DNA of 63,312 bases, filler included, from Stramenopiles sp. TOSAG23-3 (taxonomy: Eukaryota), in assembly GCA_900128585.1 (NCBI GenBank). It is 10 parts of 10 records of this genome, joined end to end, with 100 filler letters (N's around TTAATTAATTAA, not from the genome) between each part and the next. Parts side by side here need not be neighbours in the genome. Positions count along the whole stretch, not along the records: positions 10,896 to 21,686 come from LT642787.1; 9 more parts are not named here. One strand, written 5' to 3'. The notes under the pieces are model-generated. The model ran no database searches. It saw only the letters and a program-made list of their open reading frames with translations, and was not told the DNA's origin. The position numbers were made by a program, and so were the translations under genes. Positions within the stretch are counted from its first letter, which is position 1; every line of letters starts with the position of its first letter. This document shows, piece after piece, positions 1-63,312 of this stretch.

Positions 1-419
1 GTTTGGCCAAACAAGAATTGAATTTGTTTTGCGCGCATGAAGAATATATAATTTGAAATAAATGTAAAATGCATATATCATATTTATTTGATGATTGACA
101 ACCATCAATGAGACGAAATTACAGTATCTATTTATTTTATGATATCAAATATTAATATGTGTGTATATATATGTTGGAAACTTGAAGACTGACTTGAAGA
201 AGAAGAGAATAAAAACTCGAAATCCAGAATCTATACATAGCATAGTGTTAGATGATGTAGTATATAATATTGTATTCTATTATCCATGTTTGTATACTAG
301 ACTATTACATTTCTGCCTATATTTATTTTTTTCTGAAGCCGTTGAGTTGAAACGGTTAAATAAATATATAACAGGACACAAGAGGAGAAGAGAGAAGATG
401 ATGATGAAATAATAATCAG

Positions 420-535
420 GAGAGAAGAAGAAGAAGGAAGAAGAAGAAGGAAGAAGAAGAGGAAGAAGAAAAAAAGAAGAAAGAAAAAAAACGAAACGAA
501 AAAAAAAGCAAGAAGAAGAAAGAAAGAAGAAGGAA
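420..535. repeat. GAA-rich purine tract
   Basis: (GAA)n-like imperfect run upstream of ZMYND12. Confidence 0.8.
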
Positions 536-722
536 TTTTTTTTAAATGGCATAATAATGTTGTGAAAGAAACATCGACAGACAATGATTACATTCATTCG
601 AAGTAAATTATACAAGTATCAAAAGACATTTTACGTAGGTACTGCTTTTTTAATTTAATTGCATTTATAAAGAGTAAATTGTATCGTTCAAAAGATAAAC
701 CTTTGTTGCAGGATCAAAGAAG

Positions 723-1853
723 ATGGCCTCTAAAACGAGTGAGCCACAATTAGCAGAAGACTGGAACGTGCAGGCGCAAGAGGAAGGGTTCCGAATAGAG
801 CCCGTGAATATGCTGGCATGTCCCAAAGAAGTCAAACTAAGGTGTGAGATAACGGGCGCCCCAGCAACTATTCAAATGGTGACGCCATACCTGACTTTGT
901 TTTTTGGCAGTCGCCATGACGCAGAAATCGCGTGGTCAGGGATCCTGTATAAAATAGCTCCACTCCTTGGACCGATTAGGTCTAATCCACCGGTTATTGG
1001 CAGTGAAGAGGAACGCCAGAGAAGGAAATATACATTAGATGTCAGCAAACGAGCCCTTATCGATCTCACAAAAACAGAGGCTGCTAACCTATTGGCGAGG
1101 GGGCAATTTGCATTGTCCATTCCCGGCGCCCTGCAGGCAATGAAACTCACGAAGGACGTTCACGGTGACAATAGTATTGAACTGGTACCGACGTACTTGC
1201 TATTGGCAGAAGCGAACTTGGGCTTGAAAAGGTACAAATCCGCAGAAGAGTTCTTGTCTTTGGCTAATTGGAGCGTGCTGCAAAATCCCGAGTGCAGCAA
1301 TAGGATTCGTTCGCAGTTGCATCGGAATTTTGGGAAATTGTATGGTGTCCAAGGCAAACATGCAGAGGCTCTGCAGCAGTTGTCTCACGACGTTTACTAT
1401 GCGTCCTTGGAAGTAGGCCCAGAACATGTCGATACAGCCGGTGGGTATTACAACATGGCAAAGATATTCTACACGCAAAACCAGATCGAAAATGCCCTTG
1501 CCTTTTATGACAAAGTCGTTGATGTTTGGTACAAATTCTTGGCTAGTGTAAGAAATAATTCGGAGGATATTGATGTTCTTGGGGAAGCTCAAATCTCTGA
1601 AGCGCTGGATATGCTTACTAAAATTTTAAAGACGCGGGAGAAGTTTCTGGGAGACAGCCACATTGCTACTGGTGAAGCACATTATACGTTGGGTCTTTTG
1701 AATTTATTTGTGGGGGAATCTGCACCGGCGGTAGATCACATCAGCACGGCCTCTCAAATTTATGAGACACACCTTGGACCTGAGCACCCATCAACAGTAG
1801 ATGTCAACGAGGTTTTGAAACAATTGGAAGAATCTAAGTTGGGCAAGAAGTAA
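723..1853 (+). CDS. ZMYND12: ZMYND12-like TPR protein (flagellar inner-arm dynein associated) with degenerate MYND finger
   Basis: N-terminal LACPKEVKLRCEI...WSGILYKIAPLLGPIR...SEEERQRR, then ELVPTYLLLAEANLGL, AEEFLSLANW, RSQLHRNFGKLY and TAGGYYNMAKIF, matching my recollection of the ZMYND12 family; 376 aa intronless ORF. Confidence 0.85.
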   Translation: MASKTSEPQLAEDWNVQAQEEGFRIEPVNMLACPKEVKLRCEITGAPATIQMVTPYLTLFFGSRHDAEIAWSGILYKIAPLLGPIRSNPPVIGSEEERQRRKYTLDVSKRALIDLTKTEAANLLARGQFALSIPGALQAMKLTKDVHGDNSIELVPTYLLLAEANLGLKRYKSAEEFLSLANWSVLQNPECSNRIRSQLHRNFGKLYGVQGKHAEALQQLSHDVYYASLEVGPEHVDTAGGYYNMAKIFYTQNQIENALAFYDKVVDVWYKFLASVRNNSEDIDVLGEAQISEALDMLTKILKTREKFLGDSHIATGEAHYTLGLLNLFVGESAPAVDHISTASQIYETHLGPEHPSTVDVNEVLKQLEESKLGKK

Positions 1854-1895
1854 GTAAAGGACAAACAGTCACACTGCGAGGGTCGAAATTATTTT

Positions 1896-1914
1896 AAAAT
1901 GATGGCTGTTATTT
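1896..1914 (+). promoter_or_regulatory. Conserved gene-tail element, copy 1
   Basis: aaaatgatggctgttattt, ~45 nt after the ZMYND12 stop. Confidence 0.5.
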
Positions 1915-2154
1915 ACGAAGTATGTGTGTGCAAATTCTTTTTAAGAGTATTTAAAGTTTATAATAACCAGTAAAAGGTTTACTTCCTGCATGTACTGCGA
2001 TTTATGCATGTTAAAACACATAAATCTTTTTATGAGGGTTAAGTTAAGATATAATTTGTTTTTTTTTAGTTAAGGATAGGAGGAGATATTGTTCTTGAAC
2101 TGACACCTTCTTTTTTCTTTAATTTTAATTATTAATAATACTATATAATATAAA

Positions 2155-2179
2155 ATAACAGCCAATTTTTCTTGTTTTT
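2155..2179 (-). promoter_or_regulatory. Conserved gene-tail element, copy 2
   Basis: + strand ataacagccaatttttcttgttttt, downstream of the minus-strand gene ending at 2306. Confidence 0.55.
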
Positions 2180-2305
2180 AAGTTAAGAAAAATAAAAATT
2201 GATTGCGTGTAAAACATTTAAATTGAGATAAATTAAAAAATCTCAGAAGAATTCTTAATAATAGGGCACCTGCTTTAGTAACTTACAGTTGGCGCACCCA
2301 CACAG

Positions 2306-5300
2306 TCACCCCTCGTCTTCAGAGTACAAACGACATATTTTCATGACCTGTCTGATTTTCCTTCGCCAGCGCACTATTTCCTTTTCGTTCTCGCTTTTAA
2401 GTTCAATGTCATACCGATGAGTATCAAAATTTTTGAGCTTTTGCCCGGCAATACTTCGTTGGATAGTAAATCGGGTTGCCGGATGAGACGTGTTCCTCAA
2501 AAGAACACTGGTATGATCGATGCGGACACTACCCCTTATTTGGCCGTTCGAGCTATAATTTAGCTCGGCGTAAGGCAACACCTCGGCCAAGTGTACAGGA
2601 ACGTCGGTGGGGAGGTACAACGAAAGGACCATGCTTCGTTTCAACCAATTTTTGCGCTTAAATATACCACCCCCCCTACCTTTTTTATACAGTTCTCCCT
2701 TTGCAAGGACGCGTGCGTGGGTATGTTCGTCGGGTTCAAAGGGTATCTCGCCTTTCAGCGACTCTATAAATTCCATTGTTTTTCTTTGCCGGAGTTTCTG
2801 GATATTCTTACTATCCGCCAGCATCGCATTAACGACAACATCAGAAAATGTTTTTCGCCGCATCTTGGCATCGCACTGGACTCGCTGGCGCACACGTGCC
2901 CACAAAAATTTTCCTTTTGGTGCTATCCTGGGTTGTTTATTCGAAGTTGCATGTTCTGCCCGGAACGTGTCTGTTAAATCCCGCAACGAATCCACCCACC
3001 TGTCGAGGGTGTCAACACAGTCAGCTTGAAAGAAAAATGTTTTACGCTTACCCGACAAATAATCGGACACTGTTAATGTAAAGCATAACCAAGGCTTGAC
3101 AACGCCGACGTGATCTGTGTCGTTGGACAGCGCCTGTGCCAGTCGCTTTGGTAGCAAAGGAACAAGGCGTTCAATATCAGAGACTGAAAATAAGTATACT
3201 GGGGCGTGGAATTTGCCTTCGGTTCGACTCTTTGTGACCCGAGAGTTGTTGGTGGAAAGCCTCAACTCGAATGGGGCCATTCTGGCTTCCTCATTTTGCA
3301 CATGGAACATCAAAAATTTATCCCCGTGGTGCATTCGTGAAAGCCGCTCCGCCAACATTACCTTCGGGGCATCTTTTTGGATCTCCTTTTCTTCGCCATA
3401 AAAGATGCAGCTCGGTTCTAGATGAGAAATGAACTCGTCGAACGAAAACATTTTCGTTGCGTCTTGCTGCATCATTTTCATTACAATTTGCACAAGAATA
3501 AAAAATGTGGATTTTTTATCGGGAAACTCCCCTGACAAATGTGACAAAATTTTCATTGTTAAAATATTCTGATACGAAGACAAACTCAGCTCGTGCTTAG
3601 TGCAGAATTCCAAAACTAAAGTTTCTATGTCCGAACTAAAATGAGCGAATATTTGTTCATTTTCTCCACTTTTCAGTTTTACGACGATTGGGACAACGGG
3701 AATACCCCCCGTGACAACTGGGGTAGTGAATAGCGCCGCTACAACAGGATTAGACGCCACATGGTATATGAGCTGGACCCCACTAATGCACCTGTTGGTC
3801 CCAGCGTTTTGAGCCACAACATCAAAAGCTTTCAAAAACTGAGCTCTCGTCAAAAGTGGCACAGGGAAAACAATAAGGCTCATTTCATCAATGTGGCGGT
3901 CGGTTTTTGATTCTTCGTCCTCTTCGCAGTCAGAAAACCCTTCTTCTTCGCTTGATGCGTTCTCGTCAAATACCGGAGCATCGTCTTTTTTACTCTTCCT
4001 AGGGCCGTGATTCTCCCACGAAGACACTACAGCAGGGCTACGAACGCTTTTTCGCCCTTCAGAAAATCTTGGGGAACTTGTACCAAACCCAAAGCCTTCC
4101 GATTTTTTGCTGGAAGGCTTCGGTTTTTCAATTGGCATTTTTCGATGCCTTTCTTTGTTGAGCACCCTTGCCCCCCTGCTTTCATGCTTGTCCCAAGTCT
4201 TCGTTGGAAAGAGCTCGTCTTTCAGGCCCATCTGCGTGTGTTGGGAGCGTCGTGTGGCATTCAAATCTGGCTGGAATGTGCACTCCTCCTTAAGTTTTGC
4301 CTCTTTCTCATCATACATCTTTTTCATGCGTGCCGCCGCTTTTGACGAGTGCCAGCCCTTTGGGCGCAATGTTGTGTTCGTATGATTTTCTTCCGAGTGC
4401 AATATTGAAATTCTGCGAGCTCTGCGCGCCTCGCGAGGCAAAGACTTTGTGGTTATCGTATGACTGAGCTCCTCTGGCGGCGATCTGCTGGTACCCCTCC
4501 GCGCGCCTTTACCCGCTTTGCTGTCGCTTAGGGCAGGGGCTGGAGAGTTTGCTCTACTTACATGCCACTCGGGAGGTGGCGTTTTGTTCGGCTCTACGCT
4601 GTTCCATTTCATTTCATTGCCCATCCACAGACTATATCGTTTAGCATATACTGGGCTAGTCATTTTTAGCTGAATCCTGTATTTGGGAACGCTGGGGGAA
4701 AACACTTCAGTGTGTGTCTTCAGGTTGGGCCTGAGCGAGGCCCTGAGCATTTTTTCATTGTGCAAATTGTTTACCTGCTTATCGTCCTGGACCCTTGCTC
4801 TGGGCGCCTTTGCGGTTTTTAACTTGTTCGCTTGCAATAAACGGCGTCGAAGTGCCTCGTGCTGATCCTTGGCCAAAAATAAACAGTTTTCTGCCTCTAC
4901 GATAGAGCGATTCATTGCTTTATAGTCTGATTGCACCGTTTCCATGAAGGACTTTTCTACTTTTAGCATAGTCATGATATCTGATATTTCCTCGTCTGCG
5001 CCGATATCGTGATCGGACAAGGCCAAGAACAGACTTTTCAAATTTGCGTGAATGGTATCCAGACGCCGGGCGTGGTTGCCTTGCAGCAGTAGAGGTTTTA
5101 GTGCAAACATAAATGTGTGTGATGGATTCACACCACCGCCATGATCTGGGGACAATGGCGAAGTTAGTTTGGAAAGGTCCAACCCCCGGACTGGGAATGC
5201 AAACGGCGATGGGAAGGCCCTCGTCGGGGGCTTCACTAGTTGCATGCACTCGACAAAGTGCTGGACTTCAAAGTTTGAGCAAGTAATTATATCCACATGC

Positions 5301-7162
5301 CGGGCCCCGATCTCTTCTCCTATGTCTGAAATAACGCTACTCTCGTTTATGTTAAGCTTTCCCCCGCGTGCCACAACACTGTCCGAAAAATACCGCCCCG
5401 GGTTTAGCAATGTTCCCCGCAGTTTCTTTGCGCCATCGACCAGTTTTGCCACTATGGTGTTCTTTTCAAATATATCTTCAAACTGGCCATCGGCGATAAC
5501 CATTTCCTGCATCATGCTGTTAAAGTCAACCTCTGGGCTTGACATACCTGACTGAAAAATGGACAAAAAGACGTTTCCGCAATTGAAGAAATAATTTTTT
5601 ATTCTATAAAAGCTTTGTCCGGAATCTGCGTCTTGGGCCGAGCTCCGTGCCTGGCCTCCAGGCAATACTAGCTGAATGTACGGGGCAAAGAGCCTGTGCT
5701 TCAAAGCATTCCCAGCAAAAGATTGAAACAAAAAATCTGCTGCCGCAGAAGTTGAAAACAAAGACGACGCGTGCAGTGTATGCGCAACCAAGGCAATGCC
5801 ATCAGGCAGTTTCGACAATGTGTGAGAATTTACAAATAGCTGGTAAAACTTAATCACGTCTTGCAACAGTGTTCCGTCCGAAATAGATTCTGAGGGCACC
5901 CCCCCGCGTTTCATCCGCGTGTAAATGTGTTCTAATGGGTTTGCCCAAATACGCCGAAGGCAGGACACGTGTTCTGGGCGGAGTGCGTAGTCGGCTAACA
6001 CGTGCTTTACCCTGGCTGATATGTCCGGTACAGTTGACTTTTCCATGGATTCCGAAGGCCGTTGGTACATGGAGGAAGTGATTATAACGCATTTGACAAA
6101 TTCTGCACAGAGAACGTTGCACTTTCGTGTCCCGTTTTGATACAAGCGGTTAATGACGAAATTGCTAAACAACTTGACGTTTTGCCCTGGTATCTGCAAC
6201 AGTACGGACGCAAGAAAATGTGGAGTGTTCCTTGCCGCATACAGCAATTCGCTCTCGTGCAACGCAGCCGGGTTATTCAACGTTGCCGACAACTGGTGTT
6301 CTATGTGTTTTAAAATTTCTGTGGGGTTTAATGTTTGCTCGTTCACGTCGTAACGGTATGACCCAACGCTTGATCGAAGCTGGCTGTCCAGTTTCCAAGC
6401 CAAGTGAAGATAGTACTGCGTTTCTTTTCGCGTCCTCCACAAACGGTCCGCCGCCGCCTGTATGTCACCGGAAGTGCAGATTGGTAGCCATTTTTTATAC
6501 CGACCCTCAATTGGCCCGGTCCGTGTCCTATAACAATCGTTATACTTTACTTCCGAGTTGAAATCTTCCTGCGAAAACATGCTATTGTTTTTCAAGTACG
6601 GAACGGCTACACTTTTCGCCGGCTGGCCCCTTAAAGAGTCCATAAACGCTTGGCTTATCATTCTTATTTCAGTAGAATTTGCAGTTCTCGGTCCTGCATC
6701 GCGTTTTTCATCAGCGACGCGAGACTGGTTTGAAGGCGTGCTCGAGGGTGCATACACAGACGGCGGCTGGTCGTCGAGCAACGCGTCCTCTAATCGCTCT
6801 GGTTTAGGGTTTTGGGCTTCATCTGAGTTTAGTTGGGCAATAATTCTGTCAACCTCGTCCATGCGGATCGGTTGTACTGGAGCTTTATTGTTTGCCTGAT
6901 GAACGGCTGCGCTGACAGATTGATACGATGAGAATTGGGACGCAGAGTCCGGCAAATGTTGACGCTGCCCTCTATTGACGCGCCTCTGAAAAGCGCTCAT
7001 CTTATTGGCAACACGGTACTTTTCTTGCAACCGTGTCATTGTGTTTGCACGCAGATATTCCAAGTGGTGTAACTGTTCTCGGTGACCGCCTTCTCCTCCG
7101 TTGAGAATATGTTTGCCCTGTGAAAACGCATTTGCAGAAGTAGAACATTTAGGAACTTTCAT
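2306..7162 (-). CDS. Large protein with C-terminal PH domain(s) and possible degenerate RasGAP-like helical region
   Basis: 1618 aa ORF; C-terminal KGELYKKGRGGGIFKRKNWLKRSMVL...IELKSENEKEIVRWRRKIRQV is PH-like; a second PH-like end FFQADCVDTLDRWVDSLRDL; the central LPDGIALVAHTL...ADFLFQSFAGNAL only weakly resembles RasGAP. Confidence 0.55.
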   Translation of the reverse strand: MKVPKCSTSANAFSQGKHILNGGEGGHREQLHHLEYLRANTMTRLQEKYRVANKMSAFQRRVNRGQRQHLPDSASQFSSYQSVSAAVHQANNKAPVQPIRMDEVDRIIAQLNSDEAQNPKPERLEDALLDDQPPSVYAPSSTPSNQSRVADEKRDAGPRTANSTEIRMISQAFMDSLRGQPAKSVAVPYLKNNSMFSQEDFNSEVKYNDCYRTRTGPIEGRYKKWLPICTSGDIQAAADRLWRTRKETQYYLHLAWKLDSQLRSSVGSYRYDVNEQTLNPTEILKHIEHQLSATLNNPAALHESELLYAARNTPHFLASVLLQIPGQNVKLFSNFVINRLYQNGTRKCNVLCAEFVKCVIITSSMYQRPSESMEKSTVPDISARVKHVLADYALRPEHVSCLRRIWANPLEHIYTRMKRGGVPSESISDGTLLQDVIKFYQLFVNSHTLSKLPDGIALVAHTLHASSLFSTSAAADFLFQSFAGNALKHRLFAPYIQLVLPGGQARSSAQDADSGQSFYRIKNYFFNCGNVFLSIFQSGMSSPEVDFNSMMQEMVIADGQFEDIFEKNTIVAKLVDGAKKLRGTLLNPGRYFSDSVVARGGKLNINESSVISDIGEEIGARHVDIITCSNFEVQHFVECMQLVKPPTRAFPSPFAFPVRGLDLSKLTSPLSPDHGGGVNPSHTFMFALKPLLLQGNHARRLDTIHANLKSLFLALSDHDIGADEEISDIMTMLKVEKSFMETVQSDYKAMNRSIVEAENCLFLAKDQHEALRRRLLQANKLKTAKAPRARVQDDKQVNNLHNEKMLRASLRPNLKTHTEVFSPSVPKYRIQLKMTSPVYAKRYSLWMGNEMKWNSVEPNKTPPPEWHVSRANSPAPALSDSKAGKGARRGTSRSPPEELSHTITTKSLPREARRARRISILHSEENHTNTTLRPKGWHSSKAAARMKKMYDEKEAKLKEECTFQPDLNATRRSQHTQMGLKDELFPTKTWDKHESRGARVLNKERHRKMPIEKPKPSSKKSEGFGFGTSSPRFSEGRKSVRSPAVVSSWENHGPRKSKKDDAPVFDENASSEEEGFSDCEEDEESKTDRHIDEMSLIVFPVPLLTRAQFLKAFDVVAQNAGTNRCISGVQLIYHVASNPVVAALFTTPVVTGGIPVVPIVVKLKSGENEQIFAHFSSDIETLVLEFCTKHELSLSSYQNILTMKILSHLSGEFPDKKSTFFILVQIVMKMMQQDATKMFSFDEFISHLEPSCIFYGEEKEIQKDAPKVMLAERLSRMHHGDKFLMFHVQNEEARMAPFELRLSTNNSRVTKSRTEGKFHAPVYLFSVSDIERLVPLLPKRLAQALSNDTDHVGVVKPWLCFTLTVSDYLSGKRKTFFFQADCVDTLDRWVDSLRDLTDTFRAEHATSNKQPRIAPKGKFLWARVRQRVQCDAKMRRKTFSDVVVNAMLADSKNIQKLRQRKTMEFIESLKGEIPFEPDEHTHARVLAKGELYKKGRGGGIFKRKNWLKRSMVLSLYLPTDVPVHLAEVLPYAELNYSSNGQIRGSVRIDHTSVLLRNTSHPATRFTIQRSIAGQKLKNFDTHRYDIELKSENEKEIVRWRRKIRQVMKICRLYSEDEG

Positions 7163-7728
7163 GCTTGCGCGTGTAGATTCTTCTCAGCGAGCTTGCAGTC
7201 CGTCGTCTCATATTAAATTATTAATAATCATCAGTTTTTCTGCAGAACTCTGTGCTTTTTATTATAGTTATATTATACACAGACTACTATACAACGACCG
7301 GTAAAATAATAATATTAATACGAACGAATAATTGATTGAAGTTATAATGCTGTACAAGTTGACAAGTTGGTTGGGGATTTAGGAGATCCGCCGATAAATA
7401 ATAAGTTTCTCTGTAAAACCTATACTTATAGTTTATTAAAATACAGATATTTCCTATCCATATATATATGATATAAATTAATAGTATTTAATTTAGAGAC
7501 TAGTCTCTATGAAAATAAAAAGACACTACTACTACACCAAAGACGGTTGAACATCTTCCAGCAGCACTTCAGCTTTAAAACAAAAGAAGAAAATAAATAA
7601 TATATATATAGTATCATAGCGCCTTTTTAATTAAGACAAAAAAATCTTGTGAAACTTCGTTATAAAGCAAACCCCCAATGAACTAAGGAAAAGAGTTTTT
7701 GTTGTCGAAACTCGCAGAATTTTTTCCT

Positions 7729-9075
7729 TTATAAGTACAAACCTTCCGGTACGGAGCCTTTCTTTTTGTACAAAGCGCGCTCTTTCGCTTTCTTGAAATC
7801 ATCTTGTGTCACTTTCATCCTTCTCTCTCTCAACGCAAGCAACCCTGCCTCACTGCATATTGCTTTGATATCGGCACCAGACAGCTCCTCTTTCGCTTGA
7901 ACAAACTCTTCGATGTCAACGTCGTCGGCGCAGGTCATCCTCCCAATATGGATTCCAAAAATCTTTCGTTTGGTCGCCTCGTTCGGCAACGGGAACTCGA
8001 TCTTTCGGTCAATACGCCCTGGCCTCAAAAGAGCTGGGTCCAACGAGTCAATCCGATTGGTCGCCATGATAACTTTCACGTCGCCGCGCTCATCGAAGCC
8101 GTCCAATTGGTTGAGCAATTCTAACATTGTACGTTGAATTTCGCGTTCTCCTCCAGAGGTGGAGTCGTAACGTTTCGTCCCGACCGCATCGATTTCGTCA
8201 ATAAAAACAATGGATGGTGCGTGCTCTTCGGCGACGCGAAACACTTCACGGACCAGCTTTGGCCCTTCTCCTAAGTACTTCTGGATCAGTTCAGAGCCGA
8301 CGATGCGAAGAAAAGTGGCTGACGTTTGGTTTGCGACTGCCTTGGCGAGCAGCGTCTTCCCCGTCCCAGGCTCTCCGTACAGAATTACACCCTTTGGGGG
8401 CCTAATACCGATGTCTTCGTACAACTCCGGGTGCGTCAACGGAAGTTCGACAGCTTCCTTAATCTCTTGTATTTGCTTCTCGCACCCACCGATGTCAGCG
8501 TAGGACTCCAGCGGGGCTTTGTCAACCTTCATCATGCTGACCATAGGGTTGTTTTCATCCCCAAGAAGGCCAACCACACTCATGGTTTTATGGTGGAGCA
8601 AAACGGCGCTTCCTGGTTCAATCTGGTCCTTGTCCACGAACGAAGTGATGTTCACGTAGTACTCTGGGCCGTTGCTCGAGCTAACGATGCAATGGTTGTC
8701 GTCGATCATTTCTTCCAGGCTCCCGACACTCATAGGGGTGCCACGAAGCTCCTCGACGGCTTTGTTTAGCTCCTTGTCCTTCTCTTCTTTGGGCTTCAAA
8801 ATTTCTTGGTTTTTCATAAACTCTTCCTCCAACAGCAAAAAGTCTTTGACTCTCTCCATTTTCAACAGACGGAGTTTGCACTTTGCACTCGGCATGATCT
8901 TCGGAAGGCGAGCTACTGGGGCTACGCCTTTCTTCTTTCGCTTTTTGCCCACGCGGGATGGCCCAGTCTGGGATTCAAAACGCTTTTTTTTCTTCTCTTG
9001 TGGTTTCCCATCTTTCCCTCCGGGTGGCCCTCCTCCTGGCGCACCTCCGCCTCCTCCTGGTTGTTGGTTGCCCAT
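7729..9075 (-). CDS. RPT2: 26S proteasome regulatory ATPase subunit 4 (Rpt2/PSMC1)
   Basis: [20 protein letters not shown], Walker A GEPGTGKT, Walker B VFIDEID, C-terminal PEGLYL HbYX tail; start set at MGNQQ (ATG 9075), the Rpt2-type Met-Gly N-terminus. Confidence 0.97.
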
Positions 9076-9926
9076 AGTATATTGATGAAGCAAAAAGAAG
9101 CAAAAACAAACACGATAATACAAAAAAATCAGTACAACGGAATGGTAGTTTATAAACTGTTAATTTGCGTTTCCCTCCCTTCCCTTAAACTCGATGCTGA
9201 CTTTTCCTACTTCCCACTTCACTCACTTCGTAACTAAGACCACAAAAGTCCATCCCTTTTCCTTCTTTCTCTCCTTTCTTCTTGATGATGACGACTTCAA
9301 TTCGTCATCATGCTATTTCGATATATTATTAAATTTTTTTAAAATATCTAAAAAATAGAAGAAGAAAAAAGAAATGTGATGAAAAAAATCATCACGTTGC
9401 TTTGATAATTTAAGGAACGATTATGTATTAGTCATCCAATATATATATGACTTCATTATAATTAGTGTAGATATAATACAGAAATAAAACCAATATGATT
9501 TTATTGTATACAAATCCTGAAGTATCAAAGCAGCAATCATTCAAAAAAGAAGGAAAAAAACGATTGACATGAAATAGCATTGGCATGGAAAAAATTTCAA
9601 ATCAATCCTTCTTAAAAAGCTTCTTTAAAACGCGTAGTTTTGTTGTTTTTAGAATATAATTAATTGATAGATACTTGTTGTTTTGTTGTGTCCTGTATTT
9701 GTTATAGGGAGATGGACGCTCTCATTTTATTTAAAGTAAGTTGTGCGTGCGTGGATGAAGGTAATAAATACATTTAGTACTAAATTATCCATCCTTAATC
9801 TATCTTACATTGTGATAACATTGATTTTGAAGTAATATTTTAGAATGTTTAAACGCGTTTAATGTATACTATTAAGTGAATATATGTACCCAATTTGAAA
9901 CGTTTTACTTAAACAAATGCTATTTT

Positions 9927-10795
9927 TCAGTAGGTCTTGCTGCTGGGAACCATCCAGCTTGTCCTTCGACTTTGTTTGTGCACAAAAAACTGCTTCCCAC
10001 TCGTCTCGTCGTCCACGACATCATAATCTGCATTCGGATTTTCCCACGTGGTTTCTTGTGTCTCATTATTAAAAAAGTACGTGCTGTTTGAGTTTGGATC
10101 CTTATGAGGAGACCACACCTCCTCCTCCTCGTCGTTCCGGGGGTATTGCTCGCCTACTTCTTCCTCCTCCTCCTCGGCGATTGTATTGTTTTCGGCGCCT
10201 TCGTCAAAGTCCCAATCTCCGAACGCGTCCGCCATGTCCTCCAGTATAGAATTCGTGTTCATAGACACTGAAGATCTCCGCACTGAGTCGGCCATCGATG
10301 GGCGGCGGCCCTTCGATTTCGCCTTTGGGGCGGGTTCTTTTCTCATGAAAGATTCAATTACCTTCTGAATTTCGACACAGTCGTCAGCTATTACCTGTAT
10401 GTCATCCCCGTGCATCTTTGGATTGTGGACCAGCGTTAAAACATATTGCTGCGTCTCTTGGTCCTTTGTCATCCCTGTGGACAAAATTTCGTCGAAAGTT
10501 TCTCGGACTACGCCTAAGCAGGCCCCCTTTCGAGAAAATGAAGCAAAGGAGACCCCTGCCCAGTTGACTCCACACACGGCCGAAGTTTTCTTACCTTCAT
10601 GTGGATCTAGAACGACTCGGACCGGAAAGAACCTTGCGCCGTACTCTTCTTTGCAGTTGCTTTTGCACATCTTGATGACATCAAGCATGACCATGTAAAC
10701 CTCAACAAGCCCTTGCACCGAGCTATAGAACGATTTGATCCCTTTAGTCAAGTTTTTCAATTGCTTTGAGGTTGGCAGTTGCATTTCGGGGGGGG
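9927..10795 (-). CDS. 5'-truncated protein: FERM C-lobe-like region plus two C-terminal WW domains
   Basis: YGARFFPVR...VCGVNWAGVSF resembles the FERM F3 lobe of MyTH4-FERM proteins; WSPHKDPNSNSTYFFNNETQETTWENP and DETSGKQFFVHKQSRRTSWMVP are WW domains; runs into the contig edge. Confidence 0.65.
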
Positions 10796-10895
10796 NNNNN
10801 NNNNNNNNNNNNNNNNNNNNNNNNNNNNNNNNNNNNNNNTTAATTAATTAANNNNNNNNNNNNNNNNNNNNNNNNNNNNNNNNNNNNNNNNNNNN
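10796..10895. other. Artificial contig spacer (N44-TTAATTAATTAA-N44); identical spacers at 21687-21786, 32572-32671, 43448-43547, 54296-54395, 56102-56201, 57906-58005, 59709-59808 and 61512-61611
   Basis: Identical 100-nt structure nine times; the 12-mer gives stops in all six frames; contig lengths descend. Confidence 0.98.
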
Positions 10896-12174
10896 TTATA
10901 CTTTTTACCTGGAATAGAAAGAGGAGTAAATAATTTTGCCCACATTTATAAATAAGGTTATGTATTGAATTAATTATATTATTACAATATTAAATAGTAT
11001 ATATATAATACATATAATATATACAAAACATTATATAGAATACACGTAATTAGAAGTGCCTTGATGACGCAATTTTTTATTTTTTTAAGACTGAAGAAAC
11101 AAACAAAGCAAAAGCGCTTCCTTCTCCTTCCTCCTCCTTCTCCTTCATCTTTTTTAGAAAAAAAAAAGAAGATCGATCATCAAAACAACTTTTATAGAAA
11201 TCGAGAAGAAGAAAATAAAAGAAGAAGAATTGAAGAAACTATAATTATTAATGAATCGATCATCTTGATAGATAGGGTTTTTAGCTAAATAGGACTACGA
11301 TGTGTATTACTTATTAATCAGCATAATAATGAAAAGTACGAGGCGAATGATGAAACAAAGTAAAACCGTCGAATTTCATAATAAAAATATGGTAGAAAGA
11401 GAAACGAATAAAAATAGAATTTTTCTCACATCCGTTTCACGCCCAAAATATTTAGGTAACAATTCCATTTAATAATCACAGGTCACAGCATAATAAAATA
11501 GATCACACGCATTCCCCAACGTTTCACATATGATTGGAATTTAAAAAAAAAAGACAGTGTACATAATAGTATTTCTATATAATTAATAAACGATTAGATA
11601 CTAGATAGTCGTTCTAGTATTCGTAGATATATACGAAGTGTGATAAGAGTATCTCTATTATTATCCGCCTATGTCAAAATAAAAATCTTTTGATACGAGG
11701 CATCGCCGCTTCCGTAAATTAAGGATAAATATAGATAAATACATATTCCATTTTTGTTTAACCGTATGAATGATATAAAGGTTTAAAGTGTGATAAAGTA
11801 TGGAGATGATGTACAGAACCCTTTCCCCTTAATTATCGATCGAAGAGACATAATTTTTTTCTTTAAATATAATCGTTTATCTCTTCACAAAACTAACATT
11901 GGGATAGCATAGATATATATGAGAGTATATAACTCCTCTTTTTATTATTATATTTAACATGAAGAGAGAAGGGGAAGAATATACGTACCGCCGACTTTTG
12001 TGGTTGGAGAAGAAAGGATTTTATTCCTACGATGAAAAAGGAAATTGGCAACCAGTGCGGAACTACAGAAATCTACTTTCTTGAGCAAATACAAAACAGA
12101 TAGTTTTCACTAAGAAAGTTATCGCTTTATTACTTCATTGGAACGGAAGCAGACAGAACACAAACGCATTCAAA

Positions 12175-15018
12175 ATGGGATGTGGTGCATCAGCTGCGGC
12201 ACCGCCACTCACCCCGGGCGGTGGCACTGCAGAGTACAATACGGGTGGCGGTGCTCAAGCGGTTGCCTCGAGCGGCCCTGCCAGCCAGGGTGTAGAAATG
12301 GACGACGAAGTTGCGCAGCAGACTGCGGAACTTCTTTTTGATCTGTTGCCTTACTACGACACGGGTAACACGGAAGCAGACCAGATCTTTTTGGCCACCC
12401 TTCAAGCGCAAAGCATGTTGGTGCATGCGCGAGATCCTCACGGAAACACTCTCCTCATGGTCGCGTGCCAGAGCGTGAAGTCGGACTTGATCGAATTGAT
12501 GATTGAAAAAGAGGTTGATGTGAACGCCCAGAACTACATGGGCGTGTCCGCACTCCACATCGTTTGTTACGAAGTCAACGACAAGTCTTATACCCTGTGC
12601 GAGCAGCTCATTACGGCAGGTGCGAACACGGATGCCCGGGACGCCGAAGGGTGCACCCCCGTTCACTACGCAGCAAGTGGAGGGCACGCGTCTCTCGTCG
12701 CTTTGCTTTTGATGTACGGAGCCAATGCGGTTGCCGTTGACAACATGGGATACACGGCGCAGGACTATGCCGTGCAGTCCAATCACTCAGAGGTGGTACA
12801 GCTTCTTTACCACGCCGCTGGGGCCGAGGAGAACCCAAAAGAAGAAGAAGAGACATTGATCGAAGTTGCAGCAGACTTGTGGACGGAATATTTGGACCCA
12901 GCGAGTGGATGCCCGTACTACTACAATTCGTTGACGGGGGAAACTACTTGGGACAGACCAGAATCCTTCGAGTCCACCATCGCAGACCTTGCTGCAGATG
13001 CCCTGCGCATTACACAGCAAGAGAACGTCGAAAAGGCCCAAGCGGAATACGACAATCGAGGCGAGGGAGAAATGAAGGTCGCTTTTCTACTGGAGCGCTG
13101 GCGAAGGATTGCATGGAGGGCCGGTATGAAAGGTGTCATGGACAAGCAACGCAAGGCTACGCGAAAGTTCGCGATGGAGCAAGCCAAGGCACGAATGTAC
13201 CTCCTCGAGAATGGGACTTCGGACCAGCAGGCCAGTGTTCAAAAAGAATTGAAAATGAACAAAGCCGAAATCGAAAAGCTGAAAGAAAAGCTGAAGGAAA
13301 AAGATGCCCAAAAAGCCGTTGTTGTAAACGATTCAGAAATCCAGCGGTTGCGAGCTGAGCTCGAGAAGAAGAACAGGAATGGCAACCTGAACATGGACGC
13401 AATCAAAAACAAAATGCGGAAAGAGTTTGAGGACGAGTTTCAGCAGCAGAAGCGGCAGGCCATGAAAGAAATCGAAAGCCGGCAAGCAGAGAAGGCGAGC
13501 GCAATGGCCCAAGCACTCGCTGCGAAAGACAAGGAGGTAGGCTCCATGAAAGAAAAATTGGAAATGGCGGAAAAGTTGAGCAAGCAGAAACTTCAGAGCG
13601 CCGACGAGGCGGCAAAGAGGCAGGGTGCGTTGAAGAAACAAAACGACGAATCGGCACGAAAGGTCGCGGAAATGCAGAAGAAACTAGATGCTAAAGACGC
13701 CCAGCTACAGAAAAAGACGAAAGAGGTCGACAAGATTCGTGCTCAATCCGCCACGAAAGAAAGTCAAGTTGCCGCAGAAGCAAAGAAGTTGGCGCAAGAG
13801 AAGGCCCAGCTTGAGAAAGAAAAGGCGCAAATGTCGCTGGAGCTGCAAAACTTGAAGGATGAAAACGCTAAGCTCCGACGCGATTACTTGCACGAACAGA
13901 ACCTTCGCCGCAAGTACCACAACGAAGTCGAAGACTTGAAGGGTGCAATCCGTGTCTACTCAAGAACCAGGCCCCTGTCGAATTCGGAGAAAGAGAAAAA
14001 TTGCAAGGAAGTTACCTCGTTCCCAGATGAGTTCGTTATCAACATTACAGACGAAAACGAGCGAAAGAAAACATTTGAGTTTGACAAGAGTTTTGGACCC
14101 AACAGTACGCAAGAGGAGGTCTTCGGAGACACGAAGCGCTTGATTCAGTCTGCTATAGACGGTTACAACGTGTGCATTTTCGCATATGGCCAGACTGGGT
14201 CCGGGAAGACTTACACCATGATGGGGGCCAGCAACGATGAGAACCCAGGGCTTACGCCCCGGGCCGTGAAAGAGATTTTCCGAATTGGTCGCAGAGACAA
14301 AGACAAGATTAAGATAAACTGTTCGTTTTACATGGTCGAGCTTTATAAGGACGCCCTTGTGGACCTGCTTTCGGACAAGGACGTTGGCGACCAGCCAAAA
14401 TTGAACATAAAGAAAGATTCACGGGGAGTCGTATACATTGAGGGCGTCGAAAAGCGCACCAACATTGAAGACAAAAACGAATTGAACGCGGCAATCGCGG
14501 ATGGAATGTCCAGGCGCAAGACTGCATCCACCAAAATGAACTCCGAAAGTTCCCGGTCTCACCTGATCATGAGCATATTGATTGAAGTAACCAATTTGAA
14601 CACCAACGTGAACACCGTGGGGAAATTGACACTTGTGGATTTGGCGGGATCCGAACGTGTTGGAAAAACGGGCGCCACGAACGATCGATTAAAGGAGGCC
14701 CAGAGTATCAACAAAAGTCTGAGCGCATTGGGAGATGTCATTTCCTCTTTGACAAGCAACCAAAAGCATATCCCGTACAGGAACCACAAGCTTACGATGC
14801 TTTTGAGCGATTCGTTGGGTGGTAATGCGAAAACACTAATGTTTGTAAACGCTTCGCCGGCGGACTACAACACTGCAGAAACTGTGAACTCTCTTCAGTT
14901 TGCGTCCAGGGTAAAGAAAGTCGTTAACCAGTCCACGAAAACCATCGAGACGAAGGAGATCAAAGAATTGAAGAAACAACTGATGGTTTTAAAGGCCGCT
15001 ATGAAGATGAAAAAATAA
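12175..15018 (+). CDS. Kinesin-14 (C-terminal motor, KCBP-like) with acylation motif, ankyrin repeats, WW domain and coiled coil
   Basis: MGCGAS; ankyrin motifs GNTLLMVAC, GVSALHIVC, GCTPVHYAA; WW WTEYLDPASGCPYYYNSLTGETTWDRP; neck RRKYHNEVEDLKGAIRVYSRTRP; P-loop GQTGSGKT, SSRSH, DLAGSER, HIPYR. Confidence 0.93.
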   Translation: MGCGASAAAPPLTPGGGTAEYNTGGGAQAVASSGPASQGVEMDDEVAQQTAELLFDLLPYYDTGNTEADQIFLATLQAQSMLVHARDPHGNTLLMVACQSVKSDLIELMIEKEVDVNAQNYMGVSALHIVCYEVNDKSYTLCEQLITAGANTDARDAEGCTPVHYAASGGHASLVALLLMYGANAVAVDNMGYTAQDYAVQSNHSEVVQLLYHAAGAEENPKEEEETLIEVAADLWTEYLDPASGCPYYYNSLTGETTWDRPESFESTIADLAADALRITQQENVEKAQAEYDNRGEGEMKVAFLLERWRRIAWRAGMKGVMDKQRKATRKFAMEQAKARMYLLENGTSDQQASVQKELKMNKAEIEKLKEKLKEKDAQKAVVVNDSEIQRLRAELEKKNRNGNLNMDAIKNKMRKEFEDEFQQQKRQAMKEIESRQAEKASAMAQALAAKDKEVGSMKEKLEMAEKLSKQKLQSADEAAKRQGALKKQNDESARKVAEMQKKLDAKDAQLQKKTKEVDKIRAQSATKESQVAAEAKKLAQEKAQLEKEKAQMSLELQNLKDENAKLRRDYLHEQNLRRKYHNEVEDLKGAIRVYSRTRPLSNSEKEKNCKEVTSFPDEFVINITDENERKKTFEFDKSFGPNSTQEEVFGDTKRLIQSAIDGYNVCIFAYGQTGSGKTYTMMGASNDENPGLTPRAVKEIFRIGRRDKDKIKINCSFYMVELYKDALVDLLSDKDVGDQPKLNIKKDSRGVVYIEGVEKRTNIEDKNELNAAIADGMSRRKTASTKMNSESSRSHLIMSILIEVTNLNTNVNTVGKLTLVDLAGSERVGKTGATNDRLKEAQSINKSLSALGDVISSLTSNQKHIPYRNHKLTMLLSDSLGGNAKTLMFVNASPADYNTAETVNSLQFASRVKKVVNQSTKTIETKEIKELKKQLMVLKAAMKMKK

Positions 15019-15571
15019 GTAAACACCATGAAGTTATTTTTAGGCTTTTATTATAAAATAATATCGAATAAAAATTTTTTACATAAGAATTCTTACGTTA
15101 TGTTAACTTTAAAAATAGCCATTATTTTTTTACTCGTCTATTATTGAATTTCATCGCAAAAACTTAAAATGTTGTACTTGTAATAATTTCCTATATAAAT
15201 GCGTAGAGTGAAAATAAAAGAGAACTTTTTTTGGTTTTAAAATAATAAGTTTTTTCGCCATTTTCCTTCTTATTCAATGTTATTTTGTGTAACAGTAACT
15301 CCCTGCTAGTTTTTTAATTAAAAAAAAGTTCACACAAAACCGTACAAGATAATTGTTGGTACTACCTTGTACTACTTTACTACGAGGTAGTAGAAATTCC
15401 TCTCTCCTCTCTCGTAGTGGATTCCAACATTCCAACAATTGTTACTGATGTATTGTATTCCATCTAGTCGACTAAAACAGACGATAGAATGACAACAGAG
15501 GAAAATTATTGTTTGCAGCACTAACGTTTAATTATAAAAAAGTTTCCTTCAAGACTCGTATATAAAGAAGT

Positions 15572-16489
15572 ATGGCATCTATTTTAACGAGGGTTTCAGC
15601 CCGTGGCATACACCAAACCCCACTTACCCGGAAGGTATGGACAAACGCGCGGATTCAAGAATGTTTAAACAGGCATACAAGGGTTGCAGACGCCGTCCTA
15701 GCGCAGGACAGTGATAGTAATGGTGGTGCACAGTCGACATTTTCCGTTCTCCCCATATTTGTTCCTTTTAAAGATCTTGCCAAGAACCAGGACTTTTCCT
15801 TCTTGCCTCGTGAACTTGATCCCGACGAACTCCACGCTTGGCTTTTGAAACATGGGTTCGAGGATAAGAAACAACCATTCCCGGATTTTCATTTTGTCGA
15901 ATCCGAGAGTCAGTTACCCGATGATGGCGGCCACAGCAGACTTGTTATGCGCAAACTGTTGAAAAAGTTGTTTGGACAGCTTGATACCGACGGGGATGGG
16001 CAGGTCACACTGACGGAACTGTCTACTTTTTTAAAGGCAAATAAAATCGATTCGACTGATTACAAAAATGTTATGGCTGCATTCCATACCGCTGATTATG
16101 ATGGATCTTACAAGCTGTCCTACGACCAGTTTAAACGGCTGGTACGAGAAACAAATTTGCTGCGGTCTTATGGAACGAAAGAAGGGACGTTTGCACAATT
16201 TTCTGTAAATCAAGGATTGGTTGAAATGATTGCTTCTGAAATCTTTAAGAAAGCGGATTTGGACAACGAGCAGGCGATATCAAAAGTCGAATTGGTGCAA
16301 GTATGGAAAGCCTATCATTTAGGCGACGAGAAGGAAGCATTGGAGGTGTTTGATGAATACGATCTTAATGCAGATGGCCGAATCAACAAAGATGAATTCA
16401 CGGAATTGCTTTTGCGAAAGGGTGTCATTGATATTGCTGAAAATGCAACAGAAATGGAAGAGGGAGGCAATTCTTGTAGCATTCTTTAA
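15572..16489 (+). CDS. EF-hand calcium-binding protein with C-terminal CaaX box
   Basis: EF loops DTDGDGQVTLTE, DYDGSYKLSYDQ, DLDNEQAISKVE, DLNADGRINKDE; ends CSIL. Confidence 0.85.
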   Translation: MASILTRVSARGIHQTPLTRKVWTNARIQECLNRHTRVADAVLAQDSDSNGGAQSTFSVLPIFVPFKDLAKNQDFSFLPRELDPDELHAWLLKHGFEDKKQPFPDFHFVESESQLPDDGGHSRLVMRKLLKKLFGQLDTDGDGQVTLTELSTFLKANKIDSTDYKNVMAAFHTADYDGSYKLSYDQFKRLVRETNLLRSYGTKEGTFAQFSVNQGLVEMIASEIFKKADLDNEQAISKVELVQVWKAYHLGDEKEALEVFDEYDLNADGRINKDEFTELLLRKGVIDIAENATEMEEGGNSCSIL

Positions 16490-17051
16490 AGGAGCACAAA
16501 AAAAAAGGTAAATTTTATAAATTTTAGTCGTCACTAATAATAATATTTTATTATTAGATTTTTTTTTTTCACACAACACCACAACAACAACAAAACCACC
16601 ACCAAAATGAGGAGGGAATAATAAATAAATAACAGCAGAAGAATATTATTTTTTGTTACTGCTGTGTTTATGTCAAGAAAAAGATATTTTTTCCCCCATT
16701 AACCCTAACACTAACCATTTCCTACGATATTTATCACCACACATCACCACCACGAGTGGTTGTCAAAAAAAAAAATAGGTCGACGACGAAGAGGAGGAGG
16801 AGAGACGAAGAAGAAGAAAGAAGAAGAATAAATATTATTAACATGTTATTATACAAACGAAGAACAAAAAAAAGAAAGAAAGCGCTGTAGGCCACAAACT
16901 ATTGTAAAATGGAACAAAAGGGAAATACTTATTTCTAAAGCTTCAGAGAACTACAGTGCTAAATATTGAACGCGTTTCGGTTGCCTCTTGAGAAATAGAC
17001 TCGTTGTTCCAGTTGCCGAGTCACAAACTCTGTATAGCGTGTACCTTCGGC

Positions 17052-20000
17052 ATGGCAGACCGTGCAGACTGGAAAAAGTGTGTCAGCCGCAGCACTGGTG
17101 CACCTTACTACTACAATGCAAGGACGAAAAAAAGTTTTTATTCCGAAAAGGGTTTACCAGACGGTTGGGTGTTTGATTGGAAAGATATAAAGGCGAAAAC
17201 AAAGCGCTACTTTAATATATTTACTTATGAAACTGCAGACACTGTCGACGCTATCCCTCGTGCGGGAGAGTCAGGAAACAAGCCCTCGGCGTCTACCAAG
17301 GCGGCCCCTGCGGAGGCCCCGCCCCCCCGCTCTCGCACCACCCACAGGCGCGCGAGCGGAAGATACCCCCTTTATTGCCGCCAAACGACAAGAGTTGATA
17401 ATAAATATACGGACAGAATTCGCAAAGTTTGTGGAGAATTCTGGTACAATGAACGGAAAGACAAAGACGGCGAAAGCCGTGCTACGCCAGGGGCACTTTA
17501 TCGGTTTGGCGGGTGTCTATGGCCGCTGGGTATTCAACCAAAAACGGAACGAGGGGGGTGGGCAGGGACCCCCTGCTTCCAATATTTTCGCCGGACTTGA
17601 AACATTTGCCCCAAGAGATGGTAGATGCAGGCTTAGACAGGCAGGTAGGGAAAGATGCATCCCTGCTGTTGTCAAAGCACGCAAAGGCAGCGGTTCAAGA
17701 ATTAACGGACCTTGCGAGCGATGAAGAGCAAAGCAAGGATCGTTATTGGGGCAACAACCTGCTTAAAAATTGCGTCGCGGACGAAGGCACCCACGTGGCA
17801 TTGAACGTCGCAAACACATCGTTGAGGATAACAAAGCGCCACTACCAGAAGCTCGAACAGATGTACCGAAGAGACGCACAGAACAGCGCGTCAAAATCCA
17901 TCCGTCGTATATTTTGCGTTCTGCAACGTTACGAATCTTTGAGTGGCGATTCTGCAGGGTTTCAAATGGCGCTGACGGAAGATGTTTTTGACAAGCTTCA
18001 CAATTTGTTTGGAGTCACCCATGAATGCTTTGCCTCCCCATTGAATTGCTACTTCCCTAATTTCTGCAGTCTTTTTTATGACACGGATAGGTTCTTTGGT
18101 AGCAAAGGAAGTTTTTTCGACTTTCATCCCACAGAGGGCTCCTTTGAAGCTAACCCACCGTTCGTCGACGAAACAATGACCGAAAATGTGAAGCATATTA
18201 TATCTTTGTTGGAGAAGTCCCAGAAACCGTTGTCGTTCGTGATCATTGTTCCTGGCTGGGACGACGACGATTGCCAATCTTACCAGATTACAACAGGAAG
18301 TAAGTATTTGAGGGCATTTCTTACGTGGGACAAAATGTCGCACCAGTACAAATCTGGGGTTCAATACAAAATGGACGACAGCACACGGTACAAGGACTCG
18401 AGGGTAAACACGTTCGTATTTATCATGCAAAACGACGCGGGCGCCAAAAAATGGCCGGTGACCGAACAGAAAAAAAAAATGCTGACAGGCTCTTCAAAGA
18501 CGACATCACAAGCAAGGGAAAGGGAAGGTCATGTCACAATGTGGCAGCAGGCTTCTGGTGCAGGCGTTGCCCAACCGGCCGCCGCCCCGTCTTCCAAACC
18601 AGGGAAGCGCAAGCGGGACGAGAACCAGGCATCTGCTGAAGACCATTACAATAACAAAAAGCTGCGCGCAGCGCGTTCGGATGTAAGAAATCGGGAAAAC
18701 CACTCGCTGACCCACTGGTACAAGCTTTCAAACTGGGTAAAAAACACTGTGATCACGTCTCACTGTCCAGAGAGGGCTGCCGTATTGGATTTGGCATGTG
18801 GGGCAGGCGGCGATTTGTTCAAGTTCAAGCGTCGAAAAGTGTCCAAATACGTGGGCGTAGACATTGCGAAGGAAAGCCTGAAAGATGAGATTAATAAAGT
18901 GAACGACGACCCAAGCATAGCGTTTCCCATTCGACTGGCACATGCAGTGTTGGGAACAGACGATTTAGTAGGGGAAGACGCGAAGCTTGATGTTTGGTCA
19001 TCTGACACCCAGACTTGGACCCCGGACAGCCCTCTGCTACTGGATGGGGAGGGTTTTAATCTTGTTTCGATGCAATTTGCACTTCACTACATGATGGAAA
19101 GTGCTGATAGATTAAGACAGTTTTTCAAGTCGTGGAGTGACAGCCTGAGGCCAGGCGGTTTTTTTGTTGCAACGAGTACAGATGCCCATTCTATGGCGCA
19201 GATCATGTCCCAAAACCCCCCGAAGACAGATGGGACCACGGAAATAGAGCTGAAAGACGGTGCAGGTCGTGTGAACTGCAAGATTACGTTTCCAAAGGCA
19301 ACGCGGGAGGCTATGTTCAAAGGAAATTGTAAATCCACTTGCGACTTTGGAATGACCTGTAATTTTCAATTGACCGAACACCGCGACAATGGCGAAGCAA
19401 TTGACGCTGTAAACGCGACAGAATGGCTTTTGCCAGTGGAGGCCGTCGTTCAAATCGCTGCAGAATTTAACTTGGAGCTTCGAAGCAACACGAGGTTTGA
19501 TCAATACATGCATCAAATGAGTAGGCAGGTCCCTGAATTCAGCCAGTTGCTTGCCAAAATGAAAGTAGCAGGGTTGCGGCAGCACGAGTGGAGGCTCGCC
19601 AGCCTATACACTGTCCTGACGTTCCAGAAAAAGCCCACCAATCGGGTAGCAATAATAGTCCCATTCCGCGATTTGCATGCTGCGCAAAAACGGAGTGCTC
19701 ACCTTAAGCAGTTTATCCCGTTCATGGTCTCGTACCTGTCCACGGCTAGAATCAGTTTCAGAATATTTATTGTAGAGCAGTCCAATGATGGCAAGAAATT
19801 CAATCGTGGAAAGCTGCTTAACACCGGGTTTGACATTGCCAAAAAAGAGGGGTATACAAGTTTCATATACCACGATGTAGATTTGTTACCAAGTGAAAAC
19901 CTTTTGCCGTACTATGCCACTTATCCGCAGCAACCCATTCACATTGCGAGGGTTTGGGAACGCTACAATGCAAATCCTCATTATTGTGGCGGCATTGCAT

Positions 20001-20413
20001 CTTTTAACAAAGCTGACTTTGAGCGCATAAATGGATTCCCGAATAATTTTTGGGGATGGGGCGGGGAAGACGATGAAATGCAGCTGCGAATGCAAGCATG
20101 CCAGCTGATATTTGCTTGCCCGCAGGTTGGCGAGATCCAAGATCTGGAGTACATGACCTTGGCGGAAAAATTGGCGTTCTTGAAGCAGCAAAAGCTAGGG
20201 GCACGTGATAACTCTTGGAAGTGTATGGTGAAAGAAGAACTGCTGAAAGAGCATAAAGATACCTGGCAGAGCAATGGTTTGTCTGACTTGAAGTACAAGG
20301 TTCTGAAGTCTACTAAATCTTTGCATTCCAGTGGCCTCGCATCAAGGGTCACCGTCGAATTGCCTTTGAACGGTCACTGGTCTGACACCAAAACCGAGTG
20401 GGGCGATAAATGA
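17052..20413 (+). CDS. WW-WW / PCIF1 (CAPAM) m6Am methyltransferase / RNMT cap guanine-N7 methyltransferase / GT7 glycosyltransferase fusion; two +1 frame changes in the 5' part
   Basis: WW at ATG 17052 (WKKCVSRSTGAPYYYNART; LPDGW); PCIF1 motifs RQELIINIR, RWVFNQK..DPLLP, HECFASPLN, GSFEANPPF; RNMT motifs NWVK, VLDLACGAGGDLFK, GVDIA, SMQFALHY, LRPGGFF, EWRLASLYTVLTFQK; GT7 motifs VAIIVPFRD, FNRGKLLN, HDVDLLP, INGFPNNFWGWGGEDDE. ORFs 17004, 17227 and 17513 join near the C7 run (17322-17328) and G6 run (17553-17558), giving ~1119 aa. Confidence 0.88.
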
Positions 20414-21142
20414 AGAAGAAAAAAAATATTCGTACACGTACAATTGGAAGTTTTCTATTTTCTTTTTTTCAGTGTGATGTTTGTTGCTGTTTGGTTCGTT
20501 TGCCTTCTCTTCTATTTCTAAAAAAAATAATCTTATAGTACATGCTTTTTAATTTTTCTTAATCTTGTACTTTGTATTAAGATCTGAAATAAGCAGAGGC
20601 AAACGTTTAAAACAATTCAAAAATGTATGAGATTACATTGAATATTAATATCGTATTAGTATTGTATTATAATACCGAATATTTTATGATTATTTAATTT
20701 ATCATCTGATGATATCCCCCTTGTTTTTATCTGCAATAAAGAGTGAAAAGAGTATACACTATAAAAGTCCGTCCGTCCGCCAAAATCCGAACTGAACAAT
20801 TTTAGGTGCTGTGTACCTTTTAACGCTCTAATAATCCGAACTAAACTTGAAAGAAGAAGAGATCATTTTTGTCTAACTCTCTCATGATTTCATTACGGCG
20901 CTAAAAAATGCACTCTCCTTACTAGTATCTCCCCTTCGTATAATTTTTAATCATCTTTCGATCAACAATCTTATTTTTTAACAATTGTAAATAACCTGTT
21001 TTTTAGAGTTCGTACAAAGTATTTCGTACATCAAAACCAAAAAGGTTTAAAGCCATAAGAGTCAAATTGATTGGTTCAGTTTTTCAACGAAGATAAAAAA
21101 TATCTAACAACCCGGAAACGAAAGTAAACTTAACACCGCAAT

Positions 21143-21686
21143 ATGGAATCACAAGCAACACGCACGAACCCCAGTGAGAGTGAGAACCCGAAGAAGAACC
21201 CTCTTCGAGCGCACTTGGAAGTTAGTGCGGCAGAGGAGAATCCAGAACAGACCAAATCCAAATGTTCGTGGGTGCCATGCACCCGTGTTTGTGTACTGGA
21301 GAAGAAGTTGGGGTGCAAATATTTACGAGCGCTATGGGGGAGGGAGAGTCTAACCATCTTTCTGTTGATGAATCTGATAGGTTCCGGTCTAATTTACATA
21401 TTCCAGGCATTTACTGGAGGTTTGTACAGAGAAGGCCTTTGGGTTTTCTTTGCAATGGGAGTATTTGCGTATTTGCTTGCATGTCGAATATGGGTGAAAA
21501 GTTTGCTGGGCGCATACCCAAAAGCAACAGCCCAAAACGAACGGAAAACCTGGATGAAAGTATTTTATACCATCATTGCAACCGCGCACATTTGTTTTGC
21601 ACTCGTGAACACTTTTTTTGTACTTCTGCTAAGTCGTGAAGTTATTTGGCGGATAATTTTTATATTATCTTCATTAAGTATAGCAC
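21143..21686 (+). CDS. Multi-pass membrane protein, 3'-truncated at contig edge
   Basis: About four hydrophobic segments; ORF runs into the N spacer. Confidence 0.5.
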
Positions 21687-22169
21687 NNNNNNNNNNNNNN
21701 NNNNNNNNNNNNNNNNNNNNNNNNNNNNNNTTAATTAATTAANNNNNNNNNNNNNNNNNNNNNNNNNNNNNNNNNNNNNNNNNNNNGCCGCTTTTCGGTA
21801 CAAATTAGGGTCCTAGGAGGTACCTGGTACGGTACGGTACCTAGGTACCGAGGTACCGAGGCACCGTATTATTATACGTATAGGAGGAGTCCCGTACCCT
21901 TCTTGGTACCAAGGGTGGAGGAGAATAAGTTGCGAGTGGGTGGTGCGAGGAGTGACTGCCGGCGGTCGAGTTTGTATAGAAAGAGTTAGTCATATGTACA
22001 TTTGTGGGGTGAAAGCTTCAAGATCCCTTTTTGTATATTTAGTGTTCGTAAGAATCAAACTGCGTTTCGTAAAAAATTTACAGACCCTGTTAAATTTGTT
22101 GGACGAGATCTTGGAATTAGTGTATATTGATTGACCGCAGACAGCTTCAACGAAAGCAATAATACTGCA

Positions 22170-23945
22170 ATGCCGAAAAAAGCCGACTGGTTGGACGGCG
22201 AAGCCGGTCACAAAGAGTCGTCCTCGTCTTTTACAATAAACAATCATTTTGCCAGAAACTATGAGCAGCGGAAGCGAAAACAGGAAATTGTGAGCTTGGA
22301 GCAAAAGAAGAGGCAGAGTGGGGCGTACGATGATGACAGCGAAAGCTCAAGCGAGGAGGAAGATGAGAACGCAGAATTGCTGACGCCTTTAGTGGAGGCT
22401 GGCGTTATGCGAACACTTCAGCTTATCAAGGAAAGAGACCCGGCAATTTACGACAAAGACAAAGTTTGGTTCGATGATAAAAATTTGGGACCAGCAAAAG
22501 AAAAAAAAAAGAAAGAAGAAAAAGTGACGTCTTACAAAGATTACATGCGCGAAAGGATCGAAAACGCAGCAAAAAGGGGTTACGCTTCTGAAGAGGATAG
22601 TGACGCGGAAGACGAGGCGGGGAGCCGTCGGGCCAAACACGCCAGCCTTAGCGTTCAATCTAAAGCATACGATCAGGAGCAGCGGGACCTGCGAAAAGCA
22701 TTTTTGGAGAGTGGCAAAGGAGAAACGGTAGATAACGAAGAAGAAGACATGTTCTTAAAGCCCAAAGTCAAATCTGCAGAAGAGGAGGCCCGAGACGCAG
22801 AGGAGGCAGAGAAATTGCGGAAGGAACAGGGAAGCCATTTGCCCGAGAACGAGAAGGGCGCACTGAACCGTTTCTACGAGGATGAAGGCAGCCTTAACAA
22901 CACGGACAAGTTTCTTCGAGATTACATTTTGAACAGACGGTGGGATGATTCGACTGACGGGTTTGTGCCAAGCAGCCGGTCACGGTCGGGGGGCGTCGAA
23001 GACGAAGATAGGGACTACGACGATGTGGAGAAAGCCGAAGAGTACGAGAAGACGTATAACTTTCGTTTCGAAGAAAGCGGGGCCAATCGGGTAGTTTCGT
23101 ATTCCAGAAACGTTGAGGGTTCGATGCGAAGAAATGACGATACCAGAAAAAAAGAACGGAGAGAAAGGAAAGACCGCAAACGTCTAGAAAAACAGAAGAA
23201 GCGAGAAGAACTAAAGCGGCTGAAAAACTTGAAGAGGCAAGAAATGGAAAAAAAGCTCCAGGACATTGAAAAAGAATTAGGAATGGAAGGGCAGCTATCG
23301 GGAACTTTCGATATGGACTTACTAGAGGGAGACTTCGATGAAGAGGCTTTCGACAAAAAGATGAATTCACTCTACAACGAGGATTACTACAACGAACAAG
23401 GGGAGGGAGAGGAAGCAATCCCCACCGAAGATACAGAAGCGCTCCAGGAGGACAACCCTATAGTGCAGGATTCAGTGCCCGCCGGCGAAGGAGAAGCCCC
23501 GGCCAGCTCGTCGGCGCCATCGAAACAGAAAGTCTTGGAAGCAAAGAGAAAGGCGATATTGAACAAACATTTAGAGGACATGTATGAACTGGATTACGAA
23601 GACGTTATTGGGGGCATGCCCACTCGGTTCAAATACCAGTCGGTAGCGAAAGACGGCTATGGGCTCAGCGCGGAGGAAATATTGGCCGCTAACGATAGCA
23701 CCCTCAACCAGTTCGTCCCATTGAAAAAACTCGCACCTTACCGAGACATGAATTGGTTAGCTTCCGGAAAGGCCCGCAAAAACTTTCGCTCAAAGCACAG
23801 GAAAGAGCAAGCAGCTTTTGCAGCAAAGCGAGCGGCAGAGAGCAGCAAAGACCAGAATAAAAAGGGGGGTAAGAAAAGCAAGAAGAAGCGTAAGATCAAA
23901 GCTGGCGATGTTTCGGAATCTCGGCTTGATAGTTACGGGTTGTAA
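22170..23945 (+). CDS. KRI1: KRI1 ribosome biogenesis protein
   Basis: FTINNHFARNYEQRKRKQE, DKFLRDYILNRRW, YNFRFEE, ELKRLKNLKRQE, LDYEDVIGGMPTRFKY, LNQFVPLKKLAPYR, SRLDSYGL; first ATG at 22170. Confidence 0.95.
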   Translation: MPKKADWLDGEAGHKESSSSFTINNHFARNYEQRKRKQEIVSLEQKKRQSGAYDDDSESSSEEEDENAELLTPLVEAGVMRTLQLIKERDPAIYDKDKVWFDDKNLGPAKEKKKKEEKVTSYKDYMRERIENAAKRGYASEEDSDAEDEAGSRRAKHASLSVQSKAYDQEQRDLRKAFLESGKGETVDNEEEDMFLKPKVKSAEEEARDAEEAEKLRKEQGSHLPENEKGALNRFYEDEGSLNNTDKFLRDYILNRRWDDSTDGFVPSSRSRSGGVEDEDRDYDDVEKAEEYEKTYNFRFEESGANRVVSYSRNVEGSMRRNDDTRKKERRERKDRKRLEKQKKREELKRLKNLKRQEMEKKLQDIEKELGMEGQLSGTFDMDLLEGDFDEEAFDKKMNSLYNEDYYNEQGEGEEAIPTEDTEALQEDNPIVQDSVPAGEGEAPASSSAPSKQKVLEAKRKAILNKHLEDMYELDYEDVIGGMPTRFKYQSVAKDGYGLSAEEILAANDSTLNQFVPLKKLAPYRDMNWLASGKARKNFRSKHRKEQAAFAAKRAAESSKDQNKKGGKKSKKKRKIKAGDVSESRLDSYGL

Positions 23946-24976
23946 ATGAAATGCTGAAGAACGCTGACCTCGAATAAACCCTATCATTAACATGATCTAC
24001 ACATAATCATGAAACACAAACACTACTAATAATTATTAAAAACAGTTTCAATGCTCTCTTCTGTAATTTCTCACCATAATATTTTCATTGTTCCTCGTCT
24101 TGTTACTTGCTATTGCTACCGTATAGTATTACAATATACAAATAAATACTAGCAGATAAGCAGACGACTACCATCTTCCCTCCCTATAGTATTGTTATAT
24201 TATTTTATTATAAATAGACTAATACAACACTCCTCGTAAGCCTAATACGCCATTGCGTCCTTACGCCTCCACAAATTATAGAAGAAGTTTTCTTTCTTGT
24301 TGAGTTCATGGAAGAGGATTGCCACAAATTCTTCTTCATCTCTTTTTTTTTTAATTAATTTTTTTCCATTTTTTGTGTGTGTCCTCTCCTCGCGGTATCA
24401 ATCTCGCAAAACTTGTTCTTTTATGAATTAATAGGTATATTAGAATACATACAAGTACATATACATTTCATTTCATTCATTTGTTTCTGCTTGAAACCAA
24501 TATAATTATTACATTCTAAAATAGAAGAAACAACAGGTAAATAATATGGGATTGATTTTTTTCTGGTCAGCGATGACGCGAAATGGAAAACTTATTCTAT
24601 GTACCTGTTACCTCTATTCTTCTTTTTTTTGACAATTAAAATATGTACGTGCTGTCGACCTGCTGTTGGATTCGTATAGTTACGAGTACAGAAGTGTTGC
24701 TCATATGGAATTTAACAGCAGCATAGATATAGTAGGGACAGGGAAGGGTTAGTTAATTAACAAATCCAATTATGGTGGGGATTTGTCTTGCCGTACCGTA
24801 TGTATAGTTTTACTTCCCAATAGATACGCGTTGGTGCGTATTAAACGTGAAACCATTTGATTTGTTTGTGCGTTTGTTCATTTACAAATTAATTAACACC
24901 ACTTTGTATACGAACTATCGCATGAATTAAGAAGGAGTTGAGTTTTTGTATTACGGTACGATTTCGAAGAAAGAAA

Positions 24977-26575
24977 ATGGGTGCATATCTTTCCGAGCCG
25001 ATAACGAAGAAGCACAGGGAGTCCGGGTGCCTTGAGAAATATGGTGGCGAATATGCCACGTGCTCCATGCAAGGTTGGCGGAAGCACCAGGAGGATGCGC
25101 ACATACATCCACGTTACTTTGTGCGAAACGCCAGCGATAGGGAGCAAGACGGTTTAATATTTGCCGGGGTGTATGATGGTCACGGGGGCGCCGAAATTGC
25201 AAGGTATGCTGCGAGTAACATAATTGATGTATTGGTCGATTTGCCAGAGTACAAGGCTGGGGCTTACGAAAAGGCAATGCAAAAGATGTATTTGCGCATA
25301 GACGAGAAAATCAAAACACCCCAAGCACAGTCTGAGCTTAAGAAGCTGGAAGAAGCTGCCCTTCACCAAGAAAAGGTAGACCGCCAAGAAATGAGAGAAG
25401 GGAGGGAGAAGAAGAAAGGTGCTAATAGCAAGGAAAAGAGCACAGCCTCGGCCTCTGGTGGTTCTGAGATACAAAACAACGCGCACGAGGAACTTCCTGT
25501 TGCTGCTGAACAGAAACCGGGGTCACCAGAGCTGGAAAAAGACGCGCTCGGCGACGCAGGTGATACTGAAGCAGTTGTTTTAACCCCTGAAATGTTTGAA
25601 GGAATTACCAATAGTGAAGACTTTGAGAAAAAGATTATGAGTATCATAGCTGCCAATCACGCTGGCAGCGACCCCGCTTCCGAAGAGCAGAAGAAATCAG
25701 CAAAAGCTATCTCGGCCGCGCCGGAGAAGCGGGAAAAATCCGCTCATGTTCATCCCAACGAGGGTAAACCAGATTCAGAGAGTATGCAAAGCACGAATGA
25801 TAAGCCCACCGAAGCCAGCTCATTTAGCGATGGCAGCAGTACCGTTGAGCAAGAATTAGACCCAGATTCGTACGGAATTCATTCGGGATGTACTGCAACC
25901 TCCGTTTTGATCGTGAATTATTCCAAGGTAATATGCGCGAACGCAGGTGACACTCGGTGCGTCCTGTCTCGCGGCGGAGTCGCAATACCGTTATCTAGAG
26001 ATCATAATCCTGACCAAAAAGATGAATATGAAAGAATCTACAAAGCAGGAGGCACAGTCAACGAAGAGGGTAGAGTAGAAGGAAATTTAAATCTCTCTCG
26101 TGCCTTAGGGGATTTGTTTTACAAGGAAAACAAAGCGATACCTGCTGAAGAACAAATGATTACATCGAACCCAGAGATACAAACCATCACCCTTTCCCCG
26201 AAAGACGAATTTTTGATAATCGCATGTGATGGCATTTGGAACGTAATGGAAAATCAGGAAGTTATTGATTTTATTCGCAAAGCGCTCTCCAAAGGCAGCT
26301 CCCTTGCCGATGCCGCCGCAGCACTTTGTGACGCTTGCCTTTCAGACGGATCTGATGGTGACGGCACAGGATGTGACAATGAGAGCGTGGTTTTGTTGCA
26401 ACTGAACAAGTCTTTAATATTAAACAAAGGAGAACCTTCAGACATTCCTCGGGTTGTGTCTGGAGGACCACCATCTGCATTGAAAAGAAGAAACAAGGAC
26501 GATGCTGAATCCAATGGCAGCCCAGGGAATGATGATAAACGCCGGAGAAAGTCTCCTCACGGGCGAGAGAATTAA
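24977..26575 (+). CDS. Protein phosphatase 2C (PPM1G-like) with charged insert
   Basis: MGAYLSEP start, SMQGWR, YDGHGG, SGCTA, ANAGDTR, LNLSRALGD, IACDGIWN, GCDN. Confidence 0.95.
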   Translation: MGAYLSEPITKKHRESGCLEKYGGEYATCSMQGWRKHQEDAHIHPRYFVRNASDREQDGLIFAGVYDGHGGAEIARYAASNIIDVLVDLPEYKAGAYEKAMQKMYLRIDEKIKTPQAQSELKKLEEAALHQEKVDRQEMREGREKKKGANSKEKSTASASGGSEIQNNAHEELPVAAEQKPGSPELEKDALGDAGDTEAVVLTPEMFEGITNSEDFEKKIMSIIAANHAGSDPASEEQKKSAKAISAAPEKREKSAHVHPNEGKPDSESMQSTNDKPTEASSFSDGSSTVEQELDPDSYGIHSGCTATSVLIVNYSKVICANAGDTRCVLSRGGVAIPLSRDHNPDQKDEYERIYKAGGTVNEEGRVEGNLNLSRALGDLFYKENKAIPAEEQMITSNPEIQTITLSPKDEFLIIACDGIWNVMENQEVIDFIRKALSKGSSLADAAAALCDACLSDGSDGDGTGCDNESVVLLQLNKSLILNKGEPSDIPRVVSGGPPSALKRRNKDDAESNGSPGNDDKRRRKSPHGREN

Positions 26576-26645
26576 AAAATTAAAATGCGTAAAAAGCTAA
26601 AATCTTTAAAAAAACAAATTTGACAAATAATGCTGATACTCTAAT

Positions 26646-26668
26646 ATAACAGCCAATTTTTTGTTTTT
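26646..26668 (-). promoter_or_regulatory. Conserved gene-tail element, copy 3
   Basis: ataacagccaattttttgttttt, between the convergent PP2C and VPS13 stops. Confidence 0.55.
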
Positions 26669-26816
26669 AATGAATAAGGAGTAAGACATACTTTTTTTAA
26701 GTTAACCAATAACTAAAATGGTAAAAAATGAGAGAGTTTTAAAGCATACTATATAATTGTTTTTTCACTAAAATGGAGTCACATGTATTTTTGAATGGTT
26801 TAACTTTTTTCGATCT

Positions 26817-29800
26817 TTAGAGCAACTCCATTATGATAGTGGCAAAACTTTGAGCTTCCGCTTCTGAAAGACCAACTGGCGTCGGAATGTAGGTATAATC
26901 CCACGATGATTCTACACCGAGCTTTTTGCTTGCAGCATTGTAGTCAAATATGCTTGACAAATAAGTAGTCCACAAGTCAGCATCTACGGCTGTCGAAGCA
27001 CTAAGCAAGAGTTTTTTGTGGTGTCCTTTTGCTGTTTTACCAAACATGTTCAGTTTTGTGCTTTTTATGACACTTCCATCATCCGTCGATATTGTGAAAG
27101 CATGCGAAAATGCGTTCCCGTGCATTTCTGGTGGTCGCCTAGTACATACAAGATTTTGAGATCTTAAATCGACCCGTGCGTTTCCGGAGCTCTCTTCAGC
27201 GATTTGCATTTTTGACGAGTTTACCAGTTTACAAACGACATTGGCATCAGACAGATCCTCTTTCTTCAGACCGTTGCTTTCGCGCAGACTGCATTTTAAT
27301 GAAAACATCTTCTCATCTATGACATTGACTACATTCTTTAACCCATTACGATCGCTTTCAAACCCCGTTATTTCCACTGTTGAGTTTCTCATGAGCATAT
27401 GAGGATTGCTAGTAGTGACAAACACCAACATTGTTTCAACACCATCAATGCTCCCTGGAAATAGATCCCACCCAACAATTTTTAAAGAACGCACTTTGTC
27501 GTATGAAATATGGTCCCTTGAAGCGACGAACCAACGTTTTTTATGGGTTTTCACTTTACCGCCTTCTTTTATTAACGGGCCTTTCTTGCTTTCATATAAA
27601 CTGTCGGTTCTTATTCTCAGTTCAAATTTGCCGAGAACAGAACGATGCTCAGTAACTTCAACCGACTCCACCGTACTGAGTGGCCACATCCAGGACACTA
27701 CTGCATTTTTCAAGCGTTTGATGTCTGGGACATGTACCATCAAAATCCTATTTTCTGTCACCAGAAGCCAACGGGCACTTTCCTCAAAGTTCCCTGCGTT
27801 ATCTTTCCCCCGGATAATAAGGTAATGTACCATATCTTCGTCCCGGTAAGATCCATGGGAAACCTTTTTCAGCATGAGGTGCCCCATGGCATCGCAGTCA
27901 TTAAACGTTCGAAATGCAATATTGTTGAGTTTTGAGAATGATCTTGGCAACCGTATTCTTCCAGCAATGTATGTCTGCTGCTGCTTGCGTGCCAAAGCAA
28001 GGAGCCGGGAATCATGCCCAGTGCTACGATCGACATACGCTTTCACCCCCTGAGAAGTTTTTGTGACACCATGTAGAATACCTGCAATCGGCTTCATTGG
28101 CACCCCAACAACCCCCTTAATAGCCCCTTTGGCAAAACCTTTAACCCCACCCATTTTTGCCCCCTTGATGGGCTCTGTTACAATCCCAGTTACGCCCTGG
28201 AAGAACCCCATCGCAACAGCCCTTCCGCCCGCTTTGAGGTTCCAGCGCAGCCCATGATAGCCGCGATCAATATCACGAATGCCCTTGGCAGCGTTGATGT
28301 ATTCTTTGTCAAAAGTAAGATATGCAGCCCCAATATTTGCATACTTGGCTGCCCCACCCAAAACTCCAAATGTCGCTGACGAAGAACTGGAAATCAAATT
28401 TTTTACGCCAGTGGCAGCACCGTCCTTAAATCCTTTCATTCCTCCACCTTTCAGTCCAACAGCTGGTTTGTATACTAAGTCTACTACCCCGCCGAATACA
28501 CTCGCCGGGGTGCCGAGAGCACTAGATTTAGAAAATATTTTCAAGACTTGAACCGTCGCCATAGTTGTATAGTGCTTGACTAACTTTGATGTTAAATCAC
28601 CTATTTCTCCGACGTAATTTGGAATTTCTTTCAAATCAAGGGTCAACATGGCTGCTTCAAAATGAGAAAGGGATAACAGAAATTTCAAAAATCCGACTTT
28701 TCCCGCGTTGCTTGTTTTGCGAATAGCACTGGCAAGTTTGTTTTGCGCGCGACCAATAAAATTGGACTGTTGCACCGTATCATCCTCATTTTCATCTGCC
28801 CCTGTGTTGTGGTCATCCTTTTGGTTGTCGCCTCCCCACGACAGTCTTACAAAAATTCCAGATATGTAAGCAATTCGACAGTACATTTTCTTTTCGGATT
28901 TACTCGATATTTCTTCTTGCTCAATGAATGTCCCTGCACGCAATAATGTATAAATGTTATCATGTTCTTCAGGAATCTCAGGGGAGGCAATGTTCACTTT
29001 ACTTGCGCGATCGTTCATAATCGCTAACGCCATACTCACAACACCTTTCGCTAATTGTTCATCAATAGTTACGTCCAGGGGCGCTATACTAAAGTTTATA
29101 TGATCAAAATAGTCTATTTCTGTGTGAGAAACATCTCTGGCGAAGCATATGTGAAGAGCAGGTTGGTCGCACGGGTTTTTTTCCTGACGTTTGATGCCTA
29201 CCCAAGGAAAATATGCCGAACAGTGGGAACACTGAGACACATCGTAATGGTCACTGTGTGGCACACTGGCTTGGGTACTACCACGAGCCAACTGTTTTTG
29301 GCAAAAAACAATTGGGTACGATGACTTTTCCATTTGGTTGTCTGCCTGCATAAGACCGACCGAGAGGCCTGTTCTTTTTTCACTACCAGCTAAAGTTTCA
29401 TAATAGTGGATGGCGTGCAAGGACAGGTACACTAGTTCTTGCCTTACATGGTTGGGCTCTTCTTCTGGTATATAGTCATCAATTAGAGAAATACCTAATA
29501 ATGGAAGATGCACATGCAGCGAACTGGTACTTACATCACCAACTTGAGAAATCCGGAAGGCATCTACAACAGAACGTCTTGCGCGGCGGTTGGTAGACCC
29601 ACTTCGCTTCAGCCTTGTTAAGATCTTCGGCATTCTACGTTTTGATTGTGTTTTTTTGAGCGATAATTCACTTCGTACAAATGTCAATACTTTAGATATC
29701 CCCACAACACTTATTCTGTACTCAATATCCTGGTTTAGTCTCTTGCGTTTTTTCGTGACATTGTCCAACGTAATAATGTCTTCATATGAAGGACCACCAT

Positions 29801-32571
29801 GCACTTTCATCTTCACTTTCAGCGATCGGTGGGGAATATACGGCAACTCCCAGGCAAAGTGAGATAAAGCATCTGTGCCACCCTCAAGAATTCCCCAATT
29901 ATTGTTGTTATCGCGAGACTGCTGAAATTCGATTCTGACGTCGAGCGTTTCATTTTTGATAAAGTATGGAGCATATTTTAAATCTTCAGGCCTAAATTTG
30001 ATCAATACCTTTGCACCTTGCTGTCGAATATTTACACGCAGAATGTACTGTGAAATAGTCCCGTTCGCATCAGCTCTTTTCATCAATAAATCAAAATCTT
30101 CCGTGACATTTAATGGAAAAAATCCAGACCACAGTGAGCCGCTCGTTCCAAATCTTACACACAGTTGTTTGGTAGCATTTGAGCGCGGCCAATGAAATGG
30201 GTGAGACTTTTCGTTTGCTTCCAGTATTCCCTCATGCTCCATTTCGCTCGTTTGGAATATGTCGATGCTTCCTTGCCGAAGGTACAGCCTTTCATTTAAT
30301 TCATTTATCAGCACAAACCTTGGAGAAAACTTTATTCCTGCAGAATGTGCATACAAGCCTCCTAAATCGTGTGATTGAAGACTGAGCTGGTAAGACTTAG
30401 GTTCCGAAACGACCTTTAGATCGACATAATTTGATAACGATTTGCTTAATTCTATATCAGTCGACCAAGACGACTGCCGGCATCTCACTCGAATATTCTT
30501 TGTACCAATAAGAAGAAAGCTTCCCCATTGTTGTATTGAAGATTTTGTAAGGGTAACATTTGAATGATCGCCCACAGTCTGTTCGCTTTCAACACACTCC
30601 AAATGATGGCGTAAATATATTCGGCCATTATTGGAGGAATGAACACTTTCCATGGTTTCAATAAGGTCAATTTTATTCGGTGGATAGCTAATATCGCTTG
30701 AAAAGAAGTATTCCTTCTGATCTTCGAGTTTGAAACGTTCGCAGAGTGTACGGAGAAAGTCTGCTAGTTTTGCATCAGACTCAATTGACGAGGTGATAAA
30801 TTCAAACGAATTCAGGGGGGAATATACGTCAAACTTTAAAATTTCGCCCTGAAATTCTTGCCGAACAGAGCTTCTCTTGGGTGTCCCTGAAGGTTGTTGA
30901 ACAGATTTAGACTGCAAGACATAAAATGGCATCGTCTTCTTTGAACCGGTATTCATTCTCAAACTCAACGATTTGGAAAGCTTTGTCAGCAGATTTCGGC
31001 TATATAAGGGTGCTATATTAATTTCCGTTCCACTACAATTTTCGATCCAGTAGGAGCAGTACACAAAAATTTCATTTTCGTTAGTCATTTTACACTGGAG
31101 TAGCAAGTCAGGACACTTTAAAGTCTGCTGTTCGTCGTCGTTCCATTCAACCCCCTCCAGTAGAAGATCTATCGGCTTTAACTCTTTTCGAAACATCCCA
31201 TCTTTGCGAAGTTTCAATTCAACATCTTGGCTCCATTGGTAATTTGGCAAAAAAATTTGCATGGAAATCCCATCAGATGACGAATTTAACGCATGGATGG
31301 GAATAGTATTTTCAGGCGGCAGTACTCCCATAGCAAAAATGCTCCCCGTTTCGTCTGACAGCCGGTATTTTGAAGGTTTAGGTAATAAATTTTGCAACTG
31401 CATCACCGGTTTGATAAAAATATCTGTGGTGGTATGCGTACTCTTCGAGCGTTTGCGATGTTGTCCTTTGCTTACTTGTGTTTTAATGGGAGTTAACTGA
31501 ATCAAAGTTTGAAAATGCCAGGAGTGCTGTTGGCGCATTCTAAAGATGCCATGGTTCCTGTGCTTTCTACGGGGAGACGTGGTCTTCTTGTCACGGGCTT
31601 TCTTGTTACCGGCTTCAGTGGTGGTACACATACAGTACCTTTCAAAACGTAAGGATCGGCGAAGTTTCAATCGGCTTTTACTATTTGTTTCAATTTTATT
31701 CCAATCATAGCTTGAATTTGGTCGCACTTCAATGGTAAGACTATTTGGGTTTAAATTGATGGGCACGAAATATTTTTCACCAGGTTCTAATTGAACTTCC
31801 AACGGCTGAGGTGAGTCTCCTGCCGCTTGCTTTCCATGACTATCACTTTTCTCAGAAAATCTGAAGAAAAGCTCATTTGTGCAGCTATTTGTGACAGACC
31901 ATGCTGAACGCACACGTGCGTACTTTTGCCCCCTTGAATCTATGTTTACGTCAACAACACAATCATAGTGCTGTGGGTGACGGTGCTTTTTTGCGATAGA
32001 GTTTTCGAGCGTAGTCAGACCTCTCTTTAAGACTGCAGTTTTTGCCAAGGCCCAACCCCTAGAAATATGGGTCTTTTTATCTTCCGCTTGATTAAATTTT
32101 AAGCGTACGGCGTACAATCCCACTGAGGCGATATCAAACCGCCCCGTTTCAAACCCTTCATTGGCGAATTTCAGGTAGACAGAAAGAACACCTCTCGTGG
32201 AATGCCGTCTTTGTTTAATGTCTGAGGTAGAAATAACTTCAAGATTCATGGATTGGCTATCGTTCAACTCTTTCCCCCTCACGTTTGGACCTGCAAATAC
32301 AAGCGCAGAGCAACCACAGTGATTGTACAGAAAGCAGTACATTTCTTCGCTTCTTGCAGATCGAATTTGCGACTGGTCAGCAAAATAATTGTTGTAGTTC
32401 AGATATTCAAGCAGGTTCGAAGATACGTTGATGTTCATATCGGTATTTCGCAGTTCACTTTCTACCACATTAACTTCAATATCACTTTTTTCACCTTTAC
32501 GAAGGGTATCTACTTTGAACTTTGTCAATTCCAGCACCGGTTCCCAATCGTCTGCCCTCACATTAAAATAT
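26817..32571 (-). CDS. VPS13: VPS13-family lipid transfer protein, C-terminal part (5'-truncated)
   Basis: FSPRFVLINEL, PFHWP, WSGFFPL, PYFIKNET, QELVYLSL, MQADNQME..YPIV, GITEPIKGAK-like GIVTEPIKGAKMGGVKGFAKG (ATG2_C-like), RIRLPRSF, followed by PH-like segments; open at contig edge. Confidence 0.9.
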
Positions 32572-32671
32572 NNNNNNNNNNNNNNNNNNNNNNNNNNNNN
32601 NNNNNNNNNNNNNNNTTAATTAATTAANNNNNNNNNNNNNNNNNNNNNNNNNNNNNNNNNNNNNNNNNNNN

Positions 32672-32673
32672 TT

Positions 32674-32741
<68 letters not shown>

Positions 32742-32772
32742 TTTCTTCTTCTTTTTCTTCTTCTTTTTCTTC
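32672..32772. repeat. (TTTC)n microsatellite at contig start
   Basis: Direct reading. Confidence 0.9.
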
Positions 32773-33396
32773 GTTGAATTTGAAAATACGTTTTTACTTT
32801 AAGTACTTCTTTTAAATTTTTGTATATTCATATTACATAAGATATAAATACGTTGGTATTTAAAAAAGATTAAATTAATATATTACATTTGTTTTTAATA
32901 GACGACATAGTCAATCAATCAAAGCTGATTTTTTTGTTTCTTCTTCTTCTTCCAGAAGAAAGAAAAAAAGTAAAATTATTATTTTATTATTTTCTAGAAA
33001 GACACGACGATATTATTATACTTAAAATTTAATATTAGTATATATTAATATTATTATTCCTATAAAAGAACTTTCTTCTTTTTTTCTTCGTTGGATGAAT
33101 TTTGATAAAATACTCATCGTCTATGATATTTCGCTGTACCGTACCTGGTAGTACCCCTTAGTAGGAATACTAGAAAGAAAAAATTAATAATATTAATCTC
33201 GTCGGCTTTCCTACCCCCGCCACATCACGCCTAACTCCGCCTAACGCCCTATATATAATAAAATGAATTTATTTGTACTACGGTACGAAGAACCGAACAG
33301 TAAAAAAAAAAGAACAAATTTTTTATAAAAAAACTTTACATAATGAGACAGTCTAGAGATACCGTTTTACCCCAAAGAACCAACGCATTAATTTTT

Positions 33397-34887
33397 TTAA
33401 AGTGAGGCTAAATAATCCATTGCCAAACGAGCCCCGTTACGTGCCGCAATGCAGCTTACTTCCATGGCACTTGCGATTGATTCGATCGCGTTCAAGTTGT
33501 ACAATCCATTGTGCAAGACAATCGGCTGCAATTCCCCTGGTTCCCCTGTCAAAGGTTTCAAGTGGGCAAACGTGTAGGGCCAGTGCTGGACGTACACGGT
33601 TTTGACTTCTTCGAACAGGCCATCGACCAACGTGTTCGGTTTTTTCCCGCTTAGGTCATGGTCGCTGTACACCAACCAAACGTTTTTCGGCTCCCCTTTC
33701 CCGCCTTTTCCATGTTTTCCGAGCGGCTGTATCACTGTCCACGGAGTTTTCGGGTTTGTACTGCTACCGTTGGCAGAGGTCAAAAACACCCTTGGAAGCT
33801 GATTCCCCTCACTGTTTACATAATAAGGCAAAAATTGAGAGGCATTTATGCGAGCGGCTTCCACAACCGTCACATACCAAGGGTAAAATTGGCGATTCAG
33901 ATTTGCACCGGGTGGCATAGGGAAGCCAGAAAATTCAATGCCCGTCGTTTCGAGTGGGGCGGCAATCAAAACAGCATCGTACGTGTCCGTCGTTGTGCTT
34001 GCTTCGGGGTTTCCGAATTGCTTCTGTTCAGAAACAACGTCGAACGTTGCCAGCGAATTGCCATCTCTGCCGTTTTGCTTCAAGTTGATCTCGGTTACCT
34101 TGGAAGATAATCGAACGGTCGCCTTCGCGGCTTTAAACAAGGCCTCGACAAGGTCGCTGTTCCCCGACGGCCAATCTTCATGGTCGATCAACGCCGTCAT
34201 GCTCCCGAACATTGCAAAGCTACTCGAATTACTGTTTTGATTGTAAATTGCCCGCATAACAGGCACAAGCCCATTTTCAACCACCTCATCCTTCACCCCA
34301 AGCGCCGTAAAATACTCAAGTATGCTTTGGCTGGCATATTTATCGAGCTGCCCCCACTTCAAGAAGTCATGGATGTCGGTGAAGGGCTCGTTGCTTTGCT
34401 GCTGTGCGTAAGACTCCGCAGTGCCTTGTAGAAATTGCGGTTCCGAATTGACGATTTTAAGCACCGAAAGAAGGTCTTTTGTTATTATTTCTTCAACGTA
34501 CGCAAACCCATCCCCGCGCCAAACACCTATCTTTTCCCACAATGGAGGAGAGGGCGCCTCCGCGGTGACAGTTGCATTCATCGCTTTCGCAAGGGCTTTC
34601 ACGTACTGGTTCGATTTAGTCCAAGCCGCTCCCCCCAATTCAACTTTCACCCTTTTCTCACCGAACGTAATATGCTTCAGCCGACCGCCGATGTAATCAC
34701 GACTTTCAAACACGGTGATTTCGACTGGAGGAAGGGACCGATTTCGCCGAATTTCTTGGAGATAATGGGAAGCAGCCGCACCCCCAATGCCCCCTCCGAC
34801 TATAGCTATTTTTGGAATCGGCGCGCCCAACGCAAACGCCAAAGAGCAACAGAGCAGTGCACGCAAACAATTTTGGAACAGCACCAT
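33397..34887 (-). CDS. Prenylcysteine oxidase/lyase-like secreted flavoprotein
   Basis: Signal peptide from Met at 34887; KIAIVGGGIGGAAASHYL, ITVFE..IGGRL, VELGG, RAIYNQ, GNSDL, YDAVLIAAPL, LYNLNAIESIASAMEVSCIAARNGARL (PCYOX C-terminal signature). Confidence 0.88.
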   Translation of the reverse strand: MVLFQNCLRALLCCSLAFALGAPIPKIAIVGGGIGGAAASHYLQEIRRNRSLPPVEITVFESRDYIGGRLKHITFGEKRVKVELGGAAWTKSNQYVKALAKAMNATVTAEAPSPPLWEKIGVWRGDGFAYVEEIITKDLLSVLKIVNSEPQFLQGTAESYAQQQSNEPFTDIHDFLKWGQLDKYASQSILEYFTALGVKDEVVENGLVPVMRAIYNQNSNSSSFAMFGSMTALIDHEDWPSGNSDLVEALFKAAKATVRLSSKVTEINLKQNGRDGNSLATFDVVSEQKQFGNPEASTTTDTYDAVLIAAPLETTGIEFSGFPMPPGANLNRQFYPWYVTVVEAARINASQFLPYYVNSEGNQLPRVFLTSANGSSTNPKTPWTVIQPLGKHGKGGKGEPKNVWLVYSDHDLSGKKPNTLVDGLFEEVKTVYVQHWPYTFAHLKPLTGEPGELQPIVLHNGLYNLNAIESIASAMEVSCIAARNGARLAMDYLASL

Positions 34888-35607
34888 CTTCCCCCTCCGT
34901 GGCGTATAAGGAAACAAAGAAAATTTGACAAAAGGTTGCTCACCAGGTATACTTCGGGAATTGATGAAATCTTTGTTATTCACCTCTGAAATCTGCATTC
35001 AATTCAGGAACGTATATTAATCTATACAAACGACGAATACACAGCGATTGTATTAATTCAGCTTGTTGAAGAATGGGGGAATGGGGGCGCCGGGGAGGAG
35101 GAGGTTGTTATAATAATACATAAAAGATATGTTGATGATGATGAGAGGAGAAGAAGAGAAGAAAAGAAGATATGATAATTATTATATTGTTACTAGACTA
35201 CCAGTAGGACTATTATTATTATTGCCAGGCGTCCCGAAGAAGGGTCATTTCATTATTTTGATAATAGGATAGTTATGTAAAATTGTATTAGAAGCATAAT
35301 ACAAATAAAAAGGACAAAAAAAGTTGAAATATAATACCCTATTTATAACACTGAATGGTTAACAGAAAAGTGGAGCATTGCGCAGAAAGAAGAAGAAACC
35401 GACGAAGATCCAATTATTATAATGCTGCTGCCTATTATACAGAACTCCCATAATAATATAAAAAAGAAGAGCGAATTTATTGGAAAGCAAAAGCAGAAAC
35501 AAGCAAAGAAGGTGCAGAAAGAAAGAATTGAAAAAATATAAACGAGAAGGAAGAAACTTGTCGTCGTCGTTGTTGTTGTATTTACGAAAAAACAATTGAC
35601 ATATATC

Positions 35608-37059
35608 ATGGCTTCAAGGGTGCACAAACTACTTATTAACGGGCGCCTGGTTGCTGCCGAGGCGGGCGCGACAAAGAAGGTTATCAACCCCTCAACGGGG
35701 GAGGCTTTCGCTTCTGTTGCAGACGCATCGATCAATGATTTGAATACTGCCGTTGCGGCGGGAAAAGAAGCGTTTAAAACGTGGAGAAAAGTGCCATTCA
35801 GGGAGCGCGCCGACTGCCTCAAGCGTTTTGGGGAGGAGCTCCAGCAACGGGCGCAAGAGTTCTCGGAAGCGTTGACGTTGGAGCAAGGCAAGCCCCTTAT
35901 GTTCGCCATGGGCGAAGTGATGACGTGTGTGAACAAGTGCAGGGACCTTGGGAAAGAAGACTTGCTGCTGCCAAGGGTCGTGAAAGAAGACAAACACGGG
36001 CGCGTAGAGATTCACTACATTCCGCGCGGTGTCGTTGGGGGCATCACACCTTGGAATTTCCCCATGTCCATGGCCGCCAACAAAGTCTTCCCTGCGGTCA
36101 TCACGGGGAACACGATCGTGCTGAAGCCGTCACCGTACACCCCCGTGACTACTGCCATGATGGGAGAGATCGCCCAAAAGTGTTTCCCTCCTGGCGTTGT
36201 CAACATTGTGACCGGTGGCAATGAATTGGGCAGGTGGATAGTCAGCCATGACGACGTGTCTCACATTACGTTCACGGGCAGCGAAGCCACTGGACGGGCC
36301 ATTATGCAAGAGTGCTCCAAAACTGTGAAGAAAGTCACGCTCGAGTTGGGCGGCAACGACGCCGCAATTGTCATGCCGAACACCAACATTGACGAGGTGG
36401 CGCCAAAAATATTTTTTGCCGGCATGTTCAATTCTGGGCAAACGTGCATCGCCATCAAACGTGTCTATGTGCACGAAGACCAGTACGAGGAGATGGTGAG
36501 CAAGATCTCCAAAGTTGCCGAGGCCGCCAAGGTTGGCGACGGCTTTGGCGACGGCGTGGCTTACGGGCCGATGAACAACAAGATGCAGCTGAACCGTGTC
36601 GAGACGTTGGTCGAGGACGCTCGAAACGGGGGCGCGCGTATCGTTACCGGTGGCGAGCGCTTGGTCGTACCGGGCCACGAGAATGGGTACTTTTACAAGC
36701 CGACGATAATCGCGGATGTAAATGACGACGCGCGCATTGTCAAAGAAGAACAGTTTGGCCTTGCACTTCCAATATTAAAGTACTCCTCCGTGGACGACGC
36801 CGTTTGTCGTGCAAACAACTCCAAGTACGGACTCGGCGGTTCGGTGTGGGGCCCAGACGCCGAAAAGGCCGCAGAAGTTGCCCTGGAGCTAGAGTCAGGC
36901 ATGAGTTGGGTAAACCAGCACTTGTCGGGCAACGAACAGGCACCGTTCGGGGGGGTCAAATCCAGCGGCGTGGGCCGTGAAGGCGGAGGCATTATCGGCT
37001 TATCCGAGTTTGTGGAAACAAAAAGTTTGTACGTCCGAAAACTGAAGAGCAGTTTGTAA
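35608..37059 (+). CDS. NAD-dependent aldehyde dehydrogenase
   Basis: ITPWNFP, LKPSP, FTGSEATG, catalytic LELGGND, FNSGQTCIA (catalytic Cys), EEQFG, PFGGVKSSG. Confidence 0.96.
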   Translation: MASRVHKLLINGRLVAAEAGATKKVINPSTGEAFASVADASINDLNTAVAAGKEAFKTWRKVPFRERADCLKRFGEELQQRAQEFSEALTLEQGKPLMFAMGEVMTCVNKCRDLGKEDLLLPRVVKEDKHGRVEIHYIPRGVVGGITPWNFPMSMAANKVFPAVITGNTIVLKPSPYTPVTTAMMGEIAQKCFPPGVVNIVTGGNELGRWIVSHDDVSHITFTGSEATGRAIMQECSKTVKKVTLELGGNDAAIVMPNTNIDEVAPKIFFAGMFNSGQTCIAIKRVYVHEDQYEEMVSKISKVAEAAKVGDGFGDGVAYGPMNNKMQLNRVETLVEDARNGGARIVTGGERLVVPGHENGYFYKPTIIADVNDDARIVKEEQFGLALPILKYSSVDDAVCRANNSKYGLGGSVWGPDAEKAAEVALELESGMSWVNQHLSGNEQAPFGGVKSSGVGREGGGIIGLSEFVETKSLYVRKLKSSL

Positions 37060-37213
37060 GGTGGGGGAGAAGCAAAACAAAACAATACACGGAATTACGA
37101 AGTACTAAGTAAAACGAAGAGCTTTTTAAAGAAAGTACTTTATTTCTTATCAAACCGCACAAATGGCTTGTACCCTTTACTTACTGGGTCAACTTATAAT
37201 TCGCACGCCCCCT

Positions 37214-38236
37214 TTACCTTTTCTTCATGTAAATGTAGTAGTACGCTATTGCGCACCACAAGGAATACACCGTCCTTCTCCCGAAAAATCTGGGGACGGT
37301 AAACGATGCAAACGATAAAAATTTGAAAAGGTACTCATTGTTGAAGATGCCGTGCGGGAACAGACGTACCGCCAAGTCTACCATTTTGCAGTCCGATCCT
37401 ACCAAAATCCTGGTCTCTTTCTTTTCCAGCCCGTCTATAATAATTTGCGCCGCCTGTGCGGGTGTGGTGCTCCCCGCATTCTTCAAAAGCCAGTCCATGT
37501 CAGAGGCGTTTTTCATACGGTACTCTTTCGGCAGCGTAAACCCAAGGGTCTTTGCATCCACGGTGGCCGAGACGTCGTGGATGTACTCTTTGCAATTTTG
37601 AAAAATGTTCGTAGTGACCATGCCCGGGTGAACCACGGCTACGTGTATGTTCTTGTTCAGCGCATTGCACTCCATCATAAAGCACTCAGTCATTCCTCGC
37701 ACGCCAAATTTGGACGTCGCGTACGCAGAGTTTCCGGGAAAGGCGCCAATTCCTGCCATCGAGGATGTGTTTGCCACGTATGCCTGTTCCGATCTCTTCA
37801 AAGCTGGAAGAAATGCTTTCATCCCATAAAATACCCCAAAAAGGTCCACCTTCAATACACGCTCCCACTCTTCTATGCTTGACCCGTCTGTGCTATTTGC
37901 GCACACTATACCGGCATTGTTAAACAGTGCGTCTACGACACCCCCATGTTGCTGTACAACATCCTCCGCAAAACGAAACATGGCGTCCCGGCTGGACACG
38001 TCAACATAATGCGTAGTTATCAAGAAGTTTTGGTCGACTAAAATTCCACGTTGGCCGCGAATGTATTTGGCAGTGTCCTCTAAGCGCCCCATGTTTATAT
38101 CCGCCAAAGCCAAGCCTTTCGCACCCCGCATTGCAAGCGTAAGCGCCAACTGCTTTCCCATTCCGTCAGCCGCCCCCGTGACCACACAAACCTTCCCTTT
38201 CCATGGCTCCGCCGTACTCGACCAGTAGTTCCCCAT
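37214..38236 (-). CDS. Short-chain dehydrogenase/reductase
   Basis: TGAADGMG Rossmann motif, FNNAGI, SSMAG, YATSK catalytic YxxxK, VHPGMV; hydrophobic C-terminus. Confidence 0.93.
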   Translation of the reverse strand: MGNYWSSTAEPWKGKVCVVTGAADGMGKQLALTLAMRGAKGLALADINMGRLEDTAKYIRGQRGILVDQNFLITTHYVDVSSRDAMFRFAEDVVQQHGGVVDALFNNAGIVCANSTDGSSIEEWERVLKVDLFGVFYGMKAFLPALKRSEQAYVANTSSMAGIGAFPGNSAYATSKFGVRGMTECFMMECNALNKNIHVAVVHPGMVTTNIFQNCKEYIHDVSATVDAKTLGFTLPKEYRMKNASDMDWLLKNAGSTTPAQAAQIIIDGLEKKETRILVGSDCKMVDLAVRLFPHGIFNNEYLFKFLSFASFTVPRFFGRRTVYSLWCAIAYYYIYMKKR

Positions 38237-38936
38237 AATACTCTACAACAAACGGATTGCAAACACACACAAAAGGGTATTAAAAAGGTTTATACAATGA
38301 AAATAAAAATTTGTTTTTTTCTCTCCATCCCCCAATCAACCATAAAAATGGAAATCATCAAGCAAATATTGGTTTCGTGTTAATGCAATCAGTATTTTTC
38401 TGTTTTGTAAAAAAGTAAGTTACTTTCTCGTATTATTATTTTAAAAATCAATCATCATCAATAAATCAAATCGATCGAGAAAGAAGGGTTCGTTTTTTTA
38501 ATAAAATATTATTATCATTCAATCAATGGTATTTTCTTTGTAATAATTTTTATCGCCACGGCGGAGGGGAGGGGAAAATGTAACGACGACGGGGTGATCG
38601 ATGTGAATTATAATAATAATAATAATATGATGAAGAGAAATTTTTTCTTCTTCTTTCTTCTTTCTTCTTTCTTCTTTCTTCTTTCTTCTTCTTTCTTCTT
38701 CTACTATTTCATAATTAAAATTAAAAAATTTCATTTGTGTTTCTTCCTCACCAATACGATTGCGTTCGAACTATATCAATAGCCGATTGCGTATGGGAAA
38801 AAATGCTGCAATTCAAACCGAACATTTGGTTTTCATAGTTTAATTCAGGACTGTAAGCTCTAGAATTTACAACTTGGTGTGCATTAGATGCTCACAAGTG
38901 AAGGGTGTATAGAGAGGGACGGGCGGCCTTTTTGCC

Positions 38937-39965
38937 ATGGCGGGGAAGGGCAGTGCGACGGCAGAGTTGGACACGGCAACTCTGTTAGACGACGATGAGT
39001 TGGGCGCGAATTACTTGCTGTCGTTTGGGATACCAAAAAAAGAGGTTCGAGCGAAAAAAAAACCAAAGAATCGATCGAAAGGTGTGATGTATTCGATCGG
39101 TCTGTTGGTTTTCCTTATCAGTGCACGAGAGTATGGGGTGTTGTCCGTTCACACCCTGGTATTGGCCGTGCTGTTTTTCATAGCGTTTGCCCCTCGAAAT
39201 AGCATGGACGATCACGTCCAGCAGGTGCACGAAGACCATTACGTGGACGAGGGGTCGCCGAAGGAGAGGTGGAACTTGTACCCGTGGCACGCTGTCATCC
39301 ACCAATTCGGCAGGCAGCCGCTTTGCGACGAGTTTCGATTTTTAGTGTCCCAAGTCGCGTGGGAAGACCAGCGTGTAAACCTGATAAACAGTTTTTATGG
39401 AATGTACGTGAAGACCATCTTCTCAAAGGCGGACCTGAAACTCCTAGGGAAGCGGGTCAAAGGCCTGTGCAGACGGATTGTTCGGGAAACGCCCTTTGGA
39501 TTTGAAAAACGCCGTTTGAGAAAGCAGTGCCTCCAAGAGTTGGAGAGTGGCCGATACTTTGAGTGGGTTCTTGAAAACAATTTTTGCTACCAGTTTATCG
39601 AAGACCTGCCGGGGTCTCTGGAAAAGACCGACCTTGCTTACGCGGGGGCCAACTTTGTCGAGTCTCCCATATCATCGCGTGCTCAGGTCGAATCGTTCCG
39701 CTTGTGGTTTTTGAAAATATTTTGTGCCCACATAGTAAAGCGTTACGTAGTGTCGATAGAGCAGTACCCCAGCTTCGACACAAAATGCGTCATCTGTAGC
39801 GAGCGAACCGTCAGCGTTGCTTTCTGCGGCTGCAACCATACCGTTGCTTGCGGGGAATGTGCCCGTAACTGCTTTTACAGCGATCAAAAGTGGGGTGGGC
39901 ATTGCCCAATTTGTCGGTCGGAGATACGGGAACTGTCGGACGAAAGCTTGGCGCGATCGTCTTGA
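38937..39965 (+). CDS. Membrane-anchored RING-HC (C3HC4) E3 ligase-like protein
   Basis: Two N-terminal hydrophobic helices; C-terminal CVIC...CNHTVACGEC...CPICR. Confidence 0.75.
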   Translation: MAGKGSATAELDTATLLDDDELGANYLLSFGIPKKEVRAKKKPKNRSKGVMYSIGLLVFLISAREYGVLSVHTLVLAVLFFIAFAPRNSMDDHVQQVHEDHYVDEGSPKERWNLYPWHAVIHQFGRQPLCDEFRFLVSQVAWEDQRVNLINSFYGMYVKTIFSKADLKLLGKRVKGLCRRIVRETPFGFEKRRLRKQCLQELESGRYFEWVLENNFCYQFIEDLPGSLEKTDLAYAGANFVESPISSRAQVESFRLWFLKIFCAHIVKRYVVSIEQYPSFDTKCVICSERTVSVAFCGCNHTVACGECARNCFYSDQKWGGHCPICRSEIRELSDESLARSS

Positions 39966-40230
39966 TGCGCGCTGGGGCGGCATCGGGATGGCCGTACGCC
40001 GTGCGGCCAAGGTAAACCATACGCAGTGTTATTAGAACAGCGTGCTGAGTTTGACGACGTACAGAGCTAAAATCGTAATTTATGTCACCACAAGAGTATA
40101 TTGATTACGAAAGTACTCTGTACAGTAAAATTACAGGAGCAGAGGTAAGTTCGCAGTGCATGAAGGAACGTAACGTAAACCTTCAATGGGCAAAAGGAGC
40201 AGATTCACTTTCGCGGTACACGAATAATAT

Positions 40231-40275
40231 AAATTTTAATTTACTTAAATAACAGCCAGTTTTAAAATTGTTTTT
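40231..40275 (-). promoter_or_regulatory. Conserved gene-tail element, copy 4 (extended form)
   Basis: aaattttaatttacttaaataacagccagttttaaaattgttttt, downstream of RUVBL2. Confidence 0.5.
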
Positions 40276-40522
40276 AAAGTCATCACTACCTTCCATCAAA
40301 GATATGATACCAATGTTGTAAACGAAAGATGGTTCTCGCTACAACATGTTATAAATTAATGCTAAAATTCAAAATTGGGTTTAAATTTTTAATTATTTTA
40401 ATTGCTTCAAAACGGTTCGGGATCGACCCTGGGCGCCGTGGATTCGTCCTCCACGCCATCGGCCCCATCCTCAAAAGGCAAGAAAGAGTATACGCTGTGC
40501 GTGCGTGCGTTCTTCTTCTCTC

Positions 40523-41950
<1,428 letters not shown>

Positions 41951-42462
41951 TTAAAAAAACACTATCGAGGATGAGATTGAATATATAATTATATGTGTAT
42001 ATTTATATATAGAAAGAGAGATACGTTGATAAATGTAATTGTACCTTTTCCGTGTTAACATCCGGTTTGGATTTGTTTAGTTATCATTTGGTTGGGTTCA
42101 GTTGTTTCCATTTCCATGTCTTTTCATAGAATTCCTTTTTTCTTCCTTTTTTCCTTCTTTCTTTCTTTCTTTCTTTCTTCTTCTGATTTTTTGTATTTTG
42201 AATCCTATGCTATTCTTATATATTTAAATTCATTTTTGAAAATTCTTCTTCTTTTTAATAATAAAATAAAATTATGATATACTAATATTAATATAAGTAT
42301 ATTATACTACCTATTTAATATACATATTATTTAAAATAGATACTGTGACAATGTTTCCTTCCTAGTCCTAAATGACCATTCATTTTTTTTCTTCTTTTTT
42401 TAATTTAAAGTTAAAAAAAAAAGGATTTTTGAAAAGATATTTTTTTAATTTAGAATCTCCCG

Positions 42463-42597
42463 CTCTCTCTCTTCTCTCTTCTCTCTTCTCTCTTCTCTCT
42501 TCTCTCTTCTCTCTTCTCTCTTCTCTCTTTTCTCTTCTCTCTTCTCTCTTCTCTCTCTTCTCTCTTCTCTCTTCTCTCTCTTCTCTCTCCCTCTCCC
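42463..42597. repeat. (CTTCTCT)n polypyrimidine tandem repeat
   Basis: Direct reading; ~130 nt of pure pyrimidine. Confidence 0.9.
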
Positions 42598-42799
42598 CAG
42601 CCTCCTCCATCCAGCTGGTGGTATTAATTATTAGACTATTCAATTAAAAATGAAGAATGTATACTTTATACTTTATACTTTACCGTCTTCTAATTTGAGT
42701 TGAGTGTCCACTCTCTGTGCTGCTGCCTTTTCTTTTTTTATTTTTTTTTCCCTTTTTTTTTAATTATTATTTATAATGGTTGAGTTGTTATAAAAAGAC

Positions 42800-42918
42800 T
42801 CCTTTTTCTTTCTTCTTCTTTTATCTTCTTCCTCTTCTTTCTTCTTCCTCTTCTTTCTTCTTCTTCTTCTTTCTTCTTCTTCTTCTTTCTTCTTCTTCTT
42901 CTTTCTTCTTCTTCTTCT
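42800..42918. repeat. (CTT)n imperfect microsatellite
   Basis: Direct reading. Confidence 0.9.
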
Positions 42919-43179
42919 GCTGTATTATATAGCTTCTAGAAGTTAATAGATGAGTGTATTATTAGGATAGAGTTTAGAGTAGCTAAACTAAGAATTCAAT
43001 AAAATTACCAACCAACCGACCGAAAGAAAAAAAAACCAAATTGAATAAAGTAAAACATTAAAAATCCTATGAATTCATTATAGCCAATAATTATAATATG
43101 ATTTTTGAAAACTATTTATTCCTATTATATAATTTATTAGAATATATTATAACAAAACAAGTACATATCGGTTTGACTC

Positions 43180-43447
43180 CTTCTTTCTTTTAATTCTTCT
43201 TTAATTCTTTTTCTTTAATTCTTCTTTCTTTTTATTTCATCTTTCTTCTTTCTTCTTCTTTCTTCTTTCTTCTTTCTTCTTCTTCTTCTTCTTCTTTCTT
43301 CTTTCTTCTTTCTTCTTTCTTCTTTCTTCTTTCTTCTTTCTTCTATCTTCTTTCTTCTTTCTTCTTTTTTCTTTCTTCTTTCTTCTTTCTTCTTTCTTCT
43401 TTCTTCTTCTTCTTTCTTCTTTCTTCTTTCTTCTTTCTTCTTTCTTC
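43180..43447. repeat. (TTCTTTC/CTT)n microsatellite at contig end
   Basis: Direct reading. Confidence 0.9.
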
Positions 43448-43547
43448 NNNNNNNNNNNNNNNNNNNNNNNNNNNNNNNNNNNNNNNNNNNNTTAATTAAT
43501 TAANNNNNNNNNNNNNNNNNNNNNNNNNNNNNNNNNNNNNNNNNNNN

Positions 43548-43617
43548 TTCTTTCTTTCTTTTGAGTTCTTTCTTTCTTTCTTTTGAGTTCTTTCTTTCTT
43601 CCTTCCTTCCTTCCTTC

Positions 43618-43672
<55 letters not shown>

Positions 43673-43681
43673 TCCTTCTTT

Positions 43682-43733
<52 letters not shown>

Positions 43734-43757
43734 TGCTTTCTTTCTTTCTTTCTTTCT
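43548..43757. repeat. (CTTT)n microsatellite at contig start
   Basis: Direct reading. Confidence 0.9.
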
Positions 43758-44372
43758 TAATGCTCTGTCTATATTATCATAAACTAAGGATAAATATAAC
43801 TTCAGTTATTAATTTTAATTTGAAATACAATACTATTATCATATATATACTATATATTTTTTATATTAATATTCCCTATATTAATACATAAATGTATCAT
43901 TTAAAAGAAAGAGAAGAAAGAACGAGAAAAGGCCTCTTCTCTTTCTTCTCTTCAAAAAGGGGGGGGGGGGAGGCAAGGCAAGGCAAACAAAGGTTAATAT
44001 GAAAGAAGAAAATAAGAATTAGTTAGGATTGGTCTCTCTCTCTCTCTCCTTACTTCTTTTCTTCTTTCTTTTCTTCTTTCTTTAATAGGCTTTGTTAGAT
44101 TATTAGATTAGGTAATTATAGATAGATATAGGATAGGATAAGTGAATTGATTATATATAGAAGAAGAAGAAACAAATTAAAAAAAAAATAATTAGAAGAA
44201 GAAAATGTAGATGAAGTATACAAAACAAAACAAACATACGAGTGAATGAAGGAATGAATAAAGAAACGATGTAGAGAAAGGAAGATTGTATTTGTGATTG
44301 CATGTGTGCGAGTGCGATTGTGTGTTTTGTGATTTGAGTTCTGTTACACCACCTTAACAACACCACGTTAGA

Positions 44373-47300
44373 ATGCAACGGTACACCGTCTTTGTGTGCG
44401 TGCTCTGCACGCTATTGCTTGCCGTGGGGTCCTATGGGAGTAACGTACGGGATGGGGGGAAAGTCAGCGCTTGGGCCGGCGCATTGGCCGCACAGGCCGC
44501 ACCGTTGCAACAGGAGGGGCAAGGCGCAAGCGGCTCCTCCGCCGCCGCCTCCGCCGCCGCTGACCCGACCTCAGGTGGCGACAACGCCACGTCCACAGCG
44601 GCCCAAGCCGCGAAGGAGGACGAGGACCGAAGGGAAAGCCAGGAGGCCGAGGGGGAGGAGAGGGCCAAGACGAAGCGAAAACGGAGCGAGGAGCTGGAAA
44701 AGGCCTCCTTCAAGACCGAGTTCTCCACCGCGCTGGAAAAGGCCCAGCAAAAGGAAGAGGCCATGAAGGCCGGGGTCCGGGAGAAGGCAGAGCGCGTCGC
44801 GGAGGAGAAGGCGAAGAACGCGACGCGCCTGAGGGCGCAGGCCGAGAAGAAGGAGAAGCGCCACGAGGAAAACATGAAGGCGGACGAGAAGAAGCGGCGG
44901 GAGGAAGACGCGAAGGCGACGGTGAAGAAGGAACAGCAAGGCAAGGCAGAGAGGCAGGCCCACGCTGCGAACACGCGCGCCCAGGAGGACAAGGCGAAGC
45001 GCACGACGCTGAAGAAGAAGTGGGCCGTGGACAAGTTCAATGTCCTCTCGGACATTCGACGGAACATGCTCGTCGACCCCGCGACGGGGGGAAAGACCTG
45101 CTCGCAGAACGGCCGGTGGAACAACCGGACCCGGAAATGCGACTGCAACGCCGGCCACTTCGGTCCCATCTGCTCCTACCGGGGCCTTGCCAAGCACCAT
45201 GGCCACGGCCGGTTCGTCGGCCTCTCGAACTGCGAGCACGGGGAGCCCCTGGACGGCGGCGGCTGCAACTGCACGGAGGGCTGGTACGGCTACCACTGCC
45301 ACTTCAAGAAGTGCGTCCATGGGGCCCGGCGCTGCCCGGTGGGGAGGAAGTTCTGCCTCCGCCAGCGCTGCGTCTGCGAGAAGCCGTGGTTTGGGATGTT
45401 CTGCGACCAGGCCCCGGTCGTTCGCCCCCCGCCTGCACGTGCGAGTGCCCCGCGCCCTGGACGGGCCGGACCTGCGACCAGTGCGTCGAAGCGAAGGTCT
45501 TCGTGAAGCGGGGAATGGTCCTTGACAAGCAGAACTGCCAAGCCGCGTGCCCCGCCAACCGGACCTGCGGGAAGCACGGCGTCCTGGACAGGGAGACCTG
45601 CGAGTGCAAGTGCCCCCCGAACTTCTCCGGCCCGGAGTGCGGCGAGTGCCCGGAGCGCAGCTGCAACGGCCACGGTATCTTCGACAAGCGCATGTGCGGC
45701 TGCCTCTGCGACGTTCCGTTCTTGCCGAAGTCGGACTGCCAAAAGTGCCGCCCGATGGACTGTGGCGCCCACGGTACCTTTGACCCGTTCAAGTGCAAGT
45801 GCCGCTGCAAGGGCGGGTGGAAAGGCCTGGTCTGCGACAAGTGCGGGAGGGAGGACGGTGACTCCTGCCCGGACGGGCACATCTTCGACGAGTCCGAGTG
45901 CAAGTGCACGGCGCAGTGCAAGCCTGTGGAGTGCCAGAACGGCGGCGTGCAGGACCCCAAGACGTGCAAGTGCAAGTGCAACGTCGGGGCGATCGACTTG
46001 GACGAGCGCCAGAAGAGCGCCGCCATTCAAGAGCTCCTTCACTTGGTACGCGCCAAGTTCGGGGCAAAGTCTCCCGTCCTGAAGGCCGTGAAGCAGTCCC
46101 TCGAAGGGTTCGTGGCGGGCCAGACCCCGAAGGGCTCGATGGTCCAGGAGGTGCTGTCGTTCATCGGGACGACGAAATTCGCGGACGTTCAAAAAGCGAT
46201 GAAGAAGCTCAAGCACGCCGTGCATTTCGACGAGGGCGAGGAGGAGGCGGGGCGGAAGAACGAGACCTTGGCGGCTATGAAGAACTTGGGGGCAACAAAC
46301 GGCACGAGAAAGGCCATGTCCTTCAAGAGCTCCCTGGTCTCTCTCCTTCCGTCGCTCGCCCAAAACCCAGGGTCCAGCTTCCTGGAGATTGCGGAAGTGT
46401 CCGACGTGGACAACACGACCTACTGGGCAGGGGAGACATGCGGCCGCTGCAACATGCCCTCTCCCCCACCGTGCCGAAAGGACGAAATCTTCGACATGGA
46501 AAAGTGCGCCTGCGCTGTGGAGTGCCCGAAGCCAGTCCTGCAGTGTGCGAACGGTGGGAAACTGAACGATAAGACCTGCCACTGTGCCTGCCCGCCTGGG
46601 TGGAGCGGGAAAACGTGCGAGACGGAGGCCAACGGGCTCACCAAGAACAACGCGGTCCACTCCTGCAGGGAACTGCTTCAGCTGAAACCGGACACCCCCT
46701 CGGGCGGGTACTGGCTCAAGCCGAAGGACCACAGCGGGGAGCCATTCTTAACCCGGTGCGACATGACGTTGGACGGCGGCGGCTGGACGCAAGTTGCCCG
46801 GGTTCAAGAAAACGTAGGGCTCAATTACGACGCGGCGTCGTACTTAGAAGGGGTGTCACCGAAGAACTCCGAAACGTTGCACAGCGACTTTATAATCCCC
46901 TGCGGCCAATTCGACGGGCTGGACGGGAAACCCCACGACAGCCTTAAAGATTTTATGATTCGAGTCACGGTAGGCTTCGTTCGCGACTTTTACCGCGCGT
47001 CGGACATGACGAAAACCGACTTGTGCGAGCTCCTGTCCAGCAACGACAAACACGTCTGGTCAGCCAATGGCGGCGGGTTAGCCTCGCGCATTCAGGAGGA
47101 TGCCCAGCTGAAGATGCAAGCAAACACGGGATGGCTAAAACCAGTTTACTCGGAGTTGCAGACCGTCAAAGTTTTGGGAGGGAGCAACGAGAGTTGGCCG
47201 ATGGCAATAGATGGTAGGAAATATTTGAGCATGTGGGGGGGCTACAAAGGCGGGTGCTGCCACGAACGGTCGAACCTGTACCACGACGGTCAAGGCCACG

Positions 47301-47548
47301 GCGTTGATAGCGGAGGCTGGAGCCAGAAGTTCGAGGTTCACGTGCTAGAGGTACCCCCGAAAGCGGGAATCGCAGTTCCGAAATCGGACGGCATAGATTT
47401 GCGGGAAGGAAGTGGCGCCGCCGCCGCCACGTCTGGGAACGATGCCTCTGGGGAGGACGCGGGGTCCGGGTCCGGGTCGAAAGAGGATGGCGAAATCCCA
47501 ATCCCCAACATGCTCACCAAAGCGAAGAAAGGTGATATCATGAAGTAA
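44373..47548 (+). CDS. Secreted coiled-coil / EGF-like Cys-rich repeats / fibrinogen-C-like protein; one -1 frame change at ~45425-45430
   Basis: Signal peptide MQRYTVFVCVLCTLLLAVG; EGF-like CxC..G..C repeats continue from ORF 44373 into ORF 45020 at a C6 run; SCRELL..PSGGYWL...CDMTLDGGGWT is the fibrinogen-C N-terminal motif. Confidence 0.8.
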
Positions 47549-48380
47549 GAAGGGGGCGTGGGAGAGAAAAATATGTGTGTGGTGGAATGTCGTGGTTAAT
47601 TCGTGTATCATAAATTAATGATGTAATAAAATATAACAACATCTTAAGAAAATATAAGAAATTTTGCATCTCATCGGCGCAGGTATTTTTTTTCTTCTTT
47701 TGTGCCTCGTATACTATTTATATGTTATACCAGACTTACATACAAATACCATTATGTCAAATAACATATAAATAACAATGAGTTGCTTAAGAAACAAGAT
47801 AGAAGGAGGACGAATGTTGATGCAGCCTGCAAACCCTTCTTTACTTAAGTGGGGGGGGGACCGGTTTCCTCTTATTTACATTATTATGGATGAGGGAATA
47901 TAAACACAGCATTAAACAAGTTGGTAAAAAATGTCTGTGTGTGCTGGCTGTGTGCTGCGCACGCCGAGAGGTGTATTTTATACACCCCCACCACCCCATC
48001 GCGCAAAGTTCAATATTAATACCGGTAAGTTACACTGTCAACTTCGATATAATATGCTCAAATGAGCAGTAGTATTTTGCTCCTTCCCTTCTTCTGATTA
48101 CACCAACAACAAAATCATATGGACTCACAAAGCTAGACCAATTTTCATCAGATTATTTCAAATACTGCACCTGTTGTTGAAATCGGAGATAAGGTCACTT
48201 GCGTTAGTGTTCATTGCTCTAGACGATACAGGTTGGCTGTTTTTTAGTCACAAAGCACGAACAGTCCTCGTGGTTTTAAACTTGTGCCTTGGTTTCGTTG
48301 TTAGCACGTAGGCCCGAAGACTATATCGTTCCGTCCGGTTCTTCTTCACCGAACGATAGAATTCGTCGTGGAATTACAGA

Positions 48381-51300
48381 ATGGCCCGCAGAAAGTTCAT
48401 ATTAGCCCCGTTGTCCCCCTCGCTCCTCGTTCTATACATTGTCTCCGTTTTCGTCGTTTGTTCCGACGGCCACTCCTTTCGTAACAGTAAAGGAAACGGT
48501 GCACCTCGAGAACTTGAAGGGCTGGACCCAGGGACGCTCCAAAACGCGCTTGTCAGCCCGTTTCGAGACCCGTATCAACAAGATCCGTATCAACAAGGCT
48601 ACGCATCTAAAAAAGGCCAGGCAGTTTGCTCGTGCAGCAAGCAGCAAACATTGCTGCGAAGTCAAGGGCCAGGGGACTGGAACTTGTTAGGCTTCATTGA
48701 AGTGGGCGGAGACTGTAAAGATGTCAAATGCATACTGGGTAAACTCAAGAAAATTAATCACCCGTGTAACGCCGTGGTTAATCAAATCGTATCTGTTAAT
48801 GCGCCGGATGCAACCAGCCTGAAAGAAATCTTTAAGAGCATGGAAGCCGTGAACACACTTGTCGAAAACGTCGAGAATTGTAATGATAATATCGGCAAGT
48901 TAACTGGTCTTGAAGAGGGGGAAAAAACTACTTTTGGTAGTTACATTGTCAAAATTAAAGAGTCAAAACTATACAAAACAGCGTTCAATGTAAAGGCAGC
49001 AATCGAAAAATGCTCGTTTAAGAACACAATGGAGGACGGTGAGGTCACAGGGTTTTTGGCCGAATTGCAAGGCTGCTTAAAGGCGTTGGAAACGTTATCG
49101 ACGCCCACAGAGGACACAGAGAGTCCTGGCTTCTTGAACGACAAGATTAAAAAAATGGTTGAGGGCATCACTGGGATCAACGGTGCGATAGATATCGTCT
49201 TCATGTGCACGGACATCGATTCTTTGGAAACGGCTACACATTGCGTTAATAAAATAGAGAAAGACTTTATGACAGTTAAAACGGAACTGTGCAAATATAT
49301 GGAAACAAGTTGCAAAAAGATTGAAAAAATGAAAGTTTTTCGACTCAAAGCGGTGGCAAGAAAGGAATTTGGAAAACAGATAACAAGCAAACTTCTAAAA
49401 GGATTAGGCGCAGTAGTGAAATTGACCAAAACGGCGTTCAGTATGTATGAAAAATTTACCAAGTCACAGATGAAATTTTACAAGGAGGCCAAATGCATGT
49501 GCGACCCTGGTGCAGTGGCTTATGGAACGCCTGCGTGTTCGGGGGACACGGTGATGGTACAAGTAGAAGGAAAAGAAGTTGAAGCCCCAAAGCTTGAAAC
49601 CCAACAAGAGTGCGCCGAGAAGCATGTAACCGCACACCTTGAAAAACTCGGTCCAGAGTGGATAAAAAACTTCGCTGACGCCGGGTTTCAACTGCTCTGT
49701 AAATCTGCCGCAAGTGCAACTGGCCTTGGCAGTTTCGCTGGAGTGGTTGTCTGCGATGCTGCGGTAGGTGAAGCCAATAAGATCGTGGCTGCGTTCTTAA
49801 CGCCAGAACACGAGGATTCTGACATGAACGTATTTCTAAAGGAGTTACGAACTTGGATGCCTGATTTTGTTGTCGGCAACACTTTCGAAGGTCTTATACG
49901 CAACAAGAAGACTATGAGGAGGGACTTTCACCAAATGGTCTGCGTGTGTGCTCCAGAGAGTGACCCACATAGTTCAAAGCGAATGCTCAAAGAACACAAA
50001 ATAGGCGGTAGCCGGGTTGTTAGCACATCGTTTGGGTGTAAGGGTTTGAATGAACCTAATAAACAAAAACTGGCAACGTTATACGACCAACTAAGGCCAA
50101 ACGACCCACCATTTTGCGAGATAACTTACGACGATGATGGGAATGAGAATACACGAAAAGAATGGCACGACAACGAGGATTTTGAAGAGATACAGAAAAA
50201 AATGGAAGAGATTCTGTCGAAAAAAACTGGCTGCTGGCCGTGTCGGCAGTTTAAGAACAAGAATGAAGTGGTAGAAGACATGAAGAGAAATGAGGAATTG
50301 CTGAAGGTAAAAAGTGACGACGAAGATGCGCTGGAACAACCAGACAAGGCTGACAAGGCTAACATCGAAAAAGAATGGGACTGTGATGAGACCATAGCTG
50401 ACGATGACTCTGACATGGTACCGAAGTTTAGCAAAGATGTAATAGTAAATCCGAACGACCCAGAATCCCAGCAAAAAACCCAGTACGAGGAGTGCGAGGA
50501 GCATAACAAGAAAGTAGCCGACCACATGGAAGACAAAAAAATTACTGATTCAGCAAACATGTGGGACTGTGAGAAATCATATGAAGACTACGGAATCGAT
50601 CCCAAGGAGGGAACAAAGCTCTTTTCAACGAAAAGGTTTGATAAAAAGAATTTTATGAGTTGGAATTCCAGTCAGCGACAGAGCTATAAGTTTATCAGTT
50701 TTTTGGGGTCAAGTAATTACAGAAGGCTTCCAACCAAAAGCGGTCGACACAACCCTTTTGAAACCAATACTGGATGAATTAGGTATAGGCGGCCTAAACG
50801 ACTATAAAGAAGGGAAAAAAAAAGCAGGAAAAAATATCTTTGCATATGTGTGGAAGGTCTATTGCCGCTACCGTAACCAGCATTCTACTAAAGATGAGGA
50901 CACGAGGAACCAAAAAACTGCGCGTATGAGGGAAAACGCGTTAAATAAAAAGTTGAAAGAAGAAGCGGACAAGGCTGCAAGCAAAGAAAAACACACCGAA
51001 CAAGATTGTGATAAAACCAAAACTGAAGTGGACAAAGATGGTGCAACCACCCGTGGACCGAAATACCCGAAAGATGATGCAAAACACAATACAAAGTTTT
51101 GTAAAGGAGGGATTCACGAAAACTTGGTAACTGAAAATAAGGAACGGGTTGAGGCTAATCAACCGATTGAGACGTACATCCAAGAAAATCATTTTGAACG
51201 AGATGATACTGGCAACTATATCGTAGCGTCGGCCAGCAAAGATAATGCAGCAAAACGCTCATGCCCAGGGTTTACCTCGTACGAAGACTGCAAAAATAAC

Positions 51301-51746
51301 AATTTAAGAATAAAGAAAACAAAAAGGAGAGAAAACGACTTGAGCAAAACATCAAAGAGCAAGAAGATGAGAGTAGCTGTATAACGTTCATGGACGAGTG
51401 TATTGTTTCAGAATGTGCACGTAATGGCGCTTTATGTGGAAGGTATCCAAAGCTGGAGGACCATTACAGATGCTTTCTTCCCAGTGAACAGGGGGACAAT
51501 AACTACATTAGCAAAAAGTGCTTTGACTATATAAAAAAAACAAAGAAATTTAAACTTGATAAAGGCGTTTGTGAGCGTACGAGTACGACCACATCAACAT
51601 GTAGTGCTGATGATGAATGTCAATCGAAGGAAGGAGATGAAAAGTGTCAAGGGGACTGTGTTTGTGACGAAAGCGGAGTAAATGAGTGCGAATGCCATAA
51701 AAATTTGGTTGAATTTAAAGAAAAGGTTTATGGAGCATTGAAGTAG
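48381..51746 (+). CDS. Large secreted Cys-containing protein of unknown function, split into three ORFs
   Basis: Signal peptide; ORFs 48381, 50758 and 51390 abut in changing frames, with the downstream frames open upstream of their annotated starts (to ~50659 and ~51300); QFKNK recurs in segments 1 and 3. Confidence 0.55.
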
Positions 51747-51874
51747 AGTTGGATAAAACAACAGAGAGCGAGGGTGGAGTGGAGAAGAGACCCGAGGATT
51801 CTCCCACTTCCCCCCCGGGTTTTGGAAAGAGAACCCCTGGAAAATCCCGTAAACAAGATGTTAATGAGGAAGCT

Positions 51875-51917
51875 AAATTTAATTACTTTTAAATAACAGC
51901 CAATTTTCTTGCTTTTT
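51875..51917 (-). promoter_or_regulatory. Conserved gene-tail element, copy 5 (extended form)
   Basis: aaatttaattacttttaaataacagccaattttcttgcttttt, between convergent stops at 51746 and 52158. Confidence 0.55.
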
Positions 51918-52157
51918 AAAGAAAGGAGGAAGCGGGGGGAAGCAGAGCCGGGCTGGGCCAAAAGACAGGCTGAAGAAAGAGGGAAGAGTAGGGAGTGGCT
52001 ATAGGAGGGCAACGCCGGGATCTTCGGATTCTGGCAATTTGAACTTGAATAAAAACCTCTCTTCTTTTAACATTGCAGAGTCTAAAACATACTAAGAATT
52101 CACTACTAGCACACCTAATTTTAAACTTTTAACCTAACTTTTGTAATAATCTCTGTT

Positions 52158-54162
52158 TTAAGCACAGTCATACAAACCTTTAAATTTACTTTTCAAAGAC
52201 GATACGTGTAATGGTTTGATGTCCTTCAACAGATCTCCTTTCCAATCCAAATGAGGAAACATGTCGATGAAATGGCTCATGAGTTCCCTCACATCTTCAT
52301 CGTCAAAGGCACTGTAATCATTTACTTCAATTTCAAACTTTTGAAAGGCTTCAAGAGTCTTATTTCCATCTTGGCAAAATCTGCAACTTTCGCAAACGCA
52401 TTTTCGGTAACACTGATCGCTGACAAATTGTTTTTTGTCTTCCTCTTCTCGTCTTGTCGTTTCTTGTTCTTTCTTGTGCACTTCCCACAAGAAGAAAATC
52501 TTGGATAACAGCCAATTTTTTGTGCTCTTTCTTTCCTCCGGCATGCACTTCTTGCGCTTTTTCTGCTTTTTCTTATTATTATTCTCTCCGTATTTCTTTG
52601 CCATAAAGCTTTGCCACAATGGCACTATCGCTTGGATGACAAAATGGCGAGGGTGCTTGGGCCGGGTGATCACGTAACGCCATTCTTCCGTAAACGTAAA
52701 GTATCCCTGAAGGACAAACATTGGGATCAGAACGAAAATACACAGATTAATCGAGACTTCCTCGATTCCCCACCCCCCGAAATACTGTGCAAGGGAAACG
52801 GCTTCATCCTTGTTTGTAAAATAACCAAATTCTAGTCCTTTTACGGCATAGAGGTTTGGTAAAAGCGCTTGCATGACTCGGACCATTGAAAGTATCCAGT
52901 AAAAGATTCCAGTCAAAAGTCCGATGAACATGATAATTAATGGTGGAAGACCAAACACCCAAAATATTCTCATGATGTCCTCTCCCATGGACCTGCTGCC
53001 AGAGAAAATAAGAAGAAGGTACCAGACAGCAGCTGCCATGAACACAAGAACAAGAAGTGCCATGCTCATGGCACTGAACCGGTTGATGGCTAGACTAGGC
53101 AACTCGGTGCCGCCGGTAATCGCATCAGGCCATAGATAAAATTGCAACGATTTGTCGCCCAAATCAATAATGGGTTGGCCGATGAAGTCTTTCTGTAGCT
53201 TTTCTATCTCGCTTCTGTACTCCAAAAAAATGCCCTTCTCAAGCAGCCCCGTTTCCGTCAAGTTTCCAAAGTAACCCCCGGCGGCCATTTGGATGCAGGT
53301 GCCTTTATGTCCCCATCCCTGTTGGCAACTAAACGAATCCGCCTTGACGTACTTCTCTTCATCGACGACAGTTGCGGAAGCTGCTACGAACGCAAGGAAG
53401 AGAGCACTGACCAAAANNNNNNTCCGCCTTGACGTACTTCTCTTCATCGACGACAGTTGCGGAAGCTGCTACGAACGCAAGGAAGAGAGCACTGACCAAA
53501 AGAACGGTTTGTATTACATTTGTGGCCCCATCGTAATCAATAGCAAGCCCGATGTGCACCCTTCCTATTATGTCTCCTATCTTTGTCCCTTCTTTCCCCC
53601 TGCACCTACGCGCACAAGGACACATTCCTAGTTGTGGAATAACTTTTATTCCAACGTACCACACTGCATCCCAAAACCGAGTGAGGCAGTCGTATTTCGC
53701 AAGGCGTTCACAACAGAAATACTCTTCTTTTTTCGCTTCTTTGCCGCTGCATTCGCAAAACCGAGCGAGGCAGTCGTTTTTCGCAAGGCGTTCACAACAG
53801 GAATGCTCTTCTTTTTTCGCTCCTTTGCCGCTGAATTCCTGCGGTCCTTCAGCATTTTCATTGCTCATGGTTACACGTACCATCTCCACGCTTGCATCCT
53901 CGTCAACGTCGTCGCGGTTTTCACCATCATTTGCATCTTCGGTCTGTATGTTTGGGTGCTCGTTCATTTCATAACACAGTTTGCAAACGCACACCGAAGT
54001 GTATTTGTGCACGAACCGATGAGGGTTAATCGTGGATCGACTGATGGAATACTCCTTGTGATCACTGACGGTTCCACGAGCAGGATTACTGGTTGCAGAT
54101 TTCGTTCCCTTTTCCGCCTTCTTTGGGGGCGGTCCCTTTTCTGCCTTCTTTGCTTTCTTCAT
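52158..54162 (-). CDS. Multi-pass membrane protein of unknown function, interrupted by a scaffold gap with duplicated flanks
   Basis: ORFs 53359-54162 and 52158-53447 share LVSALFLAFVAASATVVDEEKYVKA because ~79 nt are duplicated on both sides of the 5-N gap at 53417-53421; several transmembrane segments. Confidence 0.6.
53673..53833 (-). repeat. Two-copy 84-nt coding tandem repeat (SGKxAKKEExxCCERLAKxDCLxRF)
   Basis: aaaaccgag(t/c)gaggcagtcgt...ctttgccgctg at 53673 and 53757; copies diverged, so not a gap artefact. Confidence 0.85.
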
Positions 54163-55125
54163 GTTTTTTTGTTAGATTCTGAGAGTGTTTAGGCAATCGT
54201 TTTGCATTCGTTTGTCTTTCTTTATTCTTAAATTGTTATTTTTGCAGTCTTCGTACGAGGTAAACCCTGGGCATGAGCGTTTTGCTGCATTATCTNNNNN
54301 NNNNNNNNNNNNNNNNNNNNNNNNNNNNNNNNNNNNNNNTTAATTAATTAANNNNNNNNNNNNNNNNNNNNNNNNNNNNNNNNNNNNNNNNNNNNGTTGC
54401 TGTACCTAATTTTTCCATTAATTTGAAACCGTTATGTCTAAAATTAGATCATCAGAAAATTAAATAAATCCGGTACAGAGGTTTTTATAATTAAGGTGAT
54501 ATTGCTCTAAATAAATATTTGATCATTTTATCATATCTAATGTTATGTTAGTATCCTTTTGAAAATACTACCGGTACTTGTTTAGTTCTGGTGTACAGTA
54601 TTTATCCTATCAAAGATTATTCGAGGGTTAGCTAAAGAGAATACTATTTAGTATTTATTATTCATATTATTATTCCCTCATAAAGAGTTTTGTATCCTTA
54701 GATATTTATAACGAGATAATTTTTTTAAATAGCTTATGGTATTCTTATGTAGTTATTTATAGATGCGATTGCCTCTTTTCTTCTACTTTTTTCCTTATTG
54801 TCATAGTATAAGCTTTAAAAAAAAATGCCTCTTTATATAATAAATAATGATCAATCGAAATATTAATGACCTAAGGGTTTTACATATACATCATACATGC
54901 ATTGCTGGCAATTCATGATGGGCATTACTTGATTGGGAGACGATTGAAAAACCAGACGAATAATAGTTCCTTCGTAATTTTAAATGAAACACAACTAAAA
55001 AAAGAACGAATTCCATTGTTTGTCCTTCTGCATTATTGTTGCTGCAAAACAACCCGGGCGAAAGCAAATCTCGCCTCTCCCTCCGAACGACATCGAAACG
55101 AAGCATACATACAAGGCTTTTAATT

Positions 55126-55818
55126 ATGGCCGGAAAAACTGAGACGGAAGAAAGTGGTTATCACTTTTCATTCAAGATAGCAATCTGCGGGGATACTGGG
55201 GTCGGAAAAACCACACTTCTGGACGGGGAAGGAACGTCAACGTACGCCCGTGCGTCCGGTGATACTACGGTTGGGATTAATTTTCGCGTAAAATTTTATG
55301 AGGTCGAGGGGAAGACTTACCGTGTTCAATTCTGGGATTGCCCGGGCGCAGAGAGGTACATGAAGCTCACTTCTCGATACTGTGCCGGTTCGGCCGGGGC
55401 AATTCTTGTGTTCGACATCAACAACCGTGCGACGTTTGAACACCTGGAGGAATGGATCAGGCAAGTAGAAAAGAATGGGCCCGTCCTCAAAGTGTTGGTC
55501 GGAAATAAGGTGGACGACAATAGCCGTTCGGGCCGCGAAATAACTACCCAGGAAGCGGAAGCCTTTGCTGACAAACATGGAATGGACTACTTTGAGACCG
55601 CTGCACTGACAGGAATGCGAGTGAACCACGTATTCCAGGATATTTTCACCCAAGTCGTGGAGAGCATGCCGAAGCCGCCGGAACCCTCCCTCTTATTGAA
55701 AAAGGGCATAAAGTTGGGCAAAAAAATGTTAACGAACAGAAAATTCCGGCAGTCGTTGTTTTTAGCGAGCCAGAAAGCTGCTGGAAAGGGAAAGTTTGGC
55801 ACCACGGAATACATGTGA
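55126..55818 (+). CDS. Atypical Rab-like small GTPase
   Basis: GDTGVGKTT, TVGINF, WDCPGAERY, LVGNKVD, FETAA; no C-terminal cysteines. Confidence 0.88.
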   Translation: MAGKTETEESGYHFSFKIAICGDTGVGKTTLLDGEGTSTYARASGDTTVGINFRVKFYEVEGKTYRVQFWDCPGAERYMKLTSRYCAGSAGAILVFDINNRATFEHLEEWIRQVEKNGPVLKVLVGNKVDDNSRSGREITTQEAEAFADKHGMDYFETAALTGMRVNHVFQDIFTQVVESMPKPPEPSLLLKKGIKLGKKMLTNRKFRQSLFLASQKAAGKGKFGTTEYM

Positions 55819-55935
55819 GAAGACGCGACAGATTGAAAAAAGATAGCCCATATTCTTGGCACTTAAAAACAAACCAAAACACAGAAGGAGGCGAAAATAA
55901 AGAATTTGCTGGGATTTTAAAGTTCTTATTTTTTT

Positions 55936-55960
55936 AAACACAAGAAAATTGGCTGTTATT
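55936..55960 (+). promoter_or_regulatory. Conserved gene-tail element, copy 6
   Basis: aaacacaagaaaattggctgttatt, ~120 nt after the Rab-like stop. Confidence 0.55.
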
Positions 55961-56355
55961 AAATATTAAAATATTTTTTTAAAAATTACCAATTCATCTA
56001 TTAATTAAATTAATTAAAGTAGTTTACATAGCAGACAACGAGCACCTCTAAAACAATTACGCCGCTGCTTTGAAAATCTCACAGGGAATGAGTCATCTAT
56101 GNNNNNNNNNNNNNNNNNNNNNNNNNNNNNNNNNNNNNNNNNNNNTTAATTAATTAANNNNNNNNNNNNNNNNNNNNNNNNNNNNNNNNNNNNNNNNNNN
56201 NGTAATTAAACACCCATCGTCTGAAGATATTATTCTAATCAACGAAGGAATGAATGAACGAGTAAACGAACGAAAGAATGAATGGTGAAATAACAGAAAG
56301 AAAGGCAGAGAGAATTAAATTATACAACATTGACTGTTAATTTTTTAGTCAAACG

Positions 56356-57726
56356 ATGTTTAGTATGAAACGTTGTCTTGCAGCATCTGCCTTGCTTTCG
56401 GTGGCATCCAGTGTCGCCGCGGCACCGTTGGCCGCACGGACACAGCAGCCACATTCTTTGTGCACCCGCCCTGCAGTGTTTTACCATGACTGTGGTTTTA
56501 AGACTGTGGCAGAGTCGGTCTCGGTTGCCTCAGGAGCAACTTTGAAATCGCTGAAGTCTGCCCCCAAGGCAGTGGAAGTCCCCAAAGGCTGCAAAGTACT
56601 TGTGTACTCAAAGTCGTCGTTCGCGTTTACGTCCTCTCACCCATCGCACGCCGTTTCCATCAAGGGTCCGCGAAAGGTATGCCTTGAGGGAAAATTGAAG
56701 CCCGTCGCGATGGAAATTAACCACGACATCGATGCGGAGCACCTGTTCAACGAGATCGAGCAGAACAGGGCGGAAGTGTCTAGTTTAAAGGCGGACCTTT
56801 CCACAGTCATGAAAAAACTTGAAGACGGAAGTTTGCGGGGTGCTAAGGGCGAACAGGGTATAGCTGGAGCCCAAGGCGCAACGGGAGCCCAAGGGTTGCC
56901 AGGGAAAAATGGCATTGGTATGCCCGGAAAACCAGGCATCAATGGAAAAGACGGGAAGGATGGGAAAGATGGAAGTCCCGGGAAAGATGGCAAAGACATG
57001 AAATCGGAGAAAGTTGTGGAAAAGCCAAAAGTTGTGGAAAAGCCAAAAGTTGTGGAAAAGCCAAAAGAGCCTTCCATTTATTTTAGTCGTGAAAGTGGGT
57101 GTACGTATTCCCAGGACCCTTGCGTTTGTAAGCAGCGGTGTCCTCTTGGAATGACCCGGTACGGGGACGGCAGTGCATGTAGCGGCAGCGGAAAACAAAA
57201 CTGTGACCTTGGCTGGTGCCACAATAACCCAAACCGATTGCCCAAATGCCATACACTTCCAGGGCAGCTCAAGCCACAATATTCTTCGTGGGAAAGCGGT
57301 TGCCGTTATAACCATGGAGACAACGGCTGCGTTTGCAAGCAGCGGTGCCCGCCTGGAATGGTACGGTACGGAGATGGTAGTGCGTGCACCGGTAATGGAA
57401 AGCGTTGTGATTTTGGGTGGTGCCATAACAACCCCAACCGTGGAATCCCCCAATGCCATGTTTTGAGCCACGAACTCAAAGCGTACAAGTTCGGGAAACC
57501 AAACGAGAATCTCAAGCCACGATATTCTTCCTGGGAAAGCGGTTGCCGTTATAACCATGGAGACAACGGCTGCGTTTGCAAGCAGCGGTGCCCGGCCGGT
57601 ATGAAGCGGTACGGAGATGGAAGTGCATGCACAGGTGGGGGAAAGCGTTGCGATTTTGGGTGGTGCCATAACAACCCAAACGGAGGAATGCCCAAATGCC
57701 ATACACTTCCGGGGCAGCCGTTATAG
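56356..57726 (+). CDS. Secreted protein: crystallin-like region, coiled coil, short collagen, three 8-Cys repeats
   Basis: Signal peptide; AVEVPKGCKVLVYSKSSF is beta/gamma-crystallin-like; Gly-X-Y run GAKGEQGIAGAQGATGAQGLPGKNG; (KVVEKP)x3; three ESGC..CVCKQRCP.GM.RYGDGSAC..CD.GWCHNNPN..CH repeats. Confidence 0.75.
   Translation: MFSMKRCLAASALLSVASSVAAAPLAARTQQPHSLCTRPAVFYHDCGFKTVAESVSVASGATLKSLKSAPKAVEVPKGCKVLVYSKSSFAFTSSHPSHAVSIKGPRKVCLEGKLKPVAMEINHDIDAEHLFNEIEQNRAEVSSLKADLSTVMKKLEDGSLRGAKGEQGIAGAQGATGAQGLPGKNGIGMPGKPGINGKDGKDGKDGSPGKDGKDMKSEKVVEKPKVVEKPKVVEKPKEPSIYFSRESGCTYSQDPCVCKQRCPLGMTRYGDGSACSGSGKQNCDLGWCHNNPNRLPKCHTLPGQLKPQYSSWESGCRYNHGDNGCVCKQRCPPGMVRYGDGSACTGNGKRCDFGWCHNNPNRGIPQCHVLSHELKAYKFGKPNENLKPRYSSWESGCRYNHGDNGCVCKQRCPAGMKRYGDGSACTGGGKRCDFGWCHNNPNGGMPKCHTLPGQPL
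57268..57716 (+). repeat. Near-identical coding repeats (Cys-rich units 2 and 3)
   Basis: ctcaagccac(a/g)atattcttc(g/c)tgggaaagcggttgccgttataaccatggagacaacggctgc at 57268 and 57511. Confidence 0.9.
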
Positions 57727-57750
57727 CCGGATAGTTTATATAATCAAGAA

Positions 57751-57797
57751 AAAAACAAGAAAATTGGCTGTTATTTATAGACTAAGTAATTAAATTT
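57751..57797 (+). promoter_or_regulatory. Conserved gene-tail element, copy 7 (extended form)
   Basis: aaaaacaagaaaattggctgttatttatagactaagtaattaaattt, ~25 nt after the stop at 57726. Confidence 0.55.
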
Positions 57798-58447
57798 AGC
57801 GTCCTCATACCCTAATCCTAACTTGATTCTGTAGTTTTGTTTCATTGTTGGTTGTCAATCACCGAGGGGATGATATATTTTCCAATGAACGATTTGATTC
57901 CATTTNNNNNNNNNNNNNNNNNNNNNNNNNNNNNNNNNNNNNNNNNNNNTTAATTAATTAANNNNNNNNNNNNNNNNNNNNNNNNNNNNNNNNNNNNNNN
58001 NNNNNAGTTTATTGGTATAATAAGCTAGGGCCCGAAAGGATCCTCGATGGCTTCAGCCAACGTTGTCCTCTTTCGGAGTGCGGAGTGCGGACCTGTGTGT
58101 TCGCAACAAATCCTTAAGGCGGTGCCAAATAAATTTCTCAAATAAAATCTCCTGATGCGTAGTTTCAGCACATTTTTCGGAGAGGAGAAGAGGAAGAGGC
58201 AGGCGGAGCGCGGCTCGCCTCAGGATGCTAGACGCCTGCTGCTGCTCTGCACCTCTGCTGCTCTTATGATGATGTGCGTGGAAGAGGATCAGAAGGAGGC
58301 GACGGATGGGTCCATGGATGGATGGGTTGACGTGTGTTCCCATGGGGCTGGAGCGGCAGTGTGCGGGTCCTAAACGGATGCCCCGCTTTGCAATCGAACG
58401 TTTCCAACTCGTTTCTCTCGGATCGTTCGTACCCGATACGTCAAATA

Positions 58448-58726
58448 ATGCGTGCCACGACCATTGCCTTCGTGCTCGCTGCGGCAGTGATGGCTGCAGT
58501 CGTGCCTACCAGCGGAGCGTTCTTTCCTCCGACTTCGATTCCTTCTTTTCAGACTTGCGGACAATTGTTGGACTTCGTTGAATCAACAACAACGACTTCA
58601 AGACAGTGTCTGGCAATGTCTGTGCAACCTTGCTGCGGCCGATGTGTGAAAGCACCCAAGGGCGCTGATTGCAAACAATGTATACAGGAGAGTACTCAGC
58701 GGAATATGATGAAGCTGATGTACTAA
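58448..58726 (+). CDS. Small secreted cysteine-rich protein (92 aa)
   Basis: ATG 58448 gives signal peptide MRATTIAFVLAAAVMAAVVPTSG, followed by seven Cys (C..C..CCxxC..CxxC). Confidence 0.55.
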   Translation: MRATTIAFVLAAAVMAAVVPTSGAFFPPTSIPSFQTCGQLLDFVESTTTTSRQCLAMSVQPCCGRCVKAPKGADCKQCIQESTQRNMMKLMY

Positions 58727-58793
58727 TTATGGTAGTCTAATTATACCACGCAATCTATTCGGTTTTGATGTTTTGATGAACGCAGGAGTTGGC

Positions 58794-59684
58794 TCAGACC
58801 AACTTGGCCTTTGCATACCTTTCCGTTCGTAGGAAAGGCTTCGCAGTCCTCCCTTTGCCCGTGAAATAACGCTCTTCAAAGTCCTCCACGGTGACGTCCT
58901 CAACGATTTCATAGGAAAAGTTTGTCATAAAACTTGCGAAGCCGTCTTTGCTCCAACTGGTAATCCATTGCTCGTTATTTGGCAAGCTTTTTAGCAATCT
59001 GCGGATGAAGGATGGGTCTTCCGAGATATTCTCTTTTATCTCTTCGTCGCTACCAAACGTCGCTTTATCGACGTAGCTGATCCCAACGATGGATCCTGGT
59101 GCTACCAATTCCTTCAGACTTTGCAGTGTTTCCGCCGTTGCACTCTCGGGAATATACTGGGACACTCCCTCGATAAGAACCACGGATTTAACGCCCGCCT
59201 TGAAGTTTTTATGGTCCGCCAGCTTTAAAACGTTCTCTTTGTTAAAGTCCAGTTCGACGAGGTGAAGATTTGCCCACTGCGCCTCGGTCAAGTTAAGCTT
59301 TTTGTACCCGTACTTTTTTAATTCGTGAACTTCTTTCTGGTCTATTTCAAACTTGGGAATGCCACCAAGCTCATCAATTCTGATCGATCGCGTATCATAC
59401 CCTGCCCCGAGAATAATCAGTTGCTCGCACCCGTCTTTGACGGCGTCCCGGCAAATGTCGTCTAACCAGCGAGTCCGTCCGACGAGCATAGGGTATATCC
59501 CCGGTGCTTTCTCTCTCCAGCCATCGATCATTTTGTCCACATTCATACGACTCATTATACACACTCCTATGGGGGCAAATTGCCCAGCATAGGGGTCGGA
59601 AAAGAGCTGATATTCTTCAGGGAGCATGTACTCGACGTACCTTACCTTTGCGACTCCCATCGCCGTCTTGTCCGCCCGTTTCAT
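58794..59684 (-). CDS. Class I SAM-dependent methyltransferase, LCM/ML2640-like family
   Basis: TAMGVAKVR, LFSDPYA, RTRWLDD, QLIILGAGYDTRS, FEIDQ, LIEGVSQYI. Confidence 0.88.
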   Translation of the reverse strand: MKRADKTAMGVAKVRYVEYMLPEEYQLFSDPYAGQFAPIGVCIMSRMNVDKMIDGWREKAPGIYPMLVGRTRWLDDICRDAVKDGCEQLIILGAGYDTRSIRIDELGGIPKFEIDQKEVHELKKYGYKKLNLTEAQWANLHLVELDFNKENVLKLADHKNFKAGVKSVVLIEGVSQYIPESATAETLQSLKELVAPGSIVGISYVDKATFGSDEEIKENISEDPSFIRRLLKSLPNNEQWITSWSKDGFASFMTNFSYEIVEDVTVEDFEERYFTGKGRTAKPFLRTERYAKAKLV

Positions 59685-60024
59685 GCACGGACAGAAGCAG
59701 TTACGCGANNNNNNNNNNNNNNNNNNNNNNNNNNNNNNNNNNNNNNNNNNNNTTAATTAATTAANNNNNNNNNNNNNNNNNNNNNNNNNNNNNNNNNNNN
59801 NNNNNNNNTTTGTTGAGTTCAAATCGCCTTTCACAAGAAAAGAAATATTACCACCTGGTAATAATTCTTCTCATTGGAATAAAAATAATTCCTCTGTGAT
59901 GATTGACAATCATCGACGACGAAACAAATTAAAACATCAAGACAGGATCAGGGTTGGAATTGAAATAGTAATTGATTTAAAATGAGAGTCTTAAAACATA
60001 CTATATAATTTGTTTTTTATATAT

Positions 60025-60047
60025 ATAACAGCCATTATTTTGTTTTT
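60025..60047 (-). promoter_or_regulatory. Conserved gene-tail element, copy 8
   Basis: ataacagccattattttgttttt, ~65 nt downstream of the minus-strand stop at 60112. Confidence 0.55.
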
Positions 60048-60111
60048 AAATTTAAAGAGGTTCGATGATAAATGTTGTTTTCAGTCAACGTCTACGCACT
60101 TCACCCCACGA

Positions 60112-61511
60112 TCAGCACCCACTGTCATGACCCCGTGACAACAAACGCCTCCTTCTTTGATTGGGCTCTTCCGAATGAAACGTCAGCCCTTTGAACTCTA
60201 CCTTCAACCCAAACTTCTTGGCGCTCCATTCCATTGTGTCGCAGTTTTCCCGGAGGTAGTCTCCAAACTCCGCCGGGATCACGTCTTCCCATGTCACGTT
60301 GCCCCCCTTAATGTGCGCGCGATCCGTCACCGTGTCGTGGACCCACTTCGCAAAGTCCCGGCCCAGAGAACTTTCGTCTTTAAGACCCAAGATTTCCACT
60401 CCCTCATCATCTCCCAACAGCCTCCTTCTACGCGCCGACTGTGCCGGCGCCGGGAAGGCCAACCCGTTTCTCGCCATTCCAGTGTACAAATCGAGGTGCA
60501 TGGGAACCCCACAGCCTCCCTCGTTGGAACCAGAAACGGGGCAAACGCACAGCGGATTTTTTCGGTTCAAGTTCATCCACAGGGCAAGGCAGGACGTTTT
60601 GTCGCTTTTGTTCCCTCGTGTTTGCAAAACGGTGGGGCAATTTTTCTCTTCGTACGCCTTCAGTTTTCTCCCGCACGCGCACAGGGCGGTATTGTACGCC
60701 GAAAAGCTTCTTCGGAATTGGAACGTGCCGGTGCTGTCGTCGACGATAAGTTCGACATCTGACGCATTCCGCAAGGCAACCACAATGCTGTCGATAAATT
60801 TTTCCTTTTCTTCCTCAGTCGCGTCTTCGGTGGTTTGTGCGCCACAGTTGGTCGCGTCGCAAAGTAGCTGAAGTTCTTCTGTTGGGGAATTTTTGAGTTG
60901 CTGTCGGTCAATAATTTTCGCTTCCTTTTTCTGCTCAATATGTTTTGCAGGATTTTGTCTTTCGGGACCACTAACACCAGCCTTTTTGGGTCCTTCCGCG
61001 CCCTTTAAAGAAGGCAGACTCGGTGTTACCTCAGAATAGCCGTTGAAGGACGCTTTGGCTGCTTGTATCTGGGCTACTTTTTCTTTGCGCTGTTTTTCTG
61101 CTGCTTGTAATTTTGGGGCTGCTGTTTTCGCAGTCTGTTCGTTTTTCTTCTTCTTCATTTCTTCGTCTTTCTTCTTCTCCGTTTCTTCCTTCTTCGTTTT
61201 CTCTTCGTTTTTCTTCTGCGTTTCCTCCTGATTCATCACTGGAGCAGTTGGCTGTTTCCTCCTTTGTTCCTGAACCGTTTTCGTATTCTCTTCGTTTTTC
61301 TTCTGTTCGTTTTTCTTCTTCTGCGTTTCCTCCTGAACCGTTTTCGTTTTCTCTTCGTTCGCTTTAACGTTCTGGATACACTTATTTCGTAGGCCTGGAT
61401 CAGTCACAAGCGTACACCCAACCAGTTCATTTATCACTGGAGCAGTTGGCTGTTTCCTCCTTTGTTCCTGAACCGTTTTCGTTTTCTCTTCGTTTTTCTT
61501 CTGCGTTTCCT
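60112..61511 (-). CDS. 5'-truncated protein with charged repeats, Cys-rich region and two RRRRLL motifs
   Basis: Frame open to the contig edge; repeated TVQEQRRKQPTAPV; ARRRRLLG and terminal QRRRRLLSRGHDSGC. Confidence 0.6.
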
Positions 61512-61722
61512 NNNNNNNNNNNNNNNNNNNNNNNNNNNNNNNNNNNNNNNNNNNNTTAATTAATTAANNNNNNNNNNNNNNNNNNNNNNNNNNNNNNNNN
61601 NNNNNNNNNNNGCTTGGGAAGTTCATACCAAGGTCCAAACGCTGTATTTCTGTCCACTGGTGTATAAATATATTTGTAAATATAGAAAATAGTAGTATAT
61701 ACTAGATTTCAGGTGTTTTACC

Positions 61723-63177
61723 TTAAATTATCCACTTTTCACTTTCCCATTCTTGTTTGAACTTTGATTTGACTTCTTCGCCAATTTGATTATTATTCAA
61801 CCAAAGCTGATGCAATGCTTTCATCTCAGGCAAGGCTTTGGACAAATGTTCTAGACCTGCATCGCCGATTTGATTATGGCTCAACCAAAGCTGTTTCAAT
61901 GCTTCCATTTCAGGCAACGTTTTGGACAGATGCTGTAGACCTACATCGCCGATTTGATTTTCATACAAACAAAGTTCTCGCAATGCTTTCACCTCAGCCA
62001 ACGCGTTGGACAAATGTTGTAGACCTGCATCGCCGATTTGATTCCTACTTAAATCAAGCTTGTTCAATACTTTCATTTCAGGCAACGCTTTGGACAACTG
62101 TGCTAGACCTGCATCGCCTACTTGATTAAGGGTTAAATTAAGGTTGTTCAATGCTTTCATCTCAGGCAACGCTTTGGACAAATGCTCTAGACCTGCATCG
62201 CCGATTTTATTAAAACCTAAATAAAGTGCTTCCAAAGCTTTCATCTTGCTCAAAGCGGGAGCCAAGACTTTGCAGTGTTCGGAGGTTATTTTTTTCTCAT
62301 AGAAATCCAATTTGCCTGTGAAAGCACTCCCTTGCTTCAAAATTGCTACGTTTTCTTCGCCAACAATTTCGGTCAGGACCTCCCAATCGATAGGTTCGTC
62401 CTCTATTTTTAGTTGGGAGATGTTGTTGACTGATGCTGCTTTTTTTAAAGCTTCCAATTCAAGTTTTAGTTGCTTCATTTCTTCGTCGTCTTCCTTTTTT
62501 TGCTTTGCTACCGCGTCTTCGATTTCTTTTTTTCTTCTCGCTTCTTCTTCTTTTTGTCTTTGGGCTTTCAGACTGACCTCTGTGTAGGCTTTTTGAACAG
62601 GTGGAACGTCTCGCAGCCAACTTCCTTCTTTGCAGCCAGTTATTTCTGGGTCTACAAAAAAAGCATAATGAAAGTTTTTATCGTCAATGTCTATTGTCGT
62701 CCTCTCTGCACCCCAACTATTACAGCCTCTCAGAATAGGTCGTTCGTCGTATGCGTGGTCAACTGCAATGGCATGGCGATTGTGTGCGTTTTTACTTGTG
62801 GAAATGCACACTGCCGTTAACAACACTTGGTCGTATTTTCGAACGTGGTCATACACTTCGTTTATATCGTTTTTTTTATCCGAATGTTTAATTTTTATTT
62901 GATAACGTTTTTGTTTGTCGATATCTTCAAACCATTTATCGGAATATTTTTTGTTCCAAGCCTTACACATTTCGACAATATAACCTCCTTCAAATATGTC
63001 TGGATTGGAAAATTTAATCGCTGCAATGATAGCATGGTAGTCTAATGCAACTCCATATTTATGCAATATACTGTCGGTCAACACTTTTGTAAAGGCAAAA
63101 GCCACACAAGTTCCAAAGTTTCCTTGGTTTAGGGGCATGGACATACCTTCTAGATCGTCCGTTGCTAAGCTGGTCAT
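61723..63177 (-). CDS. Papain-like (clan CA, C1-type) cysteine peptidase + coiled coil + RI-type leucine-rich repeats
   Basis: NQGNFGTCVAFA (Gln18/Cys24, papain spacing), RHAIAV (His), CNSWG (Asn); charged helix; about 5.5 repeats of 28 aa, MKALxxLxLxxNQIGDAGLxHLSKALPE; no signal peptide or propeptide. Confidence 0.85.
   Translation of the reverse strand: MTSLATDDLEGMSMPLNQGNFGTCVAFAFTKVLTDSILHKYGVALDYHAIIAAIKFSNPDIFEGGYIVEMCKAWNKKYSDKWFEDIDKQKRYQIKIKHSDKKNDINEVYDHVRKYDQVLLTAVCISTSKNAHNRHAIAVDHAYDERPILRGCNSWGAERTTIDIDDKNFHYAFFVDPEITGCKEGSWLRDVPPVQKAYTEVSLKAQRQKEEEARRKKEIEDAVAKQKKEDDEEMKQLKLELEALKKAASVNNISQLKIEDEPIDWEVLTEIVGEENVAILKQGSAFTGKLDFYEKKITSEHCKVLAPALSKMKALEALYLGFNKIGDAGLEHLSKALPEMKALNNLNLTLNQVGDAGLAQLSKALPEMKVLNKLDLSRNQIGDAGLQHLSNALAEVKALRELCLYENQIGDVGLQHLSKTLPEMEALKQLWLSHNQIGDAGLEHLSKALPEMKALHQLWLNNNQIGEEVKSKFKQEWESEKWII
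61775..62244 (-). repeat. 84-nt coding tandem repeat (LRR units)
   Basis: agacctgcatcgccgatttgatt and tttcatctcaggcaacgctttggacaaatg recur at 84-nt period. Confidence 0.92.
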
Positions 63178-63312
63178 GTTTTAAAAACACCCTTTTTTAA
63201 AAAACAGATTTTTTGATTTATGGTGTGAATTTTGAATAAAATAAAGTTTGGTTTGTGATGTTGATTGGTGCGGATTTGTTTTGTTTGTTTCTTTTGTTTG
63301 TGAGCATAAATT

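What the first reader, a model, noticed from the sequence alone, without database searches (positions are those of the whole stretch)
17052..20413. Single-chain WW-PCIF1-RNMT-GT7 enzyme: candidate cap-maturation and cap-glycosylation factor
Seen: one continuous, stop-free frame (17513-20413) carries a PCIF1/CAPAM catalytic domain with intact NPPF (to ~18470), a linker with an NLS-like KPGKRKR, an RNMT/Abd1-type cap guanine-N7 methyltransferase (~18640-19632) and a complete GT7 catalytic domain (~19640-20410) joined by a seamless TFQKKPTNRVAIIVPFRD junction. WW domains sit at the N-terminus. Established: PCIF1 WW binds Ser5-phosphorylated Pol II CTD; PCIF1 makes m6Am on m7G-capped RNA; RNMT makes the m7G; GT7 enzymes are normally Golgi-lumenal type II membrane proteins. 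Inference: two sequential cap methyltransferases in one chain make functional sense, and a glycosyltransferase on a nuclear cap-processing protein suggests an undescribed sugar modification of the cap, cap-proximal RNA, or Pol II CTD/associated proteins. I do not know this architecture from any characterised protein.
Basis: partly seen in the sequence, partly recalled or inferred. Interest (0 to 1): 0.9.

Follow-up and report, generated by a model that had tools for sequence, protein, structure and literature searches.

The report
Cap methyltransferases fused to a glycosyltransferase
A marine protist gene joins two mRNA-cap methylating enzymes to a sugar-adding enzyme that normally works in the Golgi, and the same pairing recurs in related algae and giant viruses, hinting at an unknown sugar mark made where mRNA caps are made.

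Summary
Window 17453-20413 is one stop-free frame with PCIF1, cap guanine-N7 methyltransferase (RNMT) and complete GT7 domains. All checked catalytic motifs are intact. The WW module at 17052 belongs to the same gene. This assembly carries two one-base homopolymer insertions, at 17322 and 17553. Independent DNA and RNA contigs lack them, giving a 1119-aa protein. RNA contigs bridge both domain junctions and show no introns.

The fusion recurs in two relatives, one labelled MAST-4. The GT7 domain belongs to a large clade with no membrane anchor or signal peptide. Its basic form is a WW-GT7 protein of ochrophyte stramenopiles. The clade is joined to cap enzymes in at least six arrangements, including about 90 giant-virus capping enzymes, and also to helicases.

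My reading is a Pol II CTD-tethered 5'-end maturation enzyme whose active GT7 domain works at the capping site. The acceptor is untested. I put capped RNA at about 0.4 and a protein of the transcription/capping complex at about 0.33. Eight literature searches found no description.

The parts
17052..17258 (+). Start codon and the N-terminal tandem WW module. The first WW has an S-R-S-T-G loop. The second repeat, LPDGW...YFNIFT, is degenerate.
   Evidence: Pfam WW, E 2.4e-06. The ATG matches Met1 of P0001. The tandem arrangement aligns with P0002-P0008 and with the stand-alone WW-RNMT proteins P0293, P0295 and P0296. I read the second repeat by eye.
17322..17322 (+). Extra C in a C-run. This is frameshift 1 of this assembly, not of the gene.
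   Evidence: The base is left out in the independent DNA contig of run X3. P0001 reads through in one frame.
17553..17553 (+). Extra G in a G-run. This is frameshift 2 of this assembly.
   Evidence: The base is left out in the X3 DNA contig and in the RNA contigs of X15 and X18.
17822..18484 (+). PCIF1/CAPAM-type N6-adenosine methyltransferase domain. The catalytic NPPF lies at 18152-18163.
   Evidence: Pfam PF12237, E 1.9e-58. It aligns to PCIF1 structure 6irx, E 9.5e-52, with EANPPF conserved.
18485..18610 (+). Low-complexity linker ending in the NLS-like KPGKRKR, which lies at 18596-18616 and so runs 6 bases past this part's end into the first codons of the RNMT match.
   Evidence: Translation and coordinates. 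No Pfam domain matches here. The NLS function is inferred.
18611..19630 (+). RNMT/Abd1-type mRNA cap guanine-N7 methyltransferase domain. Motif I VLDLACGAGGDL is at 18782-18817 and MQFALHY at 19070-19090.
   Evidence: Pfam PF03291, E 2.5e-39. It aligns with Abd1 structures 9mg5 and 9mg0. The AF2 model matches Abd1/RNMT folds with TM-score by target about 0.8. It is 31-33% identical over its full length to stramenopile stand-alone WW-RNMT proteins.
19619..19672 (+). Seamless RNMT-to-GT7 junction, TFQKKPTNRVAIIVPFRD.
   Evidence: The Pfam matches abut at residues 726/727. RNA contigs X15 record 7 (19443-19785) and X17 record 12 (19599-20061) bridge it.
19631..20413 (+). GT7 (beta-1,4-galactosyltransferase-like) catalytic domain and stop codon. 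DVD is at 19874-19882 and WGWGGEDDE at 20051-20077. The lid segment around 20129-20155 has diverged.
   Evidence: Pfam PF13733 and PF02709. B4GALT1 alignment, E 2e-29. Across 236 clade domains, DVD is kept in 235, EDD in 233 and WGWGG in 235. The lid does not align to B4GALT1. The fold matches B4GALT1/7 with TM-score by target 0.67-0.80.

Best explanation
This is one real, intron-less, transcribed gene of an uncultured marine stramenopile. The nearest named relative is labelled MAST-4. It encodes a 1119-aa nucleocytoplasmic protein with the order tandem WW, PCIF1, RNMT, GT7.

**How it most likely works.** All of this paragraph is inferred from family knowledge.
1. The Pin1/PCIF1-like WW module docks the protein on the phosphorylated CTD of RNA polymerase II.
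2. The RNMT domain converts GpppN- to m7GpppN-.
3. The PCIF1 domain N6-methylates a cap-adjacent adenosine.
4. The GT7 domain is a catalytically competent inverting UDP-hexose transferase. The donor is probably UDP-Gal, because the Tyr that corresponds to bovine B4GALT1 Y289 is kept. That residue role is recalled.

**Shown here.** The GT7 domain belongs to a membrane-anchor-free clade that is repeatedly wired to the capping machinery.

**Committed inference.** The GT7 domain acts at the same site as its fusion partners and puts a hexose on the capped 5' end of nascent mRNA, on a ribose hydroxyl of the cap or of the first nucleotides.
For: **The gene is real**
- The ORF and its domains are there.
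- Independent DNA and RNA contigs restore one frame, bridge both junctions and show no joints.
- P0001 and P0121, 1119 aa, occur on several contigs.

**Catalytic competence**
- NPPF is present.
- RNMT motif I and QFALHY are present.
- GT7 DVD and WGWGGEDDE are present.
- These GT7 motifs are kept in 233-235 of 236 clade domains.

**Not secretory**
- The highest Kyte-Doolittle 19-residue mean in P0001 is 1.22.
- 0 of 120 short clade representatives have an N-terminal TM-like segment.
- Of the 15 long proteins scanned, only P0439, a canonical-looking tandem GT7, has one.

**Recurrent coupling of this GT7 clade to 5'-end enzymes**
- WW-PCIF1-RNMT-GT7(-MTase) in P0001-P0003.
- WW-RNMT-GT7 in P0004-P0008 and P0173.
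- RNMT-linker-GT7 in P0009, GT7-RNMT in P0042 and RNMT-GT7 in P0414.
- GT7-(TPase?)-GTase-N7MT in about 90 of the 120 best hits (label count).
- GTase-N7MT-GT7 in P0105, P0415, P0424 and P0352.
- GT7-PCIF1-GT7 in P0428.
- GT7 with DEAD or SNF2 helicases in P0113, P0098, P0120 and P0322.
- Sources for this list.

**The fusions are independent**
- The domain orders differ.
- The GT7 tree splits a viral side from a cellular side (support 97).
- The MAST fusions form one clade (support 98). P0009 and P0042 nest elsewhere.
- The window's RNMT is 31-33% identical over its full length to cellular WW-RNMT. It is 22-26% identical, over part of its length, to viral MT domains.

**Analogy**
- In stramenopiles WW-RNMT (Albugo, P0296), WW-GT7 and the WW-PCIF1-RNMT-GT7 fusions carry similar N-terminal WW modules. 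PCIF1 itself is usually WW-fused (PMC4738411, passages read).
- RNMT and PCIF1 modify RNA.
- Giant-virus capping enzymes have no CTD context (recalled), so what the two settings share is the mRNA 5' end.

**Tight module**
- The linker is 0-3 residues long.
- The AF2 model of RNMT-GT7 has pLDDT 88.9 and pTM 0.73.
Against: - No experiment or tool here touches the acceptor.
- Every characterised GT7 enzyme transfers to a pyranose sugar acceptor (GlcNAc, Glc, Xyl, GlcA; recalled). None transfers to a nucleotide ribose.
- Several clade members are fused to other glycosyltransferases. GT90 appears in P0020, P0390, P0392 and P0419, and P0367 is a multi-GT protein. This looks like stepwise glycan building on a protein.
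- The basic WW-GT7 form fits equally well an enzyme that modifies the CTD or a CTD-bound protein.
- The region that in B4GALT1 holds the second metal ligands and the acceptor lid does not align. So even metal use is not settled.
- 12 of the 16 fetched giant-virus capping-enzyme loci have no GT7 in the gene or within the fetched flanks. The domain is therefore an accessory, not a core capping step.
- RNA contigs come from metatranscriptomes, which can contain DNA (tool caveat).
- pTM 0.73 is only moderate, and I could not inspect the model's coordinates.
Confidence: 0.4

Rival explanations
1. The gene model and the CTD tethering are the same, but the GT7 domain glycosylates a protein, not RNA. 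It would extend a primer sugar (O-GlcNAc, O-Glc or O-Xyl) on the Pol II CTD, on the capping or early-elongation complex, or on the enzyme itself. This would be a nucleocytoplasmic protein glycan made at the site of capping.
For: - All characterised GT7 acceptors are sugars, and B4GALT1 readily galactosylates protein O-GlcNAc (both recalled).
- The commonest form of the clade is WW-GT7. By my count about 90 of the 120 proteins listed carry Pfam WW. A WW domain is a protein-docking module.
- GT7 is fused to GT90 in P0020, P0390, P0392 and P0419, and to several glycosyltransferases in P0367. GT90 is the protein O-glucosyl/xylosyltransferase family (role recalled). This suggests stepwise glycan synthesis.
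- Neither these GT90 fusions nor P0367 has a TM-like segment (best 19-residue Kyte-Doolittle mean 1.07-1.76, against 2.27 for the one canonical type II GT7, P0439).
- Precedents are cytoplasmic Skp1 glycosylation in protists and O-GlcNAc on the animal CTD (recalled).
Against: - Giant-virus capping enzymes carry the domain, although viral RNA polymerases lack a heptad CTD (recalled).
- The partners are overwhelmingly RNA 5'-end enzymes: RNMT, PCIF1 and GTase. RNMT is joined in several independent arrangements.
- No primer-sugar transferase was found in the window protein.
Confidence: 0.33
2. The GT7 domain does not modify any component of the capping site. It is either a UDP-sugar-binding sensor or regulator of the methyltransferases, or an enzyme with an unrelated soluble acceptor that is merely co-expressed by fusion.
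For: - The lid and second-metal region has diverged from B4GALT1.
- The domain is accessory in viruses: 4 of the 16 fetched capping-enzyme loci carry it.
- OGT-style nutrient sensing is a known logic (recalled).
Against: - DVD, WGWGG and the EDD catalytic-base motif are kept in 233-235 of 236 domains across very distant lineages. This argues for catalysis.
- Identity across stramenopile classes is high, 50-57%.
- Repeated independent fusion to the same class of partners is not expected for an unrelated function.
Confidence: 0.15
3. The fusion is an artefact: a chimeric assembly, a read-through of neighbouring genes, or a pseudogene, as the two frameshifts in the window might suggest.
For: - The window copy has two frameshifts between WW and PCIF1.
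- The window is a string of separate contigs joined by N44-TTAATTAATTAA-N44 linkers.
Against: - Both frameshifts are single extra bases in homopolymer runs, and independent DNA and RNA contigs lack them.
- The gene lies wholly inside one contig piece, 10896-21686.
- One independent DNA contig spans 17633-20638.
- Identical or near-identical 1119-aa proteins occur on several contigs from several sources.
- Two diverged relatives, 66% and 56% identical, keep the same order.
- The Pfam domains abut with no room for a stop and a restart.
Confidence: 0.02

Closest known systems
PCIF1/CAPAM, the cap-specific adenosine-N6 methyltransferase of animals (structures 6irv, 6irx)
   Same: N-terminal WW, the PF12237 catalytic domain and the NPPF motif. 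The alignment has E 9.5e-52. PMC4738411 (passages read) describes the family as usually WW-fused and CTD-recruited.
   Different: Known PCIF1 proteins are stand-alone. Here the domain is followed in the same chain by RNMT and GT7. Activity was not tested.
RNMT/Abd1/Ecm1 cap guanine-N7 methyltransferases, and the stand-alone WW-RNMT of oomycetes (Albugo laibachii, P0296)
   Same: PF03291, motif I and the QFxxHY segment, with a fold TM-score by target of about 0.8. The tandem WW N-terminus is like that of stramenopile WW-RNMT.
   Different: Identity to the nearest stand-alone forms is only 31-33%. The C-terminus runs straight into a glycosyltransferase. I could not test whether this is the organism's only RNMT, because no genome is held.
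Beta-1,4-galactosyltransferases B4GALT1 and B4GALT7 (CAZy GT7)
   Same: Both Pfam halves, the PFRxR..HL, FNRxxLLN, DVD, Y-x-GG and WGWGGEDD motifs, and the fold.
   Different: There is no signal anchor. The lid and second-metal segment is 50 residues long, against 37 in B4GALT1, and does not align. It is replaced by a clade-specific conserved block, DLE..M.L.EKL...WKC.VK.E.L.EH. The domain is fused to nuclear RNA enzymes.
Trifunctional mRNA capping enzymes of giant viruses and poxvirus-like viruses (TPase-GTase-N7MTase; e.g. faustovirus and ASFV pNP868R, seen in the listing and)
   Same: Several cap-forming activities sit in one chain. A subset of giant-virus MAG enzymes carries the same GT7 clade at the N- or C-terminus.
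   Different: The window protein has no triphosphatase or guanylyltransferase. Its RNMT is of the cellular type. The GT7 addition is not mentioned in the reviews and papers whose passages I read or term-searched.
Known RNA glycosylation: glucose caps on U-initiated E. coli mRNAs (PMC12541447, abstract read); glycosylated queuosine in tRNA and glycoRNA (recalled)
   Same: A sugar at an mRNA 5' end, or on RNA, with effects on RNA fate.
   Different: Bacterial sugar caps, as I recall, arise when RNA polymerase initiates with a UDP-sugar, not through a dedicated transferase. The abstract I read does not give the mechanism. The queuosine enzymes belong to other GT families (recalled). No GT7 enzyme and no eukaryotic m7G-cap glycosylation is described in what I searched.

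Membership tests
PCIF1/CAPAM (PF12237) | PCIF1_WW catalytic domain above Pfam gathering score | tested here: met
   197.4 bits against a cut-off of 31.1.
PCIF1/CAPAM (PF12237) | Catalytic NPPF motif | tested here: met
   EANPPF aligns with 6irx. It lies at 18152-18163.
PCIF1/CAPAM (PF12237) | N-terminal WW domain in the same protein | tested here: met
   Pfam WW, E 2.4e-06. It is in frame in P0001 and in independent contigs.
PCIF1/CAPAM (PF12237) | m6Am formation on m7G-capped RNA | not testable with these tools
   This needs an enzyme assay.
RNMT/Abd1 cap guanine-N7 methyltransferase (PF03291) | Family domain above gathering score and matching fold | tested here: met
   135.7 bits against a cut-off of 26.6. 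Foldseek matches Abd1/RNMT with TM-score by target 0.78-0.85.
RNMT/Abd1 cap guanine-N7 methyltransferase (PF03291) | SAM motif I (VLDLxCGxGGDL) and the QFxxHY cap-guanine segment | tested here: met
   Both align with 9mg5 and 9mg0. The roles of these residues are recalled.
RNMT/Abd1 cap guanine-N7 methyltransferase (PF03291) | It is the cell's cap-0 methyltransferase, with no other RNMT in the genome | not testable with these tools
   No genome is held for the window. No other copy lies in the 63-kb window.
GT7 beta-1,4-galactosyltransferase-like (PF13733 + PF02709) | Both Pfam halves above gathering score | tested here: met
   70.8 bits against 27, and 71.3 bits against 23.
GT7 beta-1,4-galactosyltransferase-like (PF13733 + PF02709) | DxD metal/UDP motif and the WGWGGEDD catalytic-base motif | tested here: met
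   Both are present in the alignment. They are kept in 233-235 of 236 clade domains.
GT7 beta-1,4-galactosyltransferase-like (PF13733 + PF02709) | Second metal ligands (Met/His) and the long flexible acceptor lid of B4GALT1 | tested here: inconclusive
   The segment between EDDE and KEHKDTW does not align to B4GALT1. A conserved DLE occupies that region. The residue numbering of B4GALT1 is recalled.
GT7 beta-1,4-galactosyltransferase-like (PF13733 + PF02709) | Type II membrane anchor and lumenal location (typical of the family, not strictly defining) | tested here: not met
   No hydrophobic segment: the best 19-residue Kyte-Doolittle mean is 1.22. 0 of 120 short relatives have an N-terminal TM-like segment.
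Giant-virus-type multifunctional capping enzyme | Guanylyltransferase (PF01331) and triphosphatase in the chain | tested here: not met
   The window protein has no PF01331 or PF03919 match. These domains occur only in the viral relatives.

The most novel reading that the evidence does not exclude
Stramenopiles and a subset of giant viruses make a glycosylated mRNA cap. A dedicated, CTD-recruited (or, in viruses, capping-enzyme-fused) GT7 transferase would add a hexose to the m7G cap or to the first transcribed nucleotides. In some lineages this would be followed by methylation by the extra class-I methyltransferase that sits directly after GT7 in P0002, P0003 and P0352. That would be a new chemical layer of the eukaryotic cap, with its own writer.
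Probability: 0.35. Interest if true: 0.95.

Novelty: new variant of a known kind. Interest (0 to 1): 0.8.

Why it matters
The eukaryotic mRNA cap is thought to be decorated only by methyl groups. Here a catalytically intact sugar transferase has left the secretory pathway. It has been welded to cap-forming enzymes again and again, in a major eukaryotic group that includes diatoms, kelps and oomycete pathogens, and in giant viruses.

Two outcomes seem most likely, and both would be new biology:
- A sugar-modified cap.
- A previously unseen glycosylation of the transcription/capping machinery.

The question is directly testable:
- Genetically tractable diatoms and oomycetes probably carry the simple WW-GT7 form. 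The named carriers seen here are other diatoms, brown algae and relatives.
- Cap mass spectrometry and UDP-sugar transfer assays are routine.

The viral copies suggest that the mark matters in host-virus competition for translation or RNA stability.

Tried and rejected
- **The genome search 'own'.** No genome is held for the window. I could not test for a stand-alone RNMT, PCIF1 or WW-GT7 in the same organism.
- **The search of earlier findings.** The first call had a badly formed word. No earlier findings were seen.
- **Protein atlas look-alikes of the RNMT-GT7 half.** Only generic bacterial class-I methyltransferase clusters came back, all scoring below 0.9. This was uninformative.
- **C-terminal extra methyltransferase.** I looked for the domain of P0002 and P0003 downstream of 20413 by tblastn and found nothing. 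P0001 also ends at ...EWGDK.
- **Nearest structures to that extra methyltransferase.** They are generic small-molecule and sugar O-methyltransferases (MitM; D-glucose O-methyltransferase 6uv6; WbdD), with E from 1e-8 to 1e-3. This is too weak to name a substrate.
- **GT7 gene next to giant-virus capping genes that lack the fusion.** None was found within the fetched flanks of 12 of 16 loci.
- **Introns as the cause of the frame changes.** Rejected, because no joints appear in any laid contig and both sites are homopolymer indels.
- **Model coordinates.** They are not available to scripts. I could not measure how the RNMT and GT7 active sites face each other.
- **Literature.** Eight searches found no paper describing a GT7 fusion to capping enzymes or PCIF1, or a WW-GT7 family. 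One search was badly designed and returned only unrelated stramenopile papers. Supplements are closed and were not seen. The supplements of PMC4738411, on PCIF1 domain architectures, could bear on priority.
- **Parts of the gene without RNA contig cover.** These are not evidence of anything.


Full report

Yes. One search lists a stop-free frame at 17453..20413 (+), 986 codons. Pfam places four matches on it, all far above the curated cut-offs:
- PCIF1_WW at residues 133-302 (E 1.9e-58).
- mRNA_G-N7_MeTrfase at 387-726 (E 2.5e-39).
- Glyco_transf_7N at 727-818.
- Glyco_transf_7C at 830-892.

The PDB sequence search agrees. It returns PCIF1 (6irx, E 9.9e-51), B4GALT1 and B4GALT7 (E about 1e-28 to 1e-20), and Abd1/RNMT/Ecm1 (E 5e-16 to 2e-10).

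- NPPF at 18152-18163.
- KPGKRKR at 18596-18616.
- The junction TFQKKPTNRVAIIVPFRD at 19619-19672. The RNMT and GT7N Pfam matches abut at residues 726/727.

A WW domain (E 2.4e-06) lies in the frame that starts with the ATG at 17052.

**2. Gene structure**

In the window the 5' part changes frame twice.
- The database protein P0001 (1119 aa, 100% identical over the query part) reads MADRADWKK...EWGDK in a single frame.
- Laying public contigs on 16900-20700 shows that an independent marine DNA run (X3) lacks one base at 17322, in a C-run, and one at 17553, in a G-run.
- RNA contigs of X15 and X18 also lack the base at 17553.
- So the window assembly carries two homopolymer insertions. The gene itself is one uninterrupted ORF from 17052 to 20413.
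- No joints (introns) were seen in any of the four runs.

RNA-library contigs bridge both junctions:
- PCIF1 to RNMT: X17 record 11, 18426-19459.
- RNMT to GT7: X15 record 7, 19443-19785, and X17 record 12, 19599-20061.
- The tool's caveat stands: metatranscriptomes can contain DNA, and contigs do not show transcript ends.

The assembly is not chimeric:
- A 3308-nt DNA contig of X3 covers 17633-20638.
- The 1119-aa protein P0121 is on record from 8 contigs.

The window is a chain of separate contigs joined by N44-TTAATTAATTAA-N44 linkers. The gene lies entirely within the piece 10896-21686, together with a kinesin and an EF-hand gene. Only those are true neighbours.

**3. Catalytic competence and location**

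- PCIF1: EANPPF aligns with the 6irx structure.
- RNMT: motif I VLDLACGAGGDL, VGVDIA and QFALHY align with Abd1 structures.
- GT7: PFRD..R..HL, FNRGKLLN, DVD, HYCGG and WGWGGEDDE align with B4GALT1.
- In 236 GT7 domains of this clade, DVD is kept in 235, EDD in 233 and WGWGG in 235.
- The Tyr in Y-x-GG is at least 97% conserved. In bovine B4GALT1 that position (Y289, recalled) excludes N-acetylated donors, so UDP-Gal or UDP-Glc is the likelier donor. This is an inference.
- The 50 residues between EDDE and KEHKDTW cannot be aligned to the 37-residue B4GALT1 segment that carries the second metal ligands and the acceptor lid (numbering recalled). The clade has its own conserved block there, DLE.M.L.EKL...WKC.VK.E.L.EH. 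The acceptor site is therefore remodelled.
- No hydrophobic segment exists in P0001 (best 19-residue Kyte-Doolittle mean 1.22).
- 0 of 120 short relatives have an N-terminal TM-like segment. Among the 15 long proteins scanned, only P0439 does. It is a canonical-looking tandem GT7.
- An AF2 model of the RNMT-GT7 half (600 aa, 52-row alignment) has mean pLDDT 88.9 and pTM 0.73.
- Foldseek matches one half of the model to Abd1/RNMT (TM-score by target about 0.8) and the other half to B4GALT1/7 (0.67-0.80). No solved chain covers both halves; TM-score by query is at most 0.41.

**4. Relatives with the same architecture**

Of the 263 hits, 120 were listed.
- P0002 (1471 aa, 66% identity) has the order WW-PCIF1-RNMT-GT7 plus a further C-terminal class-I methyltransferase. 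A cluster member, P0131, is named Stramenopile-MAST_4 by EukProt.
- P0003 (1560 aa, 56% identity) has the same order and the same extra domain.
- That extra domain is absent from the window protein and from the DNA downstream of it.
- P0004-P0008 and P0173 are WW-RNMT-GT7. P0011 has the same order but sits on a long branch.
- In the GT7 tree the three PCIF1 fusions, six RNMT fusions and one fragment form one clade. Support is 98 in the 72-row IQ-TREE quick tree and 99 in the 236-row FastTree.

**5. The wider GT7 clade**

Searching the GT7 domain alone against shorter proteins gave 1160 hits.
- The 120 listed are 50-58% identical (one partial hit, P0185, 72% over 71% of the query).
- By my count of the table, about 90 of them carry a Pfam WW domain.
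- Every one that a source names is a stramenopile: Nitzschia, Epithemia, Grammatophora, Cylindrotheca, Entomoneis, Stephanopyxis, Proboscia, Ectocarpus, Scytosiphon, Tribonema, Phaeomonas, Triparma and Mallomonas.
- Many of them are MMETSP transcripts, so the gene is expressed.
- Against 1.84 billion cluster representatives, the domain finds 361 proteins at E<=1e-30 and 3173 at E<=1e-10.

The nearest stand-alone RNMTs are WW-RNMT proteins, among them Albugo laibachii 'mRNA cap guanine-N(7) methyltransferase' (P0296; 32% identity, 99% coverage).
- They share the tandem WW-like N-terminus of the fusions.
- The WW loops (S-K-S-Q-K, S-R-S-T-G) resemble the phosphoserine-binding loop of Pin1-type WW domains. 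The Pin1 comparison is recalled.

So stramenopiles hold three WW-tethered enzymes, PCIF1, RNMT and GT7. The window's lineage has them in one chain.

**6. Recurrent fusion to cap enzymes**

Arrangements seen:
- (a) WW-PCIF1-RNMT-GT7(-MTase).
- (b) WW-RNMT-GT7.
- (c) RNMT-linker-GT7 (P0009) and GT7-RNMT (P0042). Both nest inside the diatom-like WW-GT7 clade. P0414 is also RNMT-GT7.
- (d) GT7 at the N-terminus of GTase-N7MT capping enzymes. This covers 90 of the 236 domains analysed, all from the 120 listed.
- (e) GTase-(cap_C)-N7MT-GT7 in P0105, P0415 and P0424, and GTase-cap_C-N7MT-GT7-class-I MTase in P0352.
- (f) GT7-PCIF1(NPPF kept)-GT7 in P0428.
- (g) GT7 with helicases. P0113 of Peronospora has a DEAD-box helicase. 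P0098, P0120 and P0322 have SNF2-like helicases.
- (h) GT7 with other glycosyltransferases. P0020, P0390, P0392 and P0419 have GT90, and P0367 is a multi-GT protein. P0358 is GT7-WW-DUF3431.

The type (d) and (e) proteins are viral.
- A scan of IMG/VR with P0023 returned 16 loci, several of them named as giant-virus MAGs.
- 4 of the 16 (L001, L002, L005, L010) carry the GT7 part. The other 12 have none in the gene or within the fetched flanks.
- One locus, L010, was annotated. The 1600-aa ORF has GT7N/C, PF01331 and PF03291, and lies next to an SNF2-like helicase.

The GT7 tree splits a viral side (25 rows) from a cellular stramenopile side (47 rows), with support 97.

The window's RNMT domain is 31-33% identical over its full length to cellular WW-RNMT. 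It is only 22-26% identical, over part of its length, to viral MT domains. So the cellular and viral fusions arose separately.

**7. What it most likely does**

Shown:
- It is a single expressed gene.
- Its three catalytic centres are intact.
- It has no secretory signals.
- It belongs to a GT7 clade that evolution has repeatedly joined to enzymes of the mRNA 5' end.

Inferred from family knowledge:
- The WW module docks on the phosphorylated CTD.
- RNMT makes m7G.
- PCIF1 makes cap-adjacent m6A(m).

Inferred by guilt-by-association: the GT7 domain acts at the same site.

I commit to capped RNA as the acceptor, at about 0.4. My reasons:
- The partners are RNA 5'-end enzymes.
- The association also holds in viruses that have no CTD context (recalled).
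- WW-GT7 parallels WW-RNMT and WW-PCIF1, which are RNA modifiers.
- The RNMT-GT7 junction has no linker.

The strongest rival, at about 0.33, is extension of a primer sugar on the CTD or on another protein of the complex. Its support:
- All known GT7 acceptors are sugars (recalled).
- The clade includes GT90-GT7 fusions.
- The WW module is by nature a protein-docking device.

A sensor or unrelated role (about 0.15) is disfavoured by the near-invariant catalytic motifs. An artefact (about 0.02) is disfavoured.

**8. Comparison with what is known, and novelty**

Each domain is a clear member of its family; see the membership table. The GT7 domain fails the typical type II anchor, and its lid is of uncertain equivalence.

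I found no paper describing GT7 fused to capping enzymes or PCIF1, or a WW-GT7 family, in eight full-text searches. What I read:
- PMC4738411 (passages): it describes PCIF1 as WW-fused and CTD-recruited, with no such fusion in the passages read.
- PMC9614988 and PMC10583209 (passages): giant-virus glycan and virolog reviews that do not link capping enzyme and GT7.
- PMC13351356 (term search only): it gave zero occurrences of glycosyl or galactosyl.
- PMC7824862 (passages): no mention.
- PMC3113572 (passages): it reports cap1 methyltransferase orthologues in the diatoms Thalassiosira and Phaeodactylum.
- PMC12541447 (abstract): it describes glucose caps on U-initiated E. coli mRNAs. That is the closest known 5'-terminal mRNA glycosylation.

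About 1.7 million PMC articles are not in the searched library.

I rate the finding a new variant of known kinds, that is, a new multi-enzyme architecture and a new nucleocytoplasmic GT7 clade. There is a substantial chance (0.35) that it marks a categorically new cap modification.

**9. Limits**

- No genome of the organism was available.
- Model coordinates could not be inspected.
- The trees are unrooted, with midpoint rooting for drawing only, and were built by quick methods.
- I dropped P0011 and five long-branch short sequences from the 72-row tree, and sampled every sixth viral and short sequence.
- Architecture counts rest on phmmer with the window's own domains. They cover only the 240 listed representatives, not all 263 + 1160 hits.

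Noticed in passing
window 10796-10895, 21687-21786, 32572-32671, 43448-43547, 54296-54395, 56102-56201, 57906-58005, 59709-59808, 61512-61611: The window is not one molecule. Nine linkers of the form N44-TTAATTAATTAA-N44, a six-frame stop spacer, join separate contigs. Gene neighbourhood is therefore meaningful only within a piece. The finding's piece is 10896-21686.
   Followed up: yes
window 12085-15018 (+): The upstream neighbour is a C-terminal-motor kinesin with ankyrin repeats and its own WW domain (Pfam Kinesin 1.1e-108, Ank_2, WW 1.2e-11). Next to it, at 15566-16489, lies a four-EF-hand protein.
   Followed up: partly
P0002 residues ~1180-1471; P0003 ~1227-1560; P0352 ~1533-1720: Relatives carry a further class-I SAM methyltransferase directly after GT7, in both a cellular and a capping-enzyme context. 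The order N7MT-GT7-MTase recurs. The nearest solved structures are small-molecule and sugar O-methyltransferases, with weak matches. It might methylate the sugar that GT7 adds, but that is speculation.
   Followed up: partly
L001, L002, L005, L010 (IMG/VR giant-virus contigs), GT7 at about 6000-6850 of each locus: A subset of giant-virus mRNA capping enzymes has an N-terminal GT7 domain 45-54% identical to the window's. 12 other fetched capping-enzyme loci lack it.
   Followed up: partly
P0428 (1342 aa): A GT7-PCIF1-GT7 protein with NPPF kept at residue 939. It links GT7 to PCIF1 without RNMT. Its origin, viral or cellular, was not determined.
   Followed up: no
P0020 (Seminavis robusta, 1192 aa), P0390, P0392, P0419: These are GT90-GT7 fusions without a membrane anchor. 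P0020 starts with an RGG-rich, RNA-binding-like N-terminus. They bear on the protein-glycan rival.
   Followed up: partly
window 32672-32760 and 43400-43600; 42001-44000: Contig ends made of TTTC/TTC microsatellite. The region is AT-rich and strongly skewed, with GC 0.26 and GC skew -0.45. These are probably assembly break points at simple repeats.
   Followed up: no
window 18920, 19318, 19447, 19491, 19825 and others: Single-base differences between the window and contigs of other marine runs. A few residue differences to P0001 correspond to them, for example A to V and T to M. This looks like population variation in one widespread marine species. By the tool's own tally 20 of the 24 listed runs, from 15 studies, hold at least part of the stretch, but only four were laid here.
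   Followed up: no
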